The translations under genes and the position numbers were made by a program. Below the pieces are notes generated by a model that did not search any database, was not told the origin of the DNA, and saw nothing but the letters and a program-made list of their open reading frames with translations. Positions 1-64,000 of a stretch of DNA of 64,000 nucleotides are shown here, one piece after another. The stretch spans positions 134,168,001 through 134,232,000 of the forward strand of contig NC_043000.1 in the NCBI RefSeq assembly GCF_006345805.1. The letters run 5' to 3'. This DNA is from Octopus sinensis (taxonomy: Eukaryota). Position 1 is the stretch's first letter, and each line of letters begins with the position of its first letter.

Positions 1-1654
1 CTAAGTAATGGACAAAGTAATGGAAACCAGTTATTAATCATAATATTGCCAAAAGTGTGCAAGATTAAAAGTTTACTATATACTTAGTCATAATCATCAT
101 TATGTACTGTATTCTGCCAGAACTTGGCAATGAGATTCTTCCACTGTAATACAGAGGAAGTGTTGTGCTTTTATGATGAAAAGGACACTATGAGTGGCAC
201 CCTGGCTCCTCCTAACAACAAATTCTAAGAATGAGAGAGAGGTGGTAGAAGAATCAATCAGGGTACTTAGACTGGTACTTTGTTTTATCAACCCTAGGAA
301 AATGAAAGGCAAAGTTGGCTTTGATGGGATTTGAATACAGAATATAAAGAGTTGGAACAAATACCAGCAGACATTTATTCAACGCCAAAGACCTTCTTCA
401 CTATACTATGTGGTAGAGTCAAAAGAAAAGAAACAAAAAAAAAATTTTGTAATTAAATGAACTTGACCAAGGATCTATGAAAACTCTGGAAAATGCAAGC
501 ACAAGTTATCCATATTGTCATAAAAACAGCAAGGTAAACACCAAAATAGTTGATCAAGACACCCAGGGACTTAGGAAAATTAAGACAGAAATAACTGTTT
601 TGAAAAAAAATCATTATCTCTATTCTGCAAGAATTCTTCACTTGGTCATTGAGACTATTGGTATGATTTATAGGTCATGATGGTAGTGTTGATGATGATG
701 GTAATTGTTATGAGGATACATACATTCAATGCTACAACACAAGAAAGGATAGTAAAGTGAATATTTTTGAACCATCCTATAAAGTTCAATAGATTTCCTA
801 AGTTGTTTTTCTCTCCAAGAAAAATAGATTAATGCAAGACATTTCATGCGAAAAATAAGTAGGAGCAGCAGGTAAACTGACAAATACAGCTTGATGTTCT
901 AACTGAATCTGAGATAGATTAAACTAGTTCTGTAGAGAATAGGTGATTGTAATCAATTTCATTCAAAGAGCCTAGACTCCAATAACTGTTTCAACACCTA
1001 CATTATTAAGATTGATTTCTTAAGCACTTTAATTTCACCTAATTATCTATTCTTGTCAACAAGTTTGACCTCTTTTTGATGGAACAAAGCATCGTAAACC
1101 CAAACTAGCATTAGTTTGATATTAGTGTTTGCAGAACTCGTTGCCTAACAAAATACAAAGGCATTAGCTTCGTTCAGTTTAATATATATAATATGAAGCA
1201 AAAATGTTTTTAGAATACATTCTTGTTAAAAAAAAACAACAACATAATTATCAAAATGTAGCATCATAATCCTCAATTCTAAAAGAAAGCAGATGAAAAT
1301 GCTGATGAGGAGAGATAGAGTATCTACTCAGAAATTAGGTGAAGTGAGTTCAAAATGTCATCATTAATTCAATGCTTAATGATTTAGCCACTTGAAAGAG
1401 AGTAGTGAGAAAAGTATTTTACTCATCTAATGTCTGTAAAGAGACACTAGATTGTACATCAAATCTGAAGAATATGCATCATCATTATTAATGTCCATCT
1501 GCCATGCTGATATGGGTTGGATAACATAATTAGATTCAAACAAACTGAAGAACTTTGTCTACTTTGGTATAGTTTCTATAGCTGAATGCTCTTCCTAATG
1601 CCAACCGCTTTACGAAGGATGTTTGTATGTGTTAGAATAGCTTGTTATTTGAAA

Positions 1655-1876
1655 GGTGGCAAGCTGGCAGAAACGTTAGTACACTGGGTGAAATGCTTAG
1701 CGGTGTTTCGTCTGCCGCTACATTCTCAGTTCAAATTCCACCGAGGTTGACTTTGCCTTTCAGAGTCGATTAAGTAAGTACCAGTTACGCACTGGGGTCG
1801 ATATAATCGACTTAATCCGTTTGTCTGTCTTTATTTGTCCCCTTTGTGTGTAGCCCCTTGCAGGCAGTAAAGAAAA
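1655..1876 (+). mobile_element. tRNA-head SINE, family A (GGCGGCGAGCTGGCAGAA... type), full length with 21-bp TSD
   Basis: B-box-like AGTTCAAATTCC. TSD AGAATAGCTTGTTATTTGAAA at 1634-1654 and 1877-1897. Confidence 0.9.
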
Positions 1877-4800
1877 AGAATAGCTTGTTATTTGAAACTT
1901 CTTTACAGAGGGGTCGAAGTGTTAGAAGATAAGTTCTTAAAATTTTGCTAAAATCAATCTAAATAACAAAACAGTAAATATTGTCTAAAGAGAAAAAAAT
2001 ACTAATTGAAGGAAAATGTGTAATATAATATTTTTTCAAAAGTAAGGAGTGGTGTGTTTACACAAAAAGTTAGATCAATATTATACCAAAAGGAAAGGTA
2101 TAGTATATATTTATATGTACATACTACACTTCTTTTTTCTTGATCTCCATAATACATGAAAACTATAGTTTACCTATTTCCTTTAATCCTAACTATGAGG
2201 CCACATCCAGGATAGTATGACCAGAAGATATACCTATTGACCAAGTTGATATGTAAATCTCTTTAATAATGCTGCACTTTTATCTGGTCAGATGCACTCC
2301 TTGACACAAAAAATTTTTCAAGTAAAGCACTTCATTTTTCATACATCAAACCACCAAGCTGTGTGAGGTTATTGTACATGGGCAACATAAACACTGCTGC
2401 CAAAGGGATGTGTAAGCAAAGACCTACAGACAGTTTCCATCTGAAAATTTAGCTCACAAAGCATTCATTAACCTGAAGCTAAAGTAAAAGACACGTGCCC
2501 AAGGCGATATGCAATAAGACTAAACTCAAAACTATGATTGTGAAATAAACTTCTTAACCACACAGCTATACCAGTGCTTTCTCCAATAGTGATAATATAT
2601 TAAATGCTCATTATACATCATGTGTATGCTCAGATCAGATCTTTATTCATCAAAGTCTAGTTCTTACTTAATTCACAACACATCACATTGATTAAGAAGT
2701 AAAACAGAAATGAATTCACTTAGCTCTTGGCAATACACCTACAAGAATATACACTTCTTAAACATTTGTTTCAATAACTGCTATAAAAAGAAATAACACA
2801 AAGCCATTCCTACCATGACCATCCACTCAATATAGTTCTTAATAAATATGCATTATGTATCATTTAATAGTTGTAAAAATTATTTAATATTTTCAATTTA
2901 TATGAAAAATATTTTATTTTATTGAATAATCTGAACATTATATCAAATTACATGCATTACACATTTCTATTATGGCAAAACAAGTAAAATTCTTAAAAAT
3001 ATGTTCTTGTAGCACTATGTATAGATAAACTATGTACATTACCATCAGGTGCACCTTTATATAACCAAAGCTGGTAATATTCAAAAGATATTTTTGAATT
3101 TGCTCTTTGTTTGTTAAAAATGTATCAACTTTTCCAATATATTTTATGTAGCAATTATAAATCCGACAAGACATTCCTTTTTCCAAACATTTAAGAAAAG
3201 CCAGTGTATATTATAGCTGAGATAATTTCTTCAAGGATTTCATTGCCCCATAACTAAAAGAGCATGTTATACAAAGTGCACATCAAATAAAGAATAACAT
3301 GAGGATTGTTGCAAATAATGAATGGAACAATATGATTACTAATGGTCTTATTTCAATTAATTGTATACAACAGAAAATAATTCTAAGTCAAGATAGAATC
3401 ACTTCTTGTCACATATTACCATCCATCTACTTAGGTACAATTTCTATTTCAAAATTCATTCTAAGTATAATTACTGAAAGAACATGGATGGCTGAGTCAA
3501 CATTAGAATGAAATGAGCAACTGTTAGTGATTTGTATCCTATCATTGGCACTGTGTTGTTTTGTCCACAACCAAGATACTTAATTCCCAATGGCTAATTC
3601 CACCTAGTTCTAAGTAGGTTCTGTATGGAAATGTAATTTCTCTCTGTAAGCAGTAACTTCATTGTAAACTTAATGAGTAACTGATTAGCTTGCAGATGTG
3701 AGTTTAATTGCTCTTGTAAAAAAATAAAAAAGAAAAAAAAAGAGTTGCCTGTGATAGCTTGGCATTCTATCCAGAAGTGTTGGAAGCAATTAAGCTCTGC
3801 TCAGAGCACAAAATAAGATGGTCCACATTTGTGTTGCACCCACCACCTCAACACACTACTATCACCACCACCACCACGCCAAGCCACTTCTATACTCCTT
3901 GCTTTATACAAGCATTGAAATTGCTCATTCTTATCAGCTTGTGTCTCTAATACACATTGCATATAGTCAATTTGCAAAATAAGGTAAAAACCCCTCTGTT
4001 TCATCATCAGAGCTGATCACTGTAGGAATGCAAACACTAATCAAGGTGATATGAATTATAAATTTAATCAATGGCTGCAATCAAATGACTGAAACCGGTA
4101 AAACAACAATAGAATTATTTATACTACACAGTGATCAAGATAAATAAATAAATAAAAATCTACAAAAGACACAGACACAATATGGTACAGACAATGGACC
4201 AGTGGTCAGCTCAATCTTAAGCACAGAACTTGCCATGTATGTAAGATTAAAGGAATCTGCTTCCCTCAGCCTGTTCTGACATTTATCAAGACTGACTTAG
4301 GTAAAATTGACAAGGGCATATATCATTCACACAGCTCATGTCCTGACTATTTATATTAAATACTAGATTAGCTTGGCTAAGAAATGCTAGTATGAAAAAA
4401 CATCAATGTTCAAACAAAGCAATAGATAAATAATGGTCAAATTTCAAACATTCTAACAACTGAAATATTACATAAGAATTGAATGACTGCATTTAGATAT
4501 TGACTGGTTGTAATTAATCAAAATATTATTATTGGAAATTTTAATGAAAAGGTCAGCAATTTATGTTGAAAACTAAAGCTAATTCAGAAATGTCAATGCT
4601 CTTAAAGTATGAAACAAAGTTACAGACAAAGTATCAAGTATACTGGTATTAGTCAATAACAGTTCAGAAACTGATTCTCTGCTTCTATAATTTTACCTTC
4701 AAATTTGTGATTGGTTAGACAGGTTTACAAAGTTTAACATTTAATAAACATTTTATGAGTAGGCATTGAATAATTAGAATAAATTATTTATAAATATTGT

Positions 4801-4961
4801 AGAGAAGAATGAAATAGTTTATTTTAATTACATATATTGAAGTAAATAAAGCTATTTTGATTAAAAAAGTGTGAAATTCCCGAAGTAGAATCCAAGTTCA
4901 TGAGACACACTACAAATACCCTTTATTTGATATTCAGCATGTACATGAAATATGTACTTAC

Positions 4962-5234
4962 TTGGTCAGTGCTAGAGTCGGAATGCATTCGATTAAACTT
5001 CATATTGGGGTCAACTCCAGCCACAGAATGCTCTGGAGGTACATTCATAATGGCACCTCCACCGTGCCGTTGTTGTTGTTGGTGGTGGGGATGATGTTGT
5101 TGGTGCTGCTGCTGCTGCTGCTGTTGATGATGTTGTTGTTGTTGTTGCTGCTGTAGTGGTTGTTGCTGTTGTTGTTGTTGTTGTTGCTGTTGTTGGGATC
5201 CACCTTTCAGAAGGTGAACATCAGGATAACCAAT
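4962..5234 (-). CDS. Internal coding exon (273 nt, phase 0/0) of an unidentified gene. Encodes IGYPDVHLLKGGS-(Gln/His-rich tract)-RHGGGAIMNVPPEHSVAGVDPNMKFNRMHSDSSTDQ
   Basis: On the minus strand a long T tract plus CAG acceptor (AG at 5236-5235) precedes ATT GGT TAT. The exon ends GAC CAA|GTAAGT (GT at 4961-4960). Its length is a multiple of 3, it is open, GC-richer than its flanks, and has mixed CAA/CAG/CAT codons. Confidence 0.85.
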
Positions 5235-5609
5235 CTGAAAAAAAAAAAAAATGTCAAAAATCATTTTTCTGCTAATAATAGTTAAATTCAGAAATAGAAA
5301 ACAGGGACTGAACAAAATATTTTACTGATAATTTTATTAAATTCATTAAAAAAGATTTCAATAAATTTTCAAATTGTTCTTAAATCACAAGTACTCAATG
5401 TAATGAATATTCATATTGTTGCTCTTAGCTCTTCTCTTAGATCTTCCAGTACTGTCAGCACAATGGACAACAAGTCTCCTCCAAACATCCCAATTACCCA
5501 GTTTCCTCTTAGCTACTGGGGATACATATAATCCTCTAACTCCCTTGCCCCTAAAATTGCTGGCCTTGTACTAATTTGAAACAATTATTTGATGTGAGCA
5601 GTAACTAAG

Positions 5610-6190
5610 ATCGAGCAGTAAGTGAAATCAAAATCGAACCAAATTTGTCGACTGGCACCCATGCCAACCTCCCTACACTGGACACTAAACTCTGCTTTCA
5701 AAGACCTGTTGGGACAAGTGAAATCGAAATTGAACCAAATTCGATGACTGGCACCTGTGCCAGTGGAGTGCCAACAGCTCCATCCAAGTGGGATCACTGC
5801 CAGAGCAGCTGTCTGGCACATAAAGAGCACCATTTGAGCATGATCATTGTCAGCGTCGCCTCACTGGCACTTGTGCTGGTGGCACGTGAACAAAACATTA
5901 GAGCAAGGTCGTTGCCAGTGCTGCTGGAGTGACTCTTGTGCAGGTGGCACGTAAAAAACACCATTTTCGAGCGTGGCCGTTGCCAGTACCACCAGACTGG
6001 CCCTCATGCCAGTGGCACTTTAAAAGCACCCACTACACTCTCAGAGTGGTTGGCATTAGGAAGGGCATCCAGCTGTAGAAACTCTGCCAGATCAGATTAG
6101 AGCCTGGCGCAGCCATCTGGTTCGTGAGTCCTCAGTCAAATCGTCCAACCCATGCTAGCATGGAAAGCGGACGTTAAGCGATGATTATGG
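5610..6190 (+). mobile_element. RTE-type 3' end or RTE-derived non-autonomous element with internal ~55-60 bp subrepeats and (GAT)n tail
   Basis: ...ggttggcattaggaagggcatccagctgtagaaactctgccagatc...catgctagcatggaaagcggacgttaa-gatgat. Other copies at ~19020-19440(+), 22520-22765(+), 28960-29095(+), 42240-42470(-), 42560-42705(-), 49850-50035(+), 52275-52690(-). Confidence 0.8.
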
Positions 6191-7664
6191 TTAAATTTCA
6201 TTATAATTCACAATTACAGCCACTAAGAAATCAAGATAAACCACATTAAGTTCTTCTCCAATTTGCACCTCTGAAAATTCCTGAATAAAGCAAATGTGTG
6301 AATCAAGTAAGTATGTGGAAGTATTTACACTTCAATATAGGAGTTGGAGTATAATTAACAGCAAAGCCAAAGTGTTAATTGCTAAGGAATAACATTTCTA
6401 TATTTATTTTGCACACATACTTCTCCAGAGAGATAGATTAAATCTAATATACCTATGGAAGGTTTATTTCATCTCATTCTGAACATTTGTTATAAGCATG
6501 AATCTTAACTCTGACGAAATAAAGCTAAATTCTTAAATTCTCACAGCAGATGTCATTTGAAGAGTTCTAGGCTGTGTTGATTCAGTAAAATATCTTTGGC
6601 TTTACTTCTGGTTCAGAATACAATAAATTCCTTGCATCTCTCATATGAATTGAGATTGCTTATTCTATCTTTAACAAACCGATTATATGTAGGGGTTTAC
6701 AACATAATTCAGATAGAAATCTATCCTGACTACCAACATGATTAAGAAAGAAAGTTACTAATAGTAAAAGGATGAATCAGCCAAAATAGAAATTATCTTG
6801 GCTAATTAGGTTCTGTACATATTTTTAAAAAATCAGTTTCTCAAAGTTAACATTTTAAGCTAAAAGTGGATAAAAATTGCTTAATGATCTAATAGAGTTG
6901 ATATGCATTCCAATTACAAGTGAAAATTATTGTTAATGCAGTATCCAATATTATCTTATACTTTTTTTAACTGGGTAATCAATACTAAGTCAGGAGTTCT
7001 AATCTTACTAAATACAGCTGTTGTAAAATTTTACATTGGAAGCATTTTTTTTTTAATTACACTTTTTAGCAATATTGGCTTAAAACATTTCTACCAATCA
7101 ATGATGCAAAAAGTACTGCACAGGGAATACATTCATAAAATATTTTCCTAAAGTACTCGTGTAAGGCAGATAATTAAAACTATGCTCATATGGATAATGT
7201 GGAAAGAAACCAAGAAATACAATAATAAAAAAGCATTAAGATTAAATTGCATATGAGAGAACCTGACTACGGTTATATCAGTACAAAGTAACTTCAGATA
7301 CTCTAGCGTTCTAAGTTTAAATCAACATCAGTTTGGCAAATGTTTAATGTTTGGTGAAACACACACAAGCTGAAAAATTACTTTCCCAGAAATTACATGC
7401 ATTAAATCAGGCATAGAAGAAAATCTGAAGTTAAAAGTGATTTTTTTAAAAAAAGGAAAGGAAATATATAGTGCACTATGTAAATGAAATAGAAAATAAA
7501 TTGTGAAAAAATACCTTCATCTTCTTTAAATAACATCTTATTTATAGTTAATTGTTCGGAATGATGACAAATGCAGAAATTATCAACATTTGAACACTGA
7601 ATAGCACTATTAAGTAAGAGGCTAATATAGTGTATATACCCGCTATACTAAACTTCTTACTACA

Positions 7665-8018
7665 CAGGCATGGCTGTGTAGTATGAAATTTGCATCCTAA
7701 CCACATGGTTCCAGGTTCAGTCACACTGTGTGGCACCTTGAGCAAGTGTCTTCTATTATAGTCTCAGGTTCACCAAAGACTTGTGAGTGGGTTTGGTAGA
7801 TGGAAACTAAAAGAAGCCTGTCATATGTGTGTTTCCCACCACTGCTTGACAACCAGCGTTGATGCATTTATGCCCATGTAACTTAGCAATTCAGCAAAAG
7901 AGATCAATGGAATAAGTATCATGCTTACAAACAAACAAACAAAAAAAGTACTAGGGTCGATTTATTCAATCAAAATTCTTCAAGGCAGTGCCCCAGCATG
8001 GCCACAGTCTAATGAGAG
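7665..8018 (+). mobile_element. SINE family B, degraded
   Basis: Same blocks as 45466-45838. Confidence 0.8.
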
Positions 8019-9790
8019 AAATTTTACATACACACACACATAAACACACACACACACACAGTAATTTCCATCAGTTTTAACAATTAGTCATCAAGTTGTT
8101 CAAACAATTGAACGCCCTATTAATTGTACTGTAGTGCAAGTAGCTGAGTATTCCACAGACACTTCTCTCCTTAAGGTAATCAGTATCAATGTATGAAGAG
8201 TTTGGCCTTCCAATTACAGGCACAGTCTTTGCAAAAGGGATTGTCACCCTTCCCATCTATTCATTTACAAGGCTTGTCATAGTGTATGTGTTTGTGTGTG
8301 TGTGTGTGTGTGTAAAAAAGAAAAAGAGAGATAAGGGATTATAATCCAAGCTTTGTCCTTGTGAAACACATCTGCCCATTCCAGTAATCAAATGTATGTA
8401 TGTATATAGATGTTTTATTTTGTCTTGAGAATTACAGATAGGAGATACCATACGTTTTCTACATGTGTATACTTTGTAATTCTCATCCTGTAATGAAACA
8501 GCATGGAATTAAAAATATTACCCTTTTTTTTTTACCTATTACTTACTATGACCATCCGATTGGAACCACACACTAGCTGATCAATTCAACACTTCAAGAC
8601 TTAAAAGAGGCTTCAAGTGAGAATGATGCCAACAATGATATCAAGATCTGATGCACAATCACAAACACTATCCCCACCAAAACAAGCAACAGTAATAGAA
8701 CAAGCTTAGGAGGGAATCTTTATACATAATCATTTAACCTGTTGAAAATAGCAACTAAATCTCTCTTTCAAATCATATATTGGACACTATGAACTTGGGT
8801 TCCTACTATGTGGAAGGAAAAAGAGAATGGTTATGGCTGGGATGTCTTTGATAAATAACCATCCCAATTAGGGATGAATTGATGGCGGAAGAGAATAAAT
8901 AACAAACAACAACAACAGAAATCACAAAAGAAAATATGAAAATCACAAAGAAGAAATAAATCGTTGCTGCCATAACAACAATCAAACAATCACCATCATT
9001 AATACAATGTAAAAATGACAATAAGACAAGTTATAGAACTTCAATACTTATAAGAAATAACTGTTCAATAAATAACCTGCCACCATGTCTGTCCAGCACA
9101 AACTTCATTATATGAAATGAGGAAATTATTCCCAGCAAGTGCTTAAGGGATACAAGAAAGGTTTAACCTACAGTCTGGCACCTCTATAAAATGTCAATGA
9201 AAAAAATATAGAGTACCTGAACATCAGATGCCAATACACACCCTCAAGGACATGGTACAGTGATTTGTTTGTATTAAGAAAATAACAGATCAATGAGCAA
9301 CATTTTAAATTCTGGGAAAGACATTACTGCACTAACTGACCTGGTTACAACAAACACAAGACTACTCACATCAACACACAAGGTTATAACAAAATGAATC
9401 CAGAATGACCATCCCATACATCCTTTCCATAACAGAACAGTTTTTTACAGATGAGTAATAAGAGTAAAATTGCTACAGATGCAGAAATAGACAATTCAAA
9501 GTATTTTTCCTTCCATACTGACAGGAAAGAAATCATGGTAAAATTTCCATATAGATCAATGAAAATACCAAACCCCTAGCTCTGTTGCCACACAAGTACA
9601 TATAAAACAATTCACAAAGTGATATGTACAAATTATTGTATAGTTTCCCCGAGATGCCTCAAATCATGGCATAAACCTTAAGGGGTGTCACTTAAAAAGA
9701 TAGAAATTAACCGAACTAGATCAACAAACTAATTTATTCCTTTTAAAAGACTTCATTGTTCCTAAATTCCAATGATCAGATATCAAGATT

Positions 9791-11200
9791 CATCATCATT
9801 TAATGTCTGTTGGTCATGCTGGCATAGGTTGGACTGTTTCACTGGGCTGGTAGGCTGGATGGCTGCACCAGACTCAGTCTTATTTGGCATGGTTTTCTAC
9901 GGGCGGATGCCCTTCATAAAGCCAACCACTCTGGGAGTGTAATTGGTGTTTTTATGTGCCACCAGCACAAGTGCCATTTGTGTGACAGGATGCATTTACA
10001 TGCCACTTGCACAGGTGCCAATTTGCATGACACTAGTATCTGCCATGACTGTGATTTTGCTCAGTTTGATGGATCTTCTTCTCAAGCACAATATAATGCC
10101 AAAGGTCTTGGTCATTGCCTCCATTAGGCCCAACACTCAAGAGGAACTCAGCCAGTTTGCCTCCATGAGACCCAACATTCAAAAGGTGTTCCTTATGTGC
10201 CACCTTATGTGCACTTGGCTTGATGAGTCCTCTGAAGCACAGCATATTGCCAAAGGTCTCAGTCACCAGTCATTGCCTCTGTAAGACTCAAAGTTCAAAG
10301 ACCATGCTTCACCACCTCGTCCCAGGTCTTCCTGGATCTACCTCCACCACAGGTTCCCTCCACAGTTAGAGATCAACACTTCTTTACACAGCTGTCCTCA
10401 TCCATACATATCACATGACCATACCAGCACAGTCGTCTCTCTTGCACACCACATCTGATACCTCTTGTGCCTAACTTTTCTCTCAAGATACTTACACTCT
10501 GATGAACATGCACACTGACATTGCACATCCAGCAAAGCATACTAGTTTTATTTCTTTCAAGCCTACGCATGTTCTCAGCTGTCATAACCCATGTTTCACT
10601 GCCATGCAGCATAGCTGTTTGCACGCAGGCATCAAACAAACTGTCTTTCACTCTGAGAGAGCGGTCCTTTGTTGCCAGCAGGGGTAGAAGCTCTCTGAAC
10701 TTGCCCAGCCTAATCTTATTCTCACAGCTACGCTCCTGGAGTATCCACCTCCACTACTAATTTTGTCACCTAGATAACGAAAGTTATTTACTACCTCTAG
10801 CTTGCTTCCCTGGCAGTTGATAGAGTCTATTTTCTGCACATTTTCAGCATTTATTGTACCTGTGCACCTTCCACAAACAAAAGTTAGTTTCCTTGTTAAC
10901 CTTCCTCTGCTGTTGCTGCACCTTTTATGCGTCCAATGCTTATACTGGGTGCATTTTATGGGGTTTCTACCTACACATTTTCTACAGATTGAGCAGGGCC
11001 ATCTACCTGAAGGGATTTGTGATTTGTCTGCCTTCCTACTTACTATGACTTTGGTTTTTGCTAGTTAACTCTAAGGCCCTTTGAGTCTAGACCTTGCTTC
11101 CATACCTTGGACTTCTTCTCTAGCTCAGTAAAATCACCATCACAACCACAAAGCAGAAATTTCACCTGATCTCATGAACATGCTGTTGTTCATGGGATAA
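9791..11200 (-). mobile_element. 5'-truncated RTE-clade LINE: C-terminal RT/thumb region plus 3' UTR and (GAT)n tail, frameshifted
   Basis: ORF track peptides ...KLEVVNNFRYLGDKISSGGG... and ...FDACVQTAMLHGSETW...RRLERN...VQERRLCWYGHV are hallmark RTE ORF2 C-terminal motifs (YLG, YGSETW, RLxWxGHV). Confidence 0.9.
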
Positions 11201-14200
11201 ATGAATTTATTGTCCAAACAGACAGTTAAACGCTATATTTCTACTTCCAAATAATATAGAATGCATCTACAGTTTGAAATTATTCCAACAGTTTATTTAA
11301 CTACAATACACTGAACAATGTATATTCCACAAGATTTCGTAGTTCAGTATCTGACAGAAAGCAACCCCAAATCTGCTGAAACTAAATTTCTACAAGGATT
11401 ACCAGATATTAATTCAGTGGGGATTAAAAGGAAAAAAATATGAAATTAAATCAAAAGTTTCTCTATGAGAAGCATAACATGAAACTGAAGTCATTTATGT
11501 CAACAATACAAGCTACATGCATTAAATATATTCTAGCAAATAATACCAATGATCCCAAAAATATCTCCAGGGATAAAAATTCCCATCAGATAAAGAAAAA
11601 GTATCTCAAATCAATAAAACCGACAATCTATTAAGAGAAAAATCCAATGTCAGTCAAACATTGAAAATAAAACGGAGTGCTTCTACGAAAATGAAAAAAG
11701 GAATATAGGACACCAGGGTTACAGAAAACAAAAATTCATGTTAAGGTTTTTGACAGACTGACAAAAGAAGCAGCTTAAGGGAATTCCAAAAAAGACATTA
11801 AGGGAAAAGGTGCATTTACTACAGATCCTCACAAAGTAAGTTAATACTACATGAACATTTCAGTGTTCCCTGTAACTAACTGTACACATTCAAAATAGCT
11901 ATGCTGGTTCTCAAAATTGCAACTTTTCATAAAGCAAGAAGTAGCCGCCAGTTACACTGATATAAAAGACGTAATATTTACAATAGATAAAATGTGGAGG
12001 AGTGCAGTAACAGTCACTGATAGTTTATCTTTTACCTCTTACTAGTTTCAGTCATTAGACTGCAGCCATGCTGGGGCACTACCTTGAAGAATTTAGTTGA
12101 ACAAATCAATCAAAGTACTAATTTTTTTAAACCTGGTACTTACTTTATCAGTTTTCTTTGCTGAACTGCTAAGTTACAGGGGACATAAACACACCAATAA
12201 CAGCTGTCAAGTAGTGGTGAGGGACAAACATACAATGAGCTTTTTTCAATTTCCAACCGCCAAATCTACTCACAAGGCTTTGATTGGCCCAATGATAAAG
12301 AAGACACTTGCCCAAAGTGCCATACAGAGGGACTGAACCCATGTGGTTGAGAAGCAAGCTTTTTTACTATAGCCAGGTCTGCTCCTATAGTTTCCTGACT
12401 ATAGGTGCAGGCATCCTGTTAGTAAGTGGTACTTAGCATGGTTTCCATCCAGATAGACCCTCCTTCACAGATTTGCTGCAATTTTTCAGCTTGCTATAAA
12501 AACAGTAGCTGAAGACATCAACAAATGTATTGTATATCTGGGGTGAAAGGCAAAGCTGACCTCAGCAGAATTTGAACTCAGAATGTAAAGACAGACAAAA
12601 TACTGCTAAGCATTTCGCTCAGCATGCTAACATTTCTGCCAGCTCACTGCCTTTAAGCTAAATAGATATTGGCAGGAACAGTAAAAGAGAATAATAGACC
12701 GGCTTAAAATTGTTTGTCTCAATTTTTTTTATATGTATTTGTCTTTTGCATGCACTTGGAATGCCAAACATAATACTGCTTTTGCACCATTTTCAAAATG
12801 GACTTTGTCTATTATTCTCATACTTGAATCATGATTTTTTTATTCACATCTTGAGAGTATTCATATATATATATTCACATACCCATAAGGAAACTCGACA
12901 GTGACTAAGAAATTTGGCCAACTGATGCCTTTGTCAGACTACCTGATAAAACTAATAGTCAGAGAAAGTTCAAAGTCACTGTCAGCCTTTTCTTTGTAAA
13001 AATAAATTCCATGTGATGATGATGATCACTTAAATGTATTCATTAAAATTTCAATTAACAATTGTTTTTCTATAGTATACGTAAACACAAATTATACATA
13101 TATCTTTCTTTCTTTTGCTTAATGTTCAATTTTCCCTGCTAGCAGGAGTTTGGATGGAGATTTAATTGAAACAGGATTTTATGGCTGGGTGCTCTTCCTG
13201 TCACAAACCCTTACTTGTTTTTCCAGATAAGGGGTTTCTTTATTCTGAAAGTTTTTGAAAGTGCAGAGTAGCAAATCAAAGTACCAAAAAGAAATGTATC
13301 TAAAAAGAAAGCAGTGATAAGCATAATATAAACATTCATGCACACATCTACAATAGACTTCCTGCAGTTCCCTTCTACCAACTTTCTTTATGCAGCATTG
13401 GTTAGCTGGAGTCTATAGTAGCAGGCTTTTGCCCTAGGTGTTGTGCAATAGAGCTCAATCTGAAACCACACTGGTGCAGAGTGAACTTAACATAGCCATG
13501 CACCCCCTCCAAACACACACACACAATTACAAGTAGCAAATCACTTAGGCAATTTTAACAGTACTATTTATCCATTTGAAAATCAACAACTAATTCAAAA
13601 ATTGTAAATGTATGTAAGCTTTCAACACTCTGACCTTCTTACAGATATTACAAAACAATTGATAGTATGAGAGATGGTACTGAAAAGGTTTAAAACACCT
13701 TCGAAAAGTAATTCTACTTTTGTTAATGTTATTAATATCAAGACTGGTTAACTATCAATCAAGATAATTAAGTCAGAAACAAGTAGTATAAGGATATAAT
13801 TTGTAGAAAAGTGGGGTGTGTTCAATTTCTGTAATAATAAATTATTAAAAATATATTTTATTGATTGAACATTTTCTTTTAACCTGACGATGAGGATGCC
13901 GGTAGTCAGGGGAATTTAATTTGACCTAAGCAAAATATGACAATCACACACACAGATTATGAAAAATAAAAGATTATTGAAGCGATGATGCAGAAAGGAT
14001 AAAGACCATAGTTAGAAGTAAAATTTCATTATCATTAAATGATGAGAGTAAGAAAGGGAGGTAAGAAAATAAGTAAAAAGGAATATAAGTATGAAAACAG
14101 GATACGAAGGGTGGAAAGTGTTGATTAAAAACTATATAGAGATCACCATTATTATTATCATTTTTCATGTTTTTCTTACTGGCATGCATAGGCTTAGCTG

Positions 14201-15974
14201 GACAGGATCCAACAACTCAGAAGACTATATAAACTTTTAAACAATTATACACTTGCCAATAACCTGATGAGTCAACAAGAGGACTTCTCTGTAGTTGCTT
14301 AACCTACTAGAAATCACAGTCAAATCTATTTTAAATCACACTCTACCATATTTAAGAAAGAAAGAAAGAATATTTTAGATAATGTAGTCCTAGATTTTAA
14401 GAAGCTGTGATGGAAATGGCTGGAATGCCTTTGATCACAGATAGATCTGTTTGATGTTTGATCAGGACTGATACAGTTCAAGACTATATATATATATATA
14501 TGGGATTCGCAGTTTAGGCTTGTTGTAGTAGTAACAACAACAAATATCTTAATGTTAAGAATTAAAGCAAAACAATTGTTTGATAATAATATTAACCCAC
14601 CCACCCCAATTCAGTGTGAAAGTAATTGAGAAACAGTAAAAACGACTACAAGAATAAACAAAAGAATTTTGATCAAGACAGCTGTACAGTAATTTCAAAT
14701 TCTTTTGATCAACCTCTTAAAAGACTAAAATTTTAAAATTTTCAAGACAAAAATGTTATGTAATGGCTCCAACTTTAGACAAATGTTTTACAAGCTGAGA
14801 TTTTAATTTTCTGAAAATCACGAAGTTTGTTTATACTTCAAATAGTTCTATCACAGAGTAACTTCATGCGAAAAACAAGGCTATTAATGGGAATGTATAC
14901 ATTTTCTGTATCAAATATTTGATTACTATCTAAGAAAACATTTCAGAAAAGCTACTAAGAGGAAGTGAAATGATGTATATACTTCAGTCACCCAAACTGT
15001 TTTTCCTTAGCAAGAAAGGGGAGTGGTGAAAGAAAACTAAAACTACACACAAAGTAATACTAAACATATTTACAGTTATAAATGTTATTACCGATATTGA
15101 TTAATAACAAATTTATAAAACTTTTCGTGTATGTGTGCCTGTGTGTGCATATGTTTGTGTGTGTGTGTATATATATGTGTGTTTGTTGCTATAAAATTAA
15201 ATAAAAACTGGGTCATGAAATTCTAACATAATTAACTTATGGCTATTAATACTGAACAGATTTAAAGTGTAAACACATTACTTACCAGTCATTGTTCAAA
15301 ATTCATCTCTCTAAAACTACTTCCAATTTATTATCTTTGCTGCTCCAAATAGGTCACAAAAACAGTGGTCAGAATATCTCCATTGTTATTGTAATTATCA
15401 GTTAAGTACCCAGAAACTGCATATTGCTTCAGTTAAGCTGAAGCCAACAGCTAAAATGTTACAGCCAAAACAGTTAAAAATTTCTATTGCACTTTTAAAC
15501 ATTTTCCCATTTCAAATTGAAAGCTAAGAATTGATAAAAATCCAGATAAACTGTTGAATACTGAAACACGCAAATGTTTATAATTTTTTTTTCTTTTAAA
15601 TATAAGTAACACTAAGTTTATCTCTTCATAAAAGTAGCTTTTGAGGTCCAGTACAAGCTTTGACCATCCTAGAACCGCTTGACCAAACACACATCATGAA
15701 GAGCCTGTTAACATCCAACGTAAAAGTAGGCTTTCTCTGTCAAGACACTTCATGTTTCTTCCGTTTGACTCATTATTGGTGCAGCCAATAGACAATATTC
15801 CCCAAACAAGAGTCATTTCCTTGATTTAAAAAACTGAACTCTCATGGAAATGCCTACTTCAAACAAGCAGAAGGGCAGACAAAAAATAGACACACACACA
15901 CACACCACACACACACACACACTCAAACAAACTGCAAACATTTGCGTAGAGAGTGAAATGAGAGGAGACAGTGA

Positions 15975-16620
15975 ATGTGTAAGAGAGAGAGAGAGAGAGC
16001 GCGAGTGAGAGAGTGAATGAGAGTGAGTGAGAGAGAGTGCATGAGAAAGAGAGAGAGTATGAGACAGAGAGTGAATGAGAGAGTGCATGAAAGAGAGAGA
16101 ATGCATGAGTGAGAGAGAATGCATGGGTGAGAGAGAATGCATGGGTGAGAGAGAGTGAGTGAGTGTGAGTGAGTGATTGAGTGCATGAGTGAGAATGCAT
16201 GAGTGAGAGAGAGTGCATGAGTGTGATAGGGAGTGCATGAGTGAGAGAGAGTGAGTGAGTGACTGCATGAGTGTGAGAGAGAGTGCATGAGGGAGTGAGT
16301 GCATGAGGGAGTGAGTGGATGAGTGAGAGAGTGAGTGAGTGCACGAGTGAGACAGTGCATGAGTGAGAGTGTGCATGAGTGAGAGTGCATGAGTGAGAGT
16401 ATGCATGAGTGAGAGTATGCATGAGTGAGGGTGTGCAAGAGTGAGAGTGTGCATGAGTGAGAGTGTGCATGAGTGAGAGTGTGCATGAGTGAGAGTGTGC
16501 ATGAGTGAGAGTGTGCATGAGTGAGAGTGTGCATGAGTGAGAGTGTGCATGAGTGAGAGTGTGCATGAGTGAGAGTGTGCAAGAGTGAGAGTGTGCAAGA
16601 GTGAGAGTGTGCAAGAGCGA
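15975..16620. repeat. Minisatellite with 16-bp unit GTGAGAGTGTGCATGA, grading into (GA)n
   Basis: Homogeneous run ~16441-16600, increasingly degenerate leftwards. Confidence 0.9.
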
Positions 16621-18112
16621 GAGAGCTACAGAGAAAAGAGGAGAGAGAAAGTGAAGGACAGAGGAGGAGGGAGAGAGAAAGAAGAAAGAAAAGAGAAGTG
16701 AAGATGTAGTCATCATGTCTGAAAGAACACTTAGAAATAAGCGAGACACAATGAACCTTATTACCAGAATAATTTATATTGCTATGGTTACAAAAGAGGC
16801 ATTTTGTGAGTTAATATCTGATACTTCAGATTTTCATCCTCTTGTATATTGGATCTCAACAATTCATAAAAAAAAAAATAACATTTTGAAATGCATGCAC
16901 AGACACACGATTTACTGCACTTTGACACATATAGTGAGAGATGCCAAAGCAAAAGCCTCCAAAAAAAAACCTCTTGACGAATTTGTGGTTAGAAATAATA
17001 TCCAAATCACATGCTACTAACTGGAAAAAAGGAAGGGTATATTGGATAATGTGGTCTTAGGTCTCATTAAAATCACTGGATGCTTATGAGAGAAATGCAT
17101 CTGATCACAGATTAGTTCAATCAGGGTTGACTTTGGTTAAACAACAACATATAAGGAACAGATATAGATTGTAATACCTGTGCACATTAAGGACTTTTTT
17201 TTATATGAGAAGGACATATAATGTTAAACACATTTGTGTAACATGGGCATAATATATTAAAGGCACATTTTAGAAAAATCTGCAAGATAAGTGCAGTAAA
17301 ACATATTTTACTTTTTTTTTTATGAACCTACTTACAGATCATTCAGTTAAAGAACTGATTGCATGAAGAATTTTCCAGGAGAGATAGACACATTAAATTT
17401 TTACAGAATGCTCTAGTGGATATGGGAATACTGCATACAGATTTGTCTGAGGACATTGGTACACTGAATACAGACTGTTCTGGAATTCCCAAATACAGTA
17501 TATAATTATACTTAGATACACATTAGAAATAGTCCATTGGGACACACTGACACACTGCTATTGGTCATACTGGGAATCAGGAAAACAAAGTGCAGAAATG
17601 GGTGTACTAACCAGAGACTTAATATATAGTTATCAAAACACTTTGGGAGGCTTGCACCATACTACAAAACACAGCAGTTGAAACAAATATCCTTGAATTT
17701 AGAACTTTCTGGAAGATATGAACTTTTTTTTTTAATTAATATTTTATTAGAAAATATTGTTCTGGCAATTTTTGTTTCATTCATAGATTTGTAATTATTA
17801 CAGCTGAAAGATTTTCTCGTCACCAAACTTGAAGGACATGTATTCAAAGAAACCTGCAGCAAGACTTATCAGAACTCTCTAAGCTTGAGACTATTCTAAC
17901 AGGTTTTCAAATGAAAAGCCAAATTACAAGACTTCATGCACCACATTAAGTTAATTAGTAACTCAATCAAAAAGTACTGAAACATAAGATTTGAATGATT
18001 CAACTGCAGACCCTGAAATGGTTACTTTAAACTATCAAATCCAGTTTCATTGAAAGATATTGTGACTACACACACACACATTTACAATACATAACAACCA
18101 ATAAATACTGAC

Positions 18113-18188
18113 CACAATCATTTCCGATGGCTCCAAAGTAAGGCACTCGCTGGTCCGCCGTGTACATCCTGGAGGACGTTTGCCAAAA
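18113..18188 (-). CDS. 76-nt exon of the same minus-strand gene. Frame compatible with the 4962-5234 exon: xFGKRPPGCTRRTSECLTLEPSEMIV. May be partly 5' UTR if ATG 18121-18119 is the start
   Basis: Strong polypyrimidine tract plus CAG acceptor (AG at 18190-18189). Donor GTG|GTCAGT (GT at 18112-18111). GC/CpG-rich island in AT-rich DNA. Ends in phase 0 in this frame, matching the downstream exon. Confidence 0.7.
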
Positions 18189-19629
18189 CTGAAAAAGAAA
18201 AGAAAAACTGATATGAAAATCTCATAAAACTTGCTTACGACAGACAAATGCTGTAATTTCTTGTAAAAGTTCATTGATTTTCTGACAACAAAGTAAATAA
18301 ACTGATTAGATTAGTCAACAAGGTCAATAAAACAGATAATCATCATAAAGAAAACTAGAAAAAGTGGCATGGTAATTGATCAGAACCAAGCAATGAGAAG
18401 GAATTCTTTCAAAATATCAAATATCTTTTGAGGAAAACTGTGTGTTTGAATATGCATGATTATAATATATATATATATATTTGTATTTATTATTGTAAGT
18501 TTGTGTGCATAGCCATAAAAATAGAAGTGGAAATGCAAACAAAATGTTTATTTAATCTTATGTGTATATAACAATGCTTATTTAGGTGTTTTTTCAAGGT
18601 TATTTATTTAATATATCATCATCATTTTATATTCCCTATCCCTATGTTTCACAGCATCTTGTTACTATCATTTGTCATCCAGCACACACAGCATCAGAGG
18701 AAACCACCAGTGCTGCATACTTTTTTCTTAAAAGTTCTCATCACCAATCACTTTACAACATGGACTTCTTATTCAAAGTTACTGACATCCTGGACAGGCT
18801 GCCTGCGATGCAGCCCACAAAATCTAGGTTTCCTGTGTCAAGTTCACTTTCTGCTTAACATACTTACCACAAACCCAGAAAGATACCCTTCCTACAAGTA
18901 ATCACTTTCTAATATGGACTGAGAATATTTTATCATGCAATCAACACTCGAGTTGTCTGCAGCAAGGATAAAGTCTTCCCTACCCTATTCTTCATAATAT
19001 CTAATGGTGAAACCAGTTAGCTGCTCTGGCAATGATCATGCTCGGATGGGGCTCTTAGCACTCCCCTAGCACAGATGCCAGTCATCGAATTTGAAATCGA
19101 AATCAAATTTGATGACTGGCATCCATACTAGTGGAGTGCTAAGAGCACCATCCGAGCGAGGTCATTGCCAGTGCTGCTGGACTGACTCCTGTGCAAGTGG
19201 CACTTAAAAAACATCTTGTGAGCATGGCCATTGCCAGTACCGTCTGACTGACCCCCATGCCAGTGGCATGTAAAAGCACCCACTACACTCTCGGAGTGGT
19301 TGGCATTAGGAAGGGCATCCAGCTGTAGAAACTCTGCCAGATCAAGATTGGAGCCTGGTGCAGTCATCTGGTTCACCTGTTCTCAGTCAAATCATCCAAC
19401 CCATGCTAGCATTGAAAGCAGACGTTAAACAATGATGATGAATACAGTACCCAAATAATCTCCAAAGCATCAGCACATATGCATATTCAGAGGTAGGGGA
19501 GAGAAACAAGCTGGCAGACACAGAAGAAAAAGGGAGACAACAGTAAATTGCTAAAAAGTAAACAAAGAATTCACATTTCCTTCAAACATACTGAACAAAC
19601 AGAAATCCAATTTCTGCCTTCAAATTTAA

Positions 19630-19836
19630 CCCATAAACATTTAAACCAGCCATACCTGGTCCAAATATTCTGCCTGTTTTAAGTTGAAAAAAGCCCAATC
19701 TGGACTTTCACACATACCCCACAATGTCATTCTAAATACAAACAATCACATTGAAATGTCGAAGCTACAAGATAATGCATGATTAATTCAAAGCAATAAG
19801 CATTATATTTGACAAAGTAATCTGAATGATAAAGGG
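19630..19836. mobile_element. piggyBac-type MITE of another family, degraded
   Basis: TTAA|CCC ... GAATGATAAAGGG|TTAA. Confidence 0.6.
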
Positions 19837-20006
19837 TTAATCAACTGAAGAATCTGCATAACCTGAAACCCTCCCCAATAAATCTTCAGTGTGTTTGATT
19901 TTGAGAATTAGATGTGAAGACAATGCAGTAGACTGTTTTTGCCAGTTACAGGGATGAGAACAAACCAACACTGGCTGTCAAGCAGTGGTGGTGGTACAAA
20001 CACAAC

Positions 20007-20062
<56 letters not shown>

Positions 20063-21236
20063 CATACACACAACAGGCTTCCAAACAGTTTCCATTTAGA
20101 AAATTCCCTCACATGGCATTGGTCAGCTTGGGGGTATAGAAGAAAACACTTGGCCAGAGGCTGAGCAGTGGAACTGAACTCAAAACCACATGGCTGCAAA
20201 GTAAGCTTCTAAACCACATCCATGCCAGTATGCCAAGTCTGTTCAGTGCTGGTATCTTTCTTTCTAACAACAATTAATGGGAGTGATATCAGAGAATAAC
20301 AAGTGAAAGTAAGCTAAGCAAGGTGTTCTGTACAGGACCAGAACACAAATGGCTACAGCAAGCCTTGGACATGTGACTATTGTAGTCAATAGTCCAGCAC
20401 TTCAAGCTACTAGTTCCTGTGCCTGTTTGAGTGCAATCTGAACTGTTGAAAGTTGATATTTACAGAGAAAACATGAACAGGATGTGGATTTCGCTAATCA
20501 GAAAACTGATTCTGATAGAGATAGACAGATGGAGAAACAAAGTGGGGGAAAAGGCTAAGGACAGAATCAATACTTATTAAATGTAGTAGGGGGAACATTA
20601 TTGACTAATTTGAGCAAGACTTTATAAACTTGCAAAACAGTGCAGTTAAACCATGAAATATTAACTCTACCTCTTTCAATAACACTTCTGCATGTACATG
20701 TGTGTAATAAAAAATAACAAAGAGACCGTTTCTGAGGCCATCTTGCAAAATGTTTTCTTAACAAAGGACTGTGATCCCATTGTCACAGTGCTGGCTTTAA
20801 CAGACACGTTGCATAGCGCTACTTTGGCTAATTTGATGTATATGAAGGCTATGGCTAAGGTACAAAGAATGAAGAAGGATCAAAGCTCTTTCAGTTCTGC
20901 GATGAAAGTGAGCTAACAACTTGCAACACTAACTTCAGGAAACCAGCCAGCAGTCTGATTACCTACTAATCTGGCAAATATACAGCCAAATAGACTCCAT
21001 ACTCACCAGGAAGTAAGACAACTAACTGGTTGTGAATATTAGATTTTTCCCTACAGAAGAGTGTACCACAGACTAACAACCAATGACCTAAGTGCAATAC
21101 AGGCTCAGAGGTGATTTGGAGAAAGAAGATATGGAAGATGAAGGATCTCTTGACCAGAGTAGATTCAGAGAAGTACTTGATGACACATTATAAAAGGAGG
21201 AGAAAGAAAAATATGTACAACATAGAAAATATATGA

Positions 21237-21273
<37 letters not shown>

Positions 21274-21289
21274 CAAGACCCTGCTGCAA

Positions 21290-22440
21290 ACCACAAAAGA
21301 GATCTGTGTTTAACACAAAGATGAAAGACTATCATGGTGGTGGAGAAATGGAATGATACAGTAAATACAGTCATAAAAAGCTTTGAGACAAACCTGAAAA
21401 AGTGGAAGGAAGGAAGAATAGTAGGCGGCTAGATTAGAAGATATACATCACCTATACTAAACAACTGTAGGAACTCACTAAGTTAGACATATAACTTCTT
21501 TTTCTGCATTGTGAAGATCAAAGCAATGCCAATGCAAGTCAAGAAGTTAGGGAAAAGTATGTGCAGAGAGATAGCTCCTATTGATGCTAAAATGAAAGGA
21601 GAGAAGTGCTACTATGAGGAGCATGGAGAGAGGCAGGAGGGATAACGAGAGAGAGAACAAGGGAGAAAGAACAAGAGAGAGAGCAAGGGAGAGAGAACAA
21701 GAGAGAGAGAGAAAGAAATGATAAGGTTAAAGATTTTCTAAAGAAGCTACAACAGAGGAATCAAATTGATGAACAAAGTTCCAAAAGTAACAAAATGAGT
21801 TATAGTACAGACAGCTAATTAAGAAGATAATTAGCTTAAATGTGATACAGTTTAGATCTGTACCAAGAGGTACAGGTACTCTCCTTTCAGTGGGACAACT
21901 AAATGAGTTTTTAACAAACCATTATGCATGGCATTTGTTAAACTGGAAAAGGCCTTTCACAGGATACCATGTTCTTTAGTCTTGTCTATGAAAACAAGAT
22001 GCAGATAAATTGCTTGTGAATGTAATTCAAACTATGTGCAGAAATGTCATCACCATGGTAAACAATAACAAGCTCAGCAAAGAATTTAGCAAGCAGGATG
22101 TTGTCTATCAGGGGTCAGTTTTCAAACTCCTACTTATAGTTCTCCATGCCATAACAGAGGAGTTTAAGACTGGGTGTCCATAGGAACATCTGTATGTTGA
22201 GCTTAGAAGCAAGAGGCTTCAAAGTAAACTTAAAACAAAATTCTAATTAGCAGGAAAGAAATCAGGTATGCTACATTCTGGGAAATTGTTATGTTTAGTA
22301 TGCAGGAAAAGGTTTATGTCTAGATAAACTATGAATGCCCAGTAGATGCAAAAGCATCACAAGCCGGCTGACAGAGAAAACTTCACATGTAGCAAGCGAA
22401 CAGAGCAGTGCTGAATTGCGGGTCTTGTTTGCACTTCATA
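21290..22440 (+). mobile_element. Heavily degraded RTE LINE RT remnant
   Basis: Manual translation gives SWWWRNG, NKPLCMAFVKLEKAFHR (D.EKAFD motif), a QGS-like block and TEEFKTGCP, with many stops and frameshifts. Confidence 0.65.
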
Positions 22441-22989
22441 GGTTAGTAGTTAATAGGCATTGAAATATTTCTTTTAACTCCAAAGAGAAAGGCTACTCTC
22501 TCAATTACAGATTTTGAGGTCATCGCCAGTGCCGCTGGACTGGCTCCTGTGCAGGTGGCACATAAAAAGCACCATTTGGGTGTGGCTGTTGCCAGTACCA
22601 CCAAACTGGCCCTCGTGCCGGTGGCACGTAAAAGCACCCACTACACTCTCGAAGGGCATCCAGTGTAGAAACTCTGCCAGATCAGAATGGAGTCTGGTTT
22701 GCCAGACCTCAGTAAAATTGTTCAACCCATGCTAGCATGGAAAGCAGACGTTAAATGATGATGAAAGATGTGCACTCACCAAGAATTCTTCTCTGATAAT
22801 AGAGCCTAGCATTTGGAGCACTGGCTGCCTGTAACTCATGTTTAGAGCAGTGCAGTCTTATGGTGTTTTCTTGACATGCAGTTATTGTGGTGTTTTTTTG
22901 TTGTTGTTATTTTTCCTATTGAAGGAAACAAAATTAGCATGATCCTACTGGAGGATGTTTTCAAGGTCTCTTTTCATGGAGTCAATGGA

Positions 22990-23390
22990 TAAACTGGTGT
23001 AGGGTGCCTAGGTTGCATGTAGATAATGCTTTGGTGCACAAAAAATTACAGAGGAATGAAAGGTGGTATCATGTGAATAGAAAAGTGGGTATGGTTGGAG
23101 GTGATGGCAAGTATACCAAGGTAAAGGAGAAAGAATATAGGGAAACAAAACTGAAACCTGGGGTATACCAAAGTTGATAGACTGTGGATAAGGGAGACCC
23201 ATCAGTGCATGCTGCAACAGTATACTCCAATAAGAAACCAATGATTCAAGAGATGAAAGACGGGCGAAATCATTAAGTAGGCAGTTTTCACAGGAGACTC
23301 ATGTTCCAGATGAGTCAAAAGCTTTGTTGATACAACACTACTTATGTGAAATTTCTTAAGGGCAAGAGCCCCATTGGCAAATGGCAAGGA
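22990..23390 (-). mobile_element. Degraded CR1/L2-type LINE reverse transcriptase fragment
   Basis: Minus-strand INKAFDS (D.SKAFD), then GIPQVSVLFP...FYSHDT (GVPQGSVL.P...YADD) in the expected order. Confidence 0.6.
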
Positions 23391-24882
23391 AAAGCAGGTC
23401 TCAAGTAGATCAAAATTTGCAAAAGTTGTTAAGTTAACTATAAAACTTAACTAGCAACAAACAATTTAATGCCTTTCTAAAAGAATCTCTTGAAAAAATA
23501 TCACAGCAGCATGAAATGGCATAAATATTTCACACATAAAATAATTTGATGTAAAATTTAAGTTTACAATTTATATATTTTAAGGAATATTGCTTTAAAT
23601 ATTAATTATCTTTATAAACTATTTGCATAAACTGAGTTAACTATCTGAATAAACTATAAGCATTAATATTTTCTAATCAAATTCACACACTAATATTTAA
23701 AATATGAATTTTACAAACAAACAAATAAAAATTAACTGAACTGATAATGAAATCAAATTCTTAAAAGCAAATGTCAGGCCAAGGTAAAAAAAAAAAAAAC
23801 CATACATTTTATTTCATATAATCATTAAAATACTTCTTACATATTTTCTCAAAGTGTTAGTAGTAACTTAAGAATGTGATCTTCACTTCCATACATTTAA
23901 AATATTCAAACTAAATAGATAACCTTTTTAGGTAAATAACTAATAGGTTTCCAATATTAAGATGAAGTAGGATACTTTATGGCTGGAGTTCTTATGTACC
24001 AACTAACACACATACAGTCAGACCAATGATATCAGCCACAGCTGTTAGTTGTCTAATAAGAGCCAGCAGCAATATAAAAGTTACAAAGTAGGTTATTTTC
24101 TATATATTTTATAGTAGATTCTTTTTCTATAACAGACAAGTAATTGATATGAAAGTCTATGTAGTGGCTTAATGACATCATATTAAACAAGAGAAGTGCC
24201 TGTTTCAAATCAACGTTCCAGCTAAAGTCTATGTTGCTTTATTACTGATTTGTTGTAGAATTAAAAAATTTGGGGGGGCATAAATCCCTTTTATTTTGGT
24301 ACGTATGTGTGTATGGTGTATCTGTGTTAGTGATGTGTGTGTATTTACAGTGTGTGTATGTGTGTAGGGTCGAGGGAAGGGGTGCTGTGTGTGTGGTGCA
24401 TGTTCACAAGTTTGCATACCCTACCAGTATAGTGTTACTGAGTTACCAACCACATCTGTATTGCAGGTTCAAATCCTGACCAAGCCATTTTATGTGCTCT
24501 TCACACCTGTGATTTCCAGCTGTATCCATTTGATTTTCTGCAAGAACCTACAACTAAACATGTTGAAGGATTCTACAAAATGTTAAGCTTGATAATTTCT
24601 GATGACCTTTCAGTGCAATCACATATCTAAAACATGGTAAAAACTGTATCCCAATGACTAGGTTTCCCCTTCAACTTTCAAAAGCAACTGACCTTCTGTA
24701 AAGCACAAATGCGGCTCACATATCAGAGATATGTGCAGCTGCTACACACACACACACACACACACACTTTCGTATCTATAGAAGAGGTTAGCTAGTTGTC
24801 AAACTGCCACTTTCTAGTACAGTACAACTACTGACCCATCAATTTATTGGATCCTCTTTTACTATTGGTTCCTACAATGGTT

Positions 24883-24990
24883 CTTACATATTTTCTCAAT
24901 AGTTCCTACATTTCTACAAAAATGAACTGGACCAATCTTACATATTTTCTCAATAGTTCCGACATTTCTACAAAAATGAACTGGACCAAG
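24883..24990. repeat. Tandem duplication of 2 x 54 bp
   Basis: CTTACATATTTTCTCAATAGTTCC(T/G)ACATTTCTACAAAAATGAACTGGACCAA occurs twice. Confidence 0.9.
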
Positions 24991-25298
24991 CTATGTACAT
25001 TCATCCTCTATTTTTGTCAAATCTATTGTCTCACCCACACATCTCACATTAAACATTGGCATGCAACTCTATGGATCTCCTGTCAAACAGTAAAAGACAC
25101 TCATGAGTTTTGAGAGCTTATAGACTACATTGTCCTAATATATATGGTTAATTCACATTACTTTGTAAGGTGCAAAGGGCTGGTTTCCTGGTTTCTCTGG
25201 TGTATATTTTCCTCCCTGGAGAGGATACCAGTCCATTGCAAGATAACTTACTTTAATAGCTGAGTGAACTGGAGCAACATAAAATGAAGTGTTTTTCT

Positions 25299-25466
25299 CA
25301 AAGACACAATGCATTACCCAAGCCAGGAGTCAAAGACACAAGGCATTACCCAATCCAGGAATCAAAGACAATGCATTACCCAAGCCAGGAGTCAAAGACA
25401 CAATGCATTACCCAAGCCAGGAATCAAAGACACAATGCATTACCCAATCTTGGAATCAAAGACACA
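25299..25466. repeat. Tandem repeat of ~5 x 32 bp (CAAAGACACAATGCATTACCCAAGCCAGGAGT)
   Basis: Units read directly. One unit has a 2-bp deletion. Lies inside a reverse family C SINE. Confidence 0.9.
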
Positions 25467-25767
25467 GTCGATTAGATTGGCTCCAGTACACAACTGGTAC
25501 TTAATTTAACAACCTTAAAACGATGAAAGGCAAAGCTGATCACAGCAAGCAATGCCCACAATTAAGTTCGTCAGTGGCTCCGTCTTTGTAAATGGAATTA
25601 GTTTCTCTGCAATAGGCAGTGGAAGTACTCAACAATTGATGCATGCAGTATTTGTCTCAAACACAGAGGAACTCTTCAGTAATGGCTCAATGATATACTC
25701 TATCATAATTACTGCTGCTGCTATCTATATAGCAAAGTTTGATAATGCACAATAGCAACATTATAAT

Positions 25768-25800
<33 letters not shown>

Positions 25801-27327
25801 ACACACACATACATACATACGTACATACATACACACACACACAAAAATATTGAATATGATTATGGACTTTTTTTTTTTAAATAATTATCTCTCAAGTTGG
25901 TAACTAAGAAAATCTAGTAACCAAATATAAAACTTTAAAAAGATACTAAAAACAGACAAAAAAAAACCCATGCATTTTATGTTTTAATTAGATATTTTAG
26001 CTGTTAAAAGAAAATCAATGTTTCTATAGCTACCTACACACTTTTAGTTCAAACAGATGGTACCCACCTTATTCTAAAAATATGTCTAATGCAAAAAAAA
26101 TCATTTTTAAAAATAAATTTGTCTTCAAAAATGTTTTCTTTTTCTGTTATAACAGCAAAGAATTGTAAATAGGCTCAAGAGCAGAAATTCTGTGAGAGTT
26201 GTATAGTTGATTATATTGATCCCCCCTATCAACCTTGGAAGGGTGAGAATGTTTATCTTGATAGGGTTTGATCTTGCAAAGTAAAGAGATGCATCTAGAT
26301 AGCAAGGCATTTTGTCCATCTCTCTACCAATTTTGCCAGCCACAGCTCAACCCTATTAAAGTAATGGTAAATTCTGTGTAATTTCAATAAAGTTTTAGGC
26401 AAATGATTTTGTTTCAAATTGGAGTTATTTATTCTGTCATTCTGCATGAGAAAATTTTAAGTGGAAATGTTAAAGTGAAAATTTTCTCTTTGTTGATGGC
26501 TTAGGTCATAGGCTTTTGACACTATTATTAACTATGTGATAACAAAGTCCTTAAAGCAAGGTTTTTGTAACATAGAATATCAAAATACTAAGTGCTTTAA
26601 CTGCTTCAATTACCCATAATCAGACTGAATTATGTATTTAATGCTTTTGTTTCAAATTATACAGGTGGTGCTAGCAATAAAAAAAAAAATTTTGACTGGA
26701 TGTTGTTACACATTTAACAACTGTCAAACAAGTCAAGAGAATAATTGCAGAGCCAAATAGAGATATTCAGCAAATAGCCACCTCCACTCCAAACAAACAA
26801 ACAAAAAAAGGAGATAAGCCTGGAAATAAATTTAACAATTGTTTTCATTTAAATATTCTTAAAGATGATCAAATATATAGATGGGAAAAGTCCCATAACC
26901 TTTAATGAATCATTAGGTCATGAATAAATGTTTTATCGTTATGGTGTGTCATGTATGGGAGTCCATCTCTTTGAGTACCACAAAGATGGAGAGAGAAAAA
27001 AAACACTATTTCTTCTGGTTCTTCATGTTATGGGATTAGATCCTGCAAAGGTCAACCTTGCCTTTTGTCCTTTTGGGATTGCAAAAACAGAATACCAGAA
27101 GAGTACTGATGAAGATGGTATTGACCTCAAAACTGCTTACCTTGTACCTAAATCAGAAATAATAACGACAGTTCTTTCTACTGTAGGTGCAAGCCCCGAA
27201 ATTTTGGAGGGAGGGGGCTAGTTGATTACATCAACTCCAGAGCTCAATGGACACTTATTTCATTGAACCTCAAAGAATGAAAGGCACAAGACAGACAGTA
27301 TTAAGGGGAAAGGTGTTAGTCAATACC

Positions 27328-27560
27328 TATTTCTTTATTATCCACAAAGGGCTAAACACAGAGGGGACAAACAAGGACAGACATAGGTATTAAGTCGATT
27401 ACATCGACCCCAGTGCGTAACTGGTACTTAATTTATCGACCCCGAAAGGATGAAAGGCAAAGTCGACCTCAGCGGAATTTGAACTCACAACATAACGCAG
27501 ATGAAATACCGCTAAGCATTTCGCCCAGCGTGCTACCGTTTCTGCCAGCTCGCCGCCTTT
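27328..27560 (-). mobile_element. Young SINE family A copy with 14-bp TSD, nested in an older family A copy
   Basis: Reverse complement of the 1655-1876 element with CpGs retained. TSD TGTTAGTCAATACC at 27314-27327 and 27561-27574. Confidence 0.9.
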
Positions 27561-27738
27561 TGTTAGTCAATACCATTGACTCCAGTACTTGACTAGTACT
27601 TGATTGATTCCAGAGAATGAAAGTCAAAGTTCACCATAGCAAGATTTGAGTTAAGACTATCAAGAGCTAAGAAAAATACTGCAAAGCACTTTTACTCATG
27701 CTTTAACAATTCTGCCAGCTAATAATAATAATAATAAT

Positions 27739-28305
27739 GATGCAGTAAAATGCCCTGATGCAGTATCAGGCAGTGGCTCTCATGGCTTCTGATCTTAACT
27801 GATTGGAAGTGTTATCATGTACATTGTTTTGTCTTGGTATAAAAGATGGGCTACAGCAAATATTCTGCTCAATACCACAGATTTGCTTGTCAGTTGTTTA
27901 ACCATAACCAGTTGAGCATGTCCCTTAGTGGCTGATGATATGTGCATCTCTGATCACGAGCAGAAGTAGTGGGGGAGCATCATAGACATGTGTTGAGAGG
28001 GATTCTTTGGGGTTTGAATAATTCACCTCTGGAAACATGGGTGGTTCTTTCAACATCCTTACACAACCCTTATTCAGGGACCTTTTGAGCGGGATGGGCT
28101 ACTCAACCTGAAGAAATTTCTAGCTGGGCCCCACCTGCAAAGTCATGTGCTGTTTATCTTGATATGAGATCACCATGTCGCGCACATATGGTTGTGATGC
28201 ATGTGCCTGGTGTACCCTTATCAGACGGGTAGTCATGATGGGTATATTGGGCTTCGTATATTTTACCCCTGTGTCACTTTGATGGCATGCACTGCCCTCT
28301 CACTC
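27739..28305. mobile_element. ~560-bp non-coding interspersed element, copy 1, bounded by (TAA)n
   Basis: Co-linear with 28382-28938 along its whole length, TAA repeats on both sides, no ORF. Confidence 0.8.
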
Positions 28306-28331
28306 AATAATAATAATAATAAATAATAATA

Positions 28332-28381
<50 letters not shown>

Positions 28382-28383
<2 letters not shown>

Positions 28384-28938
28384 CAGTACCAGGCAGTGGA
28401 TCTCATAGCTTTTGAGCTTAACTGATTGGAGGTTTTATTATGTACATTGTTTTGTCTTGGTATAAAAGACGGGCTACAGCAAATATTCTGCCTCAATACC
28501 ACAGATTTGCTTGTCAGTTGTTTGACCGTAACCAGTTGAGCATATCCCTGAGTGGCTGATGATATGTGCATCTCTAATCACGAGCAGAAGTAGTATGGGG
28601 GGGGGGGGGCATTATAGCCATATGTTGAGGGGAATTCTTTGGAGTTTGAATAATTCACTTCTGGAAACATGGGTAGTTCGTTCAACATCCTTAAACAAAC
28701 TTTATTCAGGAACCTTTTGAGTAGGATGGGCTACTTGACCTGATGAAAATTCTAACTGGGGCCCACCTGCAAAGTCATGCACTGTTTATCTTGATATGAG
28801 ATCACCATGTTGCTTACATACGGTTGTGATGCATGTGCCTGGTGTGCTCTTATCAGTCAGGTAGTCATGATGGGTATACTGGGCTTTGTATATTTTTACC
28901 CCAGTGTCACTTTGATGACATGCACTGCTCTCTCACTC
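28382..28938. mobile_element. ~560-bp non-coding interspersed element, copy 2, bounded by (TAA)n
   Basis: Direct, diverged repeat of 27739-28305. The ~75-bp (TAA)n tract at 28306-28381 separates the two copies. Confidence 0.8.
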
Positions 28939-29209
28939 AATAATAATTGCACTACACTCTTGAGGTAGTTGGCATTAGGAAAGGCATCCAGTCATAGAAA
29001 CCATACTGAATCAGATTGGAACCTGATGCAGCTTACCAGTTTTCAGTCAAACCATCCAACCCATGCCAGCATGGAAAATAGATGTTAAATGATGATTTTC
29101 TACAATAGGCAAAGGCCTGAAATTTGGGGGAGGGGGTAAATCGATTACATCAACCCAATATTCAACTGGTACTTATTTTCTCGACTGCAAAAAGATGAAA
29201 GGCAAGCCA

Positions 29210-29733
29210 GAAGTATAGATACAAGACAACAGGTGCTTGGTACCAACATACACTGGAAGAGATAGGCAAAGATCCTCTGGAACTTTAATTTCCAGACAGA
29301 TGTGTCAGAGCACCAAAAGCTGGATATAGCAACCTCTAGGGTGGACAAACAAGAGTGCCTAATAATTGATGTGGCAGTGCCAGGAAATCAACAAATCATA
29401 AAAGGAAAAAGGTTGATAAATATGGAGAACTGAGATCACCAAGATGTGGCAGCTACGAGAGGTTAACATAAAGGTTATCCCTATTGTCATCGGAGCATTG
29501 GGTTCAATACCACCAAACCTGAAGAAACATCTGGAAGCTTTAGAAATACCCTACAATCTTGGTATATAGCAAAAATCAGCTTCACTTGGAATTGCATGCA
29601 TATTGCGTAAAGTAGTCTGTCAGAGGTCCGTGTTGTAACTTGACAGACAGTGCAAACCCCCAGCAGACATAATATCTTCAATCTATAATATCATGATTAT
29701 TGGATACTGTGCAATGCCTTCAATAATAATAAT
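29210..29733 (+). mobile_element. 3' fragment of an R4/Dong-type non-LTR retrotransposon (restriction-like endonuclease domain) with (TAA)n tail
   Basis: Frameshifted translation KILWNFNFQTD...LIIDVAVPGN...DKYGEL...KVIPIVIGALGSIP...LGIACILRKV matches the RLE PD..D signature of R4-clade C-termini. Confidence 0.8.
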
Positions 29734-30400
29734 CCTTTCTACTAAAGGCACAAGGCCTGAAGTTTTGGGAGAGGGAGGAGTCAATTATATCGACCCCAGC
29801 ATTTCACTGGTACTTAATTTATTGACCCCGAAAGAATGAAAGGCAAATTCGACCTCAGAGGAATTTGAACTCTGACTGTAAAGGCAGACAAAATGGCGAT
29901 AAGCATTTTGCCCAGTGTGCTAACAATTCTGCCAGCTCATCACCTTGCTAATAATAATAATATTAATATTAATCTTTTTTACTGTTGGCACAAGGCCTGA
30001 AATTTTGTTGGGAGGGGCTAATCAATTCCATCAACCCCAGTGCTCAACTGGTATTTATTTTATCAACACTGAAAGGATGAAAGGCAATGCTGATCCAAGT
30101 GGATTTGAACTCAAGAATGCAAAGAACCAGAAGAACTGCTGCTAAGCAATTTGTTCAAAGTGTTAATGATTCTGCCAGCTTACTGCTGTGATAATAGCAA
30201 TTCTTTCTAATTTAGGCACTAGGCCCGTAATTTTGAGGGGAAGGGGAAGCTGATTACATCAACTTGATGGCTCTTTATTTTATTAACCCTGAAAGGATGA
30301 AAGGGTTAATAAAAGCAGAATTTGAACTCGGAACTTAAAGAGCCAGAAAAATGCTGCTAAGCATTTTGCTCCATGTGCAAATGATTCTGCCAGCTCACCA
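29734..30400 (-). mobile_element. Three head-to-tail SINE family A copies separated by TAA-rich spacers
   Basis: Repeated blocks ...ggcacaaggcctga...gaaaggatgaaaggc...tttgaactc...ttctgccagctc at ~29734, ~29975 and ~30205. Confidence 0.8.
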
Positions 30401-30420
30401 TAATAATAATAATAATAATA

Positions 30421-30783
30421 ATGGATTATAGATATATCATGCCCAGCTGACAAGGTATGCGATAAGGAAGAAAGAAAAGTCAATAGATATGACAGGTTAG
30501 CTTGGGAGGTTAAGCAGTTGTGGTCGATAAAAAAGGTGGTAGTAGTACCAATAATTGTCAGAACCCTGGGAACTGAGTAAAAATCTTGAGAACTATATGG
30601 AACAAATAGGGGCTGCAATAAGGGCGGAGCACTTGCAGAAAACAGCACTGCTTGGAACCGCTTTAATACTCTGGATGGTGCTCGAAAAATAAGGGGTGTT
30701 ACCTTAGTTCACTGGTAGTGAACAGCTGGCACTGTAGTACATCTCCAGCAATAGAAGCTGCGCAAACACAATAAATAATAATG
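30421..30783 (+). mobile_element. Second R4/Dong-type RLE 3' fragment (different subfamily), flanked by TAA repeats
   Basis: WIIDISCPADKVCDKEERKVNRYDRLAWEVKQLWSIKKVVVVPIIVRTLG / NLENYMEQIG...HLQKTALLGTALIL. (TAA)n at 30401-30421 and TAA-rich 3' end. Confidence 0.8.
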
Positions 30784-31438
30784 TCTATGGTAGAGCAGCA
30801 GCACCCATAACCGCTATGAAACATAGGTTGTATCAAATACTCAAATGCATTAAGCATTACCTATTTAGCTATCACAACTACTAACAAGATACATTCGAAT
30901 TACAACTGTTCAATCACACATTAATAGTGCTTTGGTATTTTATCACAAAATAAAATCATTATTAACCTAATAGGATTATTACTGATATATTTTGAGATTC
31001 TCATATCACAGCATGAGTCGGTTTAATTCTGTAATACTCTAAACAAGTGTAACTGAATACTTGGTAATGCTGTTGTAACTAGTACAATTACAACCCAAGA
31101 AAACTGAATCCCTTGCTCTTTACATTAGGCAATGTCATATAATACAATGGCGCCAAATCTTTCTCTTTCTCTCTCTTTCTTTCCTTCTCAATATCATACC
31201 AGCTAGATTCATGAAAAGCACGGTAATATATTCCACATTCACTTCACAACAAAGAATAGTACAGTGATATAATGAAATCTAAAACAAAATGTGAATTCAT
31301 AACCAATTACTCAATATCCATTTGACCAGCTCTAACTAATACGACTACCACCACCACCATCATCATTATATTGTATCCTTAAAGCAAAGAATTATTCACT
31401 TAGCTTACAAGACTAGTTTATTATCATTATTATTTAAA

Positions 31439-31605
31439 GGTGGCAAGCTGTCAGAATCATTAGCATGCCAGGCAAAATAATTAGCAGCATTTCATCTGTC
31501 TTTACATTCTGAGTTCAAATTCTGCCAAGGTCAACTTTGCCTTGTCAATGTAATTGACTTATCCCTCCTCAAAATTACTGACCTTGTGTCAAATTTTGAA
31601 ATTAT
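31439..31605 (+). mobile_element. SINE family A, degraded, internally deleted
   Basis: GGTGGCAAGCTG...GAGTTCAAATTCTGCC, ends in an ATT-repeat tail. Confidence 0.75.
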
Positions 31606-34175
31606 TATTACTGTTGCTATTACTATTTAAATCTCCTGTTTCAAGCTCTCAGAATACAGTTTTGATATTTTCAAATACAGGGAAGGAAAAATTTACATGA
31701 AAATATCTAAATAAGGACATGTTCCCAAAAGGAATTTATTTTATGATGTAAATTCTACGAAATACTTCTACAGAATATCAGTATTAATATATTATACATC
31801 ATTGAAGCCTCCTCTCAGAGAGATTGAATTCGGTTTTGATGCAATATATATGATAGTAATCAAGCAACTTAGGATACCATTTTACAGTCTGAATATGTTA
31901 ACACTCATTGATTTTAGATTAATGAGTGTTAAATTCATAACAAATGAATAGATAACGAGCAAATATACAATTTAAAAAAATACATTTATTACACAATTTG
32001 ACAGGCATTCATATGTTAGATATTAATGGATTTTGCTAAAATGTGCAATGTTTTTACGATGGTTCTTTCAGCAGATTTACTGCTTCTTGATGATTCATCA
32101 TCTAATCTGGTATTTGTTGCATCTAGAATGCAATACCTTCCCAGCCACCATACCCTTCAGAAATATTTGTATACACACACAAGCATATATGTGTATGAGT
32201 AAGAGAGAAAAGGGGAGAAAGAAAGCGGGAGGGGTATAAACATATGAGCCATATTTATCAACAGTACATAAAATTGGCTGAAAAGAATGCTCAGTTTAAT
32301 TTATATTTGTTTGAGTGGATAGAAACTGTAGGAAGTACTTTGATAAATATCTTACATGCCAGAATACACAAACCACATTTATTATAATATATCTATAAAG
32401 CAACCTGTCTGTTAAACATCTGCTCATTTCTATTTTGCCACTTTATAGATTGAACTGATAAAGTAATCAACTGAAAGAGTCAATAATAAAAGTTATTTTT
32501 GAAAATAAACTATATTGAAATTTCTTTTATTCCCAATCCAAGATGGATTGGAAGGAAAGAGAAGGGAAAATGAAACAATATCAAATTCAAAAATTTTAAT
32601 TGGGGGAAAAAATGATTTTTAAAAAATGATAAAAAGAAATGAAAAGAGAGCTGGTTTTTATGCATGTGGAGAAATGATTTTAATACGGATGAGTAAATTT
32701 ACATAAGATCATTTAGTCAGGTCTTGTAATTAAAAATTTCAAGTAGTCAGACAGCCTGGTATATGATATTTGTCCTAGATATGTCAATGACTTCTACATA
32801 ACATCATCACCATTATATATATTTTTTTTATTTAGTTACATTTTAATTTACAAGTGTCATCAAATAATAATTAAGGTTTTAAACATGAGGTTTACATAGC
32901 AGCACCTTCAAGACATTATGTGTTTCAAAAATAGGGCTGGGAAGATTAGATTTATTCATAAGAGCAAACAATAACTTTAATATGAGCTGTTTTATTTATT
33001 TTTCCCTCCTTTTTAAAACCATGAAGTGTCAAGTCAAATAAATAGGTTTAAGGAAGGAAGTTTATACAGTCAGTATGTTTTATAATTGCAATAAGATTAA
33101 CAGATAAGAAAACACAGACTTACAGAGTGGAAGAGGAATAAATTCAAAAGAAAGGTAACTGTAAAGTATACTAGCCATCTCAATATGGCTAACCACTAAG
33201 GGTGGGTGTTACTGTAGCTTTTAGCCCCAGGAGATCATCGTCTCCAGCTGGCTTTAGACACACTTTCTGTACCCTTATGATATTTGCAAAGGGAGGTCAC
33301 CCTCTCTTCTTCCAGTTTTACCCAACATAACAGAATGCAGAGTTATTGAAGTATATCCCATACTTGTAATCTCTTTGGTTTGATACTCAACACAAGCTAC
33401 CACAAAGCCCTTAAATGAGTCTTAATTTCACAGCTAAACCAAATACATATGGCTGTACATTTAGTTATCTTACTTTTTGTTTCAGTTACTGAACTGCAAC
33501 CAAGTTAAAGCACCACCTTGAAGGGTTTTAGTCAAACAAACCAACCACAGTAGTTTATTTTGCTTTTGTTTAAGTCTAGCACTTCTATCAGACCTTTTGC
33601 TGAACTGCTAGATTAAGGGGACATAAACAAACCAATATCAGTTGTCAGGCAGTGGGGGTGGGGAGACACATACACAAAAAAAAAAAGCCTCCATAGTTTC
33701 TGTTTATGAAATTCACCCACAAAGGCATTGGTTATCCTGGGGCTATAGTACAAGACACTTGCTCAAGGAATCGCACAGTGGGACAGAACCCAAAATCACA
33801 CGGTTGTGAAACAAGCTGTTTAACCACATAGCCATTTATGCATATATTTATTTAACAGAATGATTAGTTTTATTCTAATTAGCATAAAACCTGGCAGTAA
33901 TATGTATAGCATGTTTGTCTATCAATTGAAAAATGATGTTTAGTCGCTGGCTTTGCACTTCTTTCTGAATGAGGTTAATCAATTTTATATTATTTCTCCA
34001 ACAGCAAAAACACAGTGGTGAATTTGAATGCAAACTAAGAAGATGTGAATAACAGACTTCAGTGTGAAAATTAAATGATCTTCTTACCTAAGAACAAAAT
34101 GACCAAACAATCAAAAGTGTTGTAAAAACCAAAAAAATTTTTAAAACTTGTAAAACAATGAGTACATCCCTTTAA

Positions 34176-34403
34176 CCCTTTCGTTACTGTATTTATTTTG
34201 AGATGCTCTGTGTTGCTTCCAATTATTTTAAATATAAGAAAGAATTTAGTATGATGATGATGAACATCGTTATCATTGAGCTAGTGTTAGGAACATAAAT
34301 TGTGACTAAGATTTGGTGGAAATTTTGAATTCAAAACTTATGAAAACAAGACATTTATACTAAAGAGCCAGAGCCGGTTTCAGCCGGGTTGGTAACGAAA
34401 GGG
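34176..34403. mobile_element. piggyBac-type MITE (228 bp)
   Basis: TTAA|CCCTTTCGTTAC ... GTAACGAAAGGG|TTAA. TTAA TSD and CCC..GGG termini are piggyBac hallmarks. Confidence 0.85.
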
Positions 34404-36644
34404 TTAATAGTGAATAAGGGAAGGGGGTACGCCTTAAGATGATACTGAAATATAAGAAAACACTTGAAAAGCTGCTGTTTGAAATAGAATATGGTAGCCT
34501 CAATGCATGATAAGGAAGAAACAGTAGTAATCAGCTTCTAAATTAACATTAATTCATTCCAGTTTATTCTACATGAAATACAATTATGACAGAACAATTA
34601 GATGTCTGTTCAGGTCAAGGCAATAGGTCTACATTCAACATTGTTGTTAAGCAAATAAAAGTTCAAGAGGTAGAATTGAGAAAATATTATGTAATGAATA
34701 GAATAGCAGGTTTTAGCACAGATTTTCTTCTTTATAAGAGACACATAAGAGAACAAGTAAAAGACAGATGAATTATGCCTGCTGTTTGGGCAACAAGAGC
34801 AATAGATTTACTATCTAACAGCTGCTGAAATGATTCAGTATACCTTTGGCACATGGAGGTGGATGAGTAAAAGAGAAGAGTGAGAAACAAAAAAGCTGAC
34901 AGAAGGAGGAGGAGGAAGAAAGGGAGGTGAATAAAGAGAGGGAGGACATGCACACATTAACCAATGGATGACTCAGACCTTCCAGGAATGGAAGGGAGTA
35001 GGGATGTGAGGAAAATGAAGATTTCTCGATCCTCCAGTACATCAATCGTTTTATAACTCCAAAAAAGGCAAAAATATGGCTCATCAAATAAGGGAAAGGG
35101 TAGTGAAACAAATAATCTACAAAATAGAATTATTACATACAGATGAACCATTTATCGATAGCATTAATTACTATAAATTTAATATTTTAAAAACCAGCTA
35201 ATTTAGAAATCTTTTTCTCCATTCTAAATCAAAATGTTATAAACACACAGTGCCTAATCCTAGAAAAATGATACTGAAACAAGCTACATTCTTGAAATTA
35301 AATTTCATACCATTCTTTGAATTCATCTAAAGTAGGCTAATCAAAAAAATGTTATATATAACTTGCCTGCTGAATGAAGGAAGAATTGAAAATTAATTAG
35401 CTTTAATAACAGAAAACATTAAATTGTACTTAATTATATAAGACTGTCATAAATTCTTGTCCTCTGCTAGCAAATTCTCCTTCAGTAATGTAAACATTTA
35501 ACTTACATTTTTACCAAAAAAAAAAGAGAAAAACTCTTAAATGACAGAAAGCTTGTAAATTTAAAATTATTGCTCAAATATCAAAATGAGAAATAAAGTA
35601 TTACTACAAGTATTAATTACAAAACTGGTGTCAAATTTTTTACCAGCAGACTGGAGAAAGACTTAGTTTTAAAAAGAAAAAAAATTAAGAATGCTTACCC
35701 TAAATACACTTAGAATTCTTATATGAACATTAATGAAAGTATAAGAGATTACCTGATTAATTACCATATGGAAATTTAGACAATTATTACCAAGCAGTAT
35801 TATACAAAAAAAATGACTGCAAATAACTGGCTTACTGGTCAACTGACTTGTGTGTCTATGAAAACATTTGCCATGTAAATCTATTTAAAGATTGTTTCAA
35901 GTGTTTCCATGTGGATTTAAGTTGATTTTATCAGAGGATAGTCAATATACTGAAAAGGAATGTAAGTGATAAAATCTACAGAAATATTCATATATTGACC
36001 ATTGTAGCATAATTAGTTAAGAAACGCTAATACACAGAGCAAAAGGTATGTAACCCAAGGTTTTATTCCTACAAAGTTTTGACATCTAAAAAATGTATAA
36101 TCATAATCCGAGTTATTAATCAGAAAGGTTGAACTTCTTCAAAGTCATTACATCCTTCCGTCTTCAAAATAGTTTCATAAATGCCAAATCCATGACATAC
36201 TGCAGGTATATCTAAAATGGTACACTCACACCAGTGATCAGAATATTAGATCATATCTCAGAAAAAGTCATCTACCTCATAAACAAGTCCATTTCCCTTA
36301 ACTGTTTCTAATGACAAACCTATGAACCTATTGTATATTTATTCCTTATGTCAGTACAACAAAACTTACTACTGTTCCACTAAACTTGTTCTATACAGCT
36401 TCTAATTAACTTTTAAACTATTACACTTGATACTTTTCTTACCATCAATCATTCATTTATCATTCCCTACAATAGATATTCACGACCAATATACTTTATC
36501 TCATTCTCAACAATAATCTATTTGTACAACAATAATCTATTTTACTTAAAAAAAGAAAAAAAACTGCATCCCTCTAAAACTACCTCATTGCTGAATTAAA
36601 CCAACTTCCAGATAGCCTATCCCCTTATCATTAAAGTCTCTTAA

Positions 36645-36840
36645 CCCTTTTGTTACTGTATTTCTGTTGAGATGATCTGTGTTTCTTTCAGTTACTTTAA
36701 ATATAAGAAAGAATTTAGTAAAATAACTTAGTTATCATTAAGCTAGTGTGTTAGGAACATAAATTGTGACTAAGGTTTGGTGGAAGATTTTAATTCACAA
36801 CTTATGAAAAAAAGACATTTGTATTCAGAACCAGAAAGGG
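36645..36840. mobile_element. piggyBac-type MITE, same family as 34176-34403, right end partly deleted
   Basis: TTAA|CCCTTTTGTTAC, same internal sequence, ends GAAAGGG. Confidence 0.75.
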
Positions 36841-36856
36841 TTGGCACATCTATTCA

Positions 36857-37055
36857 TTAACACCTTTTGTTACCACTGAGATCACCACTGGTTCCATGAT
36901 GCCAACTTCCTGTTTTTAAATGATCTAAAAGCCTTGCATCAAAATTTCATCTTCATTTATGTTCCAAACACCAGTTTAATGATGACAAAGTTATTTTACT
37001 AAATTCTTCATTATTTTCAACAGTTTCCACAGAAATATGATAACAAAAGAGTTTA
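36857..37055. mobile_element. Related piggyBac-type MITE subfamily in opposite orientation
   Basis: TTAACACCTTTTGTTACC ... GATAACAAAAGAGTTTAA. The internal block is the reverse complement of the neighbouring MITE's AAGAATTTAGTAAAATAACTT region. Confidence 0.65.
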
Positions 37056-37609
37056 AAGATATTTCTTAAAAATTCAAATTTCAAAAGAAATATTTTTAAA
37101 ATGGGCCCCACAGACATGACAGAAGTATTTATCATAAACAGCTGTTGTAAATATCACTGCTTAACTCAACAAAAAAAAAAAAAAAACTCTTAAATTACAC
37201 ACAAAGATTCAATTTCTCTCCACTTGGTCAAAAAAAAAAAAAAAGAGCACTAAAGGTCTTCAGTAGTAGCACATGGAATATGACAAACACTGATTTAGAC
37301 TTCTCGCCTCAGTCATTACAATATTTAACTCCAGGTCATTTCCAATAAAGGTCCATGATCAACAGCATTCCAACTATAAAATTCCTGTATTTTTCCAAGC
37401 CAGTGTACTTAGCGTCGTGCTAACTGATGTCTTACTCTTCTCAGACAGCTGAATGTGATTTGAAGGAAATTCCTATTCTATTTCTCACATAGTCTCATCA
37501 GTATCTTGATTAATATAACGCTGTCAGTCGTCATCATTCAAAGTCTGCTTTCCATGCTGGCATGGGTTGGACAGTTCAACAAGAGCTGACAAGCTCAATG
37601 AATAACAAA

Positions 37610-37829
37610 CCCTTTCGTTACTGTATTTATTTTCAGATGCTCTCTGTTTCTTTCAATTACTTTAAATATAACAAAGAATTTAGTAAAATAACTTAGTTAT
37701 AATGAAGCTAATGTTAAGTACATAAATTATGACTAAGGTTTGGTGGAAGATATTAATACAAAAATTATGAAAACAAGACATTCGTACTCAGAGCCAGAGC
37801 CGGTTTCAGCTGGGTTGGTAACAAAAGGG
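37610..37829. mobile_element. piggyBac-type MITE, same family as 34176-34403
   Basis: CCCTTTCGTTAC ... GTAACAAAAGGG|TTAA. Left TSD not intact. Confidence 0.8.
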
Positions 37830-39115
37830 TTAAATGATAACCAACATAAATGACAAGAATGTTGAAGGCAACAGGTTAATATTTAATGACAAAATTCAAT
37901 AAAAGACTTTGAAGAACCTTCTAAAACATTGGTGTTTCCAAGTTGTAAAGAAGGTAACTATTCAATGATCAACTTAATCATCTGGAATCTATTAGTCAAG
38001 TTTGCACAAGACCATATCTCTCATGTGTATCTTGAATTATCTCATCTATAAGACTGAATTTCTTCACTTCTGATCCCAAGATTTATCCACTCTCTCTCTC
38101 TGCTCCTCTCTTTCATGAACTAACGGTGTTTTATACATTTAACATTCACCAAACACAAGCACACATACATTATATGGCCATACCAGACATTCATACCTCC
38201 TGAATGTACTGTGATTAATTTTCCAAATTTCACGTGCTAAATCAATCTTATAAGTTTTATGTTACAAAATCTCCCTTCATTTTTGTCATTCCAGGTGCAA
38301 GTCTCTTACTAGCTGATTGCCTTTAAAAGAAAAAGGAATTAATCAGACAGCAAATATTGTTTAACTTTTGATAGTGGATTTGGTAATCTGTTTATTAACA
38401 AAAACAGAATATCTTAACGTGTCTGTTTCCCCTTCATTAAAGAAATCATTATTTAAGAACACTAAGTCCATTAATGAAATAAGATAAATTATATGAATAT
38501 TTAGCTTTACTCAAACAAAAATGAGTGTTTACTGATAAGAAAACACTTATCCATTATTAAGTTTGAAATCAACAAGAAGATTCCTGATTTATAGACAATT
38601 TTAGAAAGTTATTCCAAAACTCCAGTTGCTTTCTATGGAATGTGTTTATTGAAAAGAAAATTAGCAATAATAAAATTTAATAGAAATTCTTTAGAAATTA
38701 GGCTCATTGGTAATCTTTATAATCCTTAGTCAACTGTTATATATGAAATATGTCAGTTTTATATGAAAGTTAGTAGACAGGGGAACATGCACTCAACCCT
38801 AACACAATTCAAGTTTGGTGCATTCATTCACACACATGAAAGCAGTCATGCACACAAAAAAAATTAAGGGAAAAACTAATAGAAATGTAAAGTAATAAAT
38901 AGGTAAAACTTTAATGGAACCCACTTCTACTACAGAATAACCCCCACCAAAGCAAAACAAAAAATAATAATTCTAACGACAATGGAGAAATAGCATGAAT
39001 GTACACAAGTTATTTCTCTTGTTTAGTTTAAAAGAAACATCATCACCATCAAAAATTTCATTTTGGATGCAAAGTGACTAATAGGAAGAAAGTCGAATGA
39101 TTTAACATATTTTAC

Positions 39116-39252
39116 CATCCCCCACACTTATCTAGATTGCTTTTTGTTATTGTAGATCCACAGAAGGAACCAATAATCTAAAGTCTCTAGCCCATAACTG
39201 GTCCATTTCGAAGTTGACGTTTAACTTTCATTTTCAGTTTCATTATTCATAA
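39116..39252 (-). other. Candidate 5' UTR exon
   Basis: Acceptor TATTTTCATTCCAG and donor GATG|GTAAAA. Stops in all frames, several short uATGs. Confidence 0.25.
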
Positions 39253-39417
39253 CTGGAATGAAAATATACATGTTAAAACTGGTACCTTAAAGTCTGGTGT
39301 TTGACTCCAAAAAGTGGGGGAGGGGCATAAATAAGAATAATATTTCATAAACCTTATCACTATATTATTTTCATTTCCAGACAAAATAATCTACAAAGGG
39401 AGGGAGATTTACACGTT

Positions 39418-39457
<40 letters not shown>

Positions 39458-39995
39458 TACATGTGTTTCTTTAAATATATATAGATATAGGTTTTGTTTT
39501 ATTTGGGGTTTTCTTTTCTTCTTTTTTTTAACTAATACCTATGTTAGTGAAAGATTAGTTCATTAAATCTAGAATGAGGTAATGGTGTTGTTCAAGTATT
39601 TGTCAACTAAGAACTGTACTGTAACATTTTAGAACTACATCACCACCTAGACAAAAAGACTGCACTGGAAAGTGATAGCGAAACAATAGCATAATTAAAA
39701 TTGGCACAAACAAAGCTTTGTAATACAAAACAAAAATATATTAAAAAATTAAATATGTTTAAAAAATATGACTTCCGTATAGAAGACACTAATACTGATG
39801 ATAACTACGATTGTGTACATTCAAATGACAGAAAGGAATTAAAAATAGAATATTAAAAAAAAAAATTTAATAAATAAAAAAAAAGGCTCCGAAACGGAAC
39901 TGACAGAACTGGTATAGAGTCCTAAGTTCGCCAATATTAGTCAAGGCTGATAGCTTTCACACATCAGCGCATCGGATAGCCAAACGCTAACTCGA

Positions 39996-40003
39996 TGACG
40001 TCA
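39996..40003. promoter_or_regulatory. Perfect CRE palindrome TGACGTCA (CREB/ATF site)
   Basis: Exact match inside the CpG-rich region. Function is inferred. Confidence 0.5.
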
Positions 40004-40190
40004 GCTTTTGTCATAAAAGAAAAATAATCAAGCAGGGTATAAGATGAGGTGGGAGTTTATATAGTGGAGTAAAAACACAAAGCAAGTTTAGTCAAACAAT
40101 ATTTCTACTTCCATAATTAGAGAGAGAGAGAGGGAGAACGAGGTTAGTAATTCTCGTGCTCTATTTCCCTTTGATATGGCATCAGCTTAC

Positions 40191-40290
40191 TTCGAACTGC
40201 TTCCCCTCTCCCAGAACAATGAAGAACATTAAACTAAACTACACACATTTTTAATTGTTCTGGGATATATATATATATTTTTTTTTTTTT
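40191..40290 (-). other. Candidate non-coding first exon of the minus-strand gene (5' end unknown)
   Basis: Donor TCGAA|GTAAGC (GT at 40190-40189) within the CpG-rich region. TSS position is a guess. Confidence 0.35.
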
Positions 40291-40345
40291 ATAACGAGGA
40301 GGACATCGGTCACGATAACGGGACCGTGATGATGGCCCGTAACCG
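40290..40345 (+). other. Candidate first exon of a divergent plus-strand transcript (5' end unknown)
   Basis: Donor CCG|GTAAGT (GT at 40346-40347) ending a GC-rich stretch. No downstream plus-strand coding exon found. Confidence 0.35.
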
Positions 40346-40438
40346 GTAAGTTTCTCTTAGTAGGTAATGTAAAATATTTTTTTACTCAAGAAAATTACAT
40401 AAAACTACCACCGCGACAGGAGACAAGTGTGATAGTTG

Positions 40439-40446
40439 TGACGTCA
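40439..40446. promoter_or_regulatory. Second perfect CRE palindrome TGACGTCA
   Basis: Exact match, embedded in a cluster of TGAC/GTCA half-sites. Confidence 0.5.
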
Positions 40447-42782
40447 TTGTCAATCATCAACTTAGACAGTGACGCGTTGTGACAATCTAATGTCATAAGG
40501 TGACCCAGATTGTTAGTGACAAATGGCCGAGACTAAAAACCTTGACAGCAACGATGACAGAATCCGGTAACAACGACTATGATACTCTTCTTTCCCATTA
40601 AACTTTAAAGAAGCCTCTTAATTGTTTTAAAAGCCCTTCAGATTACACATTTCTTTGTAGACCAACGAGAGATAGGTGGGGTGTGTGAAACTGCAGGACC
40701 AAACGAACTCCTCACGCATCAATATCTAATGATGGGTTGTATTTTATAATCTCAGATTATAAAATAGAGATAAAAGCGAGTTCAAGAGAATTCTGAGAGA
40801 TAAACACACATAAGAGATTATAAAATATTTATGTACATAACAACGTGGTGCGAACTGACGAAACAATATAAGGCTTAAATAAAGCTAGAAGATGCATGAG
40901 GATACGTTGAACTTAAGGTAACGTTGCTTACAGTATGAATTAAAATTTTCGATCAGAAAATAATAAAACATGATAAAGAAACTGGTCGACACAAGTACTT
41001 TAACAGCGTACTAGGTTTCACAAGAGGACTGATTTTAATCGTTTCTATTTGTAACGAATTAAAAAGCTTGGCGAGATTTCAGTGTTTGATATGCAGAAAT
41101 GAAAACTTATCTCAGGTTCCTGTCAGAACTGAGAGATATAAAACATGCCAATCGTATATATGAATTTTTAAAAAAAAATAGATGCTGAGAAAGCTGAATG
41201 GAAAAATATTTTTAGCGAATCCCATGCATTTTAATAAATTCCAAGCTAACAAGAAGCAAAATAGTAAAAAGTCATGAAACCAACAAAAGGTAAATAAATA
41301 AACGAATAGAGAAGCTAGTAATGCTGGTAACTTTAAAATAGTTCAGTTTAAAAAAATATCCTATCAGGTTGATTCCCCGCCACCACTTTGGAGGAGGAGA
41401 GGAAGAAAGGGGGGGGTAGAAAAAGCAAAAGGAAAGGGAAAGTGGGGAGGAGGAAAAGCAACAGAAAAGAAAAAGGTGAGAAGGAAAAGAGAAAAAGGAG
41501 GTGAAGAAGAAGAAAGGGAGGAGAGAGGACTGTATAATGAGTCCTCATACTTTCAATAATTCAAATGAGTGGCATATTAGGGAGAATTCCTGTAACATTT
41601 TTTTTATAATGGCACTTTGCCAGGAAAACAGCTCAATAATGGTAAATCAAAAAAAAAAAAAAAAAAAGATATCAGTTATCAGCATTAATAAAAATGATAT
41701 AACAGATAAAAACATAATTCCAAAAATTCTTCAATTGACTTAAATGATCTTTGATTTTTTTTTTTTTTGTTCCGGAGAATGTTTGAACCTTCCTCAGTTA
41801 ATTTACAAGTTCTATGGTAAATACACAAACTATCCTAACCTCCCATGCTTGTTTTATAGCTTTTTTTTTTTGTTTATATCTTACCTATCGAATGTCCATG
41901 TTTACATTTAAGTTATATGAATGTAGTCTTCAGAACAATTCCAGCTTAAATATGTTGTTCTTTGCTTTCCCTTCTGACTGAGCATAAGCTTGTTGAAGTA
42001 GAAAACAAAAACCGTAAAGGATGAGACTATAAAAATATTTCAAATTATATCTTACAAAAAACATTTTCGTAATTAATTGCCTAACAAATTGGAATGGTCT
42101 GCTTTTCTGATATTGAATAACAGAAACTCTATACGAGTTTCCATAAGAAACCTAACTAGTGTAATTGGGTAAATGATTAGATATGATAGCTAAGTATCTC
42201 CCCAACAAGATAATAAATCTACAGCATCACGGATATAGCTTCATCATCATCATTTAACGTCTGTTGTCCATGCTGACACTAGTTGAATGGTTTGACCAGA
42301 GTTGACAAGCTGGGTAGCTGCACCAGAAAACCAGTCTTTGGCTGGATACCCTTCCAATGGCCAACCACTTTACAGAGTGTTTTCATATAGCACTGCATGG
42401 GTGCTTTTACATGGTGCCATACGGGTGCTTAAAATGAGGTGTTCTTACTCAGGATGGTTTTTATATTTGTCAACATTTATGTAACAAATGCATTGAGAAT
42501 ATTCTAATTTCCAATTTAGGAACAAGGCAAGAAATTTTGAGAGGAGGAACATCATCACCATCGTTTAACATCCGCTTTCCATGCTAGCATGGGTTGGATG
42601 ATTTTGACTGAGGGCTGGTGAACCAGATGGTTGCACCAGGCTCCAATCTTGATCTGGCAGAGTTTCTACAGCTGGATGCCCTTCCTAACGCCAACCACTC
42701 CAAGAGTTGATAACATAGTTGATAACATCGATCCAGGTATTTAGACTGGTAATTTTATCAACCCAAAACAAATGGAAGGTTG

Positions 42783-43010
42783 GGGTGCATGGCTTAGTGG
42801 TTAGGGTGTTAGACTCAAGATCATAGGATTGTGGCTTTGATTACTGAACCAAGTGATGCATTGTTCTTGAACAAAACACTTTACTCCATGTAATTCCAGT
42901 ACACTCAGCTGGTAAAAATGAGTAACACTGCATCAGAACAGTGTCCCATCCAGAAAGGAATATATAAGCCAGAGAAACTGGTCCTTACAGAGTAATGTGG
43001 ACTAACCAAA
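42783..43010 (+). mobile_element. Third tRNA-head SINE family (C)
   Basis: A-box TGGCTTAGTGG, degenerate B-box, then ttgttcttgaacaaaacact...cactcagctgg. Reverse copies at ~25170-25310 and ~49100-49250. Confidence 0.6.
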
Positions 43011-43088
43011 AGAATGAAAAGCAGGATCTGAACTCCAAACATAAAGAGCCTTAAGAACAACACCTTTACTAATCCACTACATAATAAT

Positions 43089-43775
43089 GGTTTCAAACTT
43101 TGGCACAAGGCCAGTAATTCTAGGGGTGGGGTTAAGTCAATCATATTGATCCCCAGCATTCAAAATTGGTACTTATTTTATCAACCCCTAAAGGATGAAA
43201 GGCAAAGTCGACATCAGTGGCATTTGAACTCAGAACATAAACACAGATAAAATACCACTAAGCATTTTGTCCAGTGCACTCACAGTTCTGCCAGCTCGCT
43301 ACCTTAGTCTACCATGTAATAACAATAATGGGTTCCAATTTAGGCACAAGGCCAGTAAATTTGAGAGTAAGAGATTAGAAGATAACCACAATCCCAATAT
43401 TTGACTCATATTTTATTGAACCCAGAGAGCTGACAAGCCAAGTTGACTTCAACAAGATTTGAATTCAGAACAAAGAGCTGGGGCAAATACTGCATCTCTG
43501 CACCATTCAAACAATTCTGTAGATGCACTACCTGAATAATAATTCTTTCTACTATAGGTACAAGGCCTGAAATTTGAGGGGAGGGGGTCTAGTCAATTAC
43601 ATCAACGGCTTCCCCCAATATTTAACTGGCACTTTATCAACCCCAAAAGAATGGAAGGCAAAGTTGACTATGGCAGTATTTGAACTCAGAAAGTTTTTTT
43701 TTTAAAAACCCATAAAAATTCCACTAGTCATTTTATCTGATGAACTAACAATTCTGCCAGCCAGCCTCCTTTAAT
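43089..43775 (-). mobile_element. Three head-to-tail SINE family A copies
   Basis: Same diagnostic blocks as 29734-30400, bounded by TAA repeats. Confidence 0.75.
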
Positions 43776-43869
43776 AATAATAATAATAATAATAATAATT
43801 GGTACTTCACACATATTGAGATGGGCATTGTCACTGACAGAACAATAAAATTCCATGCAATATATATAT

Positions 43870-44195
43870 TCTTTTACTTGCTTCAGTCATTTGACTTTGG
43901 CCATGCTGCTGCACCAACGTTTAATCAAAGAAATTGACCCTAGGGCTTATTCTTCGTAAGCCTACTACTTATTCTGTCAGTCTTTTGCCAACATCAGTTG
44001 TCAAGCAATGGCAGGACACACACACACATATACCACAGGCTTCTTTTAGTTTCCATCTACCATCCACTCACAAGGCTTTGGTTGGCCTGAGGTTATAGCA
44101 GAAGCACTTGCCCAAGGTGCCACACAGTGGGACTGAACCTGGAAGCATGTGGTTGGGAAGTAAGCTTCTTACCACACAGCCATGTCTGCACCTAT
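43870..44195 (-). mobile_element. SINE family B
   Basis: Reverse complement of family B blocks. Confidence 0.8.
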
Positions 44196-44989
44196 GTATT
44201 TTCTTTTACATACCTTTATTTGATTTTTGAAAATGAACAGTCTAATGTGTGTATTTTAATGACCTATCAATGTATATAGCAGGTTTCTTTGCCCCAGGTG
44301 TCAGGAAGACAGCAAAATATAGAAACAATTGAAGGAAGAAGAAAAACTAATAATAATAATAATAGTAATGATGATGATAACGATGTCTGCTCTAACTATG
44401 ACTAAGAGATTAGACTCAATGTATATGCAGAAAGAAAGGAAAAAATGAGAGGACAACATTGGCCAAGTAAAAAGAAAATGCCATCAAATATTTTAAAAGA
44501 AAAAAAAACGATAGGGACATGAGTGGAGGGTTTATGCATAAAGTTGAATATTTATTGCTTCAAGATGATGTAGAAAGGAAGCAGTGTGTGTGTGGAGATA
44601 TCAAAAAATTGAGTTCATTATAAAACCTAATTAAAGCAGCACTGAATGTGAATATTATAAACAGGTTCATTAAAATTAAAATTAATTTTAGGATGAAAAA
44701 GCAGACACCTGATGATGGTGGTGATGTTGATGAAATTGATTAGAATTTGAATAGAGCCAAAAAAAAAAGTGCATGACACATTAAAATACATCACTATTAA
44801 ACAGTTTGGAAACATCCAAATTTTAAAATTTTGGTTAAACCAGTACAGTTAAATACTTTTATGGCTGCAGACAAAATATGTTTTGAATTCTATGTTCATC
44901 AACCCAACCTTATAGGCAGACAAAATTACATGTACACACACACACACATATTCCTTCTCCTCATAAATTAAATTCTGCACCCCAGATTC

Positions 44990-45400
44990 CCATACAGTAA
45001 TACAATTATCTCAAGTGTTTTCAGCTTTAAACTTTTGATAGAAGGTCATGTAGGTGAATTGGTTGGTCCTCATGTTTGTCAACTAAATTCACCACTATTT
45101 AGATAATAGTGTTACAAATTTTACAAATTTTCCCAATTTGAAACCAATTCTTTCAGATTGTTCCCTGGTAACCATGGAGTCTGCTGTTTTCTCAACATCC
45201 AAATAGATATATTTTACATTATCTACATGTTCCTTTTGAATATATTGCTGACACTAATATCTACAAGCCATTTACAAAGATTATGTCAAACATACTTTAG
45301 AGAAAGAGAATGCCAGATAAGATAGAATTATCTTTGTCGCTGGGTGGTTTAGTTTTAACTGACAGAGGACTCCATCATTGGAGAAAATTCACTCAAAGAC
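44990..45400 (-). mobile_element. Very degraded CR1/L2-type RT fragment
   Basis: Minus-strand remnants resembling GVPQ, LFxIFINDL and ..DDTKIY. Many stops. Confidence 0.35.
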
Positions 45401-45465
45401 ACAAACTCACTCTACTAAAATCTGCTTGGAACAATTATCCAAGCATGCAACACATGTCCTAGCTT

Positions 45466-45838
45466 TGTGGTAAGTAGCTTGCTTACCAACCTCATGGTTC
45501 CAGGTTCAGTCCCACTGCATGGCACCTTGGGCAAGTGTCTTCTACTATAGCCTCAGGCCGACCAAAGCCTTGTGAGTGGATTTGGTAGACGGAAACTGAA
45601 AGAAGCCCGTCGTATATATGTATATATATGTATGTGTGTGTGTGTGTTTGTCCTCCCAACATCACTTGACAACCAATGCTGGTGTGTTTACATCCCCGTA
45701 ACTTCGTGGTTCAGCAAAAGAGATCGATAGAATAAGTGCTAGGCTTACAAAGAATAAGTCCTGTGGTCGACTTGCTCAACTAAAAGCGGTGCTCCAGCAA
45801 GGCCACAGTCAAATGACTGAAACAAGTAAAAGAGAGTA
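45466..45838 (+). mobile_element. tRNA-head SINE, family B, with internal (TA)/(TG) microsatellite
   Basis: GGTTCAGTCCCAC B-box-like motif, then gcaagtgtcttctactatagcc...ggtagacggaaactgaaagaagcc, 3' end gtcaaatgactgaaacaagtaaaag. Further copies at ~2385-2580(-), 12030-12390(-), 13350-13505(-), 19965-20225(-), 33465-33835(-), 51030-51310(-). Confidence 0.85.
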
Positions 45839-46475
45839 TCTACTTCAAAGATATGTAACATTAGATATGAACGAAGATTTTGCCTTTACAACTATGTCAT
45901 CATACTAGCTACTAAAATCTGCTGGCAATTGTTTTGTTTTAACTGTGATTATTAGCAAATAAAAGAAAGAGAAAAAAAATACATGAAGCAGTTATCTGAA
46001 TTACTTTATACAGTAGGTTATTGTAGTTATTTTCCTTAAGATATGATCAAACAGTGAAGATGAGAAACTTAAAAATCAACAAATCAGCACAGATAAGAGC
46101 TTTCTAAAAGCTTGTTTTCCTCTTATAATATCTCAAACTGATAAAAAACAGAAAAACATTACATGATATACCTCACTGTAATCAGCCAATAAGCTAATGA
46201 ACAATTTAAATGAAGCTAGGTCAGAGACGTAAATTATCGTAATTATACATAATTCAATAACAACAGTGTGATGTTATTGTTAATCTAAGGAGATCTGTGA
46301 GGTCTTAATTTGCTTTAAATATATTTTGCAAAAATTATTGGAATAGTAAATAAAAGTTTGCTAGAGAGCATTAAAGCATGCTGGACCTTTTCATTTAAAG
46401 ATTACAATACTCATTATTGTTCAACATCTGTTTTCTATGCGGGCATGGACTGGACAATTACTATTTGTATGTATG

Positions 46476-46536
<61 letters not shown>

Positions 46537-46796
46537 TTTTTGTTATTCTACCAAATATATACGTTTTATTTGTTATTTTGCAATTTACTTAATCATCGGT
46601 ATATTTTTTATCTTATATTTAATCTTTCTATATGTGATTTTCTAGATGGTGTAATTTAATTTTTCATTTTGAATTGATAAAAGGTGTTTATTTTCTAATT
46701 TATATATATATTATATTTTGTGAAATTTGATTTAGTATTTCTAAATTGAATTTTTCCCTGTAAGTTTGGAATAATATTCCCTCAAATTATTATTAT

Positions 46797-46839
<43 letters not shown>

Positions 46840-47944
46840 CCCTCCGTGTTCGTTTTTGTTCGGTTTCCTTCCATGTCTCCACTGACATTTTTTTTGTTCT
46901 TAACTTTGACTCGCTATAAATCCTAAATTGTATTTTAGAATTTATGGGAGAAACTGTCTTTGAAGACTCATATTGTTGTTGAATGCTCAAAATGAGGAGT
47001 AGACAGACAGCCAACAACTAATGAAGGGTCCTTTCTCTGCATTTACTTGTCCTGTTTTCCATTATTTTTTCTTCTTGTTTACGTATTTCATGTTATTTGC
47101 ACCGTTGGTGATGTCCTGTACTCAGATATGCATATATATATAATCTATTTATTTATTTATTTTAGTAGTAGAATCTTCTGACTAACCATGTAGATAATTA
47201 TTCAGTATACATTCAGATCAGTATGACCTTAGTAGATAAGCTGAATAATTTAAACCAAAGTTAACTCAAGGCCATCAGTCAAACAGACTTCATTGTTTTC
47301 AAAGCCAACAATTCTTTCCTTCGGGATATGCCAGTTGTCATTATAAATCTTCCACCTGAAGTTAACTACTTAACAACAGACAGTCTTAAAAAAAAAAAAA
47401 AAAAAACTATCAATCATAACAAGTGAACAGTTATTTCTAATAAGTTGGGGAAGAAGGGTCATGCCCATGACCTTTCCAGGTCATTACATACTGGTGAGAT
47501 TGATGTGGCTCAACTAACATCAATCTTAGAACAGCTAAGTGAAAGTTCTAAAAGGTTAATATTCCAACTTTTTTTTTTTTTGTAAGATGATGCCATGCAT
47601 TAAAAAATAAAAATAATAACAACCTTAGAAGCTGCTATTACACCATTTACATAACTGGAACAAATTTTTTTTAATGGAATATTTTAAAGAAATCTGAACA
47701 TTTAAATAATCTGAAAGCTTTCACAAAATTTTTCTTTCTTTTTTTTTCTTTTTTTTTATATTCTACATCAATCAAGTTGTAAACTGTTAAAGAGTTAACT
47801 AATAGAGAAAGCAAAGTCAATTTAGTTAGAATCTAATTTATAGAGAAGACGACTATTTGCTGACTGAATCAAAATTGAGTATGTTATTGGTGTTGTTTTT
47901 TAATTGAAGATGGATGATGATGAGAATAATAATAATAATAATAA

Positions 47945-48152
47945 TCCTTTCTACTATAGGCACAAGACCTGCAATTTGGGGGGGAGAGGACTAGTTGATT
48001 ACATCAACCCCAGTGTTTCACCGGTACTTAATCTATCGACCCCAAAAGGCAGAGTTGACCTCCGCGGAATTTGAACTCAGAACGTAGTAACTGGTGAAGT
48101 ACTGTTAAGCATTTCGTCCAGCGTGCTAACGATTCTACCAGTTCACCGCCTT
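47945..48152 (-). mobile_element. SINE family A copy with (TAA)n/(ATT)n tail
   Basis: taataataatcctttctactataggcacaag...gaatttgaactcagaacg...ttcaccgcc. Confidence 0.8.
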
Positions 48153-49297
48153 AGTATAATAATAAACCTAGATAGAATATGAACTCATGACAAGAAAGGT
48201 CTGGGTGTTCAACAGATTCTGCCAACCCCTACTCTTCAAGAAATGAATACTGAATACTTCTATAACTTAAAAAGAAAAAAAAATGGGGGGGGGGGTAATC
48301 ATTTTTTTTTTTAAAATACACACAAGGTAATAAATCTAAAACTAGCCATTACAAGTTTATAGAACACAATATTTAATAACTCGGGATAAATTTGAACATT
48401 ACCTTTACAGAAATTTTTTTTTGTCCTTTATGATGATGATGATGATGCACTTTTTTTACTTATAACCTATCATAAGACCACATTGTTATTGTTGTTAAGC
48501 CCTAGGCAAGGCCTGATCAAACTAATCTATGATCAACAGTATTCCAGCTATAAACATGTCTTTTTTTCATTCATTCTGTACTTTTAGATTATCTTACAGT
48601 AAGGGGTAGTTTCAAAAATAGGCTGCTGTTTCTAGTAGGCTGAATGACCACTTAATTGGCTTATAAAAGTATGTAAGACCTGAAAACACTCAGTGTACAT
48701 TACATTTACTTTTTTAAAATCAAACAGCAATCAATTTCTAGGCCAAGGTTTTCAACTTTCACACTGCATTAATCAATAAAGAGTTTATTGCTCCAAAATA
48801 TTTGCACAACAAAATTAAAGAGATCATCCACCAATATTGTGATTTTCCCATAATTCTAAATAAAATTGGAAAATAAAAACTATAATGAATTCAAATATTA
48901 GGAAATGAAGATTGGATCCACTCTCCTTTATTCACATTATTAAACAATAATCTTAGCAGCTCTTCATAGTTTAAGAATATGGAAACAAGAACTAGGTTTA
49001 CATAAAGAACCAGTCATCACTCACAAATGAGTAAAGTTTGGTAACAATGCATCATGTGTTTAGTAATTGTTTTAGCTACCTATGTAGCCCCAATTAGACA
49101 CAGGTACCCTTGTGGCTCTCCCGTCCTTTGACCCAACAACACATCCAGAATGAGCAGAGAGAATGCTTTGTCAACACTAGGCTGGCACTCATTTTCAGCT
49201 GAGCAAACTGAATGTGAAATGAACTACTTTGCTCAAGGACACAATGCACCTTCACTGAACTAAACCTAGGACAGAAGGAAAGATCAATAATTTAAAC

Positions 49298-49523
49298 CAG
49301 TGATTCTTAATCTTTCTAAATCTATAGCATACTGGATATGAAAGTGGAGGGACAAAATTACTGGTGTTTTTTATATTGGAAGTTAACATTTTACTGGTGC
49401 ACTTCGTGTGTATGAAAAACTTTATGAAAAGCATATTTTTCAAGACACTTAAATATTCATACTTCCTAAACCCTTAAATTATATTTTTTTTAATATCTGT
49501 GGTGCCCTGTTCAAGAACCACTG
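49298..49523. mobile_element. hAT-type MITE
   Basis: TIRs CAGTGATTCTTAA / TTCAAGAACCACTG. Perfect 8-bp TSD ATTTAAAC at 49290-49297 and 49524-49531. Confidence 0.8.
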
Positions 49524-52500
49524 ATTTAAACCATTAAATTGCAAATAGAAATTTCAAAGAGGCTAGTAATCTTAAAAAATAAATTTTGAAAAAAAGCAAG
49601 CTAAAATTTAGGATAACTGCTAGATAATTCGCTGCACTAGTAACAATCCTCAGATACATTTAAGAAAAGGGAACTGTGGCATTCATATCTTCCCAAGTCT
49701 AAGTTACATATGTGAGATGGCTACAGCTACAAGTACAGAAAACTTAACAGCACAGAAGGTATTACATCATGTTACTAAAGCCAGCTTCCTCTACTTGCCT
49801 AAAACTCATTACTTAATCCTTAAAAAAATTATAACTACTGCAAGTTTGTGCTGATGCCATGTAAAAGCACCCAGTATACTCTGTGGTGTGGTTGGCATTA
49901 GAAAGGGCATCTGGTCATAGAAACCATGCCAAAATAGACAATTGGGACATGGGTAGCTCCCTTGCTGGCCAGCTCCCATCAAACCATCAAGTCCATGCCA
50001 GCATGAAAATGTGGATGTTAAATGATGATAATGTTGTAGCAATATTATTTCATTAAATACAATTTGTAAATCATCTCTAGTTTAGTTTATTCATTATATC
50101 CTTACAAAAAGAGAAAAAAAAAAAAAAAAAAGAATGATTTCCAAAATTTGTCTTTCTCATCCTTTTTAACCAATACCACCCAAATCCACCATCATTTAAA
50201 TCCTTTAAAATGTTTTAGCCCGAAGGCCGCGGCCATGCTGGGGCACTACCAACTTTTCCATGCTTGTATGGGTCTGCCTCAAAAAATTTTCTCAGTTTTA
50301 TTGAGTGAAATAAAACTATCATTTTCAGAGAATCTACAAGCAAATATTTTAATTTTTGCACAAGAAAACCAAATACTTTTATTTATTTTTTAAAAACTAG
50401 TAATTAAAAAGGAAGCAAGAACTAATAAAACAAAATAAAAACTAAAAGCTGATTTTTAGTGTTTGAAGTTTATCTGACAACTAACTCAACAATAGAACAT
50501 ACTGGAAGAGCCGAGCCTAATGGATTAAAATAATAATAATAATAATACTTTAAAGAAAAAGAAAACCTGTCTGTAAAAACAAGTACCTTGTTTTTGTTAT
50601 ATAGTGCAAGTGAAGTTAGATAAGTTTCAGAAGAAATGTAACAAAGGTGGCTTTCCAAGCCCACACCATATTGTTCATTGTTCCACAATTTATCTTGTCA
50701 ACTTGCCAGCTCCTTAGATTAGCAAGCTGCTCATTCAAGTTGCTAATTCCACAATTTAAATCAACATTGTTGTCTTTCAAGGTGCATATCAAAATTGGCA
50801 CCAAATACATCTCCAGCATTATATAAAATGATTTCCTGAAATATCTTTTTTAATTATAACTGGGTTTTTTTGTGTTTTTTTTCAGTCACTTATTTTTATT
50901 TATTTTTTGAAAAAGTTTTTTTTAAGAAATGAAAGTAACAACTTGGAAAGATCAGAGAACAAACACGCAAAGAGTAATTTTGTTTTAAATAAATATACTT
51001 TTGATAAATTGGCAACAATATTCTTTTATCTTTTACTCGTTTCAATCATTGGACTGCAGCCATACTGGGACACTGCCTTGAAGAAAGGTTTTAATGGAAC
51101 AAATCAACCACAGTATTTTTTTTTTATTTTTTAAAGTCTGGTACTTATTCTATCAGTCTTTTTTGCTGAACTGTTAAGTTACAAGTACATAAATGAATAT
51201 TGGCTGTTTAAAAGTATGTTTGTGTGGGGACAAACAGACACAAACACATACACACACAATGGGCTTCTATACAGTTTCCATCTACCCAATTCACTCACAG
51301 GGTATTGGTTGAAGCTCAGAAGTACAAGCTAATGAAACACTCCTCAATTATTCTACATCCAAATTTCAAGTAGTAAAAATCTATATCTATTTTGTAAACA
51401 TTTACAGATGAGCCTGGGCAGAGTTAAAGAGCTTTGCTAAAACAAAGCCCAGCACTCAATCAACAGTCACCATTCAACTAGTAGGACTCCTATCTGTTGA
51501 CTTAATGAGTTCTAGCTTGCCATATAAACATGAATATTGATGTCACCACTTGCACAAAAGTGATGATGTCAACATTCCTTGCCAATATTGTGACTGGTCA
51601 CTCTGCATTTTTGAACTCTGGAATAAAAATGCTTGAGCAACATCCTGCTTCAAACAACTCCTTGTCTATATGATACTTCCATGGAAGAAAAACATTGAAT
51701 AATTGGCTGAGCTTCATCACAAACTCATTTTTCTCCCTTGTAAATCATATTTAAGAAAATGTTATTGCTACGTAAGAAAAATCATTGCTGCTCATTTGCC
51801 ATAAATTATTTTGTTCTTTGTGTTAATGACTAAATTAATCGAGAAAATTATTTCCTGCACACTTTCTCGGTACATAACATACAAGTCATAAAAGACTGGT
51901 ATAATTACAGAAATATTCAAATGCAATTCTACTTAGAATGTTGAAGATTATAATGATTAAATAGTTAGGATTCTTGTCCACAGAATAATCTTGCAGAAAT
52001 AAATTAAATTAGCACACCCATGATGAGCCAATAACTTTATATACTGCTTAGTTACAATTTACATTATTAAACCTAATATAACAGAGTCCTCTAAAATAAA
52101 CAGCTATTTATAGGAAATGGTAAGCATTTCATTTTCATTAACAGTCATTACAAATGAATGTAAACTTCGTTACTAGGAACTGCAAAATAGCGGTATATTG
52201 AAATAACATTTTTGTCATTAGCAACTGATACATACATACACTTTATCAAAAAAACAAAACAAAAAATGTTTCATCATCATCATTGTTTAACGTCCATTTT
52301 CCATGCTAGCATGGGTTGGACGGTTCGACTGGGGTCTGGGAGGCCAGGAGGCTGCACCAGGCTCCAGTCTGATCTGGCAGTGTTTCTACAGCTGGATACC
52401 CTTCCTAACACCAGCCACTCCGTGCCACAGCTACGATCAGTTGGTGCAACAGCTACAATCAGTTGGTGCTTTTTACATGCCACCAGCACTGTAGCCAGTC

Positions 52501-52624
52501 AAGGCAGCGCTGGCATAGGCCACGCTCGGATGGTGCTTTTTATGTGCCACCGGCACAGGTATCACAACTACAATTTCTATTTGATATTTATTTTGATGTT
52601 GATGTACTTGACTCAATAGGTCTC

Positions 52625-53031
52625 CTCAAGCACAGCAGGTCACCCTACAATCCAAGGTAGAGCACAGCAGATCGTCCTACAATCCAAGGTGCTTTTGAAT
52701 GGGCTAAATCAACTTCTATAAAATTTCAACTCAAATAGCTACAGAATATCGAACTCACATTTTTTACCAACCTAGCAAATTTTTACTTTTATAAAGTATT
52801 CAGTTTCATCATCATCATCATCGTTTAACATCCACTTTTGATGATGATGAAACTGAATACTTTATAAAAGTAAAAATTTGCTAGGTTGGTAAAAAATGTG
52901 AGTTCGATATTCTGTAGCTATTTGAGTTGAAATTTTATAGAAGTTGATTTAGCTCATTCAAAAGCACCTTGGATTGTAGGACGATCTGCTGTGCTCTACC
53001 TTGGATTGTAGGGTGACCTGCTGTGCTTGAG
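52625..53031. repeat. Long inverted repeat: two 193-bp arms, one mismatch, 21-nt loop
   Basis: 52625-52817 is the reverse complement of 52839-53031. The only difference is G52702 opposite T52954. Confidence 0.95.
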
Positions 53032-53261
53032 CAGTATTATCACTTATCAAAGTAACCTCCATGACTATTAAGAAGCAAGGTTATAAAACACTTAAAAAAT
53101 TCAATTCAGGATTAAAACATCTTGACTATATGACCTCCTAAGTAAACTTATGGCATAGATAAGATAATTTTTAACACTCTTCACAATATGTGGGCAAAAC
53201 ATAAATTTTTGTTATGGTATGTGAATAAATCCTGTTTCAAAACTGTTTTCATATGATTTTA

Positions 53262-53760
53262 TCCATTTCAGTCATTTGACTGCAGCCATGCTTGAGCACC
53301 GCCTTTAGTCAAATTCAACTCCAGGACACCGACATCAGTTGTCAAGCGATGTGGGAAGGGTGGCCCACCAAACACGCACACACATATATATGGCAGGCTT
53401 CTTTCAGTTTCTATCTACCAGTTACCGATACTTGCCTAAAACTCATTACTTAATCATTAAAAAAATTATTATTATTACTGTAAGTTTGTGCTGGTGCCAC
53501 GTAAAAGCACCCAGTATACTCTGTGGTGTGGTTGGCATTAGAAAGGACATTTGGTCGTAGAAACCATGCAAAAGTAGACAATTGGGACATGGGTAGCTCC
53601 CCTGCTGGCCAGCTTCCATCAAGCGATCCAATCCATGTATTAGATTTGCCGGGGCTAGTTCATTATCCCAATCTAAGGCTATAGTAAAAGATACACAGTG
53701 AGACTGAACCCGGAACCATGTGGTTGGTAAGCAAGCTACTTGTCACGCAGCCACTCCTGC
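53262..53760 (-). mobile_element. SINE family B interrupted by a ~250-bp insertion
   Basis: The family B sequence stops at ...ctatctacca (~53420) and resumes at ...aaggctatagta (~53675). Confidence 0.75.
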
Positions 53761-54477
53761 AGTATTTTTTTAAAATTATTCAATTTACTGATGCTACAGA
53801 AGAGATGGGAAGGGAAACTAAGAAGGCTTCTGTGCAAACATGAAACCCCTTTCATGTCTGGGGTTTTTTTTGTTTTTTGTTTTTTCTTTCAGTTGATTAC
53901 TGAATATTTGACTAAAATTCAGCATTAATGTTAAAATAAACTTGGTGCAAATTAATATACTTTTAGAACTAAATATTAATGCAATATCTAAAGGAAATTA
54001 TTAATGTACTTTAATATATGAGGAACTGAATTTTCATACTAACAAAATAGTAGTTAGTACCTGGTTACTTATTTTGCAACATCAAAGAGAATTCACCAAC
54101 ATCTTTTAGGGTTTAGGCAATTAAAAATAAATAACTAAATAAACCCAAAACCATTTATGTTCTAAGGCAGTAGAATGGCTGTAAGCAGTTCCCAGGATCA
54201 GTGAGAAGTTGGATTAATGAAATGGCATTCCTGAGAAAGTTATTTTGTCAGTTAAAGTAATTGGTTTAGAGGAAAGCTTGTACAAAACTAAAATGGCTAG
54301 CAACATACACATCACACTGTAAGAGGGCTCAAAGACAGAAAAAGGAAGAGAGAGAAGGTAAAAGAGAAAGTAGGGAGGAATGAAAAGCAGAAGAGAAATA
54401 TAAGAGAAAAAAAGTGTGGGGGTAGTTAGTGTGTAGTATGATGGGGTAAAAAATGAAACCGACTCTTTGTGTGTCAC

Positions 54478-54596
54478 CTGTTTTATATGATATTCCCTTT
54501 TCAGTTTAGTAGCAGATGCAACCCTTAGTGAGAAATAGGCAGACAATTCCCAAACAAGTCAGGTAGGGAGGAAGGGAGACAGAGAAGAAGTTGGCC
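54478..54596 (-). other. Candidate non-coding exon at the edge of the distal CpG-rich domain
   Basis: Acceptor TTCTATATACAG|GGCC and donor AAACAG|GTGACA. Stops in all three frames. Confidence 0.25.
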
Positions 54597-54889
54597 CTGT
54601 ATATAGAATAATGCTGCTATTAAAGTAATAACGAGACAAACGAAGAATGCTTGTTACATGTGCATGCTTGCATGCGAGCACCTTTCTTGCTTGGCTTTTT
54701 CAATTGATTATTGAAATTCTGTTTAAAGAAAAAATACTGGAGTACCGCTAATTTTAGATGCACGGTTGATATTTACAGTAAAATAAATCCAATCAATGGT
54801 TAAACAGAATAGTTGAAAATAGTGATGTAAAGAAAAGGAAAGTTAGTCGCAAACTTTGTACCTTTATTTGTGAGTGTGTGTGTGTGTAG

Positions 54890-55097
54890 CTTATATATAG
54901 TTTAAATATATATGTAGTTTATGTTTATATATAGTATATTTATATACATATATTTATATATAATTTATTTATATATAGCATATATACATATATTTATATA
55001 TAGTATATATACATATATTTATATATAGTTTATTTATATGCTAAAACTTCCGCCCGTCCCTCCCCCAAATACCCCCCTTATATATTTATATATAGTT

Positions 55098-55145
<48 letters not shown>
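54890..55145. repeat. (TA)n-rich low-complexity tract. Other microsatellites: (CA/TG)n ~8030, 8290, 15890, 24745, 25768, 63045 and (TA)n ~39420, 46480, 46803, 56242
   Basis: Read directly from the sequence. Confidence 0.85.
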
Positions 55146-55147
<2 letters not shown>

Positions 55148-56238
55148 TTAATTACACCGAGTAAGACTTCTAAATGTAAGAAACCATTACTTCTTTAAAC
55201 CTGATCAGTACTTCCTAAAGTGAAGTCGTGTTAATTTCATTACCGAACACTTCGTGTCAACAAAATGGATTTGGCCAGTGCAAGCTGGGACTGTCTAGTA
55301 TTGACACACGCACACACAAAACATCACGGGAAATAGGTTAAGAGCACTTGTCAAAGGATCATGACAGCAATATTTACATGGGAATATTTGGATACGAATA
55401 TATATCATCATGTGTTACAAATGCGCTTTGGAAAGCAAGAATATCAGAGCTAAGAAATCCCTGGTAACTGTACATTTTGTGCCTTTGCAAAGAAAAAATT
55501 AATAGCAAAGTAATACGAAAAGTATGTAAAATTAGACATGAAACAAAAACTAGAAACTTAATGAACACTCAATATAAGAAACAAAAAGTATGTGTAAATT
55601 TATGTTTTGTGTGTAGAAAGAGCGTGTTAGAAAACTGGGAGTCTAAGAATTAAAATCTAGGCACCATTTTGCTGCATGCATTCTATGTAACAAGACTGTT
55701 TTTGCTTTTATGCTATCATTAGAACTTCCTCGATTCAGTTATATTTGTGGCTGAACATCAGCAAAGAATTCAAGATAAGAGGGCTAAGAGGATGATATGT
55801 GAAAGAGGAGAGAATGAAAAAAGGGATGCGTGCTCCCTTAAAGCATATCGAAACATCCTCCTTAAACATACAAAACAGAAAGAGAAAGGGAGAGAGAGAA
55901 ACGGGTAATTGATGTAGAGTAATTGATGTATGTCGTTAAAACTATGAAATAAAATCCAATTAGATAAAATCCAGTTATTAGATATAGCTTTACTCAACCC
56001 TTATATGTTGTGTATTTCTTTTGAAAATAGTTTCGTAAAAAAAAAAAACTGAATCCAATTAGAATAACTACTAAAATACTGGTACTAACGTAAGGTTACC
56101 AAAAGGTAATATATTATAAGTCCGAAGAGAGAGGCATGAAGCGAGATCGTAATGAGAACAGACGTAAACATTCTCAACACATGAGAAGAAAGATAAGTGA
56201 CATGCCACGCTATCACAAACAGGGCGTAAAGATATTGA

Positions 56239-56274
<36 letters not shown>

Positions 56275-57679
56275 GAAATCAATCATCGTTAATGTCGGGC
56301 TATTGCTAAATATCACCGACATTTATAATGTAGAATCGGGTACTGCTTGTAAATCAAGGGGTGAAATACGCTTATGAGACGATTTCTGGAGAAGAAGAAA
56401 AAAAATGTAACTCGGCAAATTTTTATAAAGGACTACTGATAATTCTTTCGAGGGTTTTTTTTTTTAATTAATATTTTTATCTATTTTCTTTCATCGAGCT
56501 TATAGAGATGACTACACGATAATTTAATTTAGATCTTCGGAAATGTGAGCCATCAATCTTAAATATTGTGAAATAATCTAGCAAGTAAAATAGATTTGAA
56601 AAAGAAAAAAAAAAGCAGTTATTTATTACTTGCTACAGAAATTTCATAGGAAAACATTAATTAACAGAGGAACTCTTTGTGTGTGTGTATGTTTCCGCTG
56701 TTACAGTTCCCCCCGAGCTACGACTACTAATCGTGAAAGAGAGAGAGAGAGAAGGCAACAATATAATCTATAGAAATATGACAGGCAGTAGTAAAAATAT
56801 ACAATATGTAGAAATCAGAAAAAAGTTTGTATTGTTACAATGAGTTTAATTAAAATGGTGAAAGAATAATTAAAATCAGTAGTTGTTGATTGAAGATGTA
56901 TACATACCTTTTGAAGAAGTGCTCGCTTCCATCCCAAGGAATAATAAAAAACAATCGTACGTAAAAACAACGAATGTGTGTATATAAATATATAGTATAT
57001 ATCCCGCGATAAATGTTTTAAAAAAATGAAATGAACACAAAAACAAACTAAATTGCGATTAATAATAGTTTTCCTTTGGTTTGTAAAATGTACCTAGTTT
57101 GTCTGTGGTGCCTGTGTGTATGAGGCTTGTCAAACAGAAGCGAAGCATGCATGATGTTAGGGTGGGTGTTTACAAGAGAGGTAATAAGGATTGGGATAAT
57201 GAACTAGCCCGGGCGAGTCTAATACAGAACAGATGCCCAGGGATGTTAGATGGCAGCAGGACAACCTCTGCTGTGCAGCATTTTACGAAAAATGCGTGCG
57301 TTTTTCTGTTCATGCGTTTACTTTCTTTTTCTTTTTTATAAAATGACTAATTTTGAGATGGAAAAATTATTTTAATAGGAAAAGAAAAAAACTCGACTCC
57401 TAAGTAAAATAAAATTCTATTAACTGCGATCGTCATTCAAGACATACTTTCTCCGACAGACAGTTTCAGTAATTTTAGATGCCTTAATATTTCCTTATTG
57501 TGCTCCGGTTTCGTTTCCCTAAGTATATATATTTCATTTCTCCAAAACATCTATGTATAATACTTTCATCCCATTTTCCGCTAAACCTTGGGTCTTTGAA
57601 CTTATTCTTAGAGATCACTGCTTAGGTTTAGGAAGTCGCTGTGATATAGCGAATTCTTGGAACCTCCACGTGGTCACTC

Positions 57680-57810
57680 GATTTCCTAGAAATAAGAGCC
57701 AAATTCCCCTAAAAGACACCCTACTGTCTTAAAAAAAAGGACAACTTGGATAATGTATATAAATCTACTCGACAAGAGCTGACCTGGGGCTATACTACAA
57801 CAAATCAACA
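57680..57810 (+). mobile_element. Dispersed repeat with (AAC)n-like tail (SINE/LINE 3' end, family D)
   Basis: ctagaaata..agccaaat...ggataatgta...gctgacctggggcta. Related copies at ~14300-14480(+), 37290-37490(-), 48490-48640(-), 62200-62360(-). Confidence 0.55.
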
Positions 57811-58263
57811 GAGGCATCTTACTTTGGATGTTTAGTTAGAATCTTTCACTTATTTTTGTAACTAAAGCCTGCACAAGCAAACATCACAATTACTTATCTC
57901 TCTACACCACCACGCCACCATCCGGCCTCAAAACAATTTGAGGTATTCTATCTATGTAAGAAACAAATGTTTATTCTGCTATTGTTGAATTTTCCTTCAT
58001 ACTAATTAATTTCATAGACTATAATCAACAAAATACGAGTGTGACAAGTCAAAAGCAATTAAGTGTTCGGATAAAAACACGTAAATATTACGGTCACTAC
58101 ACTGAACTTAGGCCGTTCTCAAAAGTACACAAGGTATTACGCCAGTGAAATTAGTGACGCGGGGGGGGGGGGGCTAGGTGGCGGAGGTAAAGAATACGTA
58201 CACCACCCGTTTTCAGCGTAACAAAAACCCTAACCACCTTTACTTTCGCCGCCTAGGTTTTTA

Positions 58264-58684
58264 GGCGATCTTTCGTCTCTAGTAGACCTTTCCGTCGATT
58301 TCCGTAAAAAGATTTTTTTTTTTTTACATATGGGCTTGCGGGAACTTTTGAAGTAATATACATACATACACATACACCGAGTAAAAAATTTCAGTTATCT
58401 CTTTCTTTCACACATTACTCTGTCTCTTCACACACACTAACAGAAGCACTTCACTTACACAACATACTGTCTGTCTCCCACACCCCATCAAACACACACA
58501 CACACACGTACATCAATGCTTCCCCCTGGACGGTAACTTCAAAAGAACTTCCCTCGTCATACAATCGCTTTCTCTTAGTCTCTTTCGCTCTCATTACTTC
58601 AAAAGTTCCCGCAAGCCCATATGTAAAAAAAAAAAAATTTTTACGGAAATCGACGGAAAGGTCTACTAGAGACGAAAGATTGCC
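58264..58684. mobile_element. MITE/foldback-like element with ~90-bp near-perfect TIRs
   Basis: 58268-58357 is the reverse complement of 58593-58680 except within the T/A run. ~235-bp CA-rich interior. No TSD recognised. Confidence 0.75.
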
Positions 58685-60532
58685 GGTTTTTAATACGAAA
58701 GGTATGAAGAACTACAGAAAACTTGAATACCATGGTGTCTTCGTAATCATTCCAATTAGTAAACCATACAAGAGGGAAAACAAAATATTTCTTACGCAGG
58801 CATAATGCCTATGATTTTAGAGGAAGAGAAAAAATGGGAATACTAAGCTTAATTTTCCCCAAAATATTAACGACATAAAGGGAATTGGCACAAAGTGGGT
58901 ATCGAATTCACGTCCCGGACTCAACTTGCTTAATAGCTTTATGTTTATCTCCCAGCATTCATTTTATTGCAGGAAAATCATTTATTTTCCCGCAATAATT
59001 ATATATAGATGTCAATGTCACTAGTTTGTGTTTGTATAAAGACTCATCTACGCCCCCGTGTCTCTCGAGCACTCGCGCGCATCATAATGTTGCCAATCCT
59101 AACGAACGTGATAAAATGACAAAAGAATGCTTATAAAAATTGATATTAAGAAAATTTCTAGACTATAATATAATAAGACAGAGATAGATAGATAGACAGA
59201 TAAATATTTCGTGAAAAGGATGGCTCACGATGTGGAACTGAAATCAACGTTGCATAGCAGCGTTCAACGATTAAGCAATATTGCTATAAAAAAATAATAA
59301 AATAAAATATCTAACACAGTTTTCCCTAAGTCACATTTCATTACCATTAAACATAAATATATGCAGACATAAAAATGCTTGTGTGTGTGATACAAATAGT
59401 AAATCCTTGAGGTTAATTATTCAGAGACCATTCTATGAAAATTAAGCTTAGAATTAACATATATAATGTAGTGAGCATGAAAATCTAATTAGAAATATTT
59501 AAATGAGGAAAAGACCTTAGCTCAGTGACTAATATTATTTTAATCATTTAAGCAAGCATGAGAAACAACCTAAGGGTATGTTTCACTCTTATTAGACCTC
59601 CTCAATGGAACCTATTTTAGCATAGCTCTGAAGCAGAGTTGAGAGAATCACTGAATATTACAAATACGTGTATGTATGTATGTAACAATCTAAGACAAAC
59701 CAATATGGAAATTCTATGGTCACTGGATCAGACAGATTATAACAGCCAAATTTCTTACAAATCACATTTTGCCCACATAAAGAGGAAGTATACATTAGGA
59801 AATGAAGTCATAGATATATAAAATAAGACAGTAATAGCTGGATTTTATAACACATCAGAAGTAAAGTCTTCTGTGAGTTCATTGGATCTGGGAGAAATTG
59901 CAGTTAAATTTTCCTCAAATCACATGACTCTTAAAAACAGAAGGGTACAGTGAATAATGTAACTCTAGAAATACTAATCTTGAAAAAGATACAGGTTGGT
60001 TTCAACCAGAACACCTTGGATCATATATCTGCTGAATCAAGACTGATCTATGGCTTAACAAAACTACTAAGGTTTATAGCCATGTCATCATTGCCTTTTA
60101 ACCATTTTATGTTATATTTTTGTTGAAACGGTCATCCATAAACAATCTTGTCTGGAGTTGTGCCTTGGAGGGTAACTTTCTAGGTGCAATCCCATGGTCA
60201 TTCATCCCCAAAGGGGGTCCTTAAAGGATGTACTTAAGTTGATTTAAATGATGGGATCATCCTCACAATTGAATGGCATTGTATCTATGTAAGGGATCAT
60301 CATTTAAGAGTAAGTACAGAGTAAGTACAGAAGCTTTTATTTCGGTTAGACTTGAACATAGTGAGAATTAAATTATTGTGTTTGGAACATATATGACCAA
60401 GAAATTTTGATGAGTGGTTTTAATGTAGATCCTTTTAAAACAGGAAGTTTTTATCAAATCATCACGGGCAGTCTCAGATGGGTTCATATCAAAAGTGGTA
60501 ACATCTGCTTTCCATCTTGGCATGGTCTGGAC

Positions 60533-60751
60533 CAGTGGTTTTCAGCCAGGGTTCCGCGGAACCTTAGGATTCCGCCAGTACAGTCCAGGGGTTCCGCAAG
60601 AAGTTACAAAACTGCTAAAATTGGCAGTAATTTTTAATTCTCCTGTGCAGATATGTGTGCATAAAACTATTAAATTATTGCACAGGGGTTCCTCGAGCCA
60701 GTGGAATGTTTCCTTGGGGTTCCGCTCCAGCAAAAAGTTTGAAAAGCACTG
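60533..60751. mobile_element. hAT-type MITE
   Basis: TIRs CAGTGGTTTTCA / TGAAAAGCACTG. Perfect 8-bp TSD GTCTGGAC at 60525-60532 and 60752-60759. Repeated subterminal GGTTCC(G) motifs. Confidence 0.85.
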
Positions 60752-60861
60752 GTCTGGACCATGTACATCTGGAAAGACATCTGGCTAAAGAAAGCTTGTC
60801 TCAACAAATTCCATGTGAGCATGGAAAATGGACATTAAAACAATGTTTATATACATATATA

Positions 60862-61225
60862 TATATGGGCAGGTTTGGTTGTGTGGATAAGAAGTTTGCT
60901 TCCCAACTTCATTGTTTTGGGTTCAGTCCCAACCTTGGGAAAGTGTCTTTTACTATAGCCCCAAGCCAACCAAAGCTTTCTGAGTGGATTTGGTAGACAG
61001 AAACTGAAAGAAACCTGTCGTGTGTGTGTGTGTGTGTCATTGCGTTTGTACTCTACCACTGTTTGACAACAGGTTGGTTTGTTTATGTCCCCATAACTTC
61101 GCAGTTCAACAAAATAAGTACCAGGCTTAGAAAAATTATTATCAGAGTTGATTTGTCTGATGAAACCCTTCGAGCCTTTGCTCCAGCATGTCTGCATTCT
61201 TATGACTGAAACAAGTAAAAGATAA
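60862..61225 (+). mobile_element. SINE family B
   Basis: gggttcagtccc...ggtagacagaaactgaaagaaacc...tgactgaaacaagtaaaag. Confidence 0.8.
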
Positions 61226-61294
61226 ACATTTGTGGACGTACACGTAAGTACACACAAGCATTATGAAAAGGACATTGATAATTACATATATTAA

Positions 61295-61825
61295 CATCAT
61301 CATCATCATCGTTTAACGTCCACTTTCCATGCTAGCATGCGTTGGACGATTTGGCTGAGGACTGGCGAACCAGATGGCTGCACCAGGTTTCAATCTTGAT
61401 CTGGCAGAATTTCTACAGCTGGATGCCCTTCCTAACGCCAACCACTCCGAGAGTGTAGTGGGTGCTTTTACATGCCACTGGCACGGGGCCAGTCAGGCGA
61501 TACTAGCAATGACCTCGCTCGAATCTTTTACACCTGCCACCAGCACAGGTGCCAGTAAGGCGATGCTGGTAACGAGCATGCTCGAATGGTGTCTTTTACA
61601 TGCCACCAGCACGGAGGCCAGATAGCTGCTCTGGCAACGATCATGCTCGGATGGTGCTCTTAATACCCTACAAGCACGGGGCTCGAGTGCCAGTAAGGCG
61701 ACACTGGTAACAATCACACTCGAATGGTGTCTTTTAAGTGCCACTGGCACGGAAGCCAGTTAGCCGCTCTGTCAATGATCACACTCGTATGGTACTCTTT
61801 GCACCCCGCTAGCACGGATGCCACT
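61295..61825 (-). mobile_element. RTE-type 3' end copy with expanded tandem subrepeat array
   Basis: catcatcatcatcgtttaacgtcc... followed by about 5-6 diverged units of the form tgccac..gcac..gccag..cactcgaatggtgtctttta. Confidence 0.8.
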
Positions 61826-62984
61826 CGTAAAAACATTTAATTCATAAAACACCCAAATATTCAAAAAACCAAGCAAGTAGAGCAGTTAATTGCAAAGGAA
61901 TGCAGGATAAAATGCTCAGTTATTGATATAAAATTATGACAATGTGAAAGACATCCGGTTTTAATTAAGTATTCAATTACATTTTTCATGTATTTCTATG
62001 TAATTAGTTTATATTCTAAGAATTTTCTTGGTATTAATTTGGGAAGTGCAAGACTGGCACTAACTTTACCAAACTTAAATTCCAACAAATCTTACTGCAA
62101 AATATTTTCAGCTAAGCCATTTATTTATTTATTTATTTTAAAGCAAAAGGCTTTAAATATGCTAATCTTAGACAAAATATCTTATATTTCTTTCCTGGTG
62201 TTATTGTAGTTTCGCCCTCAACCATGACTGAGCAGAAAAGCCTATAGCCAAAGACATACCAGCTGTGACCATCCTGCTTTTTTTTCTATGACAAAGCAGT
62301 GAGGTGTGATTTAAGGAAGATTTGACAGCTATTTCTAGCAGATCAAACGACCATCCAAAGGCTCCTTAATTTTCAGATGTGGCGATGGGAGATAGGGGTA
62401 GGAGTTCCTCTAACTTTATTTTATTGATTGAAAGATCTTTGATCATCAATTTTGAGGATCAAAAATGTCAAGGGTTAGATCATGATGTTAATTCAATTAG
62501 ACTAAAATATTTCAGAAACTGAAAAACAATAAATATTTCCTCAATAAATGTCATCTATTGAAGAAGTAAGGAGCAAGCATTTAATTAACAAGTACGATCA
62601 GAAGCCTGTTCTAACTACTCAACAGAGCTAAACAATATTTGTCAATTTAAAAAGAAAAACAAAAAATCAATAACAGTGAGTTTGAAGAAGAAGATAAAAT
62701 AAAATTATTTCACTTCTTATCAGTCAACAATTAAGCTTAAATGGAAAAGAAATTTTGTCCTAAGAAATGTCATCATCATCATCATTTTAACTTCTACTTT
62801 TTCATGCTTTCAGATTTATTGTGACAGATTTTCTACAGCTGGGTGCTCTACCCGTCACCAACCCTCACTTGTTTCCAGGTAGGTAGTTAGGGTAATATTT
62901 CCCCATGGCCAGATATGTTCTCACAGAATGCTGGAAATGAATGACACTGCTTGTATGACAGTGATATTCACAACTATCATGCGA

Positions 62985-63042
62985 TATCAAGACAAAGAGA
63001 CACAAGCACATACACACCCATACACACACAAATGCACACATG

Positions 63043-63079
<37 letters not shown>

Positions 63080-63240
63080 CAGGCTTCTTTCAGTTCCAAC
63101 TACCAAATCCTCACACACAAGAGTTTTGGTCTGTCCAGGGCTATAACAGAAGACACTTGTCCAAGATGCCATACAGTGGGACCAAACCAGGAACGGTGTG
63201 ATTGGGAAATAAACTTCTAACCACACAGCCAAGCCTGCAC
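62985..63240 (-). mobile_element. SINE family B (5' half) with (CA)n
   Basis: ggcttctttcagttcc...gggctataacagaagacacttg...cacacagcc. Confidence 0.7.
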
Positions 63241-64000
63241 CTGATAGCTATATCCATCTAATTATCATTATCCCACCACCACTACCACCACCACCATCAC
63301 TAGTTGTACTACTATTACTACACAGGTTGTTCAAAGTCACCTACGTACTCTTTGTAGATAAATTGAGACTAGAAAAAAAAAAAATCAATGCTCAAGCTGC
63401 AATGGAGTTAATAAGAATACTAGAATGTTCACATGGATAGAATTTTTAAAAAATGGTTTGAGGGCAAACATCAATGTATCTATTCTAATACGTAAAATTA
63501 CCCATCGCTAACCCTAGCCACCGTGTACATACAAAATAGACTTTCAGAAATGTTATCAAACTTCAGGAGCTCTATAACAACAAAGTAACCATGTTGGATG
63601 TGTAAATGTCAGTCTAAAAAGGATACTGAGTTGAGATGAGCTACAAAGGTATTTAGAAATAAAAAGCAAAAGGGGAAAAAGAAAAACAAAATTTTTTATT
63701 GTGTTTTGTTTTTAAGGTATTAATCACACCAGTATGTAGGTTTTTACTTAAGTATATAGTTCGTAACCAAATAGCTACCTGAATAAGTACTATTTATAAG
63801 GCAAGGAGATTAAAAGGGGGTTTGGAGAGAAAAGAAAATACGTACACACAGCATGAAGGGGAAAAAAAAATTTTTTTTTTTTTCTTGCTCACTAACAGAG
63901 CTTGAACATTTCCGTAGTAGATATTTAAGAAAAAAAATAAAAAGAGATTTAGACATAGATTTAATAATGAAACTAAAAGATCAACTAAGTGCACAACATT

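What the first reader, a model, noticed from the sequence alone, without database searches (positions are those of the whole stretch)
52625..53031. 193-bp perfect foldback hairpin created at a (CAT)n repeat: candidate hpRNA/endo-siRNA or ADAR substrate
Seen: arms 52625-52817 and 52839-53031 match at 192 of 193 positions with a 21-nt loop. It is not a MITE. The arm is a mosaic of an RTE-element end with a 33-bp internal duplication, ~110 bp of apparently unique AT-rich DNA, and (CAT)n. The loop is the first bases of a truncated catcatcgtttaacatccacttt RTE tail, and the turn occurs at CAT/GAT microhomology. Inference: a recent foldback (template-switch) inversion. The single mismatch is G.U on plus RNA (still paired) and A.C on minus RNA (the preferred ADAR context). 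If transcribed, it gives ~190 bp of dsRNA, a substrate for Dicer or ADAR. In DNA it could extrude a cruciform.
Basis: partly seen in the sequence, partly recalled or inferred. Interest (0 to 1): 0.7.

Follow-up and report, generated by a model that had tools for sequence, protein, structure and literature searches.

The report
Snap-back palindrome at an aborted RTE insertion
A real, near-perfect 193-bp inverted duplication in an octopus-like genome, most likely a scar left when a retrotransposon insertion aborted and the new DNA end folded back and copied its own flank; it could make double-stranded RNA if transcribed, but this kind of structure and this way of making it are already known.

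Summary
Arms 52625-52817 and 52839-53031 match at 192 of 193 positions, with a 21-nt loop and one G/T mismatch (52702/52954). The predicted fold is about -354 kcal/mol on either strand.

It is not a MITE. It has no target-site duplication, and the arm core has no other copy in the window.

The (CAT)n is not a genomic microsatellite. It is the 3' tail of a 32-33-nt fragment ("B") of an RTE-family retroelement that has 13 tails in this window. The turn lies where B stops, 16 nt past the CAT tract, with at most 1 nt of microhomology.

The only other complex short-loop hairpin in the 64 kb (19019-19178; 76-nt arms by the repeat finder, about 83 aligned; 86%) also sits where an RTE-family copy ends.

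Read in the direction of first-strand synthesis, both look like the "snap-back" 5' junctions described for R2 and LINE-1 insertions. The cDNA 3' end folds back and copies the cDNA, or here mostly the resected upstream target DNA. This reading is inferred, not shown.

A role as an hpRNA, endo-siRNA or ADAR substrate is untested. Octopus genomes are reported to hold very many such dsRNA-forming loci. An assembly artefact cannot be excluded without reads, but it looks unlikely.

The parts
52271..52690 (-). RTE-family copy A. The sense strand is minus, and its (ATG)n tail reads as (CAT)4 at 52271-52283 on the plus strand. Its distal part runs into the left arm.
   Evidence: BLAST and alignment to six other copies in the window. 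Weak collinear similarity to copies c9780 and c6206rc crosses 52625.
52625..52817 (.). Left, parental arm. It holds the distal end of copy A with 2 x 32-bp tandem units (52629-52692), anonymous AT-rich DNA (52691-52805) and the first four TCA units of B's tail (52806-52817).
   Evidence: The core 52691-52808 has no other copy in the window apart from the right arm.
52807..52838 (-). RTE-family fragment B: a (CAT)5 tail plus 16 nt of the element's 3'-terminal sequence (GTTTAACATCCACTTT), cut off at the turn.
   Evidence: It matches the tail pattern with 0 mismatches. There are 13 matches in the window against 0.02 expected. It is 97% identical over 32 nt to the copy at 61295. The junction with the target looks like those of the other 12 copies.
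52818..52838 (.). Loop of 21 nt. It is the part of B that is not copied back.
52839..53031 (.). Right arm: the inverted copy of 52625-52817. It has (TGA)4 against (TCA)5 on the left.
   Evidence: It joins B's head in a way no family copy does, so it is the derived arm.
52702..52702 (.). The single arm-to-arm mismatch (G here, T at 52954).
53032..53035 (.). Outer junction. CAGT abuts the right arm, and CAGT at 52801-52804 lies 2 nt before B's tail. This is a possible short target-site duplication, and the evidence is weak.
   Evidence: Read directly. A 4-nt match with a flexible offset is not significant.
19019..19178 (-). A second, older foldback of the same kind. Arms are 76 nt by the repeat finder (about 83 nt by alignment), 86% complementary, with a loop of 0-8 nt. 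It sits where RTE-family copy c19437(-) stops being collinear with the family.
   Evidence: Collinearity with copy c6186(-) ends at 19092, while c6186 continues.

Best explanation
The palindrome is a 'snap-back' 5' junction of an aborted RTE-family retrotransposition.

Inferred sequence of events: the element's endonuclease nicked the plus strand just left of 52806. Target-primed reverse transcription then made only about 33 nt of cDNA, namely the (CAT)5 tail and GTTTAACATCCACTTT. The opposite strand of the left-hand end was cut and resected 5'->3' for about 200 nt. The free cDNA 3' end folded back with essentially no homology, leaving a 21-nt loop. A polymerase, either the RT or a host enzyme, copied the exposed plus strand back as far as 52625. 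This new end was then joined to the right-hand side of the target at 53031|53032.

The result is a young inverted duplication of host DNA, probably neutral. Its likely consequences are passive. If RNA polymerase reads through it, it forms about 190 bp of near-perfect dsRNA, which in an octopus would most probably be hyper-edited by ADAR. As DNA it is a potential cruciform or fragile site.

Shown: the structure, the identity of B, the position of the turn at B's end, and the second example. Inferred: the order of events, the resection, and which enzyme did the copying.
For: (1) Structure and boundaries are confirmed.
(2) B is a bona fide family tail with the family's usual short (CAT)2-5 tail abutting the target.
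(3) The left arm plus loop forms an uninterrupted target-tail-head sequence. The right arm is joined to the head at exactly the point where family homology stops.
(4) No remainder of B in the same orientation lies to the right of 53031 within 3.5 kb. This is expected if B was never longer. A break in an old full-length B would need an extra deletion.
(5) Whole-window scans find only two complex hairpins with loops of 40 nt or less. Both lie at the truncated end of one of the 13 RTE-family copies. By my rough, post hoc arithmetic the chance is about (13 x 21 / 64000)^2, or 2e-5.
(7) Precedent: induced LINE-1 gives target-site inverted duplications and foldbacks that are attributed to 5' resection plus self-annealing of the cDNA 3' end (PMC11702581).
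(8) RTE families are reported to be recently active in Octopus vulgaris (PMC13282606).
Against: There is no empty-site allele or outgroup, so the ancestral state is unknown.

The candidate target-site duplication is only CAGT, with a 2-nt offset.

The other family copies in the window are old (about 83-85% pairwise identity). B's 16-nt head differs from the majority sequence at both CpG sites. Those states recur in other copies, so B cannot be dated. B could therefore be old while the foldback is young (0.5% arm divergence).

Copying 181 nt of flanking duplex requires resection or strand displacement, and nothing in the sequence records that.

Two cases in one window is a small, post hoc sample.
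Confidence: 0.5

Rival explanations
1. The foldback is generic and unconnected with retrotransposition. An old RTE-family copy B suffered a spontaneous double-strand break or replication-fork stall 16 nt into its body. The resected 3' end, or the nascent strand, folded back and was extended (foldback priming, MMBIR or intra-fork template switch). It was then rejoined with loss of the rest of B.
For: Foldback-templated inverted insertions at DSBs are well documented, and they depend on Pol delta plus NHEJ or alt-EJ (PMC11724301; snap-back mode of Pol theta, PMC4912351, listed). The family copies in the window look old, while the arms differ by only 0.5%.
Against: This needs a break that happens to fall within the first about 33 nt of a copy, and also a deletion of exactly the rest of B or more. 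It does not explain why the only other complex short-loop hairpin in the window also sits at an RTE-copy end. The inverted insertions described in yeast are mostly 5-34 bp and use microhomology. Here the copy is 193 bp with at most 1 nt of microhomology.
Confidence: 0.27
2. The structure is an assembly or sequencing artefact, such as a chimeric foldback read or a mis-join, and is not in the genome.
For: Perfect palindromes are a known product of chimeric long reads and amplification. No reads were available to me. Exact-protein look-ups of three ORFs next to the hairpin found no independent assembly.
Against: The arms differ at one position, so they were resolved separately. The loop is genomic retroelement sequence, not adapter sequence. 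Both outer junctions lie in ordinary, unique, N-free sequence. The arms are only 193 bp rather than read-length, and I know read-length palindromes to be the usual form of missed-adapter artefacts (own knowledge). An older, decayed structure of the same design exists at 19019-19178, and no artefact would produce 14% diverged arms.
Confidence: 0.1
3. It is a functional hairpin-RNA (hpRNA, endo-siRNA) or regulated ADAR-substrate locus kept by selection. This concerns function, so it can hold together with any of the origins above.
For: The RNA fold is extremely stable on both strands. Octopus shows very strong hyper-editing at long near-perfect dsRNAs (PMC5625713). A minus-strand exon in the window leaves open an intronic position, in which case the mismatch would be A.C.
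Against: There is no evidence of transcription. The arms are retroelement debris plus anonymous AT-rich DNA with no detectable target elsewhere in the window. Their RTE-derived part is too diverged from other copies to guide silencing. The near-identity of the arms is explained by youth, since the older analogue decayed to 86%. About 0.44% of random 50-mers in octopus lie in such structures, so the prior that any one of them is functional is low. The Rfam hits are generic long-hairpin matches below the gathering scores.
Confidence: 0.04
4. It is a MITE or foldback-type DNA transposon with long terminal inverted repeats.
For: It has long inverted repeats around a short centre.
Against: No target-site duplication abuts the arms (…GGTCTC | arms | CAGTAT…). 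The arms are a mosaic of another element's end, anonymous DNA and a retroelement tail. There is no other copy in 64 kb, and an arm 24-mer has no hit in metagenome contigs (a weak test). A true MITE in the same window (58264-58684) shows what one looks like, with a perfect 8-bp duplication GGTTTTTA.
Confidence: 0.02

Closest known systems
'Snap-back' 5' junctions of non-LTR retrotransposon insertions (R2 protein-mediated TPRT in human cells; Zhang et al. 2024, PMC11371274; PMC11331408)
   Same: The order of parts is the same: target primer strand, then tail-primed cDNA, then a turn, then the reverse complement of what precedes, then a join to the other side of the target. [quoted passage not shown] The window shows both forms: 19019-19178 on the cDNA, and 52625-53031 mostly on target DNA.
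   Different: Those are experimental, somatic, site-specific R2 events. This one would be a natural germline RTE-clade event with an extremely short cDNA (about 33 nt), an unusually long copy of flanking host DNA (181 nt) and no demonstrable target-site duplication.
LINE-1-induced target-site inverted duplications and foldback junctions (Mendez-Dorantes et al. 2024 preprint, PMC11702581; PCAWG L1 fold-back inversions, PMC7058536)
   Same: The proposed mechanism is the same: an endonuclease/TPRT-generated end, 5' resection, then self-annealing of the cDNA 3' end to give an inverted duplication with reverse-transcribed sequence at the turn.
   Different: Those foldbacks are mostly kilobase- to megabase-scale. 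They are resolved by replication into dicentric chromosomes or copy-number changes in cancer or induced cells. This one is a local 193-bp event, closed by rejoining to the other target end and inherited.
[quoted passage not shown] 2024, PMC11724301; Pol theta snap-back, PMC4912351)
   Same: [quoted passage not shown]
   Different: Those are typically 5-34 bp and use microhomology next to the break. Here the copy is 193 bp, microhomology is at most 1 nt, and a retroelement tail sits at the turn.
L1 5' inversion by twin priming (own knowledge: Ostertag and Kazazian 2001)
   Same: It is a rearranged 5' end of a 5'-truncated LINE insertion that arises during integration.
   Different: Twin priming inverts a more 5' segment of the element itself and does not give a short-loop palindrome. 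Here the inverted segment is a duplicate of the adjacent sequence, mostly host DNA.
Inverted-repeat dsRNA substrates of ADAR (inverted Alu pairs; octopus hyper-edited loci, Porath et al. 2017, PMC5625713) and Drosophila hpRNA loci (e.g. PMC10317233)
   Same: It would form a long, nearly perfect intramolecular dsRNA if transcribed.
   Different: Typical ADAR substrates are two separate insertions of one repeat. hpRNAs are inverted duplications of a target gene and produce Dicer-2-dependent siRNAs. Neither transcription, nor editing, nor small RNAs, nor a target is shown here.

Membership tests
Snap-back 5' junction of a non-LTR (RTE-clade) retrotransposon insertion | A bona fide element 3' end (tail plus 3'-terminal sequence) abuts target DNA on the primer side. 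| tested here: met
   B matches the tail pattern with 0 mismatches. There are 13 matches against 0.02 expected, and the junction looks like those of the other 12 copies.
Snap-back 5' junction of a non-LTR (RTE-clade) retrotransposon insertion | Right after the last element-templated base, the sequence becomes the reverse complement of the preceding cDNA or nearby target strand. | tested here: met
   Family homology ends at 52838 and the right arm starts at 52839. The same holds at 19092-19103 for the second case.
Snap-back 5' junction of a non-LTR (RTE-clade) retrotransposon insertion | The whole unit (cDNA plus snap-back copy) is one insertion, with a target-site duplication or an empty site lacking both parts. 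| tested here: inconclusive
   Only CAGT at 52801-52804 and 53032-35, with a 2-nt offset on the left. No allele or outgroup was available.
Snap-back 5' junction of a non-LTR (RTE-clade) retrotransposon insertion | The element belongs to an autonomous or RT-mobilised non-LTR lineage. | tested here: met
   The copy at 9791 continues into a LINE C-terminal ORF remnant (10214-10744, minus strand). That remnant is 71-78% identical to database ORFs, one of them an Octopus vulgaris hypothetical protein. Assignment to the RTE clade rests on tail type and my own knowledge. Pfam gave no domain hit.
MITE / foldback DNA transposon | A target-site duplication flanks the terminal inverted repeats. | tested here: not met
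   The flanks …GGTCTC and CAGTAT… share nothing at either boundary definition.
MITE / foldback DNA transposon | Multiple dispersed copies. | tested here: not met
   No other copy of the arm core in 64 kb. The whole genome could not be tested. A 24-mer has no hit in metagenome contigs, but that collection holds almost no cephalopod DNA.
hpRNA / endo-siRNA locus | Transcribed, with Dicer-dependent small RNAs of about 21 nt from the arms. | not testable with these tools
   No expression data were available.
hpRNA / endo-siRNA locus | Arms complementary to a target gene or an active element. | tested here: inconclusive
   No match elsewhere in the window. The RTE-derived 66 nt is only weakly similar to other copies.
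ADAR hyper-editing substrate (long intramolecular dsRNA) | A long, nearly perfect duplex within one transcript. | tested here: inconclusive
   The duplex is confirmed. Whether it lies in a transcript is unknown. One minus-strand exon lies at 4962-5233.
ADAR hyper-editing substrate (long intramolecular dsRNA) | Clustered A-to-G mismatches in RNA reads. | not testable with these tools
   No RNA-seq data were available.
Rfam miRNA/hairpin families | Score at or above the family's gathering threshold. | tested here: not met
   There are 0 hits at gathering scores. The sub-threshold hits to plant MIR models only reflect a long perfect stem.

The most novel reading that the evidence does not exclude
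Snap-back at aborted or 5'-truncated RTE/SINE insertions may be a recurrent, lineage-specific source of short-loop palindromes in octopus genomes, here seen at 2 of 13 family copies in 64 kb. It could help explain why octopus has an exceptionally high density of near-perfect dsRNA-forming loci and of ADAR hyper-editing. It could also supply raw material for new hairpin-RNA genes made of host flanking DNA.
Probability: 0.15. Interest if true: 0.6.

Novelty: new member of a known kind. Interest (0 to 1): 0.3.

Why it matters
As a single locus it matters little. It is a young and probably neutral structural scar, one of very many potential dsRNA-forming sites in an octopus-like genome.

Its value is as a clean natural example in a germline genome. 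It shows a retrotransposon integration intermediate that folded back and copied about 180 bp of host flanking DNA. That outcome has so far been described mainly in engineered R2 and induced LINE-1 systems.

If the pattern proved frequent genome-wide, it would link retroelement activity to the birth of palindromes, fragile sites and ADAR or Dicer substrates in cephalopods.

Tried and rejected
(1) Independent assemblies. Exact-product look-ups for three ORFs next to or overlapping the hairpin (52212-52619, 52266-52619, 52958-53062 minus) found nothing on record. Palindromic arms would in any case collapse in de Bruijn-graph contigs (own reasoning).

(2) Public DNA collections. An arm-specific 24-mer had 0 hits in metagenome contigs. 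As a control, the family-head 23-mer hit 4 contigs that share only the 60-bp head. The collection holds almost no cephalopod DNA, so this absence says nothing.

(3) Naming the gene. The exon query was swamped by polyQ. A Q-less construct found no candidates. The representative search returned only the same Logan fragment P0009 and two tandem-repeat artefacts. I therefore could not tell whether the hairpin is intronic.

(4) Pfam on ten ORFs gave nothing meaningful.

(5) Rfam gave nothing at gathering scores, and only generic stems at relaxed thresholds.

(6) Microhomology at the turn. I checked it, including slipped alignments in the CAT tract, and found at most 1 nt.

(7) Target-site duplications for copy A, for B plus the right arm, and for the second case. 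Only 4-6-nt matches with offsets turned up, and I do not rely on them.

(8) Twin priming. I rejected it because it does not yield a short-loop palindrome.

(9) Remainder of B displaced to the right. Not found. The only family fragment nearby (53486-53579) is inverted and diverged, so it is a separate insertion.

Full report
**1. Observation**

Arms 52625-52817 and 52839-53031 are complementary at 192 of 193 positions. The repeat finder extends them by 3 nt to 52622-53034 at the cost of one more mismatch. The loop is 52818-52838, TCATCGTTTAACATCCACTTT.

The one mismatch is G at 52702 opposite T at 52954. That is G.U in plus-strand RNA and A.C in minus-strand RNA.

Either strand folds into one uninterrupted stem. 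The MFE is -353.8 and -354.4 kcal/mol, against about -96 +/- 5 for dinucleotide shuffles (z = -49 and -44). Chance is excluded.

**2. Setting**

The window is 65% A+T, contains no N, and has no Rfam family at gathering score.

A LINE C-terminal ORF remnant at 10214-10744 (minus strand) is 71-78% identical to database ORFs. One of these is annotated as an Octopus vulgaris hypothetical protein. The DNA is therefore from an octopus or a close cephalopod relative.

One convincing exon lies on the minus strand at 4962-5233. It has a T-tract plus CAG acceptor and a GTAAGT donor, and it encodes a polyQ segment. A fragment from another cephalopod-like Logan contig, P0009, is 72% identical over its last 36 residues.

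I could not name the gene. I could not decide whether the hairpin, 47 kb upstream in that gene's orientation, lies in the same transcription unit.

**3. Anatomy of the arm**

A retroelement family is present 13 times in the window. As read on one strand, it begins with 2-5 CAT units followed by GTTTAACGTCCGCTTTCCATGCTAGCATGGGTTGGACG. The pattern search gave 13 matches against 0.02 expected.

The copy at 9791 runs on into the LINE ORF remnant. These are therefore 3' ends of an RTE-like LINE or of its non-autonomous derivatives, with the sense strand opposite to the CAT reading.

Copy A starts at 52271 and contains the family's roughly 67-bp internal repeats. Beyond 52565 the similarity to other copies becomes weak. 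Two copies (c9780, c6206rc) still align collinearly across the arm boundary to about 52635, but the scores are only about 2-3 SD above shuffles.

That stretch carries a 32-bp (not 33-bp) tandem duplication, 52629-52658 against 52661-52690, matching at 27 of 30 positions. Both arms carry the same differences between the two units. The tandem duplication is therefore much older than the foldback.

The core 52691-52805 has no other copy in the window.

The CAT tract at the inner end, together with the loop, is an intact tail plus the first 16 nt of a second family copy, B (52807-52838). It has 0 mismatches to the tail pattern and is 97% identical over 32 nt to the copy at 61295.

All 13 copies have the same kind of short CAT tail abutting unrelated target DNA. 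The (CAT)n is therefore the element's own tail, not a pre-existing microsatellite.

**4. Which arm is the original, and where the turn lies**

The left arm plus loop reads continuously as target DNA, then tail, then element head. The right arm, (TGA)4AAACTG…, is joined to …CCACTTT at exactly the base where family homology stops. The left arm is therefore parental and the right arm is the copy.

The turn lies 16 nt beyond the CAT tract. The bases that flank the loop are not complementary (52818 T and 52838 T). Even if B once carried a fourth T, as copy A does, microhomology would be at most 1 nt.

**5. Not a transposon of its own**

No direct repeat abuts the arms at either boundary definition. 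The arm is a mosaic, and it is single-copy in the window.

For contrast, a real MITE lies at 58264-58684. It has arms of about 95 nt and a perfect 8-bp duplication GGTTTTTA on both sides.

**6. The key extra observation**

I scanned the whole window for hairpins with loops of 40 nt or less, and for seeded inverted repeats with spacers up to 600 nt. Apart from (TA)n-type low complexity, only two short-loop hairpins exist. One is the finding. The other is 19019-19094/19103-19178, with 76-nt arms by the repeat finder (about 83 nt by alignment), 86% complementarity and a loop of 0-8 nt.

The second hairpin lies at the truncated end of RTE-family copy c19437(-). Its collinearity with copy c6186(-) ends at 19092, after …ATTTCGATTTCA. 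Copy c6186 continues with CTTGTCCCAACAGG…, whereas c19437 turns and runs back along itself. After the inverted stretch the sequence is unrelated.

So both complex short-loop palindromes in 64 kb begin at the last element-templated base of one of 13 RTE-family copies. A rough post hoc estimate of that coincidence is (13 x 21 / 64000)^2, about 2e-5 (my arithmetic).

**7. Mechanism**

Read in the direction of first-strand cDNA synthesis, both loci have the same order: target primer strand, tail-primed cDNA, turn, then the reverse complement of what precedes, then unrelated flank.

This is the 'snap-back' class of 5' junctions described for R2-protein TPRT insertions in human cells. [quoted passage not shown]

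For induced LINE-1, local inverted duplications and foldbacks at target sites are attributed to 5' resection of the endonuclease-generated end and self-annealing of the cDNA 3' end (PMC11702581; see also PMC7058536).

In the older case at 19 kb, the cDNA was about 340 nt long and the snap-back stayed within it. In the finding, the cDNA was only about 33 nt. Copying therefore ran through 12 nt of tail and then 181 nt of upstream host DNA. That requires the complementary strand to have been resected or displaced as far as 52625. The new end was then joined at 53031|53032.

There is no remainder of B in the same orientation to the right. This fits an insertion that was never longer. The only family fragment nearby, 53486-53579, is inverted and diverged, so it is a separate insertion.

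The steps (nick, short cDNA, resection, fold-back, fill-in, joining) are inferred from the final structure and from the cited precedents. None is shown directly.

**8. Age**

One difference in 193 bp is 0.5%. A recent repeat study equates a Jukes-Cantor distance of 0.09 with 25 My in O. vulgaris (PMC13282606). That is about 0.0036 per site per My per lineage. The arms would then have separated roughly 0.7 My ago (my arithmetic).

A count of one gives a very wide interval. The age could be zero if the single difference was a copying error by an error-prone polymerase. It could be underestimated if the arms undergo gene conversion.

The older analogue has decayed to 86%. Arm homogenisation is therefore not a rule in this genome.

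A weakness of the one-event model is that the other family copies here are old (about 83-85% pairwise identity). B's two differences from the majority head are at the CpG sites, and the same states recur in other copies. B itself therefore cannot be dated. Recent RTE activity is, however, reported in octopus.

**9. Rivals**

- **Generic break or fork template switch in an old B (about 0.27).** This needs the break to fall in the first about 33 nt of a copy and also a deletion of the rest of B. It leaves the second case unexplained. The foldback insertions known from yeast are mostly 5-34 bp and use microhomology (PMC11724301).
- **Assembly artefact (about 0.1).** This cannot be excluded without reads. 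It is disfavoured by the arm mismatch, the genomic loop sequence, the short arms embedded in unique flanks, and the decayed analogue.
- **MITE (about 0.02).** It fails the TSD and copy-number tests.
- **Selected hpRNA or ADAR locus (about 0.04 as a function).** See section 10.

**10. What it does**

There is no evidence of function. If it is transcribed, which is possible should it lie in an intron of the minus-strand gene, it would form about 190 bp of nearly perfect dsRNA.

In octopus, hyper-editing is exceptionally strong. About 4.4e-3 of random 50-mers lie in long near-perfect dsRNA-forming structures (PMC5625713). ADAR hyper-editing is therefore the most likely fate. By the same figure, this locus is one of very many.

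The preference of ADAR for A.C mismatches is established knowledge (my own, not checked here). The mismatch itself is simply a transition.

The hpRNA loci known from Drosophila are inverted duplications of target genes (for example PMC10317233). Here the arms have no detectable target.

As DNA, a 193-bp palindrome at 99.5% identity with a 21-bp spacer belongs to the class known to be fragile or cruciform-prone in yeast and under-represented among human Alu pairs (own knowledge). Its intactness fits a young age.

**11. Verdict**

The foldback origin holds, while the microhomology claim and the RNA role are not shown.

The best reading is a natural snap-back junction of an aborted RTE insertion, which makes it a new member of a known kind. 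Interest is modest. It would rise if a genome-wide census showed that such snap-backs are a common source of octopus dsRNA loci.

Noticed in passing
window 19019-19178 (minus-strand element): A second, older short-loop palindrome (76-nt arms by the repeat finder, about 83 nt by alignment; 86%; loop 0-8 nt). It sits exactly at the truncated end of an RTE-family copy and has the same design as the finding.
   Followed up: yes
window 58264-58684: A MITE-like element of 421 bp with terminal inverted repeats of about 95 nt and a perfect 8-bp target-site duplication GGTTTTTA (58256-58263 and 58685-58692). The duplication length suggests a hAT-type element.
   Followed up: partly
window 4962-5233 (minus strand): A conserved coding exon with a T-tract/CAG acceptor and a GTAAGT donor. 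It encodes a polyQ/H-rich segment followed by RHGGGAIMNVPPEHSVAGVDPNMKFNRMHSDSSTDQ. An orthologous fragment (P0009) comes from a Logan contig of another cephalopod-like sample. The gene was not identified.
   Followed up: partly
window 10214-10744 (minus strand), with frameshifted remnants up to about 11100: A C-terminal ORF remnant of the RTE-like LINE whose 3' end is the repeat family discussed here. It is 71-78% identical to database ORFs, including an Octopus vulgaris hypothetical protein. No Pfam domain was detected.
   Followed up: partly
window 53486-53579: A diverged (75-80%) fragment of the same or a related retroelement family, in the opposite orientation, 450 bp to the right of the hairpin. 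It is a separate insertion, not the missing part of copy B.
   Followed up: partly
window 53255-53330; similar pieces at 12046-12094, 4071-4094, 45788-45847, 51040-51063: An abundant short repeat with the core TTTCAGTCATTTGACTGCAGCCATGCTGG, probably a SINE, in both orientations. Several of the longer-spaced inverted pairs in the window are two such copies.
   Followed up: no
window 15813-16749: Long overlapping 'ORFs' rich in H/T/L/S on the minus strand. They are read from an imperfect tandem or microsatellite-like repeat and are not a gene.
   Followed up: no
window 36709-36749 / 36968-37008: A 41-nt inverted repeat pair with a 218-bp spacer. It may be another small TIR element.
   Followed up: no
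window 52422-52556: Inside copy A, the family's internal repeat units (about 67 bp, with a 22-bp sub-repeat) contain short self-complementary motifs (GTGCCA…TGGCAC, TGCCAGT…ACTGGCA). The number of units varies between copies.
   Followed up: no
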